Shown here: piece by piece, positions 1 through 64,000 of the stretch
How the letters are laid out: every line of letters starts with the position of its first letter
Position numbering within the stretch: the first letter of the stretch is position 1
NCBI GenBank assembly: GCA_032718475.1
Contig: JAUCBJ010006851.1
Span: 15,985-79,984 of the forward strand
Direction of reading: 5' to 3'
Source: Nemertoderma westbladi
Lineage: Eukaryota; Animalia; Xenacoelomorpha
Length of the DNA stretch: 64,000 bases
The notes under the pieces: model-generated
The model's input: the letters and a program-made list of their open reading frames with translations, nothing else
The model's database searches: none
Told to the model about the DNA's origin: nothing
Position numbers and translations under genes: made by a program

Positions 1-1140
1 GCTATTTCCTCCATTAACGTCCGCAAAAGTTCGTCGGTGAGATACGCGCGGCATGGCACTATAAAGTGAAATGCGGTCTTGACACTTCTAATTAATCTCT
101 CCCAACTTCCTCCCCACCAAGGGGCGTCGGCGGTGTTGAAGGTCCAGCTAGACGCTGTTATCCTTACCTGATCGTCCACCTGTCTTTGGTTCCAGTCCTT
201 CACGTAAGCCTGGATTTCGTTGTTGGCACCAATGAAGTTCGTTCCCTTATCCGATCTCATGGTATTACTAGTCCCGAAGCGAGCGATCTGTCGGCATAAA
301 CTTAAGACGAAGCTGTTGGTAGATAGATCGTTCACCATATCGAGATGGATGGCTCTACAAGTCATGCATACAAAGATGACACACCATCTCTTGACTATAG
401 TCCTAGCACGATATACTTCAATAGGGCCAAATAAATCTACACCAGTATTAGTAAAAGGTGGTTCATAGAAGCTTACTCGTTCCCTAGGTAATTCTGCCTC
501 TCGCTGTGTTAAAGGCCTACTGAATGCTTTCCTACAGGGTATGCAGTTCCTAAGAACTTGGTTCAGAGCTCTACGGGGTTTATAAAAATAATAGCGAGTT
601 CGGATTTCGCTAAGAACTCGTTCTCTACCAGCATGATAAAGTTTACTGTGAACATCTACAATCATCTTGATTTGTACTTCAAGATTTCTAATGAGTATGG
701 GGAATTTAGTGTCAAAGGATAATGGCGCATTGGTGAGTCTTCCTCCAACACGTATTAACCCATCTATCATTGTGCTAGAGAAGCGATCCCTTAAGCTCAT
801 CTGCGGATTTCTCAACAACAGGAAATACTTATCGGAATCCTCATAGCATTGCAGGAGTCTCAGTATCTGCTTATTGGTTTCTTCATGCTCCTGATAACTG
901 ATTTTTTCCTTTAGGAACCGGTCGGATGTCTTATATTTGGGTAAATTTTTAATAACATGAACTTGCGCAGATGTCAATGGAACGATATCACTAATGGTCT
1001 TCGTCCTGGAGTAGTGATGATGAAAACATCGCCTTAAATATGTGACGGCTTTACAGAGCCGATTCCAGGAACTGTAGTGATGCATTGCTCTCTGCAGCAG
1101 GGGTGAGATTCCTTGCGAGACGTCTGGTATTCCAGATTTC
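1..1140 (-). pseudogene. BEL-A integrase (frameshifted/stopped, runs off window)
   Basis: Manual translation gives TCRAIHLDMV, RSDKGTNFIGA and PWWGGSWERLIRSVK; not in the ORF track. Confidence 0.85.
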
Positions 1141-1144
1141 CAAT

Positions 1145-2557
1145 CTATCTATTCCTATCTCTAATTTCCACAACAGACTTATTTGTGGCGAGGGATTGTG
1201 GATCCGAAGCATCATTTCCGGAAGTATGTAATACAGATAGATCGATCGCAGGTTTAAATAACTTCGATTTACTCGCCCGGGTTTTAGGTTTGACTTTCTC
1301 CGCTCCCTTGGCTTGTCTAATCTCCGCCGTAGTAAGGTGAGGAGGCCATTCATCCTCTTCCTTGCTCAGGAAGTCGGGTCCACCCAACCAGTCTGGAGTA
1401 TCTATCAGTTCCTGTGGAGTCGCTCCCCTGGAGGCGATATCGGCTGGATTAATCGTACCAGGGCAATGTCTCCATTGATCTATCTTTGTGCGACTAAGAA
1501 TAATAGCTACCCTGTTAGTAACAAAAACGCTGAACTGACAGACTTCATTGGTTATATACTCCAACACGAGTAAAGCGTCGGTCCAATAAACAGTTTTCTC
1601 CAGTGGATAGTCGATTTGTTCTGTCATGTTCCGGCCGATGGCTGTAGCGTATAAAGCCGCTTTTAACTCCGCTCGAGGAACCTTTAACTTGTTGTTAATC
1701 AATGCCTTAGAGGTAACCAAGGCGACTTTGATTCCATCCGGAGTTTCGACTGGCAGATATGCTACTATACCTATTCCCATGTCGCTGGCGTCTCCAAACA
1801 CGTGGAGTTGATAGGAATACGTAGGGAGAACATGACCAAAATATGCACGGGAAATTACAAAGCTCTCGATGGCAGGTAGAGAATCTTCCCATTTCATCCA
1901 CTTCTTTAACAGTTCTCCCTTAAGTGGATCGTCCCATGAGTGGTTTTCAAGCCACATTTGTTGTACTAAACTCCGAGCAATCAATATAACTGGGCTAATA
2001 AATCCCAATGGGTCGAAATAAGTGCTCAGGATACTTAAACAAATCCGTTTGGTCCGAACTGGATTATCTCGCTGTTTTAGCTGAAAAAACAGGATATCTC
2101 TTTCTGTGTCCCACTTCAAGCCAAGCGTCTTGGTTTCTGGAAGATCGTCCTTTATTAAGTCTAGGTCTTTCGTTCCTCGGTCTTCTACCGGTATCGCTTC
2201 CAGAAACTTACGGGAGTTGCTAGTGAATTTCGTCAGTCGAAATCCACCTCTTTTCAAACACTCTACCGTTCCTTTCGCGACATCAATGGCTTCTTCTACT
2301 GATGGAAGGGACTTTAAATTGTCGTCCATGTATATATCGCGCTTGATGTTGTCTATCACCTCTTTGGAGAAGGCGTCTCGGTTGTCATTCGCAGTGGTCC
2401 GCACCACGGAGCAGGCGTTGGAAGGGCTTGATATGATCCCGAAGGCCTGGATGGTCATCCAGTACTCTACCGGTTTCTGGTTGAGATCTCCTTCAGGCCA
2501 CCACAGAAATCTTAGGATGTCTCTATCTCTATCCTGCGCTTTAACTTGTAAGAACAT
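1145..2557 (-). pseudogene. BEL-A RT-RNase H (Peptidase_A17-type region)
   Basis: YMDD, LGLKWD, FDPLG, LHVFGDAS, PRAEL, YWTD and NPADIASRG motifs typical of BEL/Pao pol. Confidence 0.92.
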
Positions 2558-5500
2558 TCATTCTATATCGGAGGCGAACGCGATGGAATATTGTCTTAAT
2601 CTTAAAAGTATTCCCAACAAAGATTGGAGTAAGTTGGGTCCTGGTAACAACTCGGAATTGAGGGATTGGCCCATATATAGAGCGGAGCCATCGAATACGA
2701 CTCGTACTTCATGGGGTTTACCGGGTTTGGGAACGTAATGATGTGTTAAGTAATACGTTCTCTCAGTTACTGGTGTTCCTTCCGGTACTCGCTCCGCGTA
2801 TCCCTTTGTAATGCATTTCTTCAACTGAGTTTGGTACATCTCTTTAGCTGAAGCATTAGCCGTAAGGCGTCGATGTAATTGAGTGATTCTTTTCTCTGCC
2901 AAGGGTCTGTTATTTATAAATCTAGGTTCTCGTTTTCGAAATGGTAGGCCGATTTCATATCTACCTTGATCTTTTAAAAAACGTGTAGTTGTTTCCTGGA
3001 TTTGCTTGGCTCTTTCTTCTTCTATCGATAGGGCCTTATCGTATGAATTGGGCTCTACCAATTCTTGAGTAAAGAATTGTACGGCGAGTTCGTCCCGAGT
3101 TCTAGCGTTGTAGCGCTCTATTTCATCATTTAGTTCGTCATTGTAATCAATGGGTCCCGATGGGCGAATCAGTTGACATAGGTTCACCTGGTTTTTCCAA
3201 GTTTTGTTTTCTGTAAGTAGGTCGATCGTGTTCTCTTCATCGAAGAGTTGGTAGATGTCGTCATTATCTGAGGAGTATGGTGTTCCCTCAGTTAGTTCGT
3301 CCACCTCACTGCTCTCCACTTCCCAATCATTTACTTGGTATATTCGTTCTTGTGGTAATCTCTCTTGGAGAGTTCTGCGGGAAGGGCCAGTAAAGTACCA
3401 ACCTACTCTAGTTCTTACCGCATAGGTTTGTAGTGGCTGCGGTTGAGCAGGCCGTTTCTCCAATGTCTCGAGCGCCTCATGCGCGTTTTGGCCGATGAGT
3501 ATTTGCACTCCAGGATAATCTGTCTGGAATCGAGGTATTTTAAGCTGTTGGATGCTCTCGTCCTCGTCCCAGTTATAAGGTTCTACTTGGGTAGTAGCGA
3601 AGTTCTTTATAGCTACCATTTTTACCGACCTTATACCTTGTGCTCCTAATTTATCCTGGGGGGTGGACAACGCACCTACATAGTAATCTGCCGTTAGGGT
3701 AGATTTCCAAACCTGCATAATTCCGGACATATTCAACTTAGTTTGGAATTTGGGTGGTCCAGCAAAGATATCTTCGGCTAGTTCTTGATCGATGAATGTT
3801 CCTGTGCTGCCGGAGTCAAGGAGGGCGTTCACTATGTAACTTTTGTTAGGACCGTGAACTCTTACCTGCACTACAGGAAATTCTCTGATTCCTACGTTGG
3901 AAGTTGGATCTTTCCAAGATGGTTGTTTGTCAAAAGTAGTTGGGGGGAACTCATTGTCTGTGTCCTCTTCGTAAGTAAGTGCTCGATATACTGCGGTATT
4001 TATTAGGTAACAGGATTCGTTGGCGTCGGAGAATTCGTCAGTATAGAATCCTTCCATCTCAGACTCTTGATCAGTGTCATTTACATCACTGAATTGGACA
4101 TGTAGTTCGGGCTCACTTACCTGACTCGGGTTGTTTCGTTCGAATTCACTGTGTAACAAGATGTGATGTTTCGCACCGCACTTTGCACACTTTACGTCGG
4201 AGTAACAGGTTCGCCGTTGGTGTCCTGGTCTGAGGCAATTATAGCATAACCGCTTATCCCACATGACTTCACGTCTGTCTACTAGGGATTTCTTTAGGAA
4301 TTCAGCACACGCACTCAAACGGTGGGGCCCGTCGCACAGCGCACAGTTTGGTTTGATGTTACTCACTTTACCTTGGGTAACTTGATGCACTCTCGTTCTT
4401 TCTTCGGGCTTTCTTCCGTGCATTCTGTTAGGAGACTGAGGAGGAGTCTTGGCAACCTGTTCTCTCCTATCATTGGTTCGAGCCTTGTATTTACTTACGT
4501 CTTTTGAGGTTTTGTTAACGTAGTAAAATCTGTCAATGTCTTTTCCGCTGTCCTCTTCTTGAGAAGCTTGGCTTTTGCCGTCGTCAGTGTAACACACTGG
4601 TGTTACTCTTCTCCTAGAAACGGGTTTCTCACTTACCTTATTTTCCGATGTTTTCTCTCTGGACTGCTTGATGAGTTGTAGTTTTACTTCACCATCTAAG
4701 AAGGACATGAGATCAGCCATGGTAGGGCCTCGTCGTTGCTGCTCATTCATATACAACACTTTCTTATCCCAGCGTGTACATACTCCACCCTTTGGTAAAG
4801 TAGAGACTACTGCTCCAATAACCATGGAACTCTGATATTCATGAGACTTACCTAACCAGTCCAATTGTCTACAGATCTCCTGAATCTCATCGGAAAACTC
4901 TATAATCCCGCTACTAAGGAACTTTCGGGGGGCTACTAATTTTGCATACAAATACTTAGCTATGTTATCCTTGTTACCATACCTGATGTTTAATGTATCC
5001 CAAACTTGTCTTAATCCATCTGGATGTCCAATAAACTTTAACGCCATTAACTTGGGAGGTCCTTCCAAGCACTTGATGAGGAATCTAAGTTTCTCTCCGT
5101 TAGATAGTACAGAGTTCTGTATGCTATCTTTGTAATATTCATTAAAAGGTAACCATTTCATCTCATCTCCATTGAATTTGACGATTTCTCCCACTTTGAC
5201 CGCTTGGCGGGCTTCTGTTCTAGCCATCTGACGCGTAAAGCTTTCTTGGGCCATCGTGTTATTTAATATCGAATTATCGGTATATAAATTTCTCGGATTA
5301 TTATCAGGTCTATAGGGAATATCATTAACAACAGGTTTATAATCACCCTTAATAGGGTTTGCTATAGGAGTTTCTACTTCACTAGCAGTATAGATGCGTG
5401 TAGGCTCCACACCTTGCGCATGTAATACTTCAGACCTAACAGGTTGACACAATGTTACAGGGGGTATTGGTATACCCTTTTGTATATTGACTAATTTGTC

Positions 5501-5740
5501 GCGTTCCAGCGCGATACTTTGCTGCACTTCTTGCAATTCTACCCTACTTTCCCTTACTGTTCCCTTGAGTTGGTGGACAGTCCCTTCTAAATCTCGGATC
5601 TGCTGTGAGGAACATTCTCGGTGCTCTCTCAGCTGCCCGAGCAAGAGACCCATCTCCCGCCGTCCCTCATCAACCCACTCGACCGCCGAAGCGGGAGTCG
5701 CCAACATTGTAGCGGGCCGACGCGGGACGACGGGAAACAA
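2558..5740 (-). pseudogene. BEL-A gag-protease-RT start
   Basis: KFNGDEMKWLPF gag motif; CALCDGPH/CYNCLRPGH/CAKCGAKHH knuckles; ALLDSGS protease; YEIGLPF and VRVVFDGS; ends at an in-frame TGA (DIE*MFLQV, 2558-2560). Confidence 0.9.
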
Positions 5741-7442
5741 ATCTTTGATTTCTCTGGGTCTCTAGCACAGGAGTGGCTTTGGGAACGACAGGCCTAATTA
5801 TTTCAGGCCCATCAACTATCGTAGGGAGTCTTTTGACCTTAATAATTTGGTCTGTGGGTTCTGTACTACCTAAGTCTGTGCTAGCTAGTTGTCTTCTAAC
5901 CGCTGGGGGCAAATCAGGCAATTTGTGACGGTGAGATGTTTTTCTACGCCTGCTTAGACGAGATCTATTTCCTCCGCCTTCAGGATCGGTGGTCTCGCCT
6001 TCCTCCGATGATGTGTATCCTTGGCGCTTGGGAGTAGATCGACTCCTCATCTGCATTTGACTAGCAGTTAACTGTTTATTTATGCAGTCTTGCGTCTCTT
6101 GCAGATATTCCAACTCCAGTTGGGTAGTCTCCTCAGACGCTCTCCGTTCTGCTTCTGCCACTGCCTTTGCTGCCTTTCTTTCCGCTTCTGCTTCTGCCAT
6201 TGCCGCAGCTACTGCCTTTCTTTTCGCTTCTGCTTTTGCCATTGCCGTGGAAACTGCTGCTGCCTTTCGGTCCTCTATCCGTTTTTTCTTTACTTGTTCT
6301 TCTTGGACTCTAGCGAGGCGGAGTTTTTCATCAAATTTAGCTTGGTTTGCAGCTAACATTTCCGCATCGATTGAGTCCAATACAAGCTTGGCTCCTTCAC
6401 TATTGGGGCGAAGTCCAGCCAGTCGTCTCCTCAACTCTTCATCACCTAGGAAACGTTGATAGTCTGACAGATAGATGTCTATGGCGTCTCTCGTTCGCAG
6501 TCTCTCTGCGGTCACTTCGCTTTCCACTTGAGAGAAGGTGGCATCGGTTGATTCTTCATAGGTTGGTCGCTCAGCCAGCTGGTATTTCCACTGGGCCGTT
6601 TCTTGAACTTTGAGACCTATCCGCTGGAACCAAGTCTTGACAGCAACTTGCAGCGACATGTCCTGTCTTCTTTTGGAAGTTTCCTCAAAGGCTGATAGGA
6701 TTAATCTAATGCGTAGGGTTCTTTCGCGTACTTGATAAAGCAGCTCTTCCTGCTCTTGAGGTCCTTGGGGTTGTCGAAACAGTTGTTCTTCTAATCGCTC
6801 TAAGGAGCTGAAGAATCCCTGCACATATCCTGCTGCCGACCTCTTCCAAACAGCTGGATCCATCGTATCTTTAGTCACTCCCATCCTGTGTATGTCTTCC
6901 CAGGTAGCTTCAGATAAGTCTAACGGGGATCCGGGTCCGGGAAAGTTCCATTGTGACTCGACAATAGACATCAATTCTTCCCTGGCGTATCCCGCATAAC
7001 TATCTTGGGTCGCTCGCTTACTTCTCGCCCAATCGACTTGGTGTTCCTCCACCGCAATCAATATCGTTATCAGTACTGCGGCAGGAAGGGTGAGAAGGGG
7101 ATCCGAATAGGCTGTAGCCGCCATCTTCACTCCGCGTTCGGGGGTCAGCTCTACAGTATCCGAACTACTGGAGCTATCGGGTCGCTGGGAACGAGTTTCT
7201 TGACTAGGATGTTGCTGCTGTTGGACAGCTGCTTCTTGGTTCCGTTTGACCTGGGCCCGAGTGCCGATGATAGACCTACGGTGTTGGATTAGCCTAGGGT
7301 CTGATACTACTACTGGAGGGATGACTTTTCTTTCAGTAGGAGGTGAGCTGAACCCCTTTCTTAATCGCTCCACCCTCCTATCTGTGTCACAGATGGTTGT
7401 ATCGATTAGGCTGTCTGACAGGTTTTGCCTAGTGTCAGACAT
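5670..7442 (-). pseudogene. BEL-A gag N-terminal part (coiled-coil, low complexity)
   Basis: 590-aa ORF; N-terminus homologous to the ORF at 53173-53688; overlaps the next ORF in the +1 frame, most likely a frameshift mutation. Confidence 0.8.
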
Positions 7443-8792
7443 GCTTAGCTATACAGTTGAATGCTTACTGCTATAGTTACAGTTAAAGCAAGTCCAGTAA
7501 TTCAGTATGACCGTTGGCCTAGTACCGGTAATTTATTACAGTATATTAGAATACCGGTATACACTTATAGTATATATAAGTATTGTAGACTAGGTTTGTC
7601 GCAGAATACCGGTATATAATTTTAGCACAAATATATATAAATATATAATAGGCCTATCGTGAATACCGGTATGCAGCTTACACTTATAGTATATATAAGT
7701 ATAATTATGGACTAGAATTAATTACAGAATACCGGTATAATTTCAGCCTAAATTTATAGAAACAAAGATAATAGGTCTATCGTAAATACCGGTATATCAA
7801 TTATTTAAATAACTGAATTTCTGAAATTTAAAGGTTACTTAGTTACTTTAACTTACTTTATTACCATTATTTAAGCAGTAGTCCAACTGATATTGAGACC
7901 TAATTGTTGTATGGCAGGCCTACTCGCTTATAAACCTTTGAGTTGATTTATAATAGATATATATATGTATATACCCGTATGAGGGGTTTTGTTACAATAT
8001 TGAAATAGATGTTACTATTTCTGGGGGGAGTCACTACACAGAAGCTGTGCGCTCTCAGTGAAGTGCTACTTATTGGACACTAAAACAGATAATTCTACTT
8101 CCTAAGTTACTTATCTACGAATTACTTACGATACGGGTGAGATTAATTCTCTAACTAAACACAACAAAATATTACGTACGAAATTTTAGGGTAATTTTAC
8201 AGGAAGTCTACAAACCAGCCTAACAAAGGGTTAGAATTCTGGTTATTACAACGGACAGGGTATTACGGTATTTGAAAATAATAAGTAGTAGTAAATATGT
8301 TGCGCTGTCCAGATAGTTAAAATACCACCGTCTGACGACCTATAGCCGTATCGCTATAGGTACTAAATTATGTATCACGGAGTGTTCCTACCTGGAAGTT
8401 AATTACCGCGGACTACCAGATCCAACGTGCCTATTAACCACTTTACAACACAATACACTGCCTACACACTAATTACTTTCGGAAAGCACTGTACACCAAA
8501 CCCTAAATTAGGTACAAGTACTTATTAAAACAGATAACTAGCAGTTAAATATACTTGAACAGTTAAAAGAACCACGGCATCTGCTGGAGTGACCGGAGCA
8601 CAAAGTCACCAGTGTTTACCTACGCCAAGCAGCCCGTGTAGTACCGGGGTTAATTTAACTATAACGGTATGTGTAACAAGCACAATTACTGTAGGAATAA
8701 ACTTGGGGACATGAATGTTGCGAATAATAGCATAAACTCTGAATAATAAATATTACGCTACCCGTACAGACTACTCAAACAAAATACAAACC

Positions 8793-9310
8793 AAACGCTG
8801 GCAGACTACCATCAAGCCTAAATAAACTACAGTATGTGCAGATTCCGAAATGGTTAGTTAGTATGCGTTCTAACACGGTAGTACGACTTATTCTTTAAGA
8901 GGGGATTGACCTTACAACTCAAGATGCCCCAACTTACTAACTGGCACTTTATCAGACAAACTCTACACACGCAGCAATCTCTTCAGACCTAATAATAGCT
9001 AGACAACAATCCAGCCTACAAAATATCTGAGTAATAACTATTACGGTACCTGAACAGACCACACAAACAAACACAGGCTAAAACGCTGGCAGACTACTAT
9101 CAAGCCTAAATAAACTACAGTATATGCAGATTCCGAAATGGTTAGTTAGTATGCGTTCTAATACAGTAGTACGACTTATTTTTTAAGAGGGGATTGACCT
9201 TACAACTCAAGATGCCCCAACTTACTAACTGGCACTTTATCGGACAGACTCTACACACGCCGCAATCTCTCAAGACCCAACAACAGCCCGACAACAGTCC
9301 AGCCTACAAT
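8793..9310. repeat. ~230-bp direct duplication in BEL-A leader
   Basis: aaacgctggcagactac...ccagcctacaa occurs at about 8793-9021 and 9081-9309; single copy in BEL-D. Confidence 0.85.
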
Positions 9311-9493
9311 TATCTGAACAATCTGCGCAGACTTACACGTCTTCTGCTCAATATTAACTTACATGTAAATAAAACCGACAGAAATAAGTAAAATCTCAAT
9401 AAAAAACCAGGGCGGCCTTTCCCTGATTAAGTACTAAGACCTACCGGTATACAATAATCAAAATCGAATAATACTAATGTACTTATACTGGAA

Positions 9494-9620
9494 GTACCGG
9501 TTAGGACAGTTGGGCCTACAGACCTACAGCAGTACCGATTCAGGCAGTTAGGCCTACGGACCTACAGCAGTACCGGTTCAAGCAGTTGGGCCTACAGACC
9601 TACAGCAGTACCGGTTCAGG
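9494..9620. repeat. ~39-bp tandem repeat (x3)
   Basis: Unit cagttrggcctacrgacctacagcagtaccgrttcarg is visible three times. Confidence 0.8.
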
Positions 9621-10449
9621 TTTACCGGTCGACCGGTACTTTCAACTTTATTGCTTACTGCAATAAAGAAAATAACTGTTATTGTACGCGCTTTTGAAGA
9701 CCTTTAGCAGTTTAACCTGCCAAAATTTATATGTCTTTTGGTTTATAAATAGACTTTAGCATATGACAAGTATTTAATACCAATAAACACATATTAGCCG
9801 AAGCCAGCCTAGTGCGCGTCCATTCACCCGCTGGATATACCCGGGAGACTGGATTCGGATGGGCTTAGATTTTTATTGCAGTGTAAGCTTACGGTATTAT
9901 TCGATTGATCGTTAATAAATAATCTCAGACGAATATTATTCACTTTCGGGAAATATTAACAGTTCCTTTAGGACGTGGCGCTCTATCTAGGTAAACAGAG
10001 ATATGACTTATACTAAACACAACGGTAAGACGGTAAGGCTTATGATTCACGTATGAGGCGCATTCTTTAGGAAATGCTTAGTTATCAGCCACAATCATGC
10101 ACACTACCGGTACCGCACAATACTGCACACCAATCTGCCGACCGTCAATGAATTTTATCATACATAAAGAGAACAGCAATTGCCTCATGTAGTGCCTATC
10201 TAATAGCATTAAATTCACTACAAACCACGATAATATAAGTCGCAATCGCTATATGTAACCTGTCTCTCTAACCTGTAGTGTATCAAGAAAATTGGGAAAT
10301 TTGGGTTATTTATCGATGTTCTCCAAGTAATAATATTCAACCAACTGATACAAATATTGACAGCAGTAAATAGCAGTATAATAATGTATGTTGCACTGAA
10401 CTGTATGCTGTAAGACTGAACTGATTGGGTTGATAACAGTTATACGTTC

Positions 10450-10851
10450 TATAATCTAAGCCTACTAATGTTTCTTCTAAAGTCTGAAATCAATTGACTC
10501 CAGAGCCGGTGTTCTTGGCCTAGATAGAAACAACACAACTCAAAACTAAAAAACAGTAAGACAGAACACTCCTAGCACGATCTGTAGAATATCTCCACGT
10601 CGACAGTAAAAATCGCCCTGATTGGCTGTTAAGCTGAACAAAGAACCATGTGTCCAACGGCCGTTTCCATGCCAGCAACCAGCTGTTAGATGTCGTAATC
10701 TGAATCATCAAGGCTACACTGTGCTAGAGGATTTGACGCATTGCGGGTTTTGTGCCTTGCCATGTCCGCCAAAGCACACATATAGAAGAATGACTTTTAT
10801 GTCCGTTAAAACACCTACAACGGTACTTGGCGGGCAAGGGGACTGATTATA
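10450..10851 (-). repeat. Putative 5' LTR of BEL-A
   Basis: Perfect 7-bp terminal inverted repeat TATAATC (10450-10456) / GATTATA (10845-10851); the same TATAATC junction occurs in BEL-D at about 56296; the partner LTR is outside the window, so the boundaries are unverified. Confidence 0.5.
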
Positions 10852-11580
10852 TCCGCAAAAGCTTTTACATCTCTTTTAATTTTCGAGTTATCGCTGTCTG
10901 TCCGTCTGTCTCGTTTTGGTCTGTCTGTTAGAAGACTGACATTAGCAATAAATTTACCGACCACGAAAACCCCCACAGAGAAATTTTTATCTATATTGTG
11001 CGAATTATTCTATTTTGACGGACAGACCGACCGACTGACAAACTGGCTCACAGACAGACATCAGATAGTCAGTTAGAAGACTAGATTTTCCAAAAAATTG
11101 AAAACTGACATCAGAAATATCAGTATCATCAGTATTATTTTGGTCTGGTATCCTTCCGCATAGGCAGACTTACTTTATCATATATTCTTTCATATTCACG
11201 CATAAATAATTGGAGGGAAGGTTTAAAATTTAAAGGCCATTATCGGAATTACATTTTTTCACACAAAAAACACTATCCTCCGCAATTTCATAACCTTTTT
11301 TTGTGATTTTTGATTTTTATGAAAGGAAATTTAATAAGCTTTAATAATTCTTCGGCCACTTTTTTTGATTTCAGAATATTTCCGCATTTTTTTAAAAAGA
11401 AAAACCATAAAAAACCGTAAATTTTTTTCAATTTTTAAAAAATTTGAATTTTTTTTTACAAAATTACCAATTATCAGATATAGAAAATAAAAATAAAAAA
11501 AGTGTCCGAAGAATATGATGAAATTTAACATGCTGGTTCTCAAAAATGTGGTATCGTGGTAATGTGGAATCTAAAAATGT
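10852..11580. repeat. Unclassified non-coding repeat (GTCT/GACAG microsatellite tracts), target of BEL-A and the foldback element
   Basis: ctgtctgtccgtctgtc and gacggacagaccgaccgactgac tracts typical of non-autonomous DNA/helitron-like repeats; no ORF. Confidence 0.35.
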
Positions 11581-13444
11581 GGTAATGGTGAAAAATATCG
11601 AGACTTGAAAAATATCGAGACTTGAATAATATCGAGAGTAAAAATAACGAGAGTAAAAATATCGAGAGTAAAAATAACGAGTGTTGAAAATTAACGTGAT
11701 TAAAAAATATCGAGAGTAAAAATAACACGAGATGAAAAATATCGAAAATAACGAGTGTTGAAAAATATCGAGTGTTGAAAAATATCGAGTGTAAAAATAT
11801 CGAATGTTGAAAAATATCGAGAGTAAAAATATCGAGTGTTGAAAAATATCGAGAGTAAAAATATCGAGTGTTGAAAAATATCGAGAGTAAAAATATCGAG
11901 TGTTGAAAAATATCGAGTGTTGAAAAATATCGAGAGTAAAAATATCGAGTGTTGAAAAATATCGAGTGTTGAAAAATATCGAGAGTAAAAATATCGAGAG
12001 TAAAAATATCGAGTGTTGAAAAATATCGAGAGTAAAAATATCGAGAGTAAAAATATCGAGTGTTGAAAAATATCGAGTGTTGAAAAATATCGAGTGTTGA
12101 AAAATATCGAGAGTAAAAATATTGCATTTTACTTGAGCATTTTATTTAGAATTATGGAACAATATTGCAGTGCATGGGTTACAACAGTGCAAGTGAATGG
12201 CATTATGTAATACACCTTGGGTACCCATTTACCAGATTTATTATACTAGCTAGGTTTTGCTATTTTTTTAATAAATATTATAAAAGAAGTGCTAGCTATA
12301 AATTTTGATAAATATTATAAATTATTGTTAAATATTATATTTGAACACGTACCTTATAAGCTACCAAATGTTGATAAATATTATTGTTCTAGAACATTTT
12401 TAGTAAAAAAATTATCATACAACCCTTATTTAAAAAAATTGTTACTATCAATATTTTTACTCTCGATATTTTTCAACACTCGATATTTTTACTCTCGATA
12501 TTTTTCAACACTCGATATTTTTCAACACTCGATATTTTTCAACACTCGATATTTTTCAACTCTCGATATTTTTACTCTCGATATTTTTCAACACTCGATA
12601 TTTTTACTCTCGATATTTTTCAACACTCGATATTTTTACTCTCGATATTTTTCAACACTCGATATTTTTCAACACTCGATATTTTTCAACACTCGATATT
12701 TTTCAACTCTCGATATTTTTACTCTCGATATTTTTCAACACTCGATATTTTTACTCTCGATATTTTTCAACACTCGATATTTTTACTCTCGATATTTTTC
12801 AACACTCGATATTTTTACTCTCGATATTTTTCAACACTCGATATTTTTACTCTCGATATTTTTACTCTCGATATTTTTCAACACTCGGTATTTTTCAACA
12901 CTCGATATTTTTCAACACTCGATATTTTTCAACACTCGATATTTTTCAACACTCGATATTTTTCAACTCTCGATATTTTTACTCTCGATATTTTTCAACA
13001 CTCGATATTTTTACTCTCGATATTTTTCAACACTCGATATTTTTACTCTCGATATTTTTCAACACTCGATATTTTTACTCTCGATATTTTTCAACACTCG
13101 ATATTTTTACTCTCGATATTTTTACTCTCGATATTTTTCAACACTCGATATTTTTACTCTCGATATTTTTCAACACTCGATATTTTTACTCTCGATATTT
13201 TTCAACACTCGATATTTTTACTCTCGATATTTTTCAACACTCGATATTTTTACTCTCGATATTTTTACTCTCGATATTTTTCAACACTCGGTATTTTTAC
13301 TCTCGATATTTTTACCCTCGATATTTTTACTCTCGATATTTTTTGAACTCTCGATATTATCGTTATTTTTCAACACTCGATGTTTTTACTCGCGTTATTT
13401 TTACTCTCGATATTTTTCATGTCTCGATATTTTTCAATATAACC
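11581..13444. mobile_element. Foldback-type non-autonomous DNA transposon with minisatellite arms
   Basis: Left arm of 15/17-bp units (aaaaatatcgagagt / gaaaaatatcgagtgtt) at about 11590-12122 and an inverted right arm at about 12450-13440; termini GGT(A/T)AT...AT(A/T)ACC; 8-bp TSD AAAAATGT at 11573-11580 and 13445-13452. Confidence 0.8.
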
Positions 13445-13954
13445 AAAAATGTGGTCGTTTTGGCGTAATCTTACGTTAATCTTACGGTAATCTTGCGTAC
13501 CTAATCTTACGCCAGCCGCTATGGGGCGCTAAAAAAATTTTTTTTTCACATTTTTATTTACTATAGTTCATTCTCTATTCGATGGTATATAGCTTTCTGC
13601 GCATTTTTCAACCATATTGGAGATATAAACAAATTAAAAAAAACACCAGGGGGGTCCCCCCCCCCCCACTTAACTTTAGGAATCCTGTCAATACAATGCA
13701 GAAATTAGCTGTACCGGTATACCTACTGCAGTAACCTAGTATTAAGGTTTGTTGATCATACCAGGATACCGGTAGGCAAAACTGAAAGAAGTTTGGAATA
13801 GACAGTGTGTTCTCATTTTTGATGTAGTGTACTAGGACTTCAAGTCAGTCAGTCAGCCAGTCTCTTGTCGATTTAGTTGGTGTAGACACCATCAAAACTG
13901 GATTATTTTAAATATCACAATAATATAAATAATATTATAAATAATAATCAACAG

Positions 13955-14095
13955 ATGTAGATGAGTGCGCTACTGATACTCACGGATGCATTGAAAGTGA
14001 CACAACAACTGGAAGTTGTACAAACAATGAGGGAAGCTATCAATGTGAATGTAAAGCTGGCTTCATACCAACCGCCAATCCACAGATTTGCCAAG
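13955..14095 (+). CDS. Host-gene exon encoding one calcium-binding EGF-like domain
   Basis: AG|ATGTAGATGAGTGC...TGCCAAG|GT; 141 bp, phase 1-1; (D)[46 protein letters not shown] has six Cys and the cbEGF consensus (fibrillin/fibulin/LTBP-like). Confidence 0.9.
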
Positions 14096-14388
14096 GTAAT
14101 AAATAAATTTGTTTATTATTATTAATACATTATTACACATTAGTTAGATGTGGGGCGAGCCACGAAGTGAGTGAGCCTTAGCGTTGGGGTACACATTAGT
14201 TAGATGTGTGTATTGTAAAAGACTGAAGACTATTATTATTAATTGATATGATAAAGTTGGTATAAAAGTTTCTGGTAGAAATTATTCTTATATAATATAT
14301 AAATTTATTATTCACTAACTGGTAGTAGGTAAGTAAGTAATAAAATTTAAAAAATTAAAAATATAAATAATTAATTATAAAATTAAAA

Positions 14389-14597
14389 AATATAACAATA
14401 CTTTGTTAGGGGAGTTAGCTGAGAAAATCTTGGCGTTAGTAAATAATATAACAATACATTGTTAGGGGGTTAGCTATGAAAATCTTGGTGTTAGTAAATA
14501 ATATAACAATACTTTGTTAGGGGAGTTAGCTGAGAAAGTCTTGGCATTAGTAAAAATGTAACAATACTTTGTTAGGGGAGTTAGCTGAGAAAATCTT
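14389..14597. repeat. ~58-bp tandem repeat (x3.5), cut by an LTR
   Basis: Unit aatataacaatactttgttaggggagttagctgagaaaatcttggcgttagtaaat; the last copy stops at tgtgacggg (14598). Confidence 0.85.
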
Positions 14598-15075
14598 TGT
14601 GACGGGATCCTAAGATCCCGACCGGGTTAGATTTGTACGCGTCACCGTTCTGCTGGGCAGTTGTACTGGGTTTGGCCGAAGGCCGTCGGGGAAAAACAAT
14701 AGAGTTTCTGATTCTCAATGTTTATACTCCAAGCAATAATAGCACAATCGGTAAATCAGTGATATCACGGTAAATTGGTAACAGCCGAAAATACACAGTA
14801 ATATATGATGTTAGTGGCGGTGACGGTCATAAATTATGACCGGTCTGCAACTGAGTAACTAATGAACTGACCAGTAAATCAGTAATGCAGAATAATATAT
14901 GATTAAAACACATGGGTATTGATTTCACCTCTTACTGTACTTGGCCCTCTGTACCCAGTGGATGCTTTCCTATCTCTAATCACGTGCTTCCCTCCCCGCT
15001 ATTGGCTAATATACTAATTGTCACTTTGGCACTCCCTGTGAGTGTTTCCCCCCGCTGCTAGCCTCTACTAGCCTG
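14598..15075 (-). repeat. Truncated LTR remnant (probably the 3' LTR of BEL-H), fused to gag by deletion
   Basis: Abrupt TGTGACGGG start interrupting the tandem repeat; CCAAT-like motif; joins gag codons at a ctagcc microrepeat near 15075. Confidence 0.5.
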
Positions 15076-15149
15076 CTAGCCTTCAATACCTTGGTATTGT
15101 CTCATGATGTCGTATGCTGGCCTACCTGTGTAGACTTGTAAGTATTTAA

Positions 15150-15860
15150 GGGGGGGGTACACCATTTTCGGACAACTCTTCGATTTATCACTCTCAGCGT
15201 TTCAAAATTGTTTGATTTTGGCTAAAATTTGGCATATAGGTGCCTAAGATGCTATTCTACATGACAGGTCAGAAAATATTTTTTTTTCGCTATTTAATAT
15301 TAGTTAATACTAGTTAACAACAAAAAAAACTTGGTTGCGCTTAAAACCCTAAGGCTTTTACAGTTTTGAACCTAATCACATGAAAGTTTTTTTATATGAT
15401 AGATCAAAGATGGGGCAACATAACTATCAGGCGAAATTTTGTTAAAATAATTCTGCACCGCTAGGTGGCGCTGCAAATTTATGCAAATTTTTAGGTTTTT
15501 TATAAATAGTATTAAATTTTATTAACAAAAAATTTCGAAAAGTTGCCTGATACTTTTATGCAGGGTGACTATCTAGACACCCACAGGAAGTTTCAGACTA
15601 ATTACTCAAAAATTGTAGAAGTAGTAGGGTTTTGAAGTTGACAATTTCATGAAAAAAATATTTGGAGATAATCGACCTTTCATTATACATAGTAATAGTA
15701 ATTTCAATAGGATTCCGTAAAGGGAAATTTACATAACTTGAAAACTGAAAGAGCTATTAAATAGCGGTTTTCAGATTTGGAAACACCATTCAATGGTGCA
15801 TTACAATAGACCATAAAAAAAATTTCGACATATTTTGGACCAAAATGGTGTACCCCCCCC
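15150..15860. mobile_element. Non-autonomous DNA transposon (Kolobok-like MITE, 711 bp)
   Basis: TTAA TSD (15146-15149, 15861-15864) and 19-bp TIR GGGGGGGGTACACCATTTT; purine-initial TIR with TTAA fits Kolobok rather than piggyBac. Confidence 0.85.
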
Positions 15861-16126
15861 TTAAGGCACTCCGCCTGCATCAAGTTCTTCATTAAGATTT
15901 CATTGCTGTACAATAGCCGGAATTGCAGATATTCCTCCGGCTTACTACCATTGAATTTGAAGGGCTCCACCAGTGGCTGCTCGATCCTAGTCGCGTCGAT
16001 GAGTGTTGCCATTCCCATCGCTTGTACTTCTAGCGCGCTCGATGGTAGAGATACAGACTCCCTTGCTGTTGGGTGTGGTTCACACTTCGGGCCCATCGAC
16101 TTTCCTTGCGTTGGATATATCATCGG

Positions 16127-16728
16127 TATCACGTTGGCTAAAAGAATCCTTTGTGAAGATTCTATAGCCAGGAAGGAAATAAGGAGGGCCGGTTGCGGTA
16201 CTCCAAGTATTTCTTCCCCTGGGCCACGTGTAAGCCTTGACTGGGCTGATAATTCTAGAGCTCCTTTTATAAGGATGTCCAAACCTCCCAAACAGACTCC
16301 AGGCTATCCCTGAACCTTAATATAAATACCCAAACATGCCAAACCCAATAGAGTTACCTGATTGCCAAAGTTACCTTGCTCGCTTGACCGCGAGTGAAGC
16401 CCCTCTCCACGGCGGAATAGAGTGACGGAAATATAAGTTGTAACCCACGATATAATAGAGAATGGACGACGGTCCCGGTGACCTGGTGGATTGTTCTAGG
16501 CGCTGGTGAGTAATGTTGTCTGTTATTGTAGGATTGGGAACAAATCCCATAAGAACTTTATGAATTTTCCCAGTCAGTAGTTAGCAGTACTGCAGTATGC
16601 CTACATCGGTAGGCTACTCTCTGTGTTGCAGGAGTAGTGCAGTCGTGTCCTGTCACTTCTGCTGTCTGCTATCTGATGGATACCGGAAGTGTCATTTGTC
16701 ATTTTACAGGCCACCAGGTGACGTCATA
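16127..16728 (-). repeat. BEL-B 3' LTR
   Basis: Direct repeat of 27530-28131 (about 14 substitutions and 2 indels by eye); termini TATCACGT...ACGTCATA. Confidence 0.95.
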
Positions 16729-18578
16729 CCGCTCCCTAAAAAAATATTTATAAATTATTTATAAACAAAAAGGAAACTGGTGGTACAATCAAATAGCATG
16801 TAATCCCTTCACCAATATGACACACGTAAATAATTATATTGGTAACACAATACGTTATTAATAATTGTTGTAAACTACTATATTTGTGACTATCACATAC
16901 TAAACTATTAATTATTTACGTAGTTGTAGTTAAGTATATATGGTGTATACATTTTGAGTTGGAACTCAAATTAATTAACTATCAGTAAGGGAAAATAAAC
17001 TAACATAGGCATTTAATTTACTTATTGCACCGTTATTACAACAACAACAAAAATTTCTAAAAACTTACGATTGAGTATGATTAACTCGAAATGAAATACT
17101 TAGTACTTGCTGGCTCCCATTTAGGCAAGGTTTCTCTAGGTAATGTTTGCTGAATATGCTGATCCAGTAAACACTATAGCCTGCGTTCTCGGGGGAGTTC
17201 GGAGGCGGCTTCAGTTCGCGCTCCTCCGCTCCAACTCCCTCTGTTTGCGTGGTGGCCGGCGTCCCTGGAGGGCGCTGGGCTTTGGGGATGGTGCGGGTCT
17301 GCGGGGGAATGACCTCGCAGACCATTATTAATTCACGGTGCACCATTTTTAATTGTTGTTAAATTTTATTGTCTTAATTGTTTTGTTCTGATTGGTGGTG
17401 GGATGCTGGTGCAGTTTTATATTTAATTTTGGTTTTATGGATATTATATATTTATGATGTAAACACTATTGCACTATATGTATAACTTAATATATATTCT
17501 TAGAATAATAACATGATTAATATAATGGACTTTCTGAATAAAACTATATTACCGCAAGTAAAGTTATCATATCAAAGAAATTATCAACAAACCAAGTATT
17601 AACAATATAAACATTTCAACGCCAAATTAATCAAACTTCTGAAATTCAAATAGACACCGTTTTCGGGGACTGACTCCTGAAGGTCATTCACCCAGTGTTT
17701 TTCCCGTCTGCAGGCAATTACCAAGGAAAGGTTGAGATAATTATTTGGTTCACCGGTAAGATAGATAACGAGTCGCCCATCACGTCACGCAGATCCGATC
17801 CGTCTAGGATATATAGGTCTAGCATCGGTCCAACGAAACATCTTTGTCCCAGGACGTCTGTGGTTCCGTAGTCTAGGTAAATAGCCGTTGCTGTGGGGAG
17901 TCAAATGGAGTATTCCAACGTTGGCGATAAGGCAATTAGTCCCTCACCCACCGTTCGATTCCCCCCAATAATAATAAACACATAGAGATAGCCTGGATTT
18001 TTCCTATATTATTATTATGTTATATAGTATCACACTGTTTCATAATCAAAATCAATCCAATCAGGCGATTACCTCTTAAAATGTAAAAGTAATCAAATTG
18101 GTGATAACATAAATTCACCAAACTGAAACCAAGAGGAAGAATAACTTCAGAGATTAATTATTTTTTAATTAACCAAACAGTTTTAGTTATAATAAATGTT
18201 ATTTTTATTTTTTAAACACTCCGACCCTCCTTCGGTCTAAAATGTATTTTATTAAGTCATTAAATTTTTCTAGAATTACTTTTGAAAGTTGGTCATTAAT
18301 TAAAAATTTTATTGTTAACTATAAATTCAACAAATCTCAATAAATTTAAATAAATTTAAATTTATTACCGGAATTATGTTTATATGTCTCTATGTATGTC
18401 ATATTTTGTTCTAATTCATGCGCTAGTTTCTTAGATCAGATAAATATGAACATCATACGATCTATTCATACTAAACATACAACGCATTATAATACACACA
18501 TTCTTTGCTATATTAAATCGGTTATCTGTATACAGTTTCAGTTAATAAGTAGAATCATTAAAGTTATTAACATGGCGT

Positions 18579-20015
18579 TTACGGTTTATGTTTGTCAACA
18601 GATTTCCGTTGGGTATTTGTAATATTACTAAGGATCCACGGCTGATTATGTTGAAGAGGCTGAAATTGACCATATATACCTGTCTTCTCTGAGTCTTGTT
18701 CAAGGAGGCATAATTTCTGTATCGGTCTTTCGAGAATACTCCCATTCTGCGTCTTCAACTTAGCGCTTCTGACTAAGCCATCGCCGCTGTAGTTAGGTTC
18801 TAAGACAGTAGCTGTAAGCCAATCCCGCCGTGGCCGTACAGGGTCATGAATTAAGACGATATCACCAATATTTAGATTTGGTCGTTGGCAAAACCACTTC
18901 GATCTTAGGCGTTGAGAAGGTAAATAGTCAATCAACCAATTGTTCCAGAATCGTTGAGTCAGGAGTTGAAGAACTTTCCAAGTGCGTCGGGAATGAAGAT
19001 CATTATCCTCCATTTCGGATATTGGTATCGTAATGGCTGGTTTAGAGAAGAGGAAATGTGCTGGAGTGAGAGCTTCAGCTGATTCAGAAGATTGCGAAAT
19101 ACGTGTTAATGGTCGGTTGTTCAAAACTAATTCGATCTGAGCCAACAATGTGCGCAACGCCTCATCATCCAAATACGTGCAAGTCTCATCCTCGGGCAAC
19201 AGTTTGTAGAAAGCTTGTTTGACACTCTGTACCAGCCTTTCATAAGTTTCCCCATACCAAGGAGCGTGGGGTGGAGTAAAGTACCAGTCTATGAGGTTTA
19301 TTTGATGATTATCAAGAAGCTCGTGTAGCGATTGCGTATTCCACTCATTGATATTCTTACGAAGCTCTTTCTCGGCTGCTACGAAGTTTCCTCCATTATC
19401 AGCGGTGATATGATGAGGTTGTCCGCGCCGTGCGATCAATCTGGACGATGCGGACAAAAACGAACCCATGTTAGCTTGATACAAAACGTCCAGATGGATC
19501 GCCCTTGTAGTCATACATACCGCCAATAGGCCCCATCGTTTGACAGTAGTTCTGGCGCGCTTAACTAATATCGGGCCAAACATATCCACTCCACAATTGG
19601 TAAATGCTGGCTCATATGCCGCCATCCGAACGTTGGGTAGATCTCCCATCTGTTGCTTCATCAGTGGTGAGTTGTATCTCCGGCAGTGAAGACAATTGCG
19701 CATAACATTCCGTAGATACTTCCAGGGTGAAACCAGAAAATAGTGTTGTCTCAAATGACTCAAGATATGGTCTCTTCCTGAGTGATTAAGTTCAAGGTGA
19801 GTGTCATGAAATAATTGTTCCAAGAGGAACGGTTCACGCAACATGATAGGATGTATAGTGTCATAGGACACTGGAGCCATTGTTAGGCGTGTTTGAACTC
19901 GAATATTCCCATTTGACATGATTGTGGCAACACGCTGAGGGGGAATAGGATTATTATGTTGATGTTTCAAAAAAAGTTCTGGATCTGCTATTCTTTGTGA
20001 GAGGCGAAGTCTCAT
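18579..20015 (-). pseudogene. BEL-B integrase
   Basis: HHCC (HLELNH...CLHC), GVDMFGP, ADNGGNF, YERLV and a DUF5641-like C-terminus (GDIVL, DGLVRSA, ERPIQKL). Confidence 0.92.
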
Positions 20016-20096
20016 TTGTAAACTCGTCCTTAGTTCTTCTAGTGTTAATGGACCAACAAATCTAAGAGGTTTCTCGGTCGTCTTGGGATTATTTTG

Positions 20097-22308
20097 TCAC
20101 CAACAATACCAATGTGCCATGCGATGGATGTAGCAAATATCTCGAATCGAGGCACGAAGACTTTGCTGACTGCTCAGAAGTCCTTTCATCCAAGGATGCA
20201 ATCCTTTGTCTAAGTTTGGAAATTGAATCTCTTTACATGGGAAGGATGACTCACTGGCACCTTTGGGAATTGGGGTAGGATCATCTTCAACATTTATTAT
20301 TATATTGGTTTCTCCTAAAATCAACCTAGATTTGGGGTGGTATACTCTATCGGGAACTATCTCCGCTCCCTTGGGGAGATTTAGATCTCGCAGTACATGA
20401 GGCCACTCATCTTCTGTCTCCCACAAGAAATATGGACCTTTCCACCATATGGAAGAATTGACTAATTCTTCTGCTGTTGAGCCACGACAGGCCAGATCAG
20501 CTGGATTAATGGTACCAGCTATATGACGCCATTGATATAGGAGTGATCGTTTTAATATTCGAGTCACCCGGTTTGTTATAAACACAGAGAGTTTATGTTT
20601 ACGGTTATGCAGGTATTGTAATACTATGGTAGCATCAGTCCAATAATATTGTTCTACCTTAAGAGTAAGTTCAGCTGTGATAATCTCAGCAAGTTCAGTT
20701 CCCAGCACAGCAGCTTGCAATTCTGCCTTAGGGGTTGATAGTTCCTGTTTAGGCATAATACGAGATTTTAAAGCAACAAAGGTTACTGAAAATATACCCT
20801 TCAACTCTCGTCTAAAATAGGCCGTTGCACCCATCCCATTATCACAAGCGTCAACAAAGACATGAAGTTGAAGTTGTTCGGTTGTTTGCAAGTGAGGAAA
20901 GTATGTTCTGGGAATAGTTAATTGTTCTATATTTTTAAGGTCCTTTTCCCACTTACTCCAGGCCTCAAACAGAAATTGGGGAATAGTATCATCCCAATCT
21001 AAATCTAAAAGCCAAGTTTTCTTAAGCAAGAACTTAGCCCTCATAATTACTGGCGCAACATATCCAAATGGGTCGAAGACCTTGTGCATTTTCGAAAGGC
21101 ATTGGCGTCGTGTTTTTGCTGGCACATTATCAATAAAGGCAACTGTGAAGTAGAACTCATCTTCTTGCATTCGCCAACGTAGTCCCAATGTTTTCATTAC
21201 TGGGAGCTGCTCTACATCTAAGTCTAGGGTAGGGGAGGCCCGTTCTTCTGGTGGAAATGTCTGTAGTAGTTCCTTGCTGTTGCTAGCGAATTTCACCAGT
21301 CGAAAGCCACCCCGGAGCAGGCAATCTTGAACACCATGAGCAATATCAATTAAGTTTCGACTGATTGGATGTGACTTAAGAACATCATCCATATAAAAAC
21401 TATTCTTTATTGTTTCAATTATAACCTTTTTGAAATCATTGGCATTGTCATCAGCTGTTGCATACACAATACTCTCAGCATTGCTAGGTGAGGATATTAC
21501 TCCAAAGGGTTGGCACTTCATCCAATATTGGCTTGGCTCACCTTCAAGCTCAGTTGTCGGCCACCAATAATATCGGAGGCTGTCTTGGTCCACTGTGAGG
21601 GCACGTACCTGTAGAAACATTGCTTCTATATCTGCTACGAAAGCTACATTAAACTCACGAAATCTAATAAGAATTCCTACCAAAGATTGTAATAAGTTTG
21701 GTCCAGGAAGTATCTCTGTATTGAGTGATTTACCTTTATATGTGGCATGACAGTCGAAAACAACTCGTACAGTGTTGGGTTTGTTTTCATGGGTTACAAA
21801 ATGATGCGGCATAAAATATGACCTGGGACCAAATTGTCGTTGGTCAGATGGAACCAATTCTGAGCAATCAATTTTAAGGTATTTATCCATTTGATGTTGA
21901 TACATATCTAAATATTTAGGGTTCTTCTTCAGCCTTTTTCTCATGTTCAGAGCTCTATTATATGCTAGGCTAGAATTGTTAATAAGCTGTGGAGGATCAT
22001 CCCGCCACAGCAGACCAGGTCTGATAATGTCCATTAGGCAAAAGTTTGCGCGTCCAATGCTGGATCTCCACAGCATGGAGGTCGTCTGGAGACATTGCTA
22101 ATTTATCCTCATTCACATTAGTGCTGTCATTCTCAAGCCATTGTTGCATGGCCAAATCAAGAGTCATATTATCCAAGGCTGAACATTCTTCCTTATTATG
22201 ATAATCATCGTGGGTTCTAGATGATTCACTATGAGTCACCAAGTGCATTAAGGTATCGTAAGTATCCTGAGTGGGCAGTTCAGTCGTGTCTCTACCTAAG
22301 GCTGCCAA
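20097..22308 (-). pseudogene. BEL-B RT-RNase H
   Basis: VRVVFDC, ADIEAMFLQV, FYMDD, FDPFG, LHVFVDA and NPADLACRG motifs; frameshift near 22020. Confidence 0.92.
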
Positions 22309-22443
22309 TTCCTGTTCTATGAATGTATCTTGTAGTCGACATACTGATTCATGAGTGAGTATTTCAATGTAATTTATACTCTCAGATTCTCTCTCTTTTA
22401 ATGTTCTCTCTGATGGTCCCGAACAATACCATCCAAGAGGTGT

Positions 22444-25400
22444 TCATGCCGCAAATGGCGAACTGTATTTGGATGACCCCACTCCCAAGAAAGCTGCCGG
22501 AATTGTTTCTAAAACGCGAAAGGCTTCAGGGCAGTTCTGCCCTATGAGCATGACAACCTTAGGATCTTCAGCCGTTGCTAGAGGAATCTGGTATTGTTTG
22601 GAAAAATCATCACTCAACCAGTCATGGAGAGTCCCAAGTGCGTTTTTTAAACCATTCATACATATAATTTTGATGTTCTCTGCCATTTCCCCTTCCACGT
22701 CATCCCTGGCTGGACTAAGTTTACCCTTTGCCACTACTGTAGGCATCTCTTGGTACCAGGCTATGGCCGTTAAGTGTAGGTTAGTTTCTTTGGTTACCCC
22801 AAACAACTGGTCGAAAATATCCCCATCTAGAAAGGTAGTCGAGCTACCCGTATCTACAAGAACATTAACAATTGTTGAACCCTTATCGCCATTTAGTCTC
22901 AAGGTCAAAACTGGAAATTCACGCACTGGACCACCTCTACGATTGAGTCTACAGGAAATTATGGCAGCATTATCGATAAAATTTGACTCATGTTCTGCAA
23001 ACTCAGTAACTCCATATTGATCACCAGCAGCATCTGAATCTGTCTCAGATTCTACTATTCTCATCGCAGCCTCTTCTCGTTTAGTTTCACGTGAGGTAAG
23101 TTCTTCTTTATGAAGGATAGTGTGGTGGGCTTCACCACAAATTTTACAACGATTTTTATTCTTACAATGGGACCGGAGGTGGAGGCTTGATAAACAGTTG
23201 TAGCAAAGTTTTTCACATTGACAAAAGGATCTTCTTTTCTCTAGATTCATCTTATTAAAGTCTTCACATTTAAACAAGTTATGGGTATCTCCACATTTAA
23301 TACATTTCAATTCACCTGTCCCTCTGGATACAGTTGGTTTGGGTGGGATATTTTGTTTAGAAGGTCGAGTGATAGCATTAAGAGCCTTGGATTGCTGATG
23401 TCTTCCTTTTGCTGGCTTATGCAATTTCGCCACTATCCGATTTAAGAACTCATCATCATCACTTGAGTCATCTGTTCTTACTGCATTTACCCTCGAAAAT
23501 CTTTCAATATCTTTATTAAGAATTGTGGTATTATTGGGCCTTGCAACAGGCATTAAAACAAGAATATCCACCTCTTCTTCCAAAAACTGGACAAAATGTT
23601 CAGCTTTGGCAATATTAGGATCATTCAATCGATGCTGGTGATGTAATTGTGCCTTTACCCATCGTCGATGAGTGGGTTCTGTTAACTTAGCTGCGAGATC
23701 GTTCAATATCTTAGTGTTATCTAGCTGAGGTCCAGCCCCGAGTTGATGCAACTGTTGGAAAGTCCATTTTACCTCATCTGCGAATTCAATTACCTTTTCA
23801 GGTTGGCTTACAGGTTCCATTTTCAAAAGTTTCTCCAATAATGATGCAATTATGGATTGCTCTCGACCATAACGTTTGTTCAAACCTTCCCAGGCCTTTA
23901 TGAATCCATCCTGAAGACCAACACAACTTTCTACCATCCTTAAAGGTGCATCTTCCACCATAGCCATCAAATAGTTCAAGTTTTCTTGATCCATCAAGTG
24001 GAATCCCAAAACTGCTGTCTCAAAGTGATGTCTGAAGGTTACCCAATCATCTGCAGCACCAGAAAATTTCTTTAACTTTATTTTCGGAAGATTTCTCTCA
24101 GCCGTAAGTCTATTCATAGCATGTGCTATGGTTGGTTCCATCGATGAAGTATTAATTCTACTGGACTGAAGCATCCCTATATCCCTCGATACCAAAGGAG
24201 GTGGACACCCTTCACCCAGTGGAGCAGAAGTTGAATTTGATCTATCAATATTATCCTGGTATGTATTATTTACAAGTTGACTTCTAGAAAGGTTATTGTG
24301 AGTTTGACCTCCTGGAGAGTTCATACTACCATTGGAAGTTAGAGTTTCATGAGGGGGCAGTTGGGCCGTATCTGCATTGAGCGCAACTTCTGCTTGGATC
24401 CTATCCACATGATCAAAGCAACTCTTCCGAAGGTCCTTTAACCGTATGTCCATGTTCTTGGCTAGCTGACTTATGTGCTGTCCCCAGTGCCCATGGGGTG
24501 GTTGTAAACCCTGTATTTCATTAATCTTCTGGGATAAACCCTGCAGACTCTGCTCCATTTCATATCTCCAATTCGAATATTGGTCTATTGGTGACCATCC
24601 CATTTTATTATTGTATATAGCATTTGTGTGTTTAGGAATGGTTCCGCCTATACTTGTAGAGTATTGCATGGATATTGGAGGTGGTACAGGTATTGATTGT
24701 ATCCTTGGATGTAAGATAGCCTTTGGTTCTCTCGAGGTTTGATACCTCAGTGAAGATAATTGCGGTCTATTTCCACTTCCAGGATTCTTCTGGAAATAGT
24801 GGGAGGATGGTGCCATCTCAGTGTCCTGCCGCTCATATCTAATCTCTGAGGTTACATGTTTTGGCTCAATTCTACCAGGTTTAGGAGTTCCTTTTGCCTC
24901 TTTCAAAGCCTCTGATTCTAGGAGAATTCTATGTTTTTCCGGTGGAATTTCGTCAGCTCGCCTCTTGTTAGGTACTGGTGGGCAAAACTCAACATGATGT
25001 GACAAGTCGGGTTGGGTGGTTACAACATTGACCTTCATTCTCTTTCTATCTTCTAGGTTTTTGTCTATCAAGTGATCCTCTTGATTTTCTTCCATAACCA
25101 ACCGATTCAAATCAGGTACCAGGGGTTGCTGTAAATATCGCTGCAAAGTCTCGGAACTGGGATTAATTGGAGATGAGCTGATAGGTCCTGTTGCAGCTGG
25201 TAGCAAAGACTGCCCTTCTTGTCCAATTGAAACAAAAGGGGCATCATCCAGGATGGTGTCATTTACTTCCTGCAGCTGGGACTGCAGACGGATAAATTTC
25301 TGTTGTTGATCTAGGGCATCATTCTGCAATTGAAACTCCATATCTTTCAGTTTCTTCTGTTCCGCTAACTCCTCAAATATATTATCTTGATGACGTTGTT

Positions 25401-26233
25401 CCGCAGCAACTCTTTCTTCAACCTCTCATTTCTTAGATTGGGCTATCCTTTCTTCCACAGCTTGTTGGTTGGCTCTCTTCTGGGAGCTCAGTATTATGTT
25501 ATCTCTCAGTTGTTGTGCTTCTGTTTGCTTTCGTTGAGTGATCAATTCTTCCTGTTGTTGATATTCCTTACGGCGACGATCCCTATGTTTCTTTGCTATT
25601 TCAAAGCGTTGCATCCGGTCCTCCCCTTTTGAAGAGGCAACACTGCTTTCGCTTAATGTGCAGGTCGGGGGTGAAAATAGAGGCATCATTACTCCTGCTG
25701 CTCCACACCATTTTTGGTATAGACTAGATATTTTTTGGTATCTGCCATCGTGCTCACGTGCACGCATCTGTAATCTATGATCAAGAGTGTCCAATTGTCG
25801 GGCCTTGGCAACGAGATGTATCCACTCCAAATGAGACATAAGGCGTTGTCGTTTTGCTTCTAATTCAACATTCCATGTGTATACTTCGTCTGGACGGTGA
25901 GCCTGGAAGCCTGGGTGACTCGGGGGTGAGTTTCGCTTCCAATGTGTTTAGATACTGTGTCGACGCTGATAAATATCCGGAGCTTATGTGGTCTAAACGT
26001 TCACAAGAGACAGTGGGGTCAATACCCTCCAATTTCAACTGCATACAAGCTGATAAGTAGGAGTCTGTGGCTCTCTCACTAAGAGGTCTCGTTGTTACAG
26101 CTAATAGCTGGTGTTCTTCTGATTTGGTTTCATCACTTTCTTGCTGTGGGGGAACTACTGTTAAGTCAGAAGCTGATGGCGAATTGTTCGGATTTTCCCC
26201 ATCCGTGGTATACTGTCTATTATCATCAGACAT
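22444..26233 (-). pseudogene. BEL-B gag-protease (fragments 25865-26233, 25426-25839, 22444-25341)
   Basis: KKFSGAADDWVTF gag motif; CIKCGDTH/CYNCLSSLH/CKICGEAHH knuckles; VLVDTGS protease; broken by stops and frameshifts. Confidence 0.88.
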
Positions 26234-27529
26234 GTTTAAAATTGATATATGAAATATTCAACAAAGGCCTAATAAAGCCAAATGGTCTGAATGTCTTAAA
26301 AAGAAATAGGCTTACTACTACTTTTACTGAACCGAATATAAATGTTGGGTACTCTATCTGTACCTATTGGGAGCAGTAGGGAAGCGTAATATGATATCCC
26401 TTTTTCACAAAAGATTGTATTCAATCGTGGTCAGTGGATAGCCTAAAAGATTAAAATTGGCTGAAACAGACAGGTAGGTACCGATACTGTGTTTATATTT
26501 TAAACTTAACTGCAGAACTGCAATGAAAAACTAGTTACTTACAATTAGGCAAACACAAATATATTTACAGAATTAATAGGATTTATTGCTAGACTGAAGC
26601 AATTAATTACTCATAAGACGAGGGTGAATAATGTCTATATTGTAAATATTGAAGTAGGGCCTACCTAGATACACAATTAAATAGGCCTATGCACTATGGC
26701 GGCTTGGGCTGTTGGGCAATGTATTAAATACTAAATACATATAGGCTAGCTATATACTGATATTTATATAGATACGAACCATATATTGGTAGATACTAGA
26801 CAGTCTCTCAGTGCCTATACTCAGATATCGGTACTTTATATATATAATAACGAAATAACGTCTGAGTTGAGTATATGTAGGACGTTATTACCTTTAATAT
26901 TATTATATAATAATATTAATATACACACTTTAATAGACAATAATAGCCTATCAAATACTGGTACTGAAATTGGTTAACTCGGTCTATCAACCAGTTATGA
27001 GTTCTGGAGTTAACTAGGTTATATACCGTACAGATATATAGATATATACCGGTATATATAGCAGTATAGGCTGATAGGCAAAACTCCTGATACCGGTATA
27101 CCACTAAATCTGAACAGAAGCAGAGAAATGTCGCAATATAAAAGGCTGTTTGCAGGTTTGGCCAATTAAATGTCAGAACGCGGTTTGACATTGACAGTTT
27201 GATTCAGCCGGTAAACATATAGGTTTGTGCCAAAAATTAAATTAAATTTGGCGGAAAAACAATAATAATGACTTGGATTGATTATAATTTTTCCAGGGCA
27301 AATTTTCAACCGGTTGCGGAAGTGAACGTCTGTCCTACCCAGCGCATTTACACTGCGGTTGATGACCAACTGACAAAAGACACTCGATATGCGAGGTAAT
27401 CTAAAGTAAATTGATCGCAGACTACAGAGTCTTTGGTGAAGAGCTGCCGTAGTCCACTAATCACCAAGGCTGCTGAGCCAAGGAAATTGTGAAGAACTGC
27501 GATTTTATTTTAAATTCTAAAGTTCTTAT

Positions 27530-28131
27530 TATCACGTTGGCTAAAAGAATCCTTTGTGAAGATTCTATAGCCGGGAAGGAAATAAGGAGGGCTGGTTGCA
27601 GTACTCCAAGTATTTCTTCCCCTGGGCCACGTGTAAGCCTTGACTGGGCTGATAATTCTAGAGCTCCTTTTATAAGGATGTCCAAACCTCTCAAACAGAC
27701 TCCAGGCTCTCCCTGCACCTTAATATAAATACCCAAACTGCCAAACCCAATAGAGTTACCTGATTGCCAAAGTTACCTTGCTCGCTTGACCGCGAGTAAA
27801 GCCCCTCCCCACGGTGGAATAGAGTGACGGAAATATAAGTTGTAAACCCACGATATAATAGAGAATGGACGACGGTCCCGGTGACCTGGTGGATTATTCT
27901 AGGCACTGGTGAGTAATGTTGTCTGTTATTGTAGGATTGGGAACATATCCCATAAGAACTTTATGAATTTTCCCAGTCAGTAGTTAGCAGTACAGCAGTA
28001 TGCCTACATCGGTAGGCTACTCTCTGTGTTGCAGGAGTAGTGCAGTCGTGTCCTGTCACTTCTGCTGTCTGCTATCTGATGGATACCGGAAGTGTCATTT
28101 GTCATTTTACAGGCCACCAGGTGACATCATA
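27530..28131 (-). repeat. BEL-B 5' LTR
   Basis: Direct repeat of 16127-16728. Confidence 0.95.
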
Positions 28132-28710
28132 ATCAAGGGTAACTGTCCCCTCCATATCTCCATGTCGCATGACTTATTTGGGTCTGAGAGGTTTGGGGTT
28201 TTTGTTCTTGGCTGCGTGTATTGCTGATACTGCAATGGGGGAATGTCACCCTGCCCCCCCTCCCCCCCACCGGTGTTATGTTTGGTACTGGGGTTGATGT
28301 TATCATGTTGGGGCCCATGCACCTATCGGCAATACCTCCCCCCTCCCCTGGGTATATATTATATCCCTGCATGTTATAGTCTATCTTTCCCAGCATGGCC
28401 TATAGTATGTGCAGTAAGGCCTACAGTATGTCCTGCAGTCTGCCTGTGTCCTTCCAGACCGAAGTTTAATCTTCTCGAATATTCCGAGAAGTCCTCCCTG
28501 TGACTACCATATTCTCGATCGGCAGCTATGTTCCGACGGGAAGTTTCTCTCCAGTCCCCTCTCCTGTTTTCATCCTCGTACCGGTACACTCTGCACCCCT
28601 CCCTCGGTGTGTGGTATATTTTACCAGGTTGTGTTTATCCGGTGTGACAGCAATCTCCTGGAGTACGACCCCACCGGTTCTCTTTCTCCATCTCGACTAC
28701 TGATGGTTCT

Positions 28711-29216
28711 CTATCCGTCATTCCCCTCCGGTTGCTCGTAGCAACACTTCCTCCTCGCCTTGTCCGATTCCAGTGTAGTGTCCTCCCTCGTGCGATCTCG
28801 CTTCGACCTCCCAGATAAACTCCACTGTTCTCCTTCCGTCTTCCGACTGGGCTCAATGTCTTCTCGCTCGCCCGCTCACGGCGCCAACGTCTCTCCCTCT
28901 GCCTGGTTGGATGGCCCTGGGGATATTCGCAGTCCCCCTACTATCCTCTGTCGTCGGGCGACTATCCGTCCTTCCCCTCCGGTTGCTCGTAGCAACACTT
29001 CCTCCTTGTCTCCTCGCCTCGTCCGATTCCAGTATAGTGTCCTCCCTCGTGAGATCTCGCTTCGACCTCCCGGATAAACTCCACTGTTCTCCTTCTGTCT
29101 TCCGACTGGGCTCAATGTCTTCTCGCTCGCCCGCTCACGGCGCCAACGTCTCTCCCTCTGCCTGGTTGGATGGCCCTGGGGATATTCGCAGTCCCCCTAC
29201 TATCCTCTGTCGTCGG
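28711..29216. repeat. ~250-bp tandem duplication within BEL-H gag
   Basis: ctatccgtc.ttcccctccggttgctcgtagc...gtcgtcggg occurs twice; near-identical ORF-track peptides. Confidence 0.8.
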
Positions 29217-29938
29217 GTGCCATGGCTCACGTAACTCACCACGCACATTACCCGTCGATGGTCATGGGACATTCTCTGCCCCCCCCCCTCTCGCCCTCCG
29301 TCGGGTGCCACGGTTCACTCAACTCACCGCGTACATTACCCGTCGGCACTCGTGGGACATTCTCTGCCTCCCCCCCCCCCCCATTCACCATTAATCGCTT
29401 GTGGTGGGGTGCCCGCAGCCCCCCCCCCCCATCCGTCACCTCTTACTTCGCCCCCCACGCTCCCCTCTAGTCGACGCGTTATTTCTACCCTCATTGGGTT
29501 TATTCACCCCCGCTACTCTCTGCTGAACTGCGTAGCCTTGCAGGCTCTCATTGGGCAGATCGCTTGTTATTGGGATCGGAAATAAATGAATACCAGCTGC
29601 ATCAGTTTATTAATGGTCGACATACAGAACAGCATATCAAACAATAATATGAACCAACAGACCAACGAACACACCCACCACCTTACAGCACATCAGTACA
29701 GCAGTACAGTAGGTACCGGTAATGGTTACTGTACCTACAGACCTAGAAGATAGGAAAGACTGAATACCGGAATACCAGAAGAGGACCGGTAGGTAAAAGA
29801 CCAGTAGGTTTGATCTAACCACCACCAAGCCAGGGTCTACTAGAGCCCTAACAATACATAATCTAACATCTCCCCCAAGAACAATGTAGGAGACATTTGT
29901 ACTGAAAAAAAAAATCCAACCACCACCAATAGGTCAGT

Positions 29939-32900
29939 TCATTGAACTCCGAATCTTGCTGGTTGCTTGTGAGTTCTCGAACAGCGCCTGGGAAGATCAT
30001 CAGCAAACTGTACCTGTTTTTGAGGCGTTATGTCACGAAGAGAAGAGTCATCTGGGATGGAACGCAGATAACGACGATTTCTCCAATACACCCGACCATT
30101 GTCTAGTTCTATCCTGTAATCTCGCCTAGTACCACGGGAAAGGACGATACCAGATTTGTTCCATAGTTTGGAATGTGCACTCTGGATGCAAACTCGGGAA
30201 CCAATAGGAATCGGGGTTAAGTCGTGAGCATGATCATTATAATATGATTCAGTTGCTGAAGACGTTGAAGGACCAGGGATAGGGAATGAATCACCTACCA
30301 GTGTGGACGAATGAGCTGGTATAGTGGAACGGAGGGATCTACCGAACAACAGTTGAGCTGGAGACATACCATGTTCTTTAGGAGTATTTCTCCATTCCAG
30401 CAAACCACGAACAAAGCAAGTAGAGTTTAGATCTCCTTTGATATCTAACTTTTTTATCAATGATTTCATGGCCTTTACAGCCCCCTCTGCATGGCCATTA
30501 GACTGAGGATACTCAGGAGTAGAATACTCAGGGATGATATTCCATTCGGATAAGAAATCATGATAACGTGCTGAATTAAATTGTGTACCACCATCAGAAC
30601 GAAGGCGTTTTGGAATACCAAAATCTTTGAACCATCCTCGAAGAGCTGAAATAACTTGAGTGCTGGAAGGATCAGCACGCCAAGAATAAACGCATGGCCA
30701 CCCAGAATATCTATCGACATAAACCAGGTATGACCAGGTGCTGAAGTAGAAGAGATCAGCAGAGCAATCCTCCATTGGAAGACATGGATGAGGGTCGCTT
30801 TGGAGAGACTCTTTAGGTAAACTTGGTTGATAAAGTTGACACTGGGGACAAGAATTGACTATGTTTGTAATATCGCTATTGATACCAGGCCAGAATACAG
30901 TTTGCCTAGCTCTCCTCTTAGAACGTTCAATGCCCTGATGAGCATCATGAAGGTGCTTCAGGACATTCTTGCGGAGGGAAGATGGAATTACAATCCGGGA
31001 ACCTAATAAAAGAAGATTATCTTCACAAGATAACTGATGTCGCACATTCCAGAATGGGCGTATGTGCACAGAACATTGTGTGGATGTTGAGGGAAATCCA
31101 GAAATAACAGCATCCACCAAAGCCATGTAAGAAATATCATCCTTTGCAGATGATCGGATAGACTCAATATATGAATCCTTGAGATGACTTGGAGCATCAG
31201 AGACAACAATTGAGGTAGACACGTGACGAATGACTGCAGAAACATGGTCATTGACATCTGTATCACAAAGAATATCCTCTGGAGTAGGATCCGAAACAGG
31301 GGCACGGGAAAGTGCGTCTGGAATGGAATGTTCACTTCCCTTTCTCCATGTTGTATTGAAGAAATAAAGGCTGAGTTTCTCTTTAAGACGTTGGATTCAG
31401 GGATTGTCTATCATATCCAAAGTATAATTGTTTAGGATAGGAAGAAGAGGTTTATGATCAATTACCAACTCGAATGATGGGAGACCCATAAGATACACCT
31501 TACACTTCCTAGTAGCCCATACGACGGCTAACAGTTCAAGCTCTATCATTGCATAACGTGATTCAGTGTCAGTGATGAATCTTGAACCGCACTGAATGAG
31601 TTTCCAAAAGCTGTCGTGTTTCTGAAGAAGTGAGAAACCAAGACCCTTCAAACGTGAAGCATCTGTCTGCAACATTGTAGGCAGCAATGGATCATATGGA
31701 GCTAGAATTGGAGGACTTACAAGAGCTTTCTTAACTGCTTGAAATGAAGTTTCTTGGGGTTCTGACCAACAGAAGACATTTTTAACTTTAAGAAGGTCCC
31801 GAAGAGGGCCTGCCTTTTCGCTAATAGAGGAAGTGAACTCACCTAGTTGGTTCACAAGACCCAAGAAAGATCTAAGTTCAGAAATGTTGGTCGGAACAGG
31901 AAAGTCAGCAATGGCATTAAGTTTGGAAGGATTTGCTTGAATACCATTACTACTAATTATATATCCTGCGAAGCACACCTCAGGGGTAGCTAATTTGAAT
32001 TTCGCAGCTTTGAGACTGATCTGGTGTTCACGACACCGATCTAGAACGGCAATAATATGTGCGAGATGACTGTGACCATCGGAAGAATGAATTAGAATGT
32101 CATCAACTACTTTAGCAATGCCATCCAATCCCTGTAAAGCTATATCACCACGAAGACAAAACACATCTTGTGCTGAAGTTAATCCCATGGGATTCCTAAG
32201 AAACTTGAATCGACCCCAAGGGGAAATGAATGTTGTTAAATTCTGACTGGATTCATCAAGAGGTATCTGCCAATATCCATCGTTGGCATCTAATGAAGAA
32301 AAGAAGCAATCTGATGGAGAAATCGAATTGACAGCCTCACGAGGAGTAACCGATGGATGATATGGACGTTTAACATGTTTGTTTAGTATAGTCAAATCAA
32401 CACAAAGGCACCAACCGCCTGTTGGTTTAGGAACTACAACAAGAGGATGGACCCAATCAGTTGGTTCGTTATCCAGAACTGGACAAATAATACCTTGTTC
32501 AACCATTTTCTCTAAGCGAGCTTTAGCCCAGTCTCTAATGGCTAAAGGAAGTTGCCTGGCTGTATGAATAGCATATGGTTGGGCATCATCTTTTAATGAA
32601 ATGGTCATGGGTGGGCCATTCATTGGACGAAGTTTGTCATCTTGGTCAAAAACATCAGAATAAGCCTTTATGAGTTTCTGCTTAACAGTATCCAATTCTG
32701 AAGGCGAAGGTTCATCAGAAAGATGGAAGTCAACCTTGAATGATGTTGTTGGAATTGAGTTTTTAATACCAATAGGTGACATATTAGAAGAATTAGAAGA
32801 AGCAACAGACTGAATTTCTGCCACTGGTTCTGGATATGAACTTGAAATAATTCCTAGGTTTTGACAAGTATACCATGCCAAAAGAATTCCATCGACTTCT

Positions 32901-33190
32901 TCACAAATGCAGATGAGCTCATCAGTTGAATATTCGCCATAGGAAATTGTGGTGTGGAGGAGACCAATGCATGAAAGAAGACTACCATTAGCAGCAGAAA
33001 GATCTTCATGGTCTAGTGGAAGTAAATTTTCTTTGTCAATAGAAAGGGCCTGAAGAAAATCTAAGCCGGCAACAGTGGCCTCAGCACCAGTATCTGGAGT
33101 TGCTTTAAGAGAACCGAATAAATGTCCTGTTGCGATATGACAGAAGTTCAGAAATACTTTCGGAGCTTGTCGATTATGGCTTCCAACCAA
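29939..33190 (-). pseudogene. Gypsy pol with one in-frame TGA (31397-31399)
   Basis: PDTGA protease, VVDD RT, QTDAS RNase H; NP*IQRLKEKL continues in frame into the integrase (HDAHQG...CPQC, RSDGG, SNGHAE). Confidence 0.92.
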
Positions 33191-34269
33191 ATTGAGGGTG
33201 ATGCGGCTAATGGGTTTTGTCTTGGAGATTTTGAAGATGAATTCGAATTATTTTGTTTAGACCGACAAACATTGGCAAAGTGGCCTTCCTTGCCACAATA
33301 AGAACAATCTTTGTTCCTTGCTGGACAGTCAGCGCGTTTATGGTCTGTTTTACCACAACCATAACAAACTATAGGGCCAGTAGTTGAAGAATTGTTTCTG
33401 GAATTGGATTTAGAAGAATTGTTGCGCCTGGAATTATAAGGCTTTTTGTTGTGAAAACGAGATTGTCGAGAAGCTTGGTTGATTGAAGGGTTTTTTAAAT
33501 CCTGAACTCCAGCTTGGGCTGATTCCTCAGACCTACAAAGATTTACAGCATCTTCAAGCGATGGAAATGGAGTCAATGCAAGAAGTTTAGATCTGGTGTC
33601 CTCGCAAGAAATACCAGACATAATTCGAGTAGTCAACCGCCGATCGAAACAATGACGACATAGATCAGCATCTCGAGCAAGATCTTTAATAGCAACCAGG
33701 TAGCTATCAAAATTTTCACTTTGACATTGTTTCCTATTATCAAAATGAACACAATCAAGGGCTATATTCCGTTTACCACGAAAATAACTTTGAATACAAT
33801 CTATTAACACCTGAACTGTTAAAGGATTATCATGTGTGTCAGGAGGAATGTCAATAACTTGTTCCAGTGTAGAGCGCATACCTATAGAAAGGTAACTCCT
33901 GAAAATACAGATTTGCCTATCCCTAGCCATTCTATCCATCTGAAATGCAGAATAATAATCCGCCCAAACCGACTTCCAAGTTTCAAATTTTGCTAAACTG
34001 AAATCCGGTTCTAAAGCAATTGGTGCTTTAATTTGAAGATTACGAGGGGTTGAGTCAGCCTGATGAACTACAGGTTGATGTGGTTGACCAAGTAATTGTT
34101 GAAATTGATGGGCATTTTGGGCTTGGGATTGTGCTAAGGAATCAGCCAAATCGCGTTGTGATTTAACTAAAGCATGTAGAAGAGCTGAGGTGGGATCAGG
34201 ATTACCACGACCAGCCAACTGTTCTCTTAAAACCTCCAGTTCAGTTTCGAGTTCAGCTTTAGTAGGCAT
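33148..34269 (-). CDS. Gypsy gag
   Basis: 373 aa; two CCHC knuckles CYGCGKTDHKRADC and CSYCGKEGHFANVC. Confidence 0.88.
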   Translation of the reverse strand: MPTKAELETELEVLREQLAGRGNPDPTSALLHALVKSQRDLADSLAQSQAQNAHQFQQLLGQPHQPVVHQADSTPRNLQIKAPIALEPDFSLAKFETWKSVWADYYSAFQMDRMARDRQICIFRSYLSIGMRSTLEQVIDIPPDTHDNPLTVQVLIDCIQSYFRGKRNIALDCVHFDNRKQCQSENFDSYLVAIKDLARDADLCRHCFDRRLTTRIMSGISCEDTRSKLLALTPFPSLEDAVNLCRSEESAQAGVQDLKNPSINQASRQSRFHNKKPYNSRRNNSSKSNSRNNSSTTGPIVCYGCGKTDHKRADCPARNKDCSYCGKEGHFANVCRSKQNNSNSSSKSPRQNPLAASPSIWLEAIIDKLRKYF

Positions 34270-34800
34270 ATCTGACTGTTGAATATTAGAGAAATTTCAG
34301 GAAATTAAATATCCGAAAAAATTTGAAAAATCCAAAAAGAAAAAATTTTGCAAAAATGTGCAAAACTTTTGCACGCAAATCAGCCCAAATCTGTAGTTAT
34401 CGAATACTGACAGACTGGAATACCGCCTGACTGCTGAATGTGAATTGAATAGGTACCGGTAGTTATAATTAGGCTAGCGGGCGTCGCTGCCTACCCCTCA
34501 CGGCCCCCGGACAGCGCAAGGTCCTCAGCGCCGATGTAGGCTACCGTCGTCGCTGTGTTTTGCGCCAACGTAGTAGCTACACAACGACAACGATAACCAG
34601 CGCGAGTCACTCCACTGTCCGTCCCAAGGGCTTAGTTTAGAAGAGTACTGGAGTAGGTACACCACCAGAAGTATAGGTAGGTAGCTAGGCCTAGATCAGA
34701 ATCAGTAGAGGCGACCGGTAGAATAATATTGAATTATCTAACCTGCTGAATGCACTGGAATGTCCACCATTTGAATAGGGTTGTAGGAACATCAAGTACA

Positions 34801-34811
34801 TCACTGCGCCA
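34801..34811 (-). promoter_or_regulatory. Gypsy canonical tRNA primer-binding site TGGCGCAGTGA (tRNA-Ser-like)
   Basis: Begins with TGG immediately after the 5' LTR; tRNA identity inferred from typical tRNA-Ser 3' ends. Confidence 0.75.
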
Positions 34812-35305
34812 TATTGGGATCGGAAATAAATGAATACCAGCTGCATCAGTTTATTAATGGTCGACATACATAACAGCATATCAAACAATAATATGAACCA
34901 ACAGACCAACGAACACACCCACCACCTTACAGCACATCAGTACAGCAGTACAGTAGGTACCGGTAACGGTTACTGTACCTACAGACCTAGAAGATAGGAA
35001 AGACTGAATACCGGAATACCAGAAGAGGACCGGTAGGTAAAACACCAGTAGGTTGGATCTAACCACCACCAAGCCAGGGTCTACTAGAGCCCTAACAATA
35101 CATAATCTAACACTTGTTCTCCCTACTTTTGTATTAATTGCACCGTTAATAGTTTCGCCCTGCTGGTCCACTGCGTTATTAATTGCATTATTTTGATTAT
35201 TTTCTCCACTGTTATTTATTATATTATTATTTGAATTGTTATTATTTAAATTATTTGAATTATTTTGCCCTACATTATTTATATTATTATTTAAATTATT
35301 TTGTA

Positions 35306-37198
35306 TATTCGAAGAGACGGTAACAATACCTGCAATATCCTACTGTAAAGTTTGTGAATCAAATCATAAATCCGACCTTCTCACCAAAACAGTAAACTCT
35401 AAGTAAGCGAATATATTGCAGTATCGATCTCTTATAACCGGTGAGGCAGAAAACAGTCTACGAGCAGACAAACTTCGATAAAACAAAATCCCGCGCAGCG
35501 AATCCTAGGCTCGTAGGAATCCAGGGCTCGTATACTTTGCCGCGGTGTGATTTATATGGTTGGGCGAAAGGGACGCTAGCTAGGTACAGAGGCAGAGATT
35601 TGGAGATGTCTAACTAGCGGGCAAAGCACAGTACGGACAAAAGTTAATTTTATATATTTTGAGGTGTAAATAATTTCTAACGCGCGTGTTAATTCTGAAC
35701 GGTCAAAGCAGTTTTGCTCCTTCACATATATAATTACTGGGTACGGTGTGCATTTTACGAATATTCTAATTTTGTAACTTGTAGGTCCAATACTCACGAA
35801 TGATAAGGTTCCTTCCCCTCTTGCGTATTTCCAGGACTCAAATTCAGGCATAAGGTTAATGCTACGCCCAGAATTCGGCAATTTTAATTTACCAGGCCCC
35901 TAATACTAAGAAGAAATGTGTTAGTTTACTACAGTAGGCGTACGGTTACAAATAGCTATCCTGGCGTCCTATCTAGAATTTTAGTCACCTAGGTAGGCTG
36001 GGTAACTTCCTATCAAGACGTTGGCGGGGACACGGTAGATGTTAGTATATCCCTAATAGCCTCAATTTATTTTCGCCTAGCCGTAAACTGCCCTACCGCC
36101 TGAACGGTACAATCCCAATTCAGGTGAAACACAGCAACCCTCCTAGCCTACAAGTTCTAATGCAATGGACACCGTTGCACTACAAATAGTCACAGACGCA
36201 CCTGTACTTAGCAAGAGTTAGGCGTACAGTTTGCTGCACCCTACCAATGTGTATGCTTTGTACCGGTGTGCCCACGTCCTATCTGCGTACTAGTATCTCT
36301 GCCTGCTCTCTCCCCCCCGTAGGAATGTGAAGGTCTACTGTGGTTTTTTCCTGAATTAAGACAGTACAGTCCCTAAGATGTAATTTTAGGCTCACAGCGT
36401 GTCACTACTTCTACCTTTTGATCTTTGGTCTTACGCTTAGGTAGCAAGGCGTCGAACGCTGTCTAACCTTTCAGGCGATGGGCGAATAACTGAGATGATA
36501 TTGCGGGTTGTCTCTTGTCTACATTCCCGTGATGTTCCCGTTCATTGCTACGGCCCGATCTCTAGCCGGCCATCCTGTTCTTAAAGGTGTTCACCGTAGT
36601 GAATCATGATGAAAAGAAAAGGCAGGTAGCGGTATTTCTGAATTTATTGCAGATAATAATACAAAATGTAATCTGAAAACTAATGACAGAATAAACAAAT
36701 ATCAGATAACTCAGAATAATTGTGTAAGTGAAGAGTGAAAATTAGATAACTAATGAACAAATCGCACCTTTATATACTAAATTTGTGCTGCAATCAATCG
36801 AGAAAATTCTCGATTGTTCTATAGGTTCTAACAGGTTTTTAAAGATAGCTATTGGTCCAGCTAATATATAACTTGTACGACATTGGTTACAATCAAATAA
36901 CTACAGTCTCATTGGTTAATCTAGGTACAAACAAATGCAATTTAATTTGTAGCGGTTAATTTAAATGTGTTGAAATTCTGTACAAAAAATAATTCGCACT
37001 TACTAGGATTCGAACTCAATACCTACTACACATATAATTTCCAACGCTCTACCAACTGAGCTACTGAACCACTTGAATAATAGGCGTACAAATAGAAATA
37101 GCAATACAAATGAGGACTCAATGTAATCTTTTACAAAGTTAATTCGAATAAAAATAAAATTTTGAAAATCCACGGCATTTAGGGAATATAATTCTATA
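35306..37198 (-). repeat. BEL-C 3' LTR (1893 bp)
   Basis: Direct repeat of 50027-51932. Confidence 0.97.
36984..37070 (-). ncRNA. tRNA-like Pol III unit in the BEL-C 3' LTR
   Basis: A box/D-arm TAGCTCAGTTGGTAGAGC, B box GTTCGAATCC, T6 terminator; acceptor and anticodon stems do not pair. Confidence 0.6.
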
Positions 37199-37747
37199 CC
37201 GCTCCATGAAAACAGGATATTATCGTGCATAAAATATACGGTTTTCACCAATAATCAATCAAACTATAGAATACTTAGGGCGTACTTACATATTTACAAT
37301 TAAATTTCAAACAATACTTCCTTTCTACATAATGATTCGATACAAATAATTACAAATTCAAACTTTACGTATTTAAGTCTTTACTAAGTAAGTACAATAT
37401 AAATCTAAATTAAATTCACCAATATAAATCTATTGCATCTCAATATTGCATAAATTCAAATAATTACAAATACTTTCGTGCCTAAATGTAGATTGCATAA
37501 GTTCGGACTAATTACAAATATGAGTCTTTCTAAGCACAAAACTTTCTAACTATAAAACTTTCTAAATACAAAATATAACACTTTACAAATGAAACTATAA
37601 GAAAGGCCCACGAGTCTTCCATCTACTCTTACTTTCTATTTCACTGTAAATACAAATACTGCTTATAAGATATAAATTGCATAATATTCGGAACAATATA
37701 AATTGCATAAGTTCAGAATAATCTCAAATATAAAATATAAATCTTGC

Positions 37748-37870
37748 AAAATATAAGTTCTTACTAAATATAAATCTTACTAAATATAAATCTTACTAAA
37801 TATAAATCTTACTAAATATAAATCTTACTAAATATAAATCTTACTAAATATAAATCTTACTAAATATAAG
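37748..37870. repeat. 16-bp tandem repeat in BEL-C 3' UTR
   Basis: aaatataaatcttact, about 6 copies. Confidence 0.9.
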
Positions 37871-37978
37871 TTCTTCCAGAATACAAACTTACTAATTAAA
37901 TATAAAACATATAATTCAAATAAATCACAAATTCACAAGAAAGGCTCACGAGTCTTCCGTCCACCCTTGCCCTCCCTT

Positions 37979-39717
37979 TTATCGCTTTGTGGATCGAGCC
38001 CTGCCGCGTCCTCGAAAACTGCGCACAGGTGACTTTGCTCGCGATATGGGACTTGTGGGGCGAGTCACTGGTTTCGTTTGGACGTTGAGAGACGGTGCGA
38101 CTATTTCCTCGCAAATTCGTCTATTTGGCATCCCAAAACCTCGACCGATTCCTCGTGACCGATCAGTTGTCACTACAGTTGGTAGAACGTCTGGGAACGC
38201 GCGAGAAGCGGACGACGCAGACCCAAGAGCAGCTTGCGCCCCCTTCTGATCAGCTGGTGTATGTCCCGATCCTCCTATTGGTTCTCTAGGAAGCGATACC
38301 GTATCCCGAGTAATTCGAATAGTCGGCTCAACTCCCTTGCGTTCTTCTATATTAATAATTTTCTTTAATTGTTGGCCCACTTTCTGGACCCGTATGATCC
38401 TACCCTGTCCGTCCTCCCGAGGGTGACGTGCAGACGGCGCAACCGGAGTGGCTGGTATGTCGGTCGCCTCTAGTATCTCCTCTTCCTCGAATACGCTCGC
38501 TCGTATACGTTTATGGTAAAACGCGGCTCGGTACGCCCATGCGACGGTTAACCAAGCTCCTTTATTCCGTTTTTCAGTTCGGAAACGATCGAATTCACCA
38601 TACGTGATGCGATTAACGACTTTCTGAAAATTCCACGTGTTTTTGTTATCCGGGTGAATCTGTAGTAGATACTCGCACACTACTCGGAATCCACTGTCGT
38701 GGGGCAAAATATCGACTACCTCGATAAGTTCGTCATATTGGGGCATAGCGGAGATATATCCTTCCGACATCATCGTTTGGGGATTTACCGCCCAAAATCC
38801 AAGATGCGCTCTCATCGGAAACCGTCTTCTTTGTGCCGATACATGTTCGTCGGCTAAATCTTCCCACTCATCAAATAATTTCCTCACGAGTTTTACAGAT
38901 TCGTGTTCATAAGGTATGTCTCTTAGTTGGCATTCAGATGCTCGATGTCCCTTTATATTACAATAAGTACATTGAGCCATAAATCTCCAGCAAGTATAAA
39001 AGGTATGAGACCCTTGATCCCCACACCATCCACAGATTAGCTGAGTCGTAGTAATGTGCTTTCCACTGCACTTGGTCAAATGATGTCCAGCGACGCCACA
39101 TTTACCACACATCGTATTGGCAGGGTACCACACTCGTTCGTATATAAGATCTCCAATCGGTCGAGCGCTTCCTCCCACACTATAATCGTAATCATCTGGA
39201 TCTATGGGTTGGTAGGTTTCTGAGGGTTGTATACAAACTATAGCATCTGTTGCTTCAAGTTGTCGAATCTCCGTCTGAGATTTCTTCGGGAGGTTCCTTT
39301 CTATCTCAAGAAGTTCCTCTAAAGGATCGTCAGTGATCGTAGAAGTTACTTCGAAATCATCACCAAGGTGACCGATAGGCGCGCGCGTCTGCCGTGATTC
39401 ATCCGTAATCTCCACGATACGTTCTCCTTCATAGGGTAACAATGTAAACATAGATGGTCTTTCGATAAGAGATCCCGCACAGCGAAGATACACGTCTCGA
39501 AATATACTAAATCCTGCTCGAGTAAAGGCATTACACTGAGCGTCGGAGTTGTAGAAGGGTTGTCATATTTAGTCTTTGCGAGTTTCGCTGTACTTTCTGA
39601 TAATTCCTTTATACCAAATATGGTGTAGTCCTTAGCTCCAAATCGTTCGAATGGCGCTGCTGCTTCCTCTTGGATATCATATCCCCATCTCGGCTCTCCA
39701 TGTATCCCCTTCTCCAT
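37979..39717 (-). CDS. BEL-C accessory ORF(s): 123-aa ORF overlapping a >500-aa CCHC zinc-knuckle, RG-rich protein
   Basis: CGKCGVAGHHLTKC, CGWCGDQGSHTFYTC, CTYCNIKGHRASEC; tail RSRGIGRGFG...RSFRGRGRARSTKR; lies between pol and the 3' LTR; long frame open from about 39562. Confidence 0.75.
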
Positions 39718-40380
39718 AATTAGAGGTGTAGTTACATAATCATTACTACTAGAGGGAATACAACAGAGTTTGTATTTAGTTGTGAGGAGACGTGAGAGTT
39801 TCGTCTGCCCTTTGGGCTCGACAACGCTCTAACCTCCTACCCATAGCCTAGGATCTAGGGTTTCTTTAATGACACGCTGCTTCTTATCTAAAATTTTTTG
39901 CCGAAATAAAAACGAATTTGGGCTAAACTGGCTGTGAGTCTAAAATACTCACTTTTTGATCCCAAACTATTATCAGAAAATAAGCAGTCAAGAATTAGTA
40001 ATAAATATAGGGGAGTCTATTTATTGACATAACTTATTGAAACAAAACCGTGTAAAATTTAATTAAAATTTTAAGAAAGGCTCGCAAGTCTTCCTCTCTT
40101 GTTTCTCTTAATTTTAAGTTCCACCCGACTGTACCCTGAAATCTATTCACTGGAGAAAATTTTTAAAAATTTTTCAAATCCAAATGGATTGTCTAAAATT
40201 TCGAAAATGTCTCAATATTGTGAGTTCCAAGTAGAATTCCATTTCTTATACCTACAAATCCCGCTCCTATGTGACACATAAGGGTACTACCCTCAATGTT
40301 CACATATAAAGACAATGGAATTCTACCGCTGTCCTTACTACGGTGTACAGGTACGTGGAAATCTATTTGTAAACTCCTAA

Positions 40381-43300
40381 TTATTTACTAGTATTAGGTG
40401 GAGATTTGTAGTCTCCAGACTCGTTACGAGTCTCTTCAAGAAGTACGAGACGTTGAGTCGGTCTGTCAACTGTACGACCGTCAATTGTCCGTACCGTCAC
40501 AGTTCTTGTCACTCCATCCATAGATGGATGTGTGTCTAAAATTACACCTGTTATCCAGAAGCGTCTTTTTAGATTCACTTCTGCTAACAGCACGTGATCT
40601 CCCGGCTTTAATGCGCGGGTGTTATTGTACCATGTTGTTCTGGCAGAAATAGAGGGCAAATAATGGTTTTGCCATATTTCCCAGAATTTGTTAGCCAGTA
40701 GTTGCGTGATTTTCCACGCTTTTCTACCGTAGCTATCGCTTTCTATTGGAATAGAAATAGGCGTCAATGTGGTCGGTGCCTGCATAAGCAGGTGTGCCGG
40801 TGTTAAAGCAAACTGAGATTGTTTGTCATCGGGTACTAATACTATTGGTCTAGTATTTAGTAGTATTGCCTCGATTTCAACAAACAGTGTTGTCAGTTGG
40901 TCGTCTGTCAATATGTGGTTTACTGGAATGACCTTTGCCATTGCCGTTTTGATAGATCTAATCAGTCTCTCCCAGACTCCGCCTCTCCATGGACTATCTG
41001 GAGGATTAAACTTCCAAACAATCTTGTGAGGTTGTAGTTCGTTTGAGATTTGATCATGATCTAATTTCTTAAAGGCTCTAGCAATCTCATTTCGAGCACC
41101 AACAAAGTTTGTCCCTTGGTCTGAGTACAAGCATTTCACTAGTCCACGTCTAGCGATAAATTGCCGCAATGCTAGTATAAACGCGTTGGTGGAAAGATCC
41201 ATCACACGTTCAATATGAACTGCCCTACTGGACATACATGTGAAAATCAGTCCCCAGCGTTTTACTAGTATACGTCCACGTTTCGTATGTATGGGACCAA
41301 AGCAATCAATTCCAGTCTCTGTAAAAGGTGGTCTGAATGCTTGAAGTCGTGCTTGTGGAAGTTCACTCATTTCTTGGGTACCTATTCTAGAATGTACCTT
41401 TTTACAAATAATACACGTACGTGTCACTGAACTTAACGCTTTACTGGGTCTAATTAATACAAATCTTGTACGTAAGTAGGAAAGACAGTGGTGTCTTCCA
41501 GCGTGTTTCAGATGTAAATGTGCGTCCAGTATCATTGCACGTTGTAGTTCGTGATGTTGCGGTATTATTATTGGGTATCTAAAGTTTGTGTTAAAGTCAA
41601 TGTTTTGAAGCCGAGATTTATGACAAATTAAGCCATTATAAATAATCGGACTCCAACTCAGTATTGGTGACGACTTGATTGGTTGACCTTGATTTATAGA
41701 TGTGAATTCGCGTGCGAAATATCGCAGTTGGTAATGGCAAATTAATTTAATCTCACACCTGTCAATCTCAGCCAATGTAAGTCGACGTGTAAAGTCGCGT
41801 TTGCCTTTAACGTATTGTACAAAACGTACAATCCACGCTAATTTTCGGCAAGCGTTTGTCCAAGAGTCTGTTAAGTTTACAATACGGTCGACGTAAGTAT
41901 TTGTGACGTCATCAGGTAAGTCAATGGAGATTTTGGAAGGTTTTGATTTACTAGAAGGGCCCACGGGTCCGCCGGTAGGTATTCCCTTGTTGACTGTTGA
42001 TCCGTCCGGGTCTACAAGTAATTTGTCCTTCTTCGTCTTCTTACCTTGATTGTCAGTACTTTGTAAGTCGATCGTTAATGGTGGTTTGAACTCTATGGGG
42101 TCACTGGGTTTCGGTAAACTTAATTTTCTGCCGACATTAATCCCAGGTTTCACCATAGGTTGCAAGTTTGGTATGTCTCTTGAGCGCAGAGTAACACCTG
42201 TATTTACATTAGCGTAGGTACTACCCACATCTGTAATACATGAGGTTTCACCGTGCTTGTGGTTGCTCAAGTGTGTCAAAATTGGTAGTTTGTCAATACA
42301 AGGCCGCTCCAATAGGGAAACTGCGGCTTCACTATTTGTCGGTATGTTACTAGTGTCTGGTAGAACATTGTGTGACATGTCTGGTAAAATGTTTCGCGGA
42401 ACATCCGGCGAAATATCTAGTGACGTGTCTGGCAAAACGTCTGGTTGACCGTCTAGTAACGTGTCTGGCGATACGTCTGGTAACGTATCTGGTTGTTTGT
42501 CAATAGAAGGCCGCTCCAATAGGGAAACTGCGGCTTTACTATTTGTCAATATGTTACTAGCGTCTGGTAGAACATTTTGTGACATGTCTGGTAAAATGTC
42601 TGGTTGGCTGTCTAGTAACGTGTCTGGTTGACCGTCTGGCGATATGTCTGGTGTAGAAAGGCTCGCAAGTCTTCCTCTCTTGACCTTTGAAGTTATATCC
42701 TTCCATTTCGCCTTCGGTTTCTTCTTGAGTTTAGCCGCCAACGTCTTTTTCTTTGCCTTCCCCTTTTTTGGTTTCTTGATTTCGGCGTCCTTAGGGATGG
42801 TGTTAGACTTGTTGTCGTATAACGGTGGCCAATCTTGTGTCGATTTCTGCAAGAATTGGGGTCCGTGTTGCCAAAATTCTTTGTTTTCCGGTTTACAGAA
42901 TTCCTCAGGCATCATTCCTCGCGATGCAATATCGGCTGGGTTTTGTGGTCCGGGACAATGTCGCCAATCTTCTTTTATTGAACGGTCTAGAATTTCTGCG
43001 CGACGGTTAGCTACGAATGTCTTGAATTCAAGTGTGTCGTTGTTTATGTAAAATAAAACCAACGTCGCGTCAGTCCAATAAAATATCTGTAAACTTGACT
43101 GTAGTTCTGTCTGTATAAGGTTCACGATGGTGGTTGACAGTGTTGCGGCTTGTAGCTCAGCTCGTGGTGTCGTCATATACTTAGTAGGCATTGTTTTTGC
43201 CTTAGAAGTAATGAGCGAAACATCGAATTCTTCTGAGTCTACTTGTCTGCGCAAGTACGCTGCCACACCAAAACCGTTGTCACTGGCGTCAGAAAAACAA

Positions 43301-46300
43301 TGTAATTCCAAGTTGTCAGGAAACGTTGTTTGTAATGGAAAGTAGACTCTGGGTATGGAATAATCCTCTAGCGAAGATAATTCTGCCTCCCAGGTCTTCC
43401 ATAAGTCCACTTGGTCTGATGAGATCGGCTCGTCCCATGTCAGTCCATCCTTCCAAATACTGCGCATATAAATGCGGGCTTGCAGTATTATTGGACTGAT
43501 GAATCCTAATGGATCGAACAATCGGCTCAATTTTGACAAGCATGATCTCTTTGTCAGTGTGTTTTCTTGACTGTCCAGTCTCACCTTTACTCGAAAGTTG
43601 TCCGTGTTTGGGTCCCAAAAGAGTCCCAACACCTTGGTCGTCGGTAGTGGTTCGAACTCTAGGTCTATGTCACCATCTCCACGCTCAGTCGTTCCGAATG
43701 AGTCTACTAATTCGGCACTGTTTGAGGCGAATTTGGTGAGGTTAAAACCTCCGCCCGCTAAGCAGTCCCGTAATTGATGTGCTACTGTTGTAGCACGTTC
43801 TACTGTGTCGCAACTCTGTAATCCGTCGTCGACGTAAAAGTCACGTTCCACAATCCTAATTATCTCTGGGTCATACATGTGTTTCTGATCCCTAGCGGCT
43901 TGTTTTAGGGCGTACATCGTACAGTTTGGGCTGTCCCTGGCACCGAAAACGCGAACTTGCATTTGGTAAGTCGCCGGTGGTAGACTTAAGTCTCCTTCCG
44001 GATACCAGAGGAACCTCAAACTGTCTCTGTCTTGCTCTAACGCTCTCACTTGGTGAAACATAGCTTCAACGTCACAAGTAAAGGCTACTTGACGCTGACG
44101 GAAGCGCATAATCACCCCCATAAGATAATTATTCATGTTTGGTCCATCCATCAACTCGCTATTGAGGGACATTCCCTCAAACAGAGCCGCACAGTCATTG
44201 ACTACACGTACTTTGTCTGGTTTGTCGAGGTGTCTCACATAGTGATGTGGCAGGTAGTATGTCTGGTTAGTCACTATCTCTGGGTTAGTCATTCGGATAG
44301 CGTATCCCTTAGTCAAATACGTCTCCATCTGAGTGTTGTACTGCAGATGGGCTTTCTCGTCCTTTAATAGACGTTGCCGTATTGAGTGTAGACGTCTTAA
44401 AGCTAGTGGGTAGTTATTTATAAGTTTAGGACTTTGGCTACGCCATAACATCCCCACCTCATAATGTCCGTCCTTCGTCTGGCGGATAGTATCTTCCATG
44501 ATCTTCAAAGATTGTTTCTCCTGTTCCGACATACATGGTTCGTAGCTACCAGGTTCAGCTGTATCTTGTTCTAACCACCTGATAGTCTTCTCCGTTAATT
44601 CTTTGTCCAATGCAGCTTGTTCCACTTGATGATTTCTCAACGCTTCATCATCGATATCGACGGGCATTGTTGAGGTTATTGGGGTAGGTAGACTCGCAAG
44701 CCTTCCGGCGTTATCATCTGTCGTCGATGGAATCTCTAGCTGACTCGTCTTCTCCCCAAGTTCTAAACTCACCTGGTGGATTAGCTGCTCCTTGTGACTT
44801 ATCATACTAGTTACACGTCTGTCATGTTTTGTATGTAAGGTAGTATGGTCCACGTCGTGTGAAAAGGAATGAATTGAATTTGTAGTTAATAAACTACATG
44901 TACTTTGTACATCGTCTTCCTCGTCACTTATGTCCAGTGTGCGCACAGGCGCTCGAGTATACCACCCTATCGGCGTTCTACAGGCGTATGCGTTTCCCGC
45001 TACGATTGCCGATGGTCTGGTTTTCCACACTTGATGTAGGTTGAATTGGTCTGTCCCGATCAGCATTGCTACCGATCTATAATTGACAGGACATTCAGGT
45101 ACACCAAGGTGTCTGAAATACTTACGGTCCTCCAAGGATTGTTCTGGGACAGGACCTAGTAGGTTACTAAAGTCTTTTGTGGCCGCAAAAGTCAAATCCT
45201 TGAAGGGTAACAAAGACCTCTCCTTTTCGCTGTGTTGCGATTTTGGAAGAAGAGTGTCTAAGTTTAACTTAACTCGTGTCACTGGTATTGCACGTTGTCC
45301 GTGCATACTACTCACGGTGTAACTGACGCGCTTACCTTGTCTGAGATCCGTCACTACATCAGCTATCTGCTCATCCACGTAGCTGTGAGATGAGGCTGAA
45401 TCCAGGATAGCGTAGATTCTCTTGCTCCCCTTTGTGCCAGTAATCTTCATCGGAATTACACTGAATCCCTTTAGTTGGTCAGTCGTCAGAAGCGCGATCG
45501 ATGGTTGTTCGTCTCCATCAGAATATACGTCGTCGTCTTCTGACTCTTCGTCCGACGATCCGGATTGTTCTGAGAAGCAATCCTTAATATGTGTCACAAA
45601 GGTCGGAGTCGTTTTCGATTCTCGATTTTTGTAGGCCGCATTACATCTCGCTGCTGCTTCCGGTTGTTCCCTGGCGAAGCGTTTTGTCGGTGTGTGGCTG
45701 TCTGTGTGGAGCAGACCGTCGTGGTTGCGTCCACAGGATGGACAAGTGTCGGTATTTGGGCAATCCTTGCGAACGTGTCCGTGTCGCGTACACCGCCAAC
45801 AAGAGTCCAATGGCCGTATCTGCAGCCGTCGTTCTTCCGAGTTTAACTCGCGAAACTGTCGACAACCTCTCAACTTGTGACCGATAAACCGCTTACCTAG
45901 ATGCTCGCAGTATTGGCAGCCGCTGAAGTCGGTACTGAGTTGCTGTCTCGTCTGTTTTGTCCCAATGGGCGCAGATACCCTACTACCGTCCGAGAATTGT
46001 CGTGATTCCGTCGGTGTGGCGTAAGTGGCCGTCTTGGTGGATGTTGTCTGGGGTTTTTGTCGGTTTGAGGATGGCAAGGTGATTCCTTCTGCCACGATGT
46101 GCTGGTCAGTGTAGTTGGATCGAGTTTCTACCACTGCCTCCCTGGATATCAAAAGGTACACATCCTCCAGTTTTAAGAATCCACCCCGCTCTTCCCGCTG
46201 GTATTCGATCTTTCTCCACTCCCGACGAAGTCGATGGTGGAGTCGTCCTATGATCTTTAATAGGACTGTAGGGGTATTCCCGTAGTCAAGTTGTCCAATG

Positions 46301-49209
46301 GATCTCAAAGTAGTGATAGCGTTCTTTATCTCGTCAGCCAGTTTTAATAAGTCGACGGGTTTAGTGATAGCCCCTCCCTTACAGAGTTCCTCTATCACTG
46401 ACCTGGCCATGCTGACTGTACCTCCGTATATCGAAGTTAAACGATCGTACGCTAGTTCGAAAGCGTCCGGTACACCAACGAAGGTCTCCGCCAAACGTTT
46501 AGGTTCTCCTGACAACGTTTGAAGCAGGTAATTAAACTTCTCCCGTGATGTAAAGGCGCACACGGCGATCTGAGATTCGATATAGTCTACGAAAGTGTGC
46601 CAGTGTTTTGAGCTACTGGAAAACTTCGGTGGTTGTTGTACCGGCAATCCTTGTCTGGCTGCGAATTTCGCTATCTCCTCGGCCACGTTCAAAGTTTCGC
46701 GTCCTTGGTTGGCAATCGAGTTGATGTTCTCTCGTCTTGGCGCTTTTCCTTGATACGAGGTGTTTCTCGAAGGTATTGGTCTTTGCGGATCCTTCGGGTG
46801 GCTATTGTGTTCAAATTCGGTGTTCCTCGAACTATCGGTTTCAACTTCCTCCAAGCGTTCCTCAATCTGGGCCAACTTATTGACAACTGGTCGCAGAATG
46901 TCGGCGAATTGTTGTGTACTGATCGCGTCTGTTGGTTGTAACGCCTTTTGTGTTGGTGTATTCTGTGGAGGATTGTCGATAAATGAATTATCCGAACGCT
47001 CACGTTTACATTTGTCGGCCGCTCCTGTTCTAAATACCTCGCATTCCGGGTAATCCGACTCGCTCGAAGTACTACTGTCACCTGGATACGGTGGTCGACG
47101 TGCTCGAGTCCGTTGCGCCGTTCGAATCCTAACATTCCGTTTTGGAACATCGTCTACTGGTTTCCGTTGTTCGGTAGGCTCGCAGGTCTTCCTCGAAGTC
47201 GTAGATTGCGATGTAAACTGATTAAACGGTCGCGTATCCACTGGTCTCCGTTGCTCGGTAGGCTCGCAGGTCTTCCTCGAAGTCGTAGATTGCGATGTAA
47301 ACTGATTAAACGGTCGCGTATCCACTGGTCTCCGTTGCTCGGTAGGCTCACAAGTCTTCCTCGAAGTCGTAGATTGCGATGTAAACTGATTAAACGGTCG
47401 CGTATCCACTGGTCTCCGTTGCTCGGTAGGCTCACAAGTCTTCCTCGAAGTCGTAGATTGCGATGTAAACTGAACCGGTGGTCGAGTGACAGCGTTTGAA
47501 TCTAAAGGCCTTGTAGGCCTAAACGTCATTGGGTAAGCGTAGTGTGTAACGGGTTTAGGTGTCGACGGTGGACTCACCTGTTTAGTCGTCAGTAATACAG
47601 GTTCGACTAATAAACTACTACGATCTGTAATCAGCGGGTTACTTACCTTGACTTTCGGAATAGGCGATGACGTTGCTCTTGGCGGTGTAAACTTGTCCGG
47701 AATAACAAACCTGTGTTCCGTCGCACCATGGATAGGAGAAATATTACTACTACCAGCAATCGAAACAGGTTCCTTTGTCGTAACCGGTGCAAACATAGGA
47801 GTTACTTTAGGAAATCTTTGACATAAGTCTTTAACTAATTGTCGTTCTCGTCCAGGTGCTCCTATCGAACCTTCCTTCATTCGTTCCTGAATTTGGCGGT
47901 GCCTTACCTCTATCTGGTCTAAATCATGTCCGTCTCGAGATCTCATCGATCGATCGCGGGCTTGTAGATCCAGATCTTCCTTGGCGTTGGCTAATTCTCT
48001 CGCCTTCTTCTCGAGTTCGAAACGAAGTTTAACTTCTTTCTCGCGTTGTTCCGTTTGTTGTTGTTGCGCCTCGAACTCTGCTTGTCGTATAGCTGACTGA
48101 GCCTTTATTTGCCGTGTTTTCATTTCGGTTCTCGCTTCTGAAGCTAGCCTTTGTCGCTCTAACTCGGCCGCAGCTGTTCGTTGCGCTAACTCGGCCGCTG
48201 CCGCTTGTTGTGCAATGTCCAACTCTAACCTTTCCACTTCGGCTGCTTCCAACTCAGCTTGTTCTTGCAGATGAGAAATTCTCGCAACATTTGCGACGCG
48301 TAGTTTCTCTTCCTCTACAGCTGCTTGTAACGTCAATAACTGAGTTTGTTCCTCGATTTCTCGTTGTTGTCTGTAGAGCTGCTGTTGTCGAGCAATTTCT
48401 GACGTAGCCATACTCACCTCGCCAATTTCGCTGCGAATACTCACCAGTGATTGATTTAGTGTTCCCGGTGCCAGTTCGATTTGTGCGAGCGAAGTTTCCC
48501 TCGTAGCCTCCGGCACGGTTTCCCAATCTCCGACGTCCTCGCCGCACATGCGTAAGTGATCTGTCAGGTGTTTCAATTGTCCATCTAGCCTATACAGTTC
48601 CTGTTCTTCCTCGGGTTGTAATAATTCGTCCGAAACTGACTCACCTAACAACTGGTCCGCTTGTTCCTGTTGTATCTGCCTAATCGTCGACTTAAACTGA
48701 ATCAGTTTCTCTCTAGCGATCATTAGTTTCTCGAGGATTCTAAGCTGAGTGTCCATATCCTGTCTCTGTCTAGCTAGATCTTGTAGACCAATTAGGTTAT
48801 CTACGGACTTATATACTTTACTCTGTACTCTCACCTGTAGAGTGTAGAACTTGAACCGAGACATCGGAGCGGTTAACTCGTCTAATATGCGTTGGCCTTC
48901 TCCAATACTCCTGGTAATATGCGCCATGTAACCGCCGACGCTTCTAACCACACTCTCCTGGCTTCCTACTGAACTTACCATGTGCGTTTCCCTATATCTA
49001 GGTTGCGGAACAGTTAGAAAGTCCTCGGTCCTGCCGTCGCCTCGTACTACGGCATCCGGTACTCCCGTTGGATGTACTGGTGACGCACACGGTGTAGGTT
49101 CGGTAGGCTCGCGAGTCTTCCCCTGTTGTTCTTCCGCTGCTGACTTATCCGCGTCACATGAGTCATAGTCGGTAGGTGTATTCTTCGTATAGTCTTGTTT
49201 GTCACTCAT
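40381..49209 (-). CDS. BEL-C Gag-Pol polyprotein (2942 aa)
   Basis: Gag knuckles (CQYCEH, CWRCTRHGH, CPSCGRNH), ILDSAS protease, FYVDD RT, LHCFSDAS RNase H, HHCC and GIDCFGP/YSDQG/VWERL integrase. Confidence 0.97.
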   Translation of the reverse strand: MSDKQDYTKNTPTDYDSCDADKSAAEEQQGKTREPTEPTPCASPVHPTGVPDAVVRGDGRTEDFLTVPQPRYRETHMVSSVGSQESVVRSVGGYMAHITRSIGEGQRILDELTAPMSRFKFYTLQVRVQSKVYKSVDNLIGLQDLARQRQDMDTQLRILEKLMIAREKLIQFKSTIRQIQQEQADQLLGESVSDELLQPEEEQELYRLDGQLKHLTDHLRMCGEDVGDWETVPEATRETSLAQIELAPGTLNQSLVSIRSEIGEVSMATSEIARQQQLYRQQREIEEQTQLLTLQAAVEEEKLRVANVARISHLQEQAELEAAEVERLELDIAQQAAAAELAQRTAAAELERQRLASEARTEMKTRQIKAQSAIRQAEFEAQQQQTEQREKEVKLRFELEKKARELANAKEDLDLQARDRSMRSRDGHDLDQIEVRHRQIQERMKEGSIGAPGRERQLVKDLCQRFPKVTPMFAPVTTKEPVSIAGSSNISPIHGATEHRFVIPDKFTPPRATSSPIPKVKVSNPLITDRSSLLVEPVLLTTKQVSPPSTPKPVTHYAYPMTFRPTRPLDSNAVTRPPVQFTSQSTTSRKTCEPTEQRRPVDTRPFNQFTSQSTTSRKTCEPTEQRRPVDTRPFNQFTSQSTTSRKTCEPTEQRRPVDTRPFNQFTSQSTTSRKTCEPTEQRKPVDDVPKRNVRIRTAQRTRARRPPYPGDSSTSSESDYPECEVFRTGAADKCKRERSDNSFIDNPPQNTPTQKALQPTDAISTQQFADILRPVVNKLAQIEERLEEVETDSSRNTEFEHNSHPKDPQRPIPSRNTSYQGKAPRRENINSIANQGRETLNVAEEIAKFAARQGLPVQQPPKFSSSSKHWHTFVDYIESQIAVCAFTSREKFNYLLQTLSGEPKRLAETFVGVPDAFELAYDRLTSIYGGTVSMARSVIEELCKGGAITKPVDLLKLADEIKNAITTLRSIGQLDYGNTPTVLLKIIGRLHHRLRREWRKIEYQREERGGFLKLEDVYLLISREAVVETRSNYTDQHIVAEGITLPSSNRQKPQTTSTKTATYATPTESRQFSDGSRVSAPIGTKQTRQQLSTDFSGCQYCEHLGKRFIGHKLRGCRQFRELNSEERRLQIRPLDSCWRCTRHGHVRKDCPNTDTCPSCGRNHDGLLHTDSHTPTKRFAREQPEAAARCNAAYKNRESKTTPTFVTHIKDCFSEQSGSSDEESEDDDVYSDGDEQPSIALLTTDQLKGFSVIPMKITGTKGSKRIYAILDSASSHSYVDEQIADVVTDLRQGKRVSYTVSSMHGQRAIPVTRVKLNLDTLLPKSQHSEKERSLLPFKDLTFAATKDFSNLLGPVPEQSLEDRKYFRHLGVPECPVNYRSVAMLIGTDQFNLHQVWKTRPSAIVAGNAYACRTPIGWYTRAPVRTLDISDEEDDVQSTCSLLTTNSIHSFSHDVDHTTLHTKHDRRVTSMISHKEQLIHQVSLELGEKTSQLEIPSTTDDNAGRLASLPTPITSTMPVDIDDEALRNHQVEQAALDKELTEKTIRWLEQDTAEPGSYEPCMSEQEKQSLKIMEDTIRQTKDGHYEVGMLWRSQSPKLINNYPLALRRLHSIRQRLLKDEKAHLQYNTQMETYLTKGYAIRMTNPEIVTNQTYYLPHHYVRHLDKPDKVRVVNDCAALFEGMSLNSELMDGPNMNNYLMGVIMRFRQRQVAFTCDVEAMFHQVRALEQDRDSLRFLWYPEGDLSLPPATYQMQVRVFGARDSPNCTMYALKQAARDQKHMYDPEIIRIVERDFYVDDGLQSCDTVERATTVAHQLRDCLAGGGFNLTKFASNSAELVDSFGTTERGDGDIDLEFEPLPTTKVLGLFWDPNTDNFRVKVRLDSQENTLTKRSCLSKLSRLFDPLGFISPIILQARIYMRSIWKDGLTWDEPISSDQVDLWKTWEAELSSLEDYSIPRVYFPLQTTFPDNLELHCFSDASDNGFGVAAYLRRQVDSEEFDVSLITSKAKTMPTKYMTTPRAELQAATLSTTIVNLIQTELQSSLQIFYWTDATLVLFYINNDTLEFKTFVANRRAEILDRSIKEDWRHCPGPQNPADIASRGMMPEEFCKPENKEFWQHGPQFLQKSTQDWPPLYDNKSNTIPKDAEIKKPKKGKAKKKTLAAKLKKKPKAKWKDITSKVKRGRLASLSTPDISPDGQPDTLLDSQPDILPDMSQNVLPDASNILTNSKAAVSLLERPSIDKQPDTLPDVSPDTLLDGQPDVLPDTSLDISPDVPRNILPDMSHNVLPDTSNIPTNSEAAVSLLERPCIDKLPILTHLSNHKHGETSCITDVGSTYANVNTGVTLRSRDIPNLQPMVKPGINVGRKLSLPKPSDPIEFKPPLTIDLQSTDNQGKKTKKDKLLVDPDGSTVNKGIPTGGPVGPSSKSKPSKISIDLPDDVTNTYVDRIVNLTDSWTNACRKLAWIVRFVQYVKGKRDFTRRLTLAEIDRCEIKLICHYQLRYFAREFTSINQGQPIKSSPILSWSPIIYNGLICHKSRLQNIDFNTNFRYPIIIPQHHELQRAMILDAHLHLKHAGRHHCLSYLRTRFVLIRPSKALSSVTRTCIICKKVHSRIGTQEMSELPQARLQAFRPPFTETGIDCFGPIHTKRGRILVKRWGLIFTCMSSRAVHIERVMDLSTNAFILALRQFIARRGLVKCLYSDQGTNFVGARNEIARAFKKLDHDQISNELQPHKIVWKFNPPDSPWRGGVWERLIRSIKTAMAKVIPVNHILTDDQLTTLFVEIEAILLNTRPIVLVPDDKQSQFALTPAHLLMQAPTTLTPISIPIESDSYGRKAWKITQLLANKFWEIWQNHYLPSISARTTWYNNTRALKPGDHVLLAEVNLKRRFWITGVILDTHPSMDGVTRTVTVRTIDGRTVDRPTQRLVLLEETRNESGDYKSPPNTSK
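47150..47475. repeat. 84-bp in-frame tandem repeat (x~4) in BEL-C gag
   Basis: QFTSQSTTSRKTCEPTEQRRPVDTRPFN repeated. Confidence 0.92.
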
Positions 49210-51499
49210 TTCGGTAGTTGTAAGTCAAGTAAAGTGAGTGTCAAAGTATCAAACTTACCGTTTTTTATCTAAACGGTACTAATTACAGTCATATAAAATT
49301 AGCCTACCGGCCGATTTTATAGCAGATGGATAAAATTAGCCTAGACGGCCAATTTTACAGCAAATAAATGTCACGGAATAAGTATATAATAAAATTAGCC
49401 TAGCGGCCAATTTTATAACAAATAAATTGGATAACGATATGCGTTATCAAAAGGTAAATTAAATACAATAATACGGACTAATTCAGCAATGAACAAAGAA
49501 ATCATACGGAATGCATAAATACTTGAGACAGTGGAACCCACAATAATTTTAACTAATACGGTAATGCCTAACTTATTTATGCAACTTTTCAAACTCACCC
49601 ACTCCAATTATTCTCCAGAAAAACAGATTCCCAGATACAAACCGAACGTGAACCTTTCCGTTTCCAGCGTTGCGGACGAAGCGCGATTTTCCCAACCAAA
49701 GTTGTTGAGTTATCTATCTCCCAAACTTGCTAAACACGGTCTTGCTCCCGTTACAGTCTAGAAATGAGTTCTGAATCCTGAAAAACAAAAGAGTTAGGTC
49801 AGTAGGTTTTACTTTACGAAATTTTGTACCGGTACAATATGGTATTTAAACCCTTTTTTAAACACCGGTATTCAATTCCAAAAATAATTTTACACGCGGT
49901 TCAAATCAAATTTTATTTCAAAATATTAGCACTTAGCTAATCAAATATAAATTTTTACCTCAAAATACAAAATTTTCAAATAACTTTAGTCCTACCGAAC
50001 CGTAGTTCAGTAAAACACATTCCTACTATTCGAAGAGACGGTAACAATACCTGCAATATCCTACTGTAAAGTTTGTGAATCAAATCATAAATCCGACCTT
50101 CTCACCAAAACAGTAAACTCTAAGTAAGCGAATATATTGCAGTATCGATCTCTTATAACCGGTGAGGCAGAAAACAGTCTACGAGCAGACAAACTTCGAT
50201 AAAACAAAATCCCGCGCAGCGAATCCTAAAATCAGGCTGACTCACTGACGGACTAAAGGGCTCGTATACTTTGCCGCGGTGTGATTTATATGGTTGGGCG
50301 AAAGGGACGCTAGCTAGGTACAGAGGCAGAGATTTGGAGATGTCTAACTAGCGGGCAAAGCACAGTACGGACAAAAGTTAATTTTATATATTTTGAGGTG
50401 TAAATAATTTCTAACGCGCGTGTTAATTCTGAACGGTCAAAGCAGTTTTGCTCCTTCACATATATAATTACTGGGTACGGTGTGCATTTTACGAATATTC
50501 TAATTTTGTAACTTGTAGGTCCAATACTCACGAATGATAAGGTTCCTTCCCCTCTTGCGTATTTCCAGGACTCAAATTCAGGCATAAGGTTAATGCTACG
50601 CCCAGAATTCGGCAATTTTAATTTACCAGGCCCCTAATACTAAGAAGAAATGTGTTAGTTTACTACAGTAGGCGTACGGTTACAAATAGCTATCCTGGCG
50701 TCCTATCTAGAATTTTAGTCACCTAGGTAGGCTGGGTAACTTCCTATCAAGACGTTGGCGGGGACACGGTAGATGTTAGTATATCCCTAATAGCCTCAAT
50801 TTATTTTCGCCTAGCCGTAAACTGCCCTACCGCCTGAACGGTACAATCCCAATTCAGGTGAAACACAGCAACCCTCCTAGCCTACAAGTTCTAATGCAAT
50901 GGACACCGTTGCACTACAAATAGTCACAGACGCACCTGTACTTAGCAAGAGTTAGGCGTACAGTTTGCTGCACCCTACCAATGTGTATTCTTTGTACCGG
51001 TGTGCCCACGTCCTATCTGCGTACTAGTATCTCTGCCTGCTCTCTCCCCCCCGTAGGAATGTGAAGGTCTACTGTGGTTTTTTCCTGAATTAAGACAGTA
51101 CAGTCCCTAAGATGTAATTTTAGGCTCACAGCGTGTCACTACTTCTACCTTTTGATCTTTGGTCTTACGCTTAGGTAGCAAGGCGTCGAACGCTGTCTAA
51201 CCTTTCAGGCGATGGGCGAATAACTGAGATGATATTGCGGGTTGTCTCTTGTCTACATTCCCGTGATGTTCCCGTTCATTGCTACGGCCCGATCTCTAGC
51301 CGGCCATCCTGTTCTTAAAGGTGTTCACCGTAGTGAATCATGATGAAAAGAAAAGGCAGGTAGCGGTATTTCTGAATTTATTGCAGATAATAATACAAAA
51401 TGTAATCTGAAAACTAATGACAGAATAAACAAATATCAGATAACTCAGAATAATTGTGTAAGTGAAGAGTGAAAATTAGATAACTAATGAACAAATCGC

Positions 51500-51652
51500 A
51501 CCTTTATATACTAAATTTGTGCTGCAATCAATCGAGAAAATTCTCGATTGTTCTATAGGTTCTAACAGGTTTTTAAAGATAGCTATTGGTCCAGCTAATA
51601 TATAACTTGTACGACATTGGTTACAATCAAATAACTACAGTCTCATTGGTTA
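51500..51652 (-). promoter_or_regulatory. BEL-C LTR Pol II promoter (three CCAAT boxes plus TATATAAAGG)
   Basis: Plus-strand attggt at about 51586, 51616 and 51646 (30-bp spacing) upstream of cctttatata at 51501-51510. Confidence 0.6.
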
Positions 51653-51717
51653 ATCTAGGTACAAACAAATGCAATTTAATTTGTAGCGGTTAATTTAAAT
51701 GTGTTGAAATTCTGTAC

Positions 51718-51804
51718 AAAAAATAATTCGCACTTACTAGGATTCGAACTCAATACCTACTACACATATAATTTCCAACGCTCTACCAACTGAGCTACTG
51801 AACC
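51718..51804 (-). ncRNA. tRNA-like Pol III unit in the BEL-C 5' LTR
   Basis: Identical copy of 36984-37070. Confidence 0.6.
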
Positions 51805-53271
51805 ACTTGAATAATAGGCGTACAAATAGAAATAGCAATACAAATGAGGACTCAATGTAATCTTTTACAAAGTTAATTCGAATAAAAATAAAATTTTGAA
51901 AATCCACGGCATTTAGGGAATATAATTCTATATTGTACACCAACATTAAGATTATTACTACAGGGTAAAATATTATTTCCTGCAAGAAAGGTTTGATTAG
52001 TATTAGGGTTATCTATTACGGTACTATTAATATTATCTCCACTAAACGTATTATTATTATTACCCCCCCCTCCCCCCCGCCCGTACAGTCACACCAGTCT
52101 TGGGTCTGTCGTCCGGTACCTGTAAGTGGGGTATTAACAAAGGTTTCCGTCACCTCTGGTTCCTCATAAATACTACCCGAACCAGCCTCGCTCTCTGATA
52201 AACCCATTTTGCCAGTTCTAACCGGCGCTTTTGCTTCGCTTGATACTGCATTAACCCCTCAACTGGGTATGCATATCATCCCGCAAGTGTTTGCCCACCC
52301 TCTCTCTTTCTCTATCCTTCCTCATACTCTGGTCGGCCAATTCTGCCTCCCTCGCCTCCTGCTCTCTATGCTCGTTCACCTCCCTCTCAATTCTCTCAGC
52401 CTCCCACACCTTGCGCTTGTTTTCCACTCTCGCCTCCCACTCCTTGCGCTCTTTATGCTCGTTCATCTCTCTCTTAATTCTCTCAGCCTCCCGCACCTTG
52501 CGCTCGTTTCCACTCTCGCCTCCCGCTCCTCGTGCTCTTTACGCTCATTCATCTCTCTCTCCTCCTGCTCCCTACAGTTTCTCGCCACCCTCTCAGCCCT
52601 CTCTTTACACTCTCTCGCTAATTCTCTCTCCCTCTCTAGCAACGCGGTTCCCTCGTCCAGCTGCCTTTCTAGTTCCTTTTGATCCAGTGCAACAATGTCT
52701 AGTTGACACGCCAGATCTATCTCTAACACCCTTCTTGCTTTCACGGAGGATGTAGCGGACTTTTCGGTTGCGACGGACTCCCGTCGCCTGTCTGTCCTAC
52801 TAATTTTCCCCCGTTTGCTGGGGTTCCTACTAACCGACGACACCGAATCCTCGGGATTAACCTCGGATTTGCCATCGTGCGGGTCTGCACATCCCACTAA
52901 CTTAATCCCCCTCGCATCCACTAAGTAAGGCCCTATGTACACTACATCCACCTCCACCACCTCGGATCGCCACAATTCAAACAGTTCTGTAGCGACCCCC
53001 TCGCCCTCTCACTCGCCAGTTCTCCCTGTCCAAATCGGACTAAATAACGGAAATGTTTGTTGCACTCACCTAGCCTCTGATATAGTTTAGGATGGTCTAC
53101 CTTTCTCCCTTCCTTAGCCTCCTTTAGCATCCTCTTTGTGGCGTTGTAGGCCCAGTCGCAGGCGATCACTCGTCACGACATCTTCCTCGTTGACTCCACC
53201 TTCCCTCCTCGTCCGGCGCCGTACCGTTGGCCCCACCGTCGCCGTTCCGGTGGGCCGTTCGTCGTCGTCAT

Positions 53272-56200
53272 TTGATGTTCTTCCACCGCGATCAATACTC
53301 TAGTGAGTACGGCTCCAGGAAGAATTAGAAGTGGATCTGGATAAACCGCTTCTGTCATCCTTGCTCCGATCTCGGGTGTCAACTCTACAGTGTCTGAACT
53401 ACTGGAGTTATCGGGCCACTGAGAAATAAGTTCTCGGGTCGGGTGCTGCTGCTGTTTAACAGCTGCCTCTTGGTGCCACTTGACTTGAGCCCTAGTGCCT
53501 ATGATAGATCTATGGTGCTTTACTAGCCTAGGGTCTGATACTACTACTGTAGGGATGACCTTTCTTACAGTAGGACTTGGACTTACAGGGGACTTGGACT
53601 TCGGTCTCAGATGTTCTATACTCTTTTCTGAGTCACAGACTGTTCTTTCTAGAAGACTATCTGACAGTGTTTGCTTTGTGTCAGCCATGATTTATTTTAC
53701 AGTTGAATGCCTACTACTATGACGACAGTTAAAGCAAGTCTAGTAATTCAGTATCAACTATAAGCCTAGTAATTAATTACCGATACCGTTACTCAGTGTA
53801 ACATGATATATATAATATATTAAAATACCGGTATACTTATAGTATATATATAAGTATTATTGCAGACTATAATTAGTCACAAAATACCGGTATATAATTT
53901 CAGCCTAAATTTATATAAATAAATATAATAAGCCTACCGTAAATACCGGTAATGTTAATTATTTTATGATAACTGACTTTCTGAATTTTAGGGTTACTTC
54001 CCCTTTACTTGTTACTGTTATTAAGCAGTAGTCCAACTGATATTACGACCTAATTGATGTATAACAGGCCTACTATTTTATATATCGGTTTGAGTTAATT
54101 TATAATATATTATGTACCCGTACAAGGGTTTTTGACAATATTTGAAATAAATGTTATTATTTCTAGATAAGGAGTCACTACACAGAATCTGAACGCTCTC
54201 AGTGGAGTGCTACTTGTTGGACACTAAAATGAATAATTCTACTTTACTAAGTTACTTGTCACTACAAATTACTTACAATTACAGTTTGAGATTACAATCT
54301 CTAATAATAAACACTAAAAAGTTACACGTACAATTTATTAGGGTAATTTTACAAGAAATCTACAAACCAGCTTAACAAGGAGTTCGAATTTCTGGTTCTT
54401 ACAAACTGACAGGAAACTACGGTATTTGAAAACAATAAAGCAGTAGTAAGTAAATTGCGTTGTCCAGATAAGAAAATACCACCATCTGACGACTTATAGT
54501 CTTAGCTCTATAAGTACTACGTTATGTACCCGGAGTGTCCTTACCTAGAGGTTAATTACTGCAGCCAACCAGAGCTAACGTGCCTATTAACCACGTTACA
54601 ACACAAATATACTGCCTACACTAAATTACTTTTGGAAAGCACTGTACACTAAACCCTAAATTAGGTACAAGTACTTATACAACAAATAACCAGCAGTTAA
54701 ATATACTTGAACAGCCAAAAGAACCACGGTATCTGCTGGAGTGACCGGAGCACAAAATCACCAGTCTTTACCTACGCCAAGCAGCCCTGATGTAGTACCG
54801 GGGTTAATTTAACTATAACGGTATGTATAACAAGCACAATTACTGTAGGAATAACCTTGGGGAGTTGGTGGTTGCGAATACTCGCATAGACTCTGAATAA
54901 TAAATATTACGCTACCCGTGCAGACTGTACAAACAAAATACAGACCAAATGCTGGCAGACTACTGGCAAGCCTAAATAAACTACAGTATATGCAGACTCC
55001 AAAATGGTTAGTTAGTAGGCGTTCTAACCGAGTAGTACGACTTATTCTTTCGGGGGGATTTACCTTACAACACTGGATGCCCCCACCTTCCTAACTAGCA
55101 CTTTATCGGACAGACACTCTACACACACTGCAATCGCTTCAGACCTAACAACAGTCAGACAACAATCCGGCCTACAAATTATTTATACAATCTGAGCAGG
55201 CTTACACGCCTTCTGCTCAATATTACACTTACAGATAAATAAAACTGACAGAAATAAGTAAACCATACAAAGGAATAAGGGGTGATCAATCCCTAATCCC
55301 CTAACAGCCTACAATATACAATATTTCACAATCGAAATAATACTAGTACCAGCAAGTACCGGTTCGGGTGGTTGGGCAGTTAGACCTACAGTTTACCGTC
55401 CGACCGGTATATTCTAATTTATTGCCTACGTGCAATCAAGAAATTATAAAAACTATTCATGTTCTTACCAGAACAATAGACAAAATATATTTATTGCCTA
55501 CTGTGCAATAAAGAACAAAATCTATTATTGTTCGCGCTTTTAGACCTTTAGCAGTTTAACCTGCCAATTTTAGTTGTCTTCTTGTTTATAAATCGACTTT
55601 AGCCTAGATCAATGATTTAATGTACTGAAGTTACATCCGCCGAAGCCAGTCTGTGCGCGATCATTCACCCACAGTTAAGGGAGACTGGATTCGGGTGCTT
55701 TGAAAGTTATTGCAGTGCAGACCTACTGTATTATTGATTGATCGTTACTATATAATCTCTGACAATATATTTACTTTCGGGGAAATATTAACAGTTCCTT
55801 TAGGACGTGGCGCTTTAAGTATAAAAACAGAGTTATGACTTATACTAATCACAACTAGATGGCCATAGAGTTTCGTAAATAGCGCATTGTTTAGGAGATG
55901 CTTTATTATCTGTCACACTACTTCACACGACTTCACACTACTTCACACTGATCTGCCAACCGTCACTGAATTTGATCATATATAAGGAGAATTACAAATG
56001 ACACAAGTAGGGATTATGAAATAGCATTTGATTCACCCAAAACCACTATAATGTAAGTCGCAATGCTACCGGTAACCTGTTCCTCTCACCTTCAGTAATC
56101 AAGAAGATTGGGGGTTTTGTGATTATTCATCGGTATTCTCCAAATATATCAGCAATATACATCAATATAACAACAATTAATAACAGAAGTAAAATAATGC

Positions 56201-56361
56201 GGTGAACAGTCAGTATGTGTTTTAGTGCTCCAGGTTCGTGGTTGGTCAGTTAAGATAGTTCTTCAGTGTTGCTTCAGATAATAGATTTACGTTCTTATAA
56301 TCAAAGCCATCAGATGTTTAGGCCAAAGTCTGAAACTTCCAAAATCAGAAGTACAGAAGAT
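53272..56361 (-). mobile_element. BEL-D: 5' portion of a BEL-A-family element (gag start, leader, LTR start)
   Basis: MADTKQTLSDSL...IAVEEHQ is homologous to BEL-A MSDTRQNLSDSL...IAVEEHQ; the 2.7-kb leader is colinear with 7443-10500; interrupted by Copia at 56362. Confidence 0.88.
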
Positions 56362-59300
56362 TGTTAGAAATATATGTTTCTCCAAGTCGAATCCACTGTT
56401 TTTAATAAAAAACTTCCAACATCATACGTTGCAGTATTAAGTAAATATAGTCAGTTATATATGAAATACAAACAATCATTACCGGTACCGCAACCCAACA
56501 CCAAAAACACAATATGACAGAACAGCCTAACGGTACTACTGCAGAACCAGACGGTAGGAGTCAGACAGTCAGATGATAGATAAAGGGTTCAATATAAAAG
56601 GGCGTTAGATGATTTCCAACACTCCCACTCGTCGTCAGCCCATGATCATCTGATAAAAGTGCAAATTATACTGACGATTTCACATTCCCACTAACTCGTC
56701 AATATATTTAAACGAGAGTCATCATTTTTGTTCTAAACTCAATGAATTTCTCCTTTGAAAGAGGCTTTGTCATTATATCTGCAATCATGTTGTTCGATGA
56801 GCAGTGTTCTAAAGTAACAAGTTTTTTATTCACCATATCTCGAACAAAGTGATGTTTTATTTCAATATGTTTAGTTCTCCCATGAAATCGATGATCTTTC
56901 GAAAGAGCAATACATCCATTATTATCCTCATATAGTGTGGTAGATTTCCCTTGTTCAAACCCTAAGTCTTTCAAGAGAGTCCTCAACCATACCAGTTCTC
57001 TCGTGGCCAAACTCGCTGCTATGTATTCAGCTTCTGTAGTACTTTGTGCTACGGTTGATTGTTTTTTACAACTCCATGAGATTAATGAATTGTTTATAAA
57101 GAATAAGAACCCTGACATAGACTTTCGGTCATAGTTCCGACCCCAGTCGGCATCTACATAACCAACAAGTTTTGCAATATTAACTTTAGATGATACAAAT
57201 TCCACACCGATGTCTGGTGTCCCTTTGATGTATCGAAGTATCCTTTTCACAGCTACCCAGTGTTCATTCCCAGGATTAGAACAGAATTGATTAACGCTGC
57301 TGAGAGATGCAGCAATGTCTGGTCGGGTAGCACTTACAATGTAATTTAGAGCGCCTATAGCCGCCTGATAACTTCTTTTGTCAACCGGATCACCCTCATT
57401 AGGGGACAAAGTAATACTAGGGTCAATGGGTGTTGAAACAGAGTTACAATTTTCCATTCCAAAACACTTCAATATATTTTCAAGATAGCTCCTTTGAGAT
57501 AACTTCATGCTGCCATTACTTCTGTTTCTGTCAATCTTTATACCTAAACACCATGTGGCTTCGCCAATGTCCTTCATCTGAAATCGCTTTTTCAGTAAAT
57601 CCTTTTCTCCAATCAGCATAGTAATGTCATTAGATGCCATCAATAAGTCGTCAACGTATAGAGCTAAGATCATAAAGTTGTCTCCAATGTGTTTGATGTA
57701 AATGCAAGGATCAGAATCCGATTGTATGTATCCAGATCCCTTAAGGTGATCATCCATTACTTGATACCAACATCGAGAGGCTTGTTTCAATCCATAAATA
57801 CTCTTGTGAAGTTTACATACCAAGTTCTCATTTCCTTCCTTGATAAATCCATCTGGTTGTTTCATAAAGATCTCTTCCTCCAGTACACCATTCAGGAAGG
57901 CTGTCTCAACATCCATTTGGTGTAGTTCTAAGTTATACTCATTCACAAGAGCTAGTATTGTACGAATAGAGGTACAGCGTGCAACTGGTGCAAACGTTTC
58001 TTGATAATCCAAATTGGGCTGTTGAGTGAAGCCCTGAGCTACAAGCCGCGCTTTGTAGCGTATGACTTCTCCATTAGAATCTTTCTTTTCTTTAAAAGTC
58101 CATTTACTACCAACTACTGTTCTACCTTCTGGTAATTCAACTAAAGACCAGGTTTTGTTGTTGGTTAACGAGTTATATTCATTTTCTATTGCTGATTTCC
58201 ATTGGTCACTCGAATCACCTTCCAGTGCTTCATTTATGGTTCTTGGCTCCATGGATACTGAGAAAACCATATTATCAAATTCATCTCCCTCAATCCACTC
58301 ACCATATCTGTCTGGCAGTTTTCTAACTCTTGACGACTTCCTCACTTCAGGCACTGTTTTTGATTTGTCATTTACTTTCTCAGTCCTCATTACAGGCTCA
58401 GTTTCTAACTTATAATTTAATTTGTCATTTACTTTCTCAGTCCTCATTTCAGGCTCAGTTTCTAACTTGTAATTTACTTTCCCAGTAACGATTACTGGAG
58501 CAACTGGGACCACTATATCATCAATAGCAGTATTGTCAAAACACTTTGACTCTATCTCATGTTTGATGTGGGATATACGATCTCCAAAGCTGTGTTCATC
58601 GAACCTAACATCACGACTAACAAATACACGCCTTGTGTGTGGGTCATATACTCTATAACCTTTCTTTTCACCATCATAACCTATGAAGATGTGTCTCTCA
58701 CTCTTAGGATCCCACTTCTTTCTTTTCTGACTTGGGACGTGAACCCATGCATCACACCCAAAGACCTTAAAGTCTGAAACTGATGGTTTTTTGCCATAGA
58801 AACATTCATATGGAACTTGATTCGTAACAGCTTTTGTTAAACATCGATTATTAATATATACAGAAACCAAAACTGATTCAGCCCAGAATGAGATCGGCAG
58901 CCCGGCATATTCTATCATAGATCTACCTGATTCAACTAAGGTCCTATTCTTTCTCTCTGCAACTCCATTTTGTTGTGGGGAGTATCTTACAGTCACCTGT
59001 TTGCGAATGCCCTTCTGCTTCAAGAAATTGTCAAAATCATTATTTAAATACTCTCCACCATTGTCAAAGCGAATCACTTTAATATTTTTATCTGTCTGTC
59101 TCTCAGCCATTTGTATAAATTCAACGAATTTCTCCATAACTTCACATTTTTCCTTCATAAAATAGACTCCACAGAACCTTGACTTATCGTCTATGAATGT
59201 GACAAAATATCTATTTCCGCCATTTGATGCCTTTGACATTGGCCCGCAGACATCAGAGTGGACAAGTTCAAGAACATCAGATGCCCTTGAATTACTTGTT

Positions 59301-60900
59301 TTTGGAAATGGATTTCTTGTCTGCTTTCCTAGAACACACCCCTCACAAAAGTTCAGTTTGTCCTCAACGTTAATATCTAAGCCATTGACGCAGTCATCTT
59401 TAAACATAATTTTTAGTGTCTGTTCATTAACGTGTCCTAAACGGCGATGCCATATGTCCAAAGTTGATGCAGAATATACAAAGTTCTCATTATTATTTGG
59501 AACTTTAATTACAGAACCGTCAAGTTCGTACTGGTTACCATTTTCTCGTATCTGTGCAATGGCTAGCAGTTTATCATTAAATCTATCGAAAATTTCACAT
59601 TTTCTCAGGTTAAATATGACACATGAATTGTGTTCAGTAATTCGTTTCACAGATAACAAATTTTGACTCAAATTTGTTACAAACAATACGTTTTCAAATA
59701 CACAGTTTCCCCTTTTATTAGGATTTTCCCACTTTACTTTACCTTTCCCTAATGCCTCAACAGTCTCACCATTTGCCAGATGAACAACCTGAGATTGACT
59801 GAATTCGCAATACTCGTCAAAATAATCTAATTTACAACACATATGTTGTGTTGCGCCAGAATCAATGAACCATTTAATCGAATTGTCATCACTATTTGTA
59901 AGTAATGTAGAAGACCAAAATGTACATGAGTCAGTTGAATAAGTTAGGTTCACATTTGATTTAAGGGTTGGTTGTTCTGGAAAATTATTTGATCTACAAT
60001 ATTTTGCTATATGACCAAGTTTACCACAGTTAAAACATTTAGCGGGTCTAAAATTTCCACCACTGTAACTATTTCTTTGGTTGCCAAAATTGTTGCCTAT
60101 ATTGTAGTTGCTGTTATTGAATCCACGATTCCCACTAAATCCTCGTTGTTGGTGTTGCTGGACACCAGAGACTGATAAGTTTCTAGTTTGGCTCAGCAAT
60201 GCATCATTTTCTCCATTTTCAGGCTTTTTGGACTCTATTCTCTTTTGCTCTACCATTAACAGTTTTTGACGGAGGTACTCAAGTGTGAGATTATCATTCA
60301 TTTCTAGGGTATTAACTAAATTGTCAAAGGGTTCAGGTAAACTTAGCAGCAACTCCCACACCTGCTCGATTTCTGAAACTTCAGCCCCTATCGCCGCTAA
60401 TTGAGTTGCCAATTCTTGGTGTTTATTTATATGAGATAACATGTCGCCACCATCACACAATCTCGCATTGCGGTATTTCCGTTTAAGGAATATGATGTTT
60501 TGCATTGTTCTCATTTCGTACTGTTTCTTTAATGCGTCCCATGCATCTTTTGCAGTGAGTTTTCCTATAACTAATGGCAACTGAGGGTCACACAGATGTA
60601 GGCTAATTTCAGCCCGCGCTTTTGAATCTCTTTTATTGAATTTTTGAAGTGCCTCTCCACCACTTTCTGGGGCAACTTCTTCACCTATCACGATTTCCCA
60701 TAAATCCAAAGAAATCAACACCATCTGTATTTTATGTTTCCACATAAACCAATTCGTGCCGTTAAATTTATCTGTGCGCAACCCAACTTTATATTCACTA
60801 GCCATGGCTGATCGATGTACATTTACTTTACTTCAATAAGTGCAGCATATTCCTGCATTCGTTTGCTGATACCGGTATCCAATACTGCAGTCAGTAATAA
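56362..60900 (-). mobile_element. Ty1/Copia LTR retrotransposon (5' LTR not in window; right boundary approximate)
   Basis: 3' LTR 56362-56621 with TGTTAGAAAT...ATTTCCAACA ends; PPT GAGTGGGAG at 56622-56630; intact ORF. Confidence 0.92.
56708..60805 (-). CDS. Copia Gag-Pol (1365 aa, intact)
   Basis: CFNCGKLGHIAKYC, FIDSGAT, WHRRLGH, HSDVCGP, QNGVAER, YKARLVA, LYVDD and YVDADW motifs in PR-IN-RT-RH order. Confidence 0.96.
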   Translation of the reverse strand: MASEYKVGLRTDKFNGTNWFMWKHKIQMVLISLDLWEIVIGEEVAPESGGEALQKFNKRDSKARAEISLHLCDPQLPLVIGKLTAKDAWDALKKQYEMRTMQNIIFLKRKYRNARLCDGGDMLSHINKHQELATQLAAIGAEVSEIEQVWELLLSLPEPFDNLVNTLEMNDNLTLEYLRQKLLMVEQKRIESKKPENGENDALLSQTRNLSVSGVQQHQQRGFSGNRGFNNSNYNIGNNFGNQRNSYSGGNFRPAKCFNCGKLGHIAKYCRSNNFPEQPTLKSNVNLTYSTDSCTFWSSTLLTNSDDNSIKWFIDSGATQHMCCKLDYFDEYCEFSQSQVVHLANGETVEALGKGKVKWENPNKRGNCVFENVLFVTNLSQNLLSVKRITEHNSCVIFNLRKCEIFDRFNDKLLAIAQIRENGNQYELDGSVIKVPNNNENFVYSASTLDIWHRRLGHVNEQTLKIMFKDDCVNGLDINVEDKLNFCEGCVLGKQTRNPFPKTSNSRASDVLELVHSDVCGPMSKASNGGNRYFVTFIDDKSRFCGVYFMKEKCEVMEKFVEFIQMAERQTDKNIKVIRFDNGGEYLNNDFDNFLKQKGIRKQVTVRYSPQQNGVAERKNRTLVESGRSMIEYAGLPISFWAESVLVSVYINNRCLTKAVTNQVPYECFYGKKPSVSDFKVFGCDAWVHVPSQKRKKWDPKSERHIFIGYDGEKKGYRVYDPHTRRVFVSRDVRFDEHSFGDRISHIKHEIESKCFDNTAIDDIVVPVAPVIVTGKVNYKLETEPEMRTEKVNDKLNYKLETEPVMRTEKVNDKSKTVPEVRKSSRVRKLPDRYGEWIEGDEFDNMVFSVSMEPRTINEALEGDSSDQWKSAIENEYNSLTNNKTWSLVELPEGRTVVGSKWTFKEKKDSNGEVIRYKARLVAQGFTQQPNLDYQETFAPVARCTSIRTILALVNEYNLELHQMDVETAFLNGVLEEEIFMKQPDGFIKEGNENLVCKLHKSIYGLKQASRCWYQVMDDHLKGSGYIQSDSDPCIYIKHIGDNFMILALYVDDLLMASNDITMLIGEKDLLKKRFQMKDIGEATWCLGIKIDRNRSNGSMKLSQRSYLENILKCFGMENCNSVSTPIDPSITLSPNEGDPVDKRSYQAAIGALNYIVSATRPDIAASLSSVNQFCSNPGNEHWVAVKRILRYIKGTPDIGVEFVSSKVNIAKLVGYVDADWGRNYDRKSMSGFLFFINNSLISWSCKKQSTVAQSTTEAEYIAASLATRELVWLRTLLKDLGFEQGKSTTLYEDNNGCIALSKDHRFHGRTKHIEIKHHFVRDMVNKKLVTLEHCSSNNMIADIMTKPLSKEKFIEFRTKMMTLV

Positions 60901-61056
60901 GCCTATATTATGACGCAATATGTTTAGAATATAGGCCTATTATTTTAATTTTTATGACACTGGTACAGCAGTCTGGCAGCGAGTATGCTGTTCTACATCC
61001 CGTCCCTACTGATACTACTGTAAACTTTGCTCATACTATTCAGCTATTTCTTTGAA

Positions 61057-62121
61057 ATGGAAACTGGAAATCGTTACTTGGCTCTTACAGACTCTATTGA
61101 CAGTATCCGAGAGGATATAAATGGTCAAAGGCTATCTATAACAGACAAAATAAACAAAACAAGTGATGCGTTAAATACACTTCCTGAGCTGATAGATAAA
61201 AAGGTTCGCCAATGTTTGGAGGAAAGTACCTGTGATCGATCCAACACTGAGGTGTCACTTGTCGAACACATATCCCAGGAGGTTTATAAAGGAATCGAAT
61301 TTGAGGTTTCCAATCTGAGAGCAGATTTAAAAAAATCTCTAGTAATGCTGGATACGGTTAATCTGCGCATCGACAACGTATATTCGATATTAGACGACCA
61401 TGAGCAGTATTCCCGTAAAAATTGTATCCTCATCCATGGCATTTCACTACCGCCTGGTAATGAGGATGTTGACAAACCTTCGGAGTATGTGATTGATATG
61501 CTAAACCGAAAGATGAATCTAAACCTATCGATACTGGACATCGACACATGCCACAACCTACCAAAGAAAAACAGTGGCCACGAACACGCCATCGGAATGT
61601 CAATGGAAGCTGGTACCGGTACCGGTACCGGTACCAGTATGGCCATAATTAAATTCGTAAACTACCGCGCTAAACTAAAATGTATTCGAAATCGTAAAAA
61701 ATTGAAGGGTGACAGTATGATCATAACAGACAGCCTAACGCATCGACGTGCCGAATTGCTGAAAGCGGCAAAGATGAAAGGAGGGAAGCGTTCAGCCTGG
61801 TCGCATGACGGAAAGATTATTGTAGCCAAGCAGAATGGCGGTTCCATGCAGGTTTTCTCAATGAAGGACATAGCTACATGGATACCTCCGCTACTTACAC
61901 CCACTGCCAAGACGAGTGACAAACCCCAACAACAACCAAAACCAACTACCGGTACCGGCAATCTGCAAGGGTTAGGTGGTGGAGAAACGGCATCGTCACG
62001 TAGTACCCCTCGAGCTAACCCCAGTTCTGTTACTCGCAAATCGCACCTGATACAAGCAAATAAGCCAAACGAAAACATTAGAGGTAAGAAAATCCAACCC
62101 CAACAGGGACATAGGAAATAA
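61057..62121 (+). CDS. LINE ORF1 (coiled-coil plus RRM-like)
   Basis: EQYSRKNCILIHGI, IIKF, ITDSLT and AWSHDGKI motifs typical of LINE ORF1p; first ATG at 61057. Confidence 0.8.
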   Translation: METGNRYLALTDSIDSIREDINGQRLSITDKINKTSDALNTLPELIDKKVRQCLEESTCDRSNTEVSLVEHISQEVYKGIEFEVSNLRADLKKSLVMLDTVNLRIDNVYSILDDHEQYSRKNCILIHGISLPPGNEDVDKPSEYVIDMLNRKMNLNLSILDIDTCHNLPKKNSGHEHAIGMSMEAGTGTGTGTSMAIIKFVNYRAKLKCIRNRKKLKGDSMIITDSLTHRRAELLKAAKMKGGKRSAWSHDGKIIVAKQNGGSMQVFSMKDIATWIPPLLTPTAKTSDKPQQQPKPTTGTGNLQGLGGGETASSRSTPRANPSSVTRKSHLIQANKPNENIRGKKIQPQQGHRK

Positions 62122-62951
62122 CTATATATCATCGCCCCAAAATGGTATCAGTAGTTTCTTTTTATTAACTTTTAATTTTGTGTCTGTACTGTTTTTATAT
62201 ATTCAGCAAACTACTCTAACTATACACATTGTACATCAAGTACCGATATATTTATGTGCTACATATTATCTATACCACTATCTTAACAACACAACAGTAT
62301 TCTCATATTATTTTATACAGTATTTATGCATGCATTTACCCTTACATACATGTACTAAAGTGCTTATTATCTCACAGTTTCAATTTTTGATATCAACTGC
62401 TCTTGATACCAGTTAATTTACTACCAACCATCATATATACGCACTATATACTCAGACAATTGTTAGGTATGCATTACCAGTATTTTATGTTTGTTTGTGT
62501 TTTTGTTACCCAGCTATTTACTACCGATGACTCATTTCCACTTATGTTTGGCGCGACGCGCGACAATGGACAAACAATGCATACCGGTACTAAATTTAAA
62601 CCTGTTGGGTATGTGTTATTGCAATACAAGATGTCAGTTTGTTACCCAGTTATTTACTAGCATATTTTGCACTTATTTTGCCACGACAATAATGCATATC
62701 CATGTCAATATACTTAGACCATTGCATGCAGTGTATATTATAAATCATAGATTTTATAGATATGCACTATCCATAGTACAGTATAATATATACATTGTGC
62801 ATTCGTAATTTTGTTCTTGTTTTTTTTTTATTATTATTACATTGATTTATTTGTGCATGCATGCAATCAAACCCACGCTAAGTACACCAGATGCCCTGCG
62901 CCTGCATCCTGGTACCATTTTGGTCTCATCATAACTCTTGTAAACATAAAC

Positions 62952-64000
62952 ATGGCGTCCATAAATGAAAAGTCCCACTGTAAAGGCCCAAAATTCCCGT
63001 GCAAGTTATGTATCTCTGAAGTTAGAAACAACCAATCAGCCCTATGCTGTGACTACTGTGAAAAGTGGCTCCATTTAAAATGTATCTCAATTAATCTAAC
63101 CAACAAACATTACAGATATTTCCAAAATTCTACCCTACCTTGGTACTGCCCTGATTGCTTGTCTGAAAACTTACCATTCCTAAATATTACAGACGATAAA
63201 GAATACATATTAACACTACGTGATTACCGCATCCCAACCCACCTTGATACCTCCTATCTAGACGCACTCTACTTTGAAGCTTATAGGGTACCAGACCCCG
63301 AACCATCTACAACAGACTTTGACTCAAATATAAATCCAGAACACAACATAGAGACGAACACATCTCACTTACGAAACTGCAGTTATAACTTTGCTGACGA
63401 TTTCAATTCTAATTTTACTAAACAAACGCCCAAATTATCGCTTATTCACTTCAATGCACGCAGTCTGAATGCCAACTTTGATAAAATAACACAACTCCTT
63501 GATAATATTGACACAAAATTTAATTTAATTGGCATCTCTGAAACGTGGCTTGAGGATGATGATAGTGATACCACTAAACAATTTAAGCTACCCAACTATA
63601 CTCTCTACTCAAATTCCCGCTCAACTACAACAGGTGGAGGTGTAGCACTTTATGTACAGAATGACATTTCAGTAAAAGTACGTAAGGATTTAAATCTACC
63701 TAAAAATATAACTTCAACTGAAGTATTATTCCTAGAAATACCTCGAGAAAAATCTAAAAATTTAATAGTTGGAGTTGTTTACCGTCCACCTGGCACCAAC
63801 ATACAAGACACCATTAGCGCACTAAATACACCACTAACAAAAATCAATACAGAAGACAAACCATGTTTTATAATGGGAGATTTCAACGTTGACCTCCTAA
63901 AGACCAACACACACAATTTGACCTCTGACTTTTTTAGTTTTATGACATCCTTCAATTACCAACACTGTATATCTAAGCCTACTCGCATTACTGATACCTC
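62952..64000 (+). CDS. LINE ORF2 N-terminus: PHD finger plus AP endonuclease (incomplete)
   Basis: Manual translation: MASINEK...CKLC...CDYCEKWLHLKC...WYCPDC, then HFNARSL, IGISETWL, GGGVALYV, VYRPP, MGDFNVD, PTRIT; absent from the ORF track, consistent with no stop in the window. Confidence 0.9.
   Translation, partial: MASINEKSHCKGPKFPCKLCISEVRNNQSALCCDYCEKWLHLKCISINLTNKHYRYFQNSTLPWYCPDCLSENLPFLNITDDKEYILTLRDYRIPTHLDTSYLDALYFEAYRVPDPEPSTTDFDSNINPEHNIETNTSHLRNCSYNFADDFNSNFTKQTPKLSLIHFNARSLNANFDKITQLLDNIDTKFNLIGISETWLEDDDSDTTKQFKLPNYTLYSNSRSTTTGGGVALYVQNDISVKVRKDLNLPKNITSTEVLFLEIPREKSKNLIVGVVYRPPGTNIQDTISALNTPLTKINTEDKPCFIMGDFNVDLLKTNTHNLTSDFFSFMTSFNYQHCISKPTRITDT

Follow-up and report, generated by a model that had tools for sequence, protein, structure and literature searches.

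Primer-binding sites complementary to their own LTRs suggest Tf1-like self-priming in BEL/Pao retroelements of Nemertoderma westbladi

BEL/Pao retrotransposons are described as primed by a host tRNA: the ICTV account of the Belpaoviridae gives them an 18-nt primer-binding site (PBS) for tRNA-Arg or tRNA-Gly, while calling their replication "poorly understood" and assuming tRNA priming (PMC8742986). The DNA analysed here, a 64,000-nucleotide stretch of the Nemertoderma westbladi genome (the window), raises the question of whether some of these elements are primed by their own RNA. The original prediction had observed that the 12 nt following the 5' LTR of one element, BEL-B, are exactly complementary to a segment inside that LTR, that 6 further pairs form past a 1-nt bulge, and that the pairing ends exactly at the LTR boundary. 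All of this holds (Table 1). It had also pointed out that a neighbour, BEL-C, pairs in the same way with a different sequence, and the two LTRs are indeed dissimilar, giving no blastn match at E<=1.

The animal DNA of the window is dense in LTR retroelements, all with their coding strands on the minus strand. Pfam domains identify three BEL/Pao elements (BEL-A, BEL-B, and BEL-C), one Gypsy, and one Copia. DUF1759 and Peptidase_A17, which mark a BEL/Pao-type Gag-Pol, were found in all three, and DUF5641 and Integrase_H2C2 in BEL-B and BEL-C; the proteins nearest to the RT-RNase H region of BEL-B belong to BEL/Pao elements of corals, molluscs, and fish (~35-41% identity). BEL-B and BEL-C also have the LTRs, polypurine tract, and target-site duplication of the group (TACAA/TACAA in BEL-C). 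The window elements thus share with the Belpaoviridae the LTRs, a gag-pol with BEL/Pao Pfam markers, the polypurine tract, and the 5-bp target duplication, but they differ from the published description (PMC8742986) in having no 18-nt tRNA PBS and, in BEL-B and BEL-C, in their TA..TA LTR ends. Judged by their proteins, this departure leaves them in BEL/Pao. A Ty3/gypsy chromovirus Pol, as membership of Tf1/sushi would demand, was not found in the BEL copies, which carry BEL/Pao domains and homologues. Aragorn and Rfam made no calls within the window. Two other features were noted: a 365-aa open reading frame without Pfam match adjoins the Copia (61024-62121, plus strand), and large inverted, foldback-like arrays of 15/17-nt units occupy 11460-13480.

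Table 1. Features of the BEL/Pao elements and of the Gypsy control in the window (all on the minus strand)
Feature	Position	Strand	Basis or remark
BEL-A ORFs	1145-7448	-	Pfam
BEL-A 5' LTR, TG..CA ends	9683..10869	-	inferred from contig ends and depth edge; 3' LTR beyond window
BEL-A PBS ATAACAGTTAT	9672..9682	-	9/10,000 shuffles
BEL-A putative self-primer ATAACTGTTAT	10433..10443	-	
BEL-A2, truncated relative of BEL-A	about 53000-56360	-	homology to BEL-A
BEL-A2 PBS ATAATAGATTT	55518..55528	-	LTR end by homology to BEL-A
BEL-A2 putative self-primer AAATCTATTAT	56278..56288	-	3 changes vs BEL-A, each compensated in PBS
BEL-B gag-pol, fragmented in present copy	18579..25947	-	DUF1759, Peptidase_A17, Integrase_H2C2, DUF5641
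BEL-B 5' LTR, 602 bp, non-canonical TAT..ATA ends	27530..28131	-	self-blast to 3' LTR; empty-site joints
BEL-B 3' LTR, primer copy 16549-16560 unchanged	16127..16728	-	self-blast
BEL-B PBS ATAAGAACTTTA, spacer-less after LTR, no TGG	27518..27529	-	
BEL-B putative self-primer TAAAGTTCTTAT, LTR nt 169-180, complement of PBS	27952..27963	-	0/20,000 shuffles
BEL-B 6-nt pairing extension beyond 1-nt bulge, PBS side	27512..27517	-	
BEL-B 6-bp extension, LTR side	27965..27970	-	
BEL-B polypurine tract AGGGAGCGG, abuts 3' LTR	16729..16737	-	
BEL-B target-site duplication, 5' side TTGAT	28132..28136	-	3' side 16122-16126 = CCGAT, 3/5 alike
BEL-C ORFs	40381-49224	-	Pfam
BEL-C 5' LTR	51932-50027	-	
BEL-C PBS GTAGGAATGTG, directly after 5' LTR	50016..50026	-	3/20,000 shuffles
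BEL-C putative self-primer, LTR nt 870-880	51053..51063	-	
Gypsy TGG-type (tRNA-type) site, control	34794..34811	-	3 nt at offset 0, no LTR complement

The position of the match depends on the LTR boundary. Logan contigs (runs X1-X3) contain the empty site, in which 16126 is joined to 28137; the 12,010 nt skipped equal the element plus its 5-bp target duplication, so the ends of BEL-B are fixed independently. Its two LTRs are 97.3% identical by self-blast and run from TATGA to GTGATA. In 20,000 dinucleotide shuffles an anchored match of 12 nt never arose, and 10 of the 125,546 window 12-mers outside LTRs occur in the BEL-B LTR (8e-5), consistent with the chance of about 4e-5 originally estimated; composition-preserving shuffles, named at the outset as a possible refutation, seldom match. 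Contigs from X5 and X3 also join 16764 to 26904 with 34 other letters between (X5 depth 1435), which may represent a BEL-B derivative of high copy number with an internal deletion, and BEL-B is itself inserted in a further high-depth repeat.

An exact match of 11-12 bp at offset 0 is present in all four BEL copies of the window. That of BEL-C is 11 nt long, and those of BEL-A and BEL-A2, also of 11 nt, go beyond the original prediction, as do the intron-split primers of the relatives described below. None of the four has a TGG at the LTR end or an 18-nt host-tRNA PBS; instead, at least 10 nt after the 5' LTR complement the LTR interior. The start of the BEL-A LTR (10869) comes from a depth edge and contig ends and its end near 9683 from loose ends in X5 (2 records), so that this end is based on few contigs and the TG..CA convention, and that of BEL-A2 on homology to BEL-A. 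An end at 9475, predicted beforehand from a 13-nt inverted match (9474/9906), was abandoned when the contig layout put it at ~9683. BEL-A and BEL-A2 are 72% identical over the aligned region and carry their matches at homologous places, where three compensatory double changes in 11 bp separate them (p about 2e-4). Primer and PBS thus covary, with 3 of 3 changes compensated. A hairpin, TTTATTGC..GCAATAAA, lies right after the PBS in both copies (9670-9645 in BEL-A, just after 55518 in BEL-A2). The summed contig depth over 9250-10869 is far above that of BEL-B, which suggests that the BEL-A family is very abundant.

Metagenomes supplied relatives of these elements. Of 543 confirmed matches, the best 80 were retained and gave 78 loci in 53 clusters, the hosts being fewer than the loci since many loci have accession prefixes in common; 75 pattern matches in viral contigs included no relative. 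Thirty of the 53 clusters offered no LTR that could be used; L026, L032, L041, L043, L047, L053, and L076 belong here, their repeats failing to define an LTR end. The 23 testable families from these best 80 matches divide into 15 clear and two weak splice-junction cases, three with a contiguous complement, one of tRNA type, and two blanks. In the junction type, again among these matches, the complement forms only once a GT-AG intron inside the LTR is removed.

For 15 of the families the LTR end was set by the repeat, and only GT and AG were required of introns. Their contiguous complement is mostly 6-9 nt long and starts right after a U-rich..YAG acceptor, and nine of the 15 have junction complements of 10-15 nt (null 0-5 of 300 each). 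GTRAG donors appeared in 8 of 11 junction families although only GT was demanded. Two junction complements are weak (L066, null 8/300; L007, null 17/300), two families have contiguous 10-mers (L075, null 1/300; L077, null 11/300), and neither the contiguous nor the junction search found a complement in L039 or in L024, a TGG-type BEL. In eight further families the LTR end was not set, so all CA ends were searched with consensus-like donors required; six gave junction complements of 11-15 nt (null 0/40 in five, 1/40 in one), one a contiguous 12-mer (null 1/10), and one was blank. The relatives listed with ready-made contiguous primers are L075, L077, and L060. The same search for an intron-split primer in the window LTRs returned only shorter spliced alternatives at null level (BEL-B 121/300, BEL-C 79/100, BEL-A 9/100, BEL-A2 173/300). 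Together with the BEL-A/BEL-A2 compensations, the 18 clear and two weak cases among the 23 testable families (from the best 80 of 543 matches) support the family-level covariation, and the conserved mechanism, that had been proposed from BEL-B and BEL-C, and do so more strongly than those two elements could. The original prediction would have been undermined by the same pairing in tRNA-primed BEL elements; L024, the sole such control, has none.

Comparison of 23 primers, four from the window and 19 from the loci (omitting L066 as degraded, L024 as tRNA type, and L039 and L023 as without match), defines what is common to them. The modal length is 11, and a purine followed by T opens the PBS in 22 of the 23 (GT 16, AT 6, AG 1), the offset being 0 in the window elements and, in the loci, chosen by match length between 0 and 6. 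The distance from primer to LTR end is 422-1026 nt in the window elements, where primers sit at 28-46% of long LTRs, versus 62-278 nt in the relatives. The GGG said to follow the primer is present in BEL-B and BEL-C, but it does not stand as conserved geometry: only 3 of the 23 primers have it, BEL-A and BEL-A2 having C, and a conserved cut signal of this sequence is ruled out. No shared promoter motif was seen above the primers. TATA-like words lie at LTR nt 458 in BEL-B, at nt 423 and 1643 in BEL-C, and 5-6 nt above the primer in BEL-A and BEL-A2.

This arrangement resembles that of the chromovirus Tf1. There the primer has been proven to consist of the first 11 nt of the element's own RNA, released by an RNase H cut (PMC7175516); the Tf1 PBS opens with ATAAC and is copied to the end of the cDNA (PMC11042837). 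Self-priming has been reported in Tf1/sushi, and in Tcn1 and the TAR lineage of Copia it is predicted; the published in-silico threshold asks for 10 bp or more that begin 0-5 bp past the LTR (PMC6317226), and the window matches fall within it. As in the Ty3/gypsy chromoviruses Tf1/Tf2/Tj1, Tf1/sushi, and Tcn1, the PBS in the window complements a segment of about 11 nt in the element's own 5' LTR, and it begins with AT as in Tf1 (ATAAC in BEL-A, ATAAT in BEL-A2, ATAAG in BEL-B). The window elements differ from Tf1 in their superfamily, given by the BEL/Pao domains, in the long distance from primer to LTR end, and in that their primer is a predicted one; the primer is split by an intron in most BEL relatives among the best 80 of 543 matches, and the accessible Tf1 texts report no such split. 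The TAR lineage (Houba, Osr-1) passes the same in-silico threshold but consists of plant Ty1/copia elements, with no intron-split primer reported in the portion of the literature available. The accessible parts of the Sinbad paper (PMC554778) and of a BEL/Pao survey (PMC3118150) returned no mention of PBS or tRNA by term search, and those of PMC13524379, PMC3601003, PMC8220671, and PMC12440569 add nothing on BEL priming. No description of a self-primed or splice-primed BEL/Pao was found in the openly accessible literature searched; subscription papers, Repbase reports, and supplements, which lay outside the search, may mention one.

The offset-0 matches in four of four copies, the compensated changes between BEL-A and BEL-A2, the absence of TGG, the blank controls, and the junctions of the relatives all support self-priming, which in one form or another is very likely. 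Probably, BEL-B and the three other BEL/Pao copies start reverse transcription from their own RNA in a Tf1-like, 5'-end version. A transcript would start at or just above the primer segment of the LTR and fold back; the RNA would be cut 3' of that segment, as RNase H does in Tf1, and the freed 3'-OH could then prime strong-stop DNA. The polarity suits this minus-strand synthesis from the LTR end, as the 3' base of the primer pairs with the first base past the LTR. Plus-strand synthesis would later copy the primer into a new PBS, which would explain why the two drift jointly as pure Watson-Crick pairs with no G-U. For the majority of related families, formation of this primer is predicted to depend on prior splicing of an intron in the LTR.

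Against a primer at the RNA 5' end count the long distances to the LTR end, the TATA-like words elsewhere, the lack of a common promoter motif, and, in BEL-A and BEL-A2, a mean predicted helix probability of <=0.36 at every RNA start tried. Self-priming might instead rely on an internal primer, released by cleavage or provided in trans, whether from a separate LTR transcript that is short or spliced or from the LTR copy at the 3' end, a version that we consider unlikely. It would suit primers placed at 28-46% of long LTRs with TATA/Inr-like words at other places, and also the spliced relatives, in which only 4-7 paired nt fall in exon 1, short for a first exon, so that a longer 5' tail is plausible. 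Inheritance of the intron moreover requires that the 3' LTR copy keep it, which would be easier with a separate spliced primer RNA. What speaks against it is the 5' edge of the match, sharp at 11 nt in BEL-A, BEL-A2, and BEL-C, and the predicted folding. Folding of the leader, as the original prediction had called for, gives the 18-bp BEL-B helix in both MFE and centroid structures of 27970-27440 (z -3.5). Long-range folds carry little weight as evidence, but in BEL-B and BEL-C the predicted pair probability is about 0.9 for RNA starts 0-7 nt upstream of the primer and collapses to <=0.14 from 30 nt upward.

Retroviral leaders have U5-leader stems. The complement could likewise be a structural stem between LTR and leader, serving packaging, dimerisation, or translation, while the true primer is a host RNA or tRNA fragment. 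The BEL-B pairing continues beyond its bulge as a structural helix would, but several observations make this explanation improbable: the helix always starts no more than 6 nt from the LTR end, the window matches consist of 11-12 Watson-Crick pairs with zero G-U, no other TGG site is present, both tRNA-type controls (the Gypsy and L024) have no complement, and the four PBSs differ while each matches its own LTR, which is impossible for one host RNA. Chance, or a functionless by-product of inverted template switching, is hardly credible and already largely refuted: these AT-rich regions do contain inverted matches of 11-13 nt that are not anchored, as at 9474/9906, but anchored ones arise in 0/20,000, 3/20,000, and 9/10,000 shuffles, and the BEL-A/BEL-A2 compensations and the relatives' splice-junction complements with consensus donors speak against chance as well.

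The two primer types were placed on a quickly computed IQ-TREE phylogeny (77 rows, long branches). BEL-A, BEL-B, and BEL-C form one clade (SH-aLRT 100) and hence have one origin. BEL-B, put forward as an independent replicate of BEL-C, is thus independent in sequence but not in descent, being a diverged sibling. Contiguous primers require four changes on the tree, each of them forced by starred branches, while the sister of L075 is the spliced L059 (support 99); both facts suggest repeated intron loss in the lineages with contiguous primers. The window clade is placed among spliced groups with SH-aLRT values of only 83 and 92 on long branches, and its primers possibly became ready-made after such a loss. 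The best reading of these sequence comparisons is Tf1-like self-priming across a wide BEL/Pao clade, with the window elements as its intron-less form. A fuller scenario, in which a clade reaching from marine invertebrates to fish dropped tRNA priming, the ancestral primer was built by host splicing of an LTR intron that was then lost several times (L075, L077, L060, and BEL-A/B/C), and BEL/Pao became the third self-priming LTR superfamily by a new route, is one we offer tentatively, at somewhat less than even confidence.

If self-priming is confirmed, a large share of BEL/Pao self-primes and Tf1-type priming reaches a third superfamily by convergence; in most relatives reverse transcription would include a splicing step, which would tie replication to the spliceosome. 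Annotation tools that demand a tRNA PBS or TG..CA ends would miss such elements or misplace their boundaries.

Further features of the LTRs were recorded. In BEL-B, two donor-like sites (nt 356 and nt 373) and one good acceptor (nt 567) lie downstream of the primer (27776/27759 to 27565, minus strand) and may delimit an mRNA intron separate from it. Nearly all differences between the two BEL-C LTRs fall in a single cluster that includes a deletion at LTR nt 1677-1704 (~50230-50260 versus the 3' LTR). A tRNA-like stretch at 51808-51733 (minus strand), with its counterpart in the 3' LTR, contains what we take by eye to be A and B boxes of Pol III; neither Aragorn nor Rfam makes a call at this place. 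After pol, in the position of an env-like gene, BEL-C has a second open reading frame of 527 aa without Pfam match (37979-39562, minus strand). The TAT..ATA LTRs of BEL-B (28131/27530) and BEL-C (51932/50027) have no spacer at PBS or polypurine tract, and TG..TA ends are found in the window Gypsy (34812) and in L057 (L057:7402).

Follow-up and report, generated by a model that had tools for sequence, protein, structure and literature searches.

The 64,000-nt stretch of Nemertoderma westbladi DNA analysed here (the window) carries two long BEL/Pao elements, BEL-B and BEL-C, the 5′ LTR of a third, BEL-A, whose 3′ LTR falls beyond the window, and a Gypsy element, D, lying between BEL-B and BEL-C (Table 1).

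Table 1. Positions of the LTR retrotransposons in the window and of their terminal and internal features
Feature	Position	Strand	Details
BEL-A 5′ LTR	10450..10869	-	TGT start at 10869; candidate 3′ ends at 10469 (ACA) and 10450 (ATA)
BEL-B, 12 kb	16127..28131	-	TAT...ATA ends; LTRs 16127-16728 and 27530-28131; gag-pol with in-frame stops
BEL-B polypurine tract end	16729..16735	-	GGAGCGG, adjoins TAT without spacer
BEL-B primer site	27518..27529	-	Abuts LTR; 12-base complementary arm 27952-27963 (second copy 16549-16560)
Gypsy element D	29568..35112	-	TGT...ATA ends, ACAAG duplication; control with a single TA end in another superfamily
Target-site duplication, left copy	35301..35305	+	TTGTA; matching flanks
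BEL-C (BEL/Pao), 16.6 kb	35306..51932	-	TAT...ATA ends; LTR pair; Pfam DUF1759, Peptidase_A17, Integrase_H2C2, DUF5641
BEL-C 3′ LTR	35306..37198	-	1,893 bp; LTR pair comparison
BEL-C polypurine tract end	37199..37205	-	GGAGCGG, adjoins TAT without spacer
BEL-C extra 3′ reading frame	37979..39562	-	Three CCHC-like knuckles
BEL-C gag-pol reading frame	40381..49209	-	Integrase Trp codon 40987-40989; catalytic Glu 40969-40971
BEL-C primer site	50016..50026	-	Abuts LTR, without TGG
BEL-C 5′ LTR	50027..51932	-	1,906 bp, TATAGAAT...TTCGAATA; LTR pair; contig departures at 51932
BEL-C LTR arm	51053..51063	-	11 bases complementary to own primer site (second copy 36319-36329)
Target-site duplication, right copy	51933..51937	+	TTGTA; matching flanks

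Termini of the three BEL/Pao elements

Both LTRs of BEL-C read TATAGAAT...TTCGAATA on the element (minus) strand; they are 98.95% alike, with 10 substitutions between the copies, and part at the first base beyond each end. The flanking TTGTA duplication is perfect (chance expectation from local composition, ~0.0025), and at least three contigs of run X4 depart from the LTR at exactly 51932 into unlike sequence (among 24 of the 1,581 loose ends, none of these 24 lying at 50027). The LTR pair, the flanks, and the contig boundary thus bear out the TAT...ATA ends and the 5-bp duplication reported for BEL-C in the earlier note. The LTRs of BEL-B (97.3% alike, 14 substitutions) fix its termini as TATGA(C/T)GT...ACGTGATA, as also described there, and the GGAGCGG noted immediately 5′ of TAT is present in both elements. 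The BEL-B flanks, TTGAT and CCGAT, match at three of five positions, giving no clean duplication. BEL-B and BEL-C, whose reverse transcriptases (RTs) are only ~41% identical, represent two BEL/Pao families that are divergent, inserted recently, and carry TA at either end. BEL-C was abundant in the sequencing runs compared. The ends of Gypsy D can alternatively be fitted as TGT...AAT with a 6-bp duplication.

The boundaries TATAATC...GATTATA previously suggested for BEL-A had to be abandoned, since public contigs and depth place its start at 10869, with TGT. Depth of the family reaches ~10869 (29,930 and 25,602 in the bin 10858-10875; 20 and 37 in the next), and 10869 is also where the match to BEL-A ends in contigs of two separate studies (X2, record 16; X4, record 23). 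On the element strand this start reads TGTAAAAGC and lies 19 bases upstream of TATAATC. The 3′ end may be AAACA at 10469 or TTATA at 10450, of which AAACA recurs in a related element, A2, at 56315.

Classification and relationships

By Pfam, all three elements have the BEL/Pao domain set (gag DUF1759, Pao peptidase/RNase H region, integrase after RT, and DUF5641 tail) inside LTRs, and their listed homologs have the same Pfam families. Their RT and integrase sit among BEL/Pao relatives (E-values down to 4e-244) in trees built without a non-BEL outgroup. A Pfam search with the extra 3′ reading frame of BEL-C gave no match, nor did a search of viral contigs for relatives of these elements. No RT homolog above 43% identity was found for BEL-B and BEL-C among the 320 compared. 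The best database matches of the elements (34–42%) are from cnidarians, echinoderms, amphioxus, molluscs, a tunicate, and fish. By RT, the three elements lie among aquatic lineages and distant from the pseudoscorpion rows, the sequences returned comprising no named-group reference RTs.

The three elements form one clade (support 100/100), within which BEL-A groups with BEL-B (99/97); the integrase-only tree pairs BEL-A with BEL-C (85) and not with BEL-B. A grouping of BEL-B and BEL-C without BEL-A is rejected (p-AU 0.011). Because the sister BEL-A starts with TGT and this grouping is rejected, there is no clade defined by TA...TA ends, contrary to what had been proposed; TG ends inside the group, which the earlier note had named as evidence against its proposal, were found for BEL-A and not for BEL-B or BEL-C.

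The ICTV description of Belpaoviridae gives an 18-nt primer site complementary to tRNA-Arg or tRNA-Gly, LTRs of 0.2–1.2 kb, a genome of 4.2–10 kb, and a polypurine tract of ~10 nt before the 3′ LTR (PMC8742986). BEL-B and BEL-C have such a tract, GGAGCGG adjoining TAT, and depart from the size ranges, which are descriptive (LTR 1.9 kb and 16.6 kb in all for BEL-C; 0.6 kb and 12 kb for BEL-B). They also depart in the primer site, where no TGG follows the LTR and the site pairs with the LTR, as assessed without a host tRNA set and as in 12 of 14 relatives. Canonical TG...CA termini are replaced by TA...TA in both, whereas BEL-A starts with TG. We file BEL-B and BEL-C under none of the described Belpaoviridae species. 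The described aquatic BEL/Pao groups are Sinbad/Sailor and Suzu; aquatic BEL/Pao elements share with the present type the domain set and order, the G-rich polypurine tract, and the 5-bp duplication. Sinbad ends are given as TGT...TCA (PMC554778), different from TAT...ATA in BEL-B and BEL-C, and one account describes Bel/Pao with conserved end repeats (PMC3601003).

TA...TA ends are already known from plant Copia and annelid Gypsy elements. AtRE1 and other plant Copia elements are described with palindromic TA...TA termini like those of BEL-B and BEL-C, and the same accounts count 154 TATA copies in lotus, the non-TGCA types being mostly not monophyletic (10.1101/137141, PMC9804982); AtRE1-type elements differ in superfamily, kingdom, and their short LTRs. 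In the annelid Lamellibrachia luymesi, the TA...TA motif with 5-bp duplications occurs in 13 rows of automatic calls (PMC8220671 supplementary table 2), all Gypsy, whereas both Bel-pao elements there are TGCA (PMC8220671). Thus, the expectation that such elements escape LTR finders holds for strict TG..CA runs, but LTR_retriever includes TATA in its motif list, according to its description, and reported the 13 annelid Gypsy elements. The Zam/errantivirus lineage of Drosophila has likewise moved off TG...CA, to AGTTA...TAAYT (as given in PMC3601003), but belongs to the Gypsy superfamily and has another end sequence, common to most of that clade. For BEL/Pao, no report of TA...TA ends or self-priming was found in the literature searched, a scope that left Repbase, GyDB, and subscription papers outside.

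Ends, primer sites, and integrases of relatives

Eighty loci of relatives were examined, and counts were limited to ends cleanly fixed by an LTR pair. Left out beforehand were pairs beginning at a contig edge, three pairs whose start lies within an LTR or at an assembly overlap (L004, L041, L053), L016 and L072, which overshot slightly into the polypurine tract and read TGT once this is allowed for, and three with repeats not LTR-like (L039, L077, L080). All 12 pair-fixed LTR starts are TGT, and the 13 fixed 3′ ends comprise nine ACA, two ATA, and two unclear. One TA end thus occurs in two relatives, L001 and L078, in addition to Gypsy D of the window. L078, with identical LTRs, TGT...ATA ends, and a perfect GTGAC duplication, represents an intermediate state. 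Junctions of polypurine tract and primer site without spacers also occur with TG...CA ends (L021, L047, L053). In L014 and L072, the polypurine tract is followed by TA-TGT, with the TA missing from the 5′ LTR; the junction is alike in L010, L025, and L067, which have no 5′ LTR against which to place it.

In Tf1-type self-priming, the arm complementary to the primer site is the 5′ end of the transcript and is freed by cleavage. Judged from base complementarity, BEL-B and BEL-C have putative primer sites of this type, adjacent to the LTR and complementary to ~11 bases of their own LTR. The 11-base arm of BEL-C was matched in none of 500 shuffles (expected 0.0004) and in 6 of 100 under a looser test allowing offsets and G-U pairs; the 12-base arm of BEL-B was likewise matched in none of 500 (expected 0.00006). 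The predicted pairing probability of both arms is mostly >0.9. For the BEL-A copy, no significant arm, contiguous or spliced, was found with either candidate 3′ end. A common tRNA-half primer for A2, BEL-B, and BEL-C was considered and dropped, each site matching its own LTR, and ARAGORN and Rfam gave no match within the window. Arm evidence was counted from LTR-anchored tests only; the unanchored scan found arms at 8 of 43 loci where its null predicts 5.8, no excess over chance. Most marine relatives tested have no tRNA primer site, and in many the primer arm is complete only across a GT-AG intron. Tf1/Sushi, Tcn1, and TAR resemble BEL-B and BEL-C in lacking a tRNA site and in having 11–12 bases of own-LTR complementarity, as described in PMC6317226, but belong to other superfamilies. 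BEL-B and BEL-C, with their BEL/Pao domains, are not members of Tf1/Sushi (Ty3/Gypsy chromovirus), and the likeness is one of working only.

A self-complementary primer site was found in 12 of 14 LTR-anchored marine relatives, and nine of these 12 end in CA. The unusual priming noticed earlier has a real site behind it but is not coupled to TA ends. The minus strand is probably primed by the element's own RNA, a feature of the aquatic lineage at large that does not depend on the ends.

Comparison of integrase residues contacting the DNA ends, proposed in the earlier note, yielded a Trp six residues before the catalytic Glu in BEL-A, BEL-B, and BEL-C, where His is usual (55 of 60 loci, none with Trp; 357 of 375 proteins). 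In RSV integrase, the residue six positions ahead of the catalytic Glu157 is Gln151, which according to PMC7955051 stacks on the guanine paired with the penultimate C; we equate the Trp with Gln151 by spacing from Glu, rather than by residue-level structural alignment. The modelled integrase has an integrase fold (PFV core: Z-score, 15.6; rmsd, 3.0; 178 aligned) in a fold search returning ranges and not residue pairs. A 72-row integrase profile matched PFV integrase in the N-terminal part only, and PDB sequence searches with the BEL-C integrase and a three-row alignment gave no matches. As a marker of TA ends, the Trp was rejected: L001 and L078 retain His despite one TA end, BEL-A combines Trp with TG, and Trp occurs in 6 of the 375 other proteins, some from a distant pseudoscorpion lineage. 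It is neither unique to the three elements nor sufficient for TA ends, and a single TA end can occur without it.

Origin and meaning of the TA ends

For integrases of the retroviral type, the terminal CA is regarded as almost invariant. BEL-B and BEL-C integrated with TA-3′ at both ends; therefore, their integrase must accept TA, and this part of the earlier proposal stands, without the switched TA-only clade. Probably, a penultimate C-to-T change at each end gave TAT...ATA, and the integrase accepts both CA and TA; tolerance, rather than a switch, is preferred because the relative BEL-A starts with TG. The copied DNA would be blunt, with TA-3′OH at both ends, and the ends would be joined without trimming with a 5-bp stagger. 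More tentatively, the His-to-Trp change might relax recognition of the penultimate base pair. The relatives with TA-TGT after the polypurine tract count against this reading, as they allow another origin of TAT; the imperfect flanks of BEL-B, the two candidate 3′ ends of BEL-A, the exceptions to the Trp, and the integrase-only tree also weigh against it.

A broader version, which we offer as a tentative possibility, holds that the elements represent a host-restricted, deep-branching BEL/Pao lineage in which the ends were released from CA by the His-to-Trp change or because they were no longer trimmed, so that fully TAT...ATA families exist alongside sisters starting with TG, all against a background of self-primed reverse transcription.

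It is rather unlikely that 3′ processing was lost and spacers retained, TA|TG...CA|TA becoming TAT...ATA with drift of the buried TG and CA. The TA-TGT junctions of L014 and L072, and the similar ones of L010, L025, and L067, agree with this route, and BEL-B can be read as TA-TGACGT...ACGTGA-TA. However, extra changes are needed, because BEL-C has neither TG at positions 3–4 nor CA before the last TA, and BEL-B has GA there. L078, one-sided while its spacers are still present, further shows that the plain C-to-T change occurs, and the TG start of BEL-A needs no special step if point changes are assumed. The version first proposed, in which the entire clade went over to integrating by TA ends specifically, with self-priming as a linked trait, appears quite improbable: the three elements do form one clade with a common Trp, BEL-B and BEL-C share GGAGCGG-TAT and primer arms, and one gain with reversal in BEL-A is as short as two gains, but the TGT start of BEL-A, the rejected grouping, and the CA-ended relatives with primer arms speak against it. 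Misplaced boundaries or post-insertion mutation, for which the imperfect BEL-B duplication and the wrong first boundary of BEL-A might be cited, are barely credible, since four sites per element would have to change alike in BEL-C and BEL-B, with 10 and 14 substitutions between their respective LTR copies, and are refuted for BEL-C by the perfect duplication and independent contigs with the same boundary.

Because TA...TA is known in Copia and Gypsy, the ends themselves are of limited interest; the missing tRNA primer site and intron-spanning arms of the relatives are a larger departure from the ICTV description. Animal repeat annotation with strict TG..CA would nevertheless miss or misbound an abundant element such as BEL-C. 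The TA-ended BEL-B and BEL-C, their TG-starting sister, and the one-sided intermediates form a small natural series for how integrase reads DNA ends, with one candidate residue, and a lineage with freed ends, if real, would be a natural series for the co-evolution of integrase and LTR ends.

BEL/Pao element termini

The two LTRs of BEL-C (1,893 and 1,906 bp; identity, 98.95%) both read TATAGAAT...TTCGAATA, and the copies differ from the first base outside either end. TTGTA stands on either side of the element (chance, about 0.0025), and, among the 24 of 1,581 loose ends listed for sequencing run X4, at least three contigs leave the LTR at exactly 51932 into unlike flanks. The TAT...ATA ends and TTGTA duplication described for BEL-C in the earlier note are thus borne out. 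For BEL-B, the LTR pair (602 bp; identity, 97.3%) upholds the termini TATGA(C/T)GT...ACGTGATA, with flanking bases identical at only 3/5 positions. As had also been noted, both elements carry GGAGCGG immediately before TAT with no gap; the ATA end is directly adjoined by the primer site. The TAT...ATA ends are real for these two families. Post-insertion mutation is implausible as their source, because four matching changes per element would be needed, versus 10 and 14 substitutions in the LTR pairs of BEL-C and BEL-B, respectively.

For BEL-A, three sequencing runs were mapped onto 10390–10900 of the window. The family depth extends to about 10869 and drops by three orders of magnitude beyond it, and contig matches from two studies break off at the same position. 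The ends previously given as probable, TATAATC...GATTATA, were therefore misread at the start: the LTR begins at 10869, with TGTAAAAGC on the element strand. The 3' end has two candidates, AAACA at 10469 and TTATA at 10450, the former recurring at 56315 in A2, an A-like BEL element of the window.

BEL-A, BEL-B, BEL-C, A2, the Gypsy element D and one Copia element form a retrotransposon nest on the minus strand, in which BEL-B, BEL-C and D appear to be inserted into A2. All LTR elements of the window share one strand, which may be likened to a one-strand piRNA cluster. The top protein matches come from fish and invertebrates of the sea. For the Copia element, no LTR was seen on the 5' side. ARAGORN and Rfam made no call on the tRNA-like boxes of the BEL-C LTRs, which may represent a polymerase III promoter or the head of a captured SINE, and the extra BEL-C reading frame had no Pfam match and is not envelope-like.

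Features of the window and their positions
Feature	Position	Strand	Remarks
BEL-A		minus	truncated by left window edge
Satellite-like 15/17-base unit	11572–13445		two arrays in inverted orientation
TTAA-flanked element	15146–15864		terminal inverted repeats; apparent host, A2
A2	about 15870–56360	minus	apparent host of Copia LTR, BEL-C, D and BEL-B
BEL-B	16127–28131	minus	
Gypsy D	29568–35112	minus	TGG primer site immediately after LTR
BEL-C	35306–51932	minus	
BEL-C LTR boxes	51740–51797; 37006–37063	minus	tRNA-like A box and B box, then T run
BEL-C extra reading frame	37979–39562	minus	downstream of pol; three CCHC-like knuckles, basic tail
BEL-C polyprotein insert	about 42000–42900	minus	long, low-complexity; between RNase H and integrase
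BEL-C gag repeat	about 47150–47470	minus	28 residues, fourfold
LINE-like piece	61024–64000	plus	immediately upstream of Copia reading frame; by eye, ORF1-like frame, then PHD-like and endonuclease-like stretch

Ends, phylogeny and integrases of relatives

Among 80 marine metagenome loci with related elements, the LTR start is cleanly fixed by the pair in 12, all TGT, and the 3' end is fixed in 13 (ACA, 9; ATA, 2; unclear, 2). Locus L078 has identical LTRs with TGT...ATA ends and a perfect 5-bp duplication, and Gypsy D likewise has TGT...ATA ends, with an ACAAG duplication. The spacers between polypurine tract (PPT) and LTR and between LTR and primer site tend to mirror each other in length (L001, 3/3; L078, 4/4; L067, 3/3; L033, 2/2; L021, BEL-B and BEL-C, 0/0), which suggests that end trimming varies across this lineage.

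BEL-A, BEL-B and BEL-C form one branch among 120 homologs and likewise among 88 other rows. In the RT plus integrase tree of 21 rows, the branch of three has 100/100 support and A+B has 99/97, and a B+C constraint is rejected (p-AU, 0.011); the RT-only tree agrees, and the integrase-only tree joins A+C (support, 85). Contrary to what the earlier note had supposed, TA ends are not a clade trait. Since BEL-B and BEL-C are joined without BEL-A in no tree, TAT arose twice, or once with reversal in BEL-A.

All three integrases have Trp six residues before the catalytic Glu. This position is His in 55/60 marine loci (Trp, 0/60), in 234/237 homologs, and in 357/375 (Trp, 6/375) of a wider set searched with a profile built from the three integrases; it is Gln in the Gypsy and Copia integrases of the window. 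According to PMC7955051, RSV Gln151, which lies six residues ahead of Glu157 and corresponds to PFV Gln215, stacks on the guanine that faces the penultimate cytosine. The BEL-C integrase model (pLDDT, 85) has PFV integrase as its fold match, and the spacing from Glu suggests that the Trp may be equivalent to Gln151. Trp is not sufficient for a TA start. Counting against a link between Trp and TA ends are BEL-A (Trp with TG), the TA ends without Trp of L001, L078 and D, and the recurrence of Trp in a distant pseudoscorpion lineage and in two other proteins.

Self-complementary primer sites

The ICTV profile (PMC8742986) gives a tRNA primer, whereas no TGG site follows the LTR of BEL-B or BEL-C. 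Instead, the 12 and 11 bases after their respective 5' LTRs are a perfect complement of an arm within the own LTR. No shuffle of 500 was as good for either element (expected number, 0.00006 for BEL-B and 0.0004 for BEL-C); under a looser test, 6 of 100 were for BEL-C. Among the 14 loci in which an LTR end is anchored, four have contiguous arms of 10–12 bases, and eight (L004, L021, L033, L035, L047, L067, L070 and L078) have arms interrupted by a 67–186-base GT–AG intron within the LTR, which pair over 10–15 bases with the primer site only once the halves are joined (shuffles as good, at most 1 of 200). Neither a contiguous nor a split arm was found in L014 or L032, the latter having a tRNA-type site, and an unanchored arm scan was not above null. 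We infer that the arm works as primer; PMC6317226 describes Tf1/Sushi, Tcn1 and TAR as self-priming. The proposed coupling of TA ends to this priming fails, because CA ends occur in 9 of the 12 self-complementary loci (11 families).

Origin and precedents of the TA ends

We consider it fairly probable that TGT...ACA ends drifted to the present ones through point changes: the copied DNA would be blunt with TA-3'OH termini, and an integrase accepting either C or T as the penultimate base would join it with a 5-bp stagger. It is rather unlikely that BEL-B and BEL-C instead kept a TA left untrimmed. The PPT pattern, found in 40/59 loci, is followed by TGT in 33, TAT in 4, TAA in 2 and TGC in 1; the four TAT loci, reading PPT–TA–TGT, speak for such retention, and in L014 the LTR pair places the TA outside the LTR. 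Still less probable is a clade-wide switch to TA ends coupled to priming, against which stand the rejected B+C grouping and the predominance of CA ends among self-complementary loci. That the TAT...ATA ends are an artefact is hardly credible.

The following papers report TA...TA ends for AtRE1 and other plant Copia elements (10.1101/137141, PMC9804982) and, in an annelid, for 13 Gypsy elements, with TGCA ends in both of its Bel-pao elements (PMC8220671, where TATA is among the LTR_retriever motifs); Zam-clade LTRs as the known animal exception to canonical ends, with Bel/Pao said to retain conserved end repeats (PMC3601003); and TGT...TCA termini for Sinbad (PMC554778). PMC3118150, PMC6238403, PMC13524379, PMC6934838 and PMC3395085 gave nothing further on BEL termini. 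The literature search, with Repbase and subscription papers outside its scope and absence thus weakly shown, returned no BEL/Pao report of TA...TA ends. Such ends are precedented in Copia and Gypsy and probably unreported for BEL/Pao; the intron-split primer arms probably exceed them in novelty.

Follow-up and report, generated by a model that had tools for sequence, protein, structure and literature searches.

A non-envelope accessory gene encoding three zinc knuckles in a very young BEL/Pao retrotransposon of Nemertoderma westbladi

We analysed a 64-kb stretch of Nemertoderma westbladi contig JAUCBJ010006851.1 (the whole stretch is called the window below) and observed a 16.6-kb LTR element on its minus strand, at 35306-51932. 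Between the end of its pol (40381) and the start of its 3' LTR (37198) lies an open frame, here called the accessory gene, that runs on the minus strand from 39562 to 37979, in the sense direction relative to gag-pol. The first-pass annotation of this DNA, made from the letters alone, had claimed a sense frame of more than 500 codons at this position. The frame indeed has 527 codons from stop to stop, a length expected by chance from the base content at about 2e-13. The features of the element, in the order of its own strand, are the following.

50027-51932, minus strand: 5' LTR of 1.9 kb with TA...TA ends, 98.95% alike to the other LTR, with a 5-letter target duplication
49778-51201, minus strand: intron 1 (GT-AG), which starts within the 5' LTR, spans U5 and the primer-site position and ends at the leader exon (joint 49776->51201)
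49599-49777, minus strand: leader exon of 179 letters without an ATG, flanked by the two joints of run X4
39749-49598, minus strand: intron 2 (GT-AG) of 9850 letters, spanning all of gag-pol (joint 39748->49599)
40381-49209, minus strand: gag-pol polyprotein gene of BEL/Pao type, uninterrupted (PF05380, PF03564, PF18701; triple Cys-His box)
39749-39775, minus strand: splice acceptor of the accessory gene, pyrimidine tract and AG (X4 joint at 39748)
39562-39717, minus strand: probable opening 52 codons of the accessory gene, beginning at the strong ATG 39717 (ATG context; coding score)
39561-39562, no strand: break point, at which other copies have an additional stretch of about 200 letters or more and near which the coding signal switches frame
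37979-39562, minus strand: main open frame of the accessory gene, 527 codons (ORF list)
38930-39109, minus strand: three CCHC zinc knuckles with spacers of 11 and 6 aa (motif scan, Pfam)
38498-38920, minus strand: aromatic-rich middle domain with no detectable relative, predicted at low confidence to be mostly helical
37982-38185, minus strand: basic, Arg-rich C-terminal tail (composition)
37199-37978, minus strand: 3' untranslated stretch, AT-rich (25% GC), with a short tandem repeat and ending in a short purine tract
35306-37198, minus strand: 3' LTR (LTR pair alignment)

The element is a member of BEL/Pao (Belpaoviridae). Its gag-pol is a single frame of 2947 codons with Pao-type gag and pol domains in the expected order of protease, RT, RNase H and integrase (PF03564, PF05380, PF17921, PF18701), and a BEL-type triple Cys-His box at aa 1098, 1137 and 1156. 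The third finger is of the CX2-4CX3HX4H type, a pattern of BEL gag taken from the available text of PMC554778. The integrase region was 35-42% identical to the best 120 of its 1186 matches; these share its domains, and the named ones come mostly from aquatic animals. Tandem repeats at 42283-42650 and 47153-47473 (84-letter units in gag, short ones between RNase H and integrase) contribute to the length of the polyprotein. Across 1906 columns the two LTRs differ at one position outside a single cluster (13 gap letters, 5 substitutions), and since they are near-identical outside this cluster, the insertion is very young. The LTR termini are TA...TA as against TG...CA, and the target duplication flanks 35306 and 51932.

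The U3 of both LTRs holds a tRNA-like stretch (about 51805-51730 and 37070-36995) in which motifs like an A-box and a B-box can be seen by eye; ARAGORN called no tRNA gene anywhere in the window, these stretches included. Upstream of donor 1, a TATA-like box stands at 51510, and AATAAA occurs at 51382 and 50805. Around the element, the window is a nest of further retroelements (1-35112 and 52255-60832), which include two additional BEL-type gag frames, one near 5761-2561 and one near 25425-22447, a Gypsy-type element at 29568-35112 whose LTRs have 301 letters, and a Copia-like frame at 60832-56711.

Splicing was assessed by aligning contigs of the public runs X4, X3, X2 and X5 to 39150-51300 at 90% likeness, 15 of the 18 joints being listed. 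Only two of these 15 have CT..AC on the plus strand, which is GT-AG on the strand of the element. Both come from X4, in one contig each, and neither is among the joints listed for X3, X2 and X5. The contig of the joint 49776->51201 has a shorter side of 25 letters; in the other, with a shorter side of 30 letters, the leader donor (49599) is linked to the acceptor (39748). Both joints have canonical donors and pyrimidine-rich acceptors. An acceptor-like site had been annotated at 39749-39770, with junctions anticipated at 39748 or 39513: the X4 contig joins exactly at 39748, to 49599, while none of the listed joints falls at 39513. X4 is labelled 'DNA?' and has no library record, so it may consist of RNA or of DNA copied from spliced transcripts; in both cases splicing underlies the joint. 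The proposal that the protein is made from a separate RNA is thus supported by one GT-AG joint that skips gag-pol, in one contig of one run. Because the two joints flank one 179-letter exon, both probably lie on one molecule, and the accessory message is likely to be doubly spliced. A second start of genome RNA near 51063 would fall behind donor 1, and so escape intron 1.

We further examined where the coding sequence begins. The gene had been annotated as open from 39750, which did not hold: the main frame begins behind a stop at 39565-39563. Its first ATG, at 39451 (490 aa), has a weak context and is the ninth ATG of the exon. The acceptor is followed by a three-codon mini-frame and then by the first strong ATG, 39717, in a different frame that runs for 123 codons and ends at 39346 in the window copy. 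Contigs of X1, X2 and X4 cease to match at 39561 or 39562 and continue into up to 191-255 letters of different sequence (in one X2 piece, 87 letters ahead of 39562 are unaligned), and none of the listed contigs spans the extra stretch. A codon-position model trained on gag-pol, which found the correct frame in 55/56 and 39/40 held-out windows of the same two lengths, favoured the ATG-39717 frame over 39717-39562 (+9.7 bits, vs -33.9 and -17.5) and the main frame over 39561-39346. The window copy has therefore likely been shortened at 39561/39562, which would have severed start codon 39717 from the main frame. The simplest reading is an internal loss, by which a gene at least 660 codons long would have had its start parted from the remainder. 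The translation of this copy thus probably falls short of the complete protein. Shortened forms occur in the DNA of two studies, and 39420-39572 appears as a deletion hot spot, with three short forms that differ by 36 and 135 letters and keep the same frame relation.

An alternative that concerns expression only is that the copy is unbroken, that the overlapping frames are normal, and that a programmed -1 shift joins the upstream frame to the main one. A slippery-like heptamer does lie in phase at 39514, the upstream frame stays open for 72 codons past the break (the longest such run over the accessory gene), and the length differences among the three short forms are all divisible by three, for which the chance is about 1 in 9. 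However, such heptamers appear 11 times in 2942 pol codons, off-frame runs of at least 72 codons appear 5 times in the equivalent frame of pol, and the downstream hairpin is of shuffle strength (z -0.2 to +0.6; rank 97 of 344 windows). As the additional DNA of other copies sits exactly at the frame change, we regard a programmed shift as very improbable.

When we examined the protein, the three Cys/His knuckles of the first-pass annotation were located at aa 152-165, 177-191 and 198-211 (three against a shuffle mean of 0.0005), where they take up 9 of the 14 Cys. Pfam zf-CCHC matched the knuckle piece at E 0.0023 and 18.4 bits, below its cut-off of 20.8. The middle (aa 215-355) is aromatic-rich as described, with 20 aromatic residues in 141, compared with 4 in 173 for the tail. 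The tail had been called Arg/Gly-rich and basic. It is Arg-rich and basic (13 R, 16 K+R and 3 D+E in the last 68 residues; 5 Arg in the last 12), but the Gly part of the description failed, since the protein has 4 RG pairs against 3.3 in shuffles (P 0.43) and no RGG. As had been noted, the frame of the window copy has no membrane helix (highest 19-residue hydropathy 0.83); it has no N-glycosylation sequon either, and both candidate N-termini were non-hydrophobic in a hydropathy scan of this copy, which probably lacks part of the gene. The window copy's protein gave no match to a Rev-type Leu-rich export signal (two loose matches are at chance level) and two nuclear-import-like motifs, against 0.5 in shuffles (P 0.10). 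SP/TP was not enriched beyond chance.

The three knuckles of gag-pol are intact alongside the accessory set, so the latter is no substitute for a lost nucleocapsid. Compared with the three BEL gags of the window, the accessory knuckles gave best E values of only 0.27, 0.14 and 0.09 and differ in spacing and in the third finger; tblastn of the accessory protein to the element's own gag gave no match. These E values, the spacing and the third finger speak against a duplicated BEL gag nucleocapsid, and the possibility that the gene is a captured fragment of BEL gag was not borne out. Knuckles 2-3 resemble the nucleocapsid pairs of Gypsy-type elements (spacer of 6 aa; blastp E 1e-5 to the Gypsy gag of the window). 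As this pair is Gypsy-like and not BEL-like, the module may come from another retroelement. Pfam detected no capsid or protease family flanking the knuckles in the frame of the window copy.

Relatives were then sought more widely. Among 5.8 billion clusters no homologue was found at near lengths, nor at shorter lengths for aa 140-360; phmmer against 1.84 billion representatives gave two matches, both of them gag knuckles. Viral contigs contained no relative of the accessory protein, and metagenome contigs matched neither it nor the integrase. Solved structures gave just two matches, at chance level, and zf-CCHC, itself below cut-off, was the only Pfam family. The other retroelements of the 64-kb window hold no relative of the gene. 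Since the nearest pol relatives are just 35-42% identical, these blanks say little about how widely the gene occurs. Single-sequence folds reached a mean pLDDT of 37.6 and 39.8, and Foldseek with the 37.6, or first, model, a poor one, gave no match at E 0.001. CERV, the env-position protein of the nematode element Cer1, did not appear in the family, cluster, phmmer or structure searches, which compared sequences other than that of CERV itself.

We observed the accessory stretch in 5 of the 9 public runs listed, from 4 studies, with none recorded as RNA. Four runs (X1, X2, X4 and X5) were aligned over 37880-42250. All four cover the gene, in 30 of 30 bins for X1, X2 and X4 and 27 of 30 for X5, so it is present in other copies and is not peculiar to this one. 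None of the 11 indels listed falls in the 1581-letter frame; 10 lie in flanking non-coding DNA, and the remaining one is a three-letter indel within pol. Gap counts within the frame are 0, 3 or 6 in 16 of the 17 contig pieces listed there (the listing being 32 of 8216 pieces). Gaps preserve the frame in 10 of the 11 listed pieces that differ by 12-18%, two of which are probably one copy in two runs. Pieces with a single gap inside the frame number one in the 37880-42250 alignment and one in the 39150-51300 alignment.

Substitutions were scored from the best-supported 40 of 269 and 40 of 696 rows, a small sample biased to common variants, in which 51 differences in coding frames were scored and non-coding ones excluded. 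Among these best-supported rows, 7 of 14 differences in the accessory frame are synonymous, against 23% of sites (pN/pS 0.31, p 0.027), and neutral evolution, which had been raised as a possible objection, is thus not borne out. The 14 differences create no stop and touch no Cys/His ligand, whereas every alternative frame would acquire a stop from the differences listed. For gag-pol, 25 of 36 differences in the same rows are synonymous (pN/pS 0.13). The accessory gene is old in the family, and its constraint is real, yet weaker than that of gag-pol. Whatever its role, it is probably functional in the family.

Two further observations concern the runs themselves. In X4, loose ends occur on both sides of knuckles 2-3 (38903-39028) at 80% likeness; their source is possibly a more distant family member that is alike in the knuckles only. 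X5, a run with a different organism label, has pieces of the gene on 37992-39300 at 95-98% identity and a depth of about 4-5, which may reflect contamination, diet or a close relative; we do not read these pieces as a sign that the gene moved between species.

What lies in the env position of this BEL/Pao family is thus a non-envelope accessory gene whose reading frame other copies preserve. Single-stranded nucleic acid is the usual ligand of CCHC knuckles and of Arg-rich tails, and for the role of the protein we tentatively favour, by analogy and at somewhat under an even chance, a regulator that binds RNA and acts in trans, much as CERV does in nematodes or Rev in HIV. Splicing out intron 1 would cost the RNA its primer site, and splicing out intron 2 its gag-pol, so the element would have to export RNA in which strong splice sites are still present. 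Three RNA classes would exist, namely the unspliced genome, the gag-pol message and a doubly spliced accessory message, with translation of the last likely to begin at 39717. The protein would bind the element's own RNA in trans through its three knuckles and basic tail, and would let the intron-containing genome and gag-pol RNA evade splicing and exit the nucleus. As the product of a fully spliced message, it would be well placed to control the export of RNA that bears splice sites. The window copy, probably unable to make the full protein, would depend on other copies; the shortened forms in two studies are compatible with such action in trans.

Several results speak against an export role. 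The protein has no match to a Rev-type export signal, import-like motifs at P 0.10 and no RGG box; its relatives are limited to generic knuckles, which link it neither to CERV nor to Rev. Each joint is a single contig from the run labelled 'DNA?', aligned at 90% likeness, and the shorter side spans 30 letters in one and 25 in the other. Constraint in the best-supported rows is below that of gag-pol (0.31 vs 0.13), and two pieces carry single gaps in the frame. A very young copy with gag-pol intact and the gene broken at its start would also suit a dispensable gene. Splicing by itself does not demand an export protein, because an RNA element alone suffices for unspliced RNA export in some retroviruses, as stated in the available text of PMC10309623.

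Instead of export, the protein might be a second, nucleocapsid-like RNA chaperone that folds the genome for packaging or for tRNA-independent self-priming, a role we consider unlikely. Self-priming is a mechanism known from Tf1-type elements. The Gypsy-like knuckles 2-3 and the gag knuckles that were the best library matches would suit a chaperone. By eye, the position behind the 5' LTR begins unlike an 18-letter tRNA-Arg/-Gly primer site. An 11-letter complementarity links the LTR-adjacent 50026-50016 with 51063-51053 in the LTR (expected 0.0004 per LTR), and a predicted fold pairs the two stretches across about 1 kb. This fold carries the primer-position duplex (50026-50016/51063-51053) on into the end of U5. 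The predicted pairing hints at self-priming of the Tf1 type, and agrees with the self-priming criterion in the accessible part of PMC6317226; the same part predicts self-priming for many plant elements and mentions no helper gene. Against a chaperone, gag already has three knuckles, and a protein from a separate message has no demonstrated route into the particle.

The gene could also be a captured piece of the gag of another retroelement, or of a host knuckle gene, now decaying and of little effect, which we judge to be quite unlikely. The relatives found are gag knuckles only, the Pfam score is below cut-off, and damage near the 5' end is seen in the window copy as well as in two other short forms. 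A decaying piece would hardly keep its frame at 12-18% divergence, avoid indels, show a synonymous excess and have a dedicated acceptor in use (in the X4 contig), and no capsid or protease domain was detected on either side of its knuckles. An origin from gag is possible; the data oppose a present lack of function.

That the protein suppresses host silencing of the element, through small RNA or chromatin, seems improbable. The family is high-copy, with diverged and young copies, and the gene evolves faster than pol (pN/pS 0.31 vs 0.13), as would suit host conflict; accessory genes generally outpace pol, however, so the rate is not specific to suppression. Such a role has been hypothesised for rotifer third ORFs (PMC5408684, in the part available), but no motif or relative supports it here. 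The protein has next to no chance of being an envelope or fusion glycoprotein of the kind found in roo, Tas, Cer7 or mosquito BEL elements, as the window copy lacks a membrane helix, a sequon and any family or structure match and has most of its Cys in knuckles, and the annotation was right to call it no envelope.

Taken further, the regulator reading would describe a BEL/Pao lineage with its own complex-retrovirus programme: two introns, three RNA classes, a knuckle regulator in the env slot that sets splicing against genome fate, and tRNA-free self-priming, with Rev-like control having arisen independently from a nucleocapsid-like module. This combined picture is speculative, and we consider it doubtful as a whole.

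When compared with the Belpaoviridae profile (PMC8742986), which describes gag, pol and an env-like gene in elements of 4.2-10 kb primed by tRNA, the element shares the Pao-type pol domains, the triple Cys-His box of gag and a third gene in the env position. It differs in size (16.6 kb with 1.9-kb LTRs, against 4.2-10 kb and LTRs of 0.2-1.2 kb), in having TA...TA ends and, by eye, no tRNA-type site where the profile has a tRNA primer, and in the non-env nature of its third gene. The third genes of BEL elements are envelope-like in roo, Tas and Cer7 and are chuvirus-like glycoproteins in mosquitoes, according to the portions available of PMC554778 and PMC13524379. The available text of PMC3118150 capped full-length elements at an upper bound of 15 kb, and neither it nor the corresponding parts of PMC2774666 and PMC6431247 name a non-envelope accessory gene in BEL elements. 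In the literature covered, namely that outside subscription journals, Repbase and supplementary sequence files, we found no BEL/Pao accessory gene of the knuckle type.

Non-envelope extra ORFs do occur in LTR elements of rotifers (PMC5408684) and plants (PMC6317226). As far as the available parts of these papers describe them, they resemble the accessory gene in lying downstream of pol, in their mixed origin, in being typically spliced and in having mostly no assigned function. They belong to Gypsy and Copia elements and encode exonucleases, esterases and coiled-coil, membrane or plant-specific domains; those parts describe no BEL element with a triple-knuckle product. Non-envelope accessory genes in the env slot are thus known, and one in BEL/Pao is apparently new.

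HIV-1 Rev is likewise made from a multiply spliced message, carries an Arg-rich stretch and exports intron-containing RNA, as proposed for the accessory gene, whose message is inferred. Rev, a protein of about 13 kDa, bears a Leu-rich export signal whose pattern is absent from the accessory protein of the window copy, and has no knuckles.

The closest counterpart is CERV of the Caenorhabditis elegans element Cer1, an env-position ORF that forms part of a 517-aa protein, is expressed from a spliced mRNA, and has a Cys-rich loop required for the export of unspliced RNA (PMC10309623, available text). The accessory gene is alike in position, size and spliced expression, the last seen in one contig of one run. 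The host element is Gypsy/Ty3 for CERV and BEL/Pao here; by the description in the same text, CERV has a C4-type loop and a G-protein-like domain, whereas the accessory protein has three CCHC knuckles. CERV shares exons with gag, while the leader exon of the accessory gene has no ATG, and the function of CERV was tested experimentally, whereas that of the accessory protein is a proposed one. The env-slot genes of LTR retrotransposons mostly have no assigned function, and CERV is the precedent for an RNA-export factor among them. If the reading proposed here is true, regulatory accessory genes extend to BEL/Pao, where the ICTV profile has only env-like third genes, and the accessory gene would offer a concrete case for how retrotransposons export intron-containing RNA from the nucleus.

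Follow-up and report, generated by a model that had tools for sequence, protein, structure and literature searches.

Candidate self-priming in a BEL/Pao retrotransposon branch through pairing of the primer binding site with the element's own LTR, in part across a predicted LTR intron

Structure and classification of BEL-C

The window (the whole 64,000-nt stretch of DNA analysed here, positions 1–64000) is nearly all mobile DNA, with four BEL/Pao elements or fragments (BEL-A to BEL-D), a gypsy element (29568–35112) and a copia element (56708–60832). A tandem array of 15/17-nt units, one half of it inverted, lies at 11500–13400. BEL-C is a 16.6-kb BEL/Pao LTR retrotransposon on the minus strand (35306–51932), with a 5′ LTR of 1906 nt (50027–51932, minus; termini TATAG...GAATA) and a 3′ LTR of 1893 nt (35306–37198, minus) that form a direct repeat of 98.95% identity across 1906 columns in a self-comparison of the window. 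The 5-bp target site duplication TTGTA flanks the element (left copy 35301–35305, right copy 51933–51937, plus strand), and the polypurine tract GGAGCGG, identical in BEL-B, adjoins the 3′ LTR (37199–37205, minus). This duplication and the purine tract bound BEL-C and thus define its LTR edge independently of the pairing described below. The LTRs of both BEL-C and BEL-B have the termini TA...TA, not TG...CA; those of the window gypsy element (29568, 34812) and of two relatives (L001 and L014) start with TG and end with TA.

The gag-pol ORF (40381–49209, minus) runs for 2942 aa from the first ATG with zero stops and encodes DUF1759, zinc knuckles, a protease, a reverse transcriptase (RT) with the motif YVDD, the Pao RNase H region, an integrase zinc finger, an integrase and DUF5641. 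The Pfam domains follow the order PF03564, PF05380 (E 2.6e-42), PF17921 and PF18701, and the overall arrangement is PR-RT-RH-IN. Read from the translation, the catalytic motifs of RT and RNase H are intact and those of the integrase are readable. Gag-Pol is about 1600–2200 aa long in relatives, and in BEL-C it is enlarged by in-frame repeats, three of 84 nt in gag (47153–47473) and a 12-nt-based series in the RNase H-integrase interval (42283–42652). A second ORF between pol and the 3′ LTR (37979–39451, minus; 490 aa from ATG) contains three CCHC-like motifs; its Pfam match to zf-CCHC is weak (E 0.029), and all Atlas leads stay below 0.9. Judging from these motifs, its product could be an RNA chaperone. 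The same weak zinc-knuckle leads leave an envelope gene, which was also considered for this ORF, unsupported.

BEL-C is thus a young BEL/Pao element with an intact ORF, and its membership of BEL/Pao is supported by the Pfam matches and domain order, the two LTRs, the purine tract and the 5-bp duplication. PF05380 was present in all 120 listed homologues (of 475 matches), at 38–44% identity to BEL-C, and the named homologues among the matches listed came from molluscs, echinoderms, corals, a nemertean, a brachiopod, a hemichordate and fish. This host range fits Sinbad/Sailor as outlined in the available parts of PMC6238403 and PMC8220671. A Sinbad/Sailor-like sub-lineage name for BEL-C would be a guess resting on host range, because our tree holds no named reference elements. 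The U3 region of BEL-C also contains a degenerate tRNA-like stretch (51728–51822, minus) with A-box- and B-box-like motifs, reported by ARAGORN only at a lowered threshold and absent from the Rfam matches, which is possibly a captured tRNA-derived repeat or a Pol III promoter.

The BEL-C primer binding site and its complement in the LTR

The putative primer binding site (PBS) of BEL-C comprises the 11 nt at 50016–50026 (minus; CACATTCCTAC on the plus strand, GTAGGAATGTG on the element strand), at offset 0 from the LTR end (50027). An earlier, sequence-only reading had claimed that BEL-C has no tRNA-type PBS and that its LTR contains an exact 11-nt complement of the site, and both statements hold: the 11 nt abut the LTR end and are without TGG, and the complement occupies LTR positions 870–880 (51053–51063, minus; the candidate self-primer site), with a copy in the 3′ LTR (36319–36329, minus). 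We likewise reproduced a stop of the pairing exactly at the LTR edge, where the next pair would oppose G to the last A of the LTR, and a further 7-bp helix, which forms part of the best duplex, includes one G-U pair and has its 5′ arm at 51068–51074 and its 3′ arm in the leader at 50008–50014 (both minus). The G run that the same reading placed behind the primer is present in BEL-C as seven G directly after the primer site (51046–51052, minus); a similar run occurs in BEL-B alone, none of the relatives having one. A G run as a general cleavage signal was accordingly rejected. Further along, 248 nt downstream of the primer site, the motif AATAAA (50800–50805, minus) could, in the 3′ LTR copy, act as a poly(A) signal.

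A PBS-complementary 11-mer was found in one of 5000 dinucleotide-shuffled BEL-C LTRs, or in nine of 5000 if offsets of 0–4 were permitted. Among other start positions in the BEL-C leader, 5 of 791 (0.6%) have an 11-nt LTR complement, and the match in BEL-C alone is therefore suggestive, not decisive. This background is what chance complementarity in an AT-rich LTR would draw upon, with the true PBS lying elsewhere or decayed; against decay, BEL-C is young and its ORF is intact, so that its PBS should be intact as well. The helix has a pair probability of 0.69–0.84 in a 1121-nt fold of the whole stretch between the sites, and it appears in the ensemble and the centroid and is missing from the minimum-energy fold. 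The loop between the paired sites measures 1026 nt, most relatives having far shorter ones. An intron within the BEL-C primer site was considered and rejected, as the site is uninterrupted and splicing would yield at best a pairing of 8 nt. A search with Rfam returned one chance-level match in the LTR region and nothing else, and ARAGORN found zero tRNA genes within the 64-kb window.

Run X4 (labelled 'DNA?') provides hints on the transcript. One of its contigs joins 49777 to 51202 with CT..AC ends, which on the element strand correspond to a canonical intron between a candidate donor GT in the LTR (51200–51201, minus; 138 nt upstream of the primer site) and a candidate acceptor AG following a T tract in the leader (49778–49779, minus; downstream of the PBS). 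The joint is weak, as its short side of 25 letters is below the 31-letter bar. A second X4 contig leaves BEL-C at the same LTR donor, and the partner of this second junction was not found within the window. Taken as a hint, removal of this intron would eliminate the primer site together with the PBS and leave an mRNA for translation only. If X4 is RNA, the transcript would start some 160 nt or more ahead of the BEL-C primer site, and spliced mRNA would coexist with genomic RNA. The weak X4 evidence thus suggests that the primer site may be internal to the transcript and not its first 11 nt.

Own-LTR pairing in other elements and in relatives

BEL-B, whose RT-RNase H region is 40.8% identical to that of BEL-C, has a 602-nt 5′ LTR (27530–28131, minus; termini TATGA...TGATA) and a 3′ LTR at 16127–16728 (minus), the two being 97.3% identical; the flanks agree at 3/5 positions only. 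Its 12-nt PBS, ATAAGAACTTTA (27518–27529, minus), again lies at offset 0, with letters unrelated to those of BEL-C, and is complemented by a candidate self-primer site at LTR positions 169–180 (27952–27963, minus), which is followed by GGG and by 6 further pairs past a 1-nt bulge. None of 5000 shuffles contained the complement of the site, and the pair probability in a whole-stretch fold was 0.54–0.89. A both-strand scan of the window for pairs of 10 nt or more located after TA and before GG produced three matches, namely BEL-B, BEL-C and one on the plus strand that we treated as chance.

BEL-A and the related 5′ fragment BEL-D each have a single LTR in the window, with no second copy to fix where it ends. 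Following a conserved block ending in CA, they carry homologous 11-nt pairs: a candidate PBS at 9672–9682 (minus) after ...GTACA and a candidate self-primer site at 10433–10443 (minus) in BEL-A, and a candidate PBS at 55518–55528 (minus) after ...GAACA and a candidate self-primer site at 56278–56288 (minus) in BEL-D. Three of the 11 pairs are changed on both sides between the two elements, i.e. compensatory. The scan that identified these pairs yielded several further 10–11 nt matches, and the AU-rich helices of BEL-A and BEL-D have probabilities of 0.00–0.01 in whole-region folds. Judging by the letters, BEL-A and BEL-D likely pair with their own LTRs as BEL-C and BEL-B do. Acceptor-like sequences were noted by eye at 10482 and about 56330 (minus), roughly 40 nt upstream of the BEL-A and BEL-D primer sites and conserved between the two, and at 51085–51086 (minus), 21 nt upstream of the BEL-C primer site. 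The families of this host may have an LTR intron that ends just upstream of the primer.

To place these elements among relatives, an alignment of 29 proteins was used, leading to 78 metagenome loci (best 80 of 264 confirmed stretches) and 30 genome-bin loci, 108 in total; no relatives were found in viral contigs. The genome-bin loci (L079–L108) are contigs in prokaryote species genomes that encode BEL/Pao Pol and most likely represent host-animal DNA binned into metagenome-assembled genomes. In 15 of the 108 loci a second LTR copy seemed to fix the 5′ LTR end; L046 and L053 were dropped as unclear and 13 were kept, with the end of L091 set by eye 6 nt beyond the repeat match and that of L093 falling 1 nt short. 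A TGG-type site, which is probably of the tRNA-Tyr type, is present in four of these anchored loci and in none of the remaining nine. The 13 loci together with BEL-B, BEL-C and the window gypsy element formed a test set of 16 elements. The gypsy element has a TGG-type site and no LTR complement of the kind described here.

Nine of the 11 elements without a tRNA-type site pair with their own LTR over 11–15 nt, and the duplex starts 0–4 nt from the LTR end in every one of these cases; TGG is absent from the first 8 nt of all 11 sites. The complement is contiguous in four elements (BEL-C, BEL-B, L001 and L041), and in five (L014, L020, L028, L033 and L091) it exists only across a GT-AG LTR intron with consensus ends, by donor and acceptor rules that were drafted after inspecting these LTRs. 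The two elements that missed the cut-off are L088, which pairs at 8 nt if the acceptor filter is applied and at 11 if the acceptor is chosen by hand, and L082, with one mismatch. By comparison, none of the five tRNA-type elements exceeds 6 nt with its own LTR, and none of 240 swapped site/LTR pairs reaches 10 nt. The relatives therefore show covariation, in that the families differ in their sites and each site matches its own LTR and not those of others. Self-pairing had been put forward for BEL-C; it is present there, as claimed, and it is lineage-wide, many relatives needing predicted splicing to complete it.

These results bear on two alternatives. Chance complementarity is largely refuted and, in our view, extremely improbable, given two independent families at offset 0 in one window and nine of 11 own-LTR matches against none of 240 swaps. 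Alternatively, host tRNA halves or other small-RNA fragments could be the primers, the LTR match being a by-product such as a captured copy of the primer. Priming by half-tRNAs is described for some copia lineages in the available part of PMC6317226, and the tRNA-like stretch in the BEL-C U3 could be counted in favour of this explanation, but that stretch is not the complement of the PBS. Moreover, almost every family has a different AU-rich site, which matches its own LTR only, and a captured copy would not carry an intron with consensus ends. We thus regard priming by tRNA fragments as very unlikely, if somewhat less so than chance.

Larger scans addressed the split sites. Across 74 loci, a loose splice scan returned 30 hits against 22 and 20 in controls, i.e. 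no clear enrichment over a swamping background. With strict rules for splice sites and distances, a junction complement of 11 nt or more occurred in 14 of 62 loci (12 distinct), compared with 0/62 in reversed, 0/62 in complemented and 2/62 in direct controls; because these rules followed the loose result, we take the strict scan as support and not as a blind test. Without anchoring, contiguous matches showed no enrichment (13/62 versus 9, 6 and 13 in controls). Many of the remaining scanned loci have no LTR sequence. A contiguous-only helix test that allowed G-U pairs overlooked the intron-split cases. In the split relatives the predicted cut follows the intron by 5–8 nt. No TATA box was found to precede the primer at a constant spacing, the 160 nt ahead of it being free of TATA matches in all 14 strict-scan loci.

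Two comparisons connect the contiguous and split forms. L016, with a contiguous complement, and L029, in which a 168-nt intron splits it, are sisters with 65% RT identity that have a 7-nt core in common, and three of their paired positions are changed on both sides, i.e. compensatory. The two LTR copies of L041 share 88% identity, and an acceptor in one of them stands at the point from which the other continues into a complete primer site; subfamilies may be mixed in this contig.

A quick tree of 92 RT-RNase H rows with 400 or more aligned residues (midpoint root, SH-aLRT values only, no non-BEL outgroup) placed BEL-A, BEL-B and BEL-C in one branch (99) beside 80 relatives (93), and separated these 83 rows (98) from nine distant ones. 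Split and contiguous forms are interspersed in this tree. A TGG-type site was verified in four of the nine distant rows, and the motif was absent upstream in the other five (L090, L092, L096, L101 and L103); L102 and L108, which are outside the tree, have such a site. Upstream of pol in the 80 relatives the TGG-type motif was found in none, this being the one motif searched and other tRNA types still being possible. Sites of tRNA type were thus seen only in more distant relatives.

A proposed priming mechanism and its relation to known systems

Based on this pairing, we propose that BEL-C primes itself in a manner similar to Tf1, its PBS pairing with its own LTR and its own RNA serving as primer after an RNase H cut, a reading that we consider highly probable. 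The claim of a self-priming, tRNA-independent BEL/Pao lineage is strengthened by covariation and by matches confined to the own LTR, with RNase H cleavage and priming as its predicted steps. The starting point is present in the DNA, where LTR 870–880 complements the 11 nt past the LTR and the 7-bp helix extends the duplex. Genomic RNA would begin upstream of LTR position 870 and fold into this duplex. By analogy with Tf1, RNase H would then cut just 3′ of the duplex, after LTR 880 (predicted between 51053 and 51052), and leave a 3′-OH paired to the first PBS base. From there RT would copy the 1026 nt that separate the LTR end from the cut before jumping to the 3′ LTR copy, so that all sequence upstream of the cut, including the primer site, would be taken from that 3′ copy.

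In many relatives the primer site is interrupted in the DNA by a GT-AG intron and, if this intron is spliced, only spliced RNA can pair. With all sequence upstream of the cut supplied by the 3′ copy, a primer intron would be inherited when that copy is unspliced and lost when it is spliced, the loss giving rise to intron-free forms such as BEL-C. One may speculate that an unspliced 3′ copy would be kept from priming. We think it likely that a large and old BEL/Pao branch of marine animals self-primes without tRNA, that in much of this branch the spliceosome joins two LTR exons into the primer, that splicing thereby licenses reverse transcription with only the 5′ LTR copy priming, and that BEL-A to BEL-D are intron-free members.

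The main alternative is that the pairing is real and conserved but constitutes a regulatory or packaging structure, such as a switch that hides the PBS or a mark of spliced RNA, the primer being a protein or a short LTR RNA supplied in trans. Covariation in DNA demonstrates pairing and not priming, retroviral U5-leader structures occur without self-priming, and the primer site seems, on weak evidence, to be internal to the transcript, unlike that of Tf1. However, a duplex of 11–15 nt lying 0–4 nt from the LTR end has the very place and length required of a primer, an LTR RNA acting in trans would still be an element-encoded primer, and no tRNA site is left to regulate, since the first 8 nt of all 11 sites are without TGG. 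We therefore regard a purely regulatory role as unlikely, though less so than priming by tRNA fragments.

In the ICTV description of Belpaoviridae (PMC8742986), the PBS measures 18 nt and serves host tRNA-Arg or -Gly, the LTRs span 0.2–1.2 kb and the genomes 4–10 kb, and replication is called poorly understood. BEL-C resembles this family (genus Semotivirus) in its Gag-Pol with DUF1759, PF05380 and DUF5641, the PR-RT-RH-IN order, the purine tract and the 5-bp duplication, but differs in that it has no tRNA site, its LTRs measure 1.9 kb and the whole element 16.6 kb, its ends are TA...TA, and it carries an additional ORF. The family trait of a PBS for the 3′ end of a host tRNA is thus lacking in BEL-C; the family is defined by its proteins.

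As far as the available parts of PMC7175516 and PMC4600332 describe it, Tf1 and Tf2 of Schizosaccharomyces pombe and Tj1 of S. japonicus self-prime, with a cut between bases 11 and 12; the part of PMC6317226 available to us predicts self-priming also for Tcn1 and the copia TAR lineage. Like the Tf1/sushi and Tcn1 groups in these accounts, BEL-C has an LTR RNA of about 11 nt complementing the site after the 5′ LTR and no tRNA site. Its Pol is of BEL/Pao and not of Ty3/gypsy chromovirus type, so that the working would be Tf1-like and BEL-C is not a member of Tf1/sushi. The Tf1 primer, in the same accounts, is the first 11 nt of the RNA, whereas the BEL-C site may lie more than 140 nt inside (on weak evidence), with a loop of 1026 nt, and cleavage, demonstrated for Tf1, is predicted for BEL-C. 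An intron-split complement, as in many BEL relatives, is absent from the accounts of Tf1 cited here. The plant Ty1/copia TAR lineage (Houba, Osr-1) shares an LTR complement of 10 nt or more to a site 0–5 nt after the LTR, a signature common to TAR and Tf1 that BEL-C also displays, but it belongs to the copia superfamily of plants, and no intron-built primer is described for it in the portion of PMC6317226 concerned.

Self-priming in BEL-C, probable in our judgement, would accordingly bring a known mechanism into a superfamily that is listed as using tRNA primers, and relatives would have a form of it that depends on splicing. The main texts of PMC3118150, PMC554778 and PMC6238403 contain neither 'PBS' nor 'tRNA', and BEL/Pao self-priming is unmentioned in the available parts of PMC3601003, PMC13524379, PMC5443660 and PMC8220671. 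Among the matches listed, no title or abstract opening concerned BEL/Pao self-priming, the search having been one outside Repbase, GyDB, subscription journals and supplements. If the proposal is correct, the Tf1 trick has been adopted independently three times, in chromoviral gypsy elements, in the copia TAR lineage and here, and it accounts for the missing tRNA site in these BEL elements. A splice-completed primer would tie the start of reverse transcription to host RNA processing and provide a reason for LTR introns. The self-pairing signature itself pinpoints LTR ends and predicts exact RNA cut sites.

Two further observations concern the run contigs. An X4 contig at 50170–50618 shows dense T>C changes in plus-strand terms, which read as A>G in the element's orientation, the run totals being 69 T>C versus 16 A>G places; this resembles A-to-I hyper-editing but may equally reflect a diverged copy. 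Runs X1 and X3 cover 48500–51932 with thousands of short contigs of very high summed depth (depth not being copy number), which suggests a high copy number of the BEL-C family in its host.
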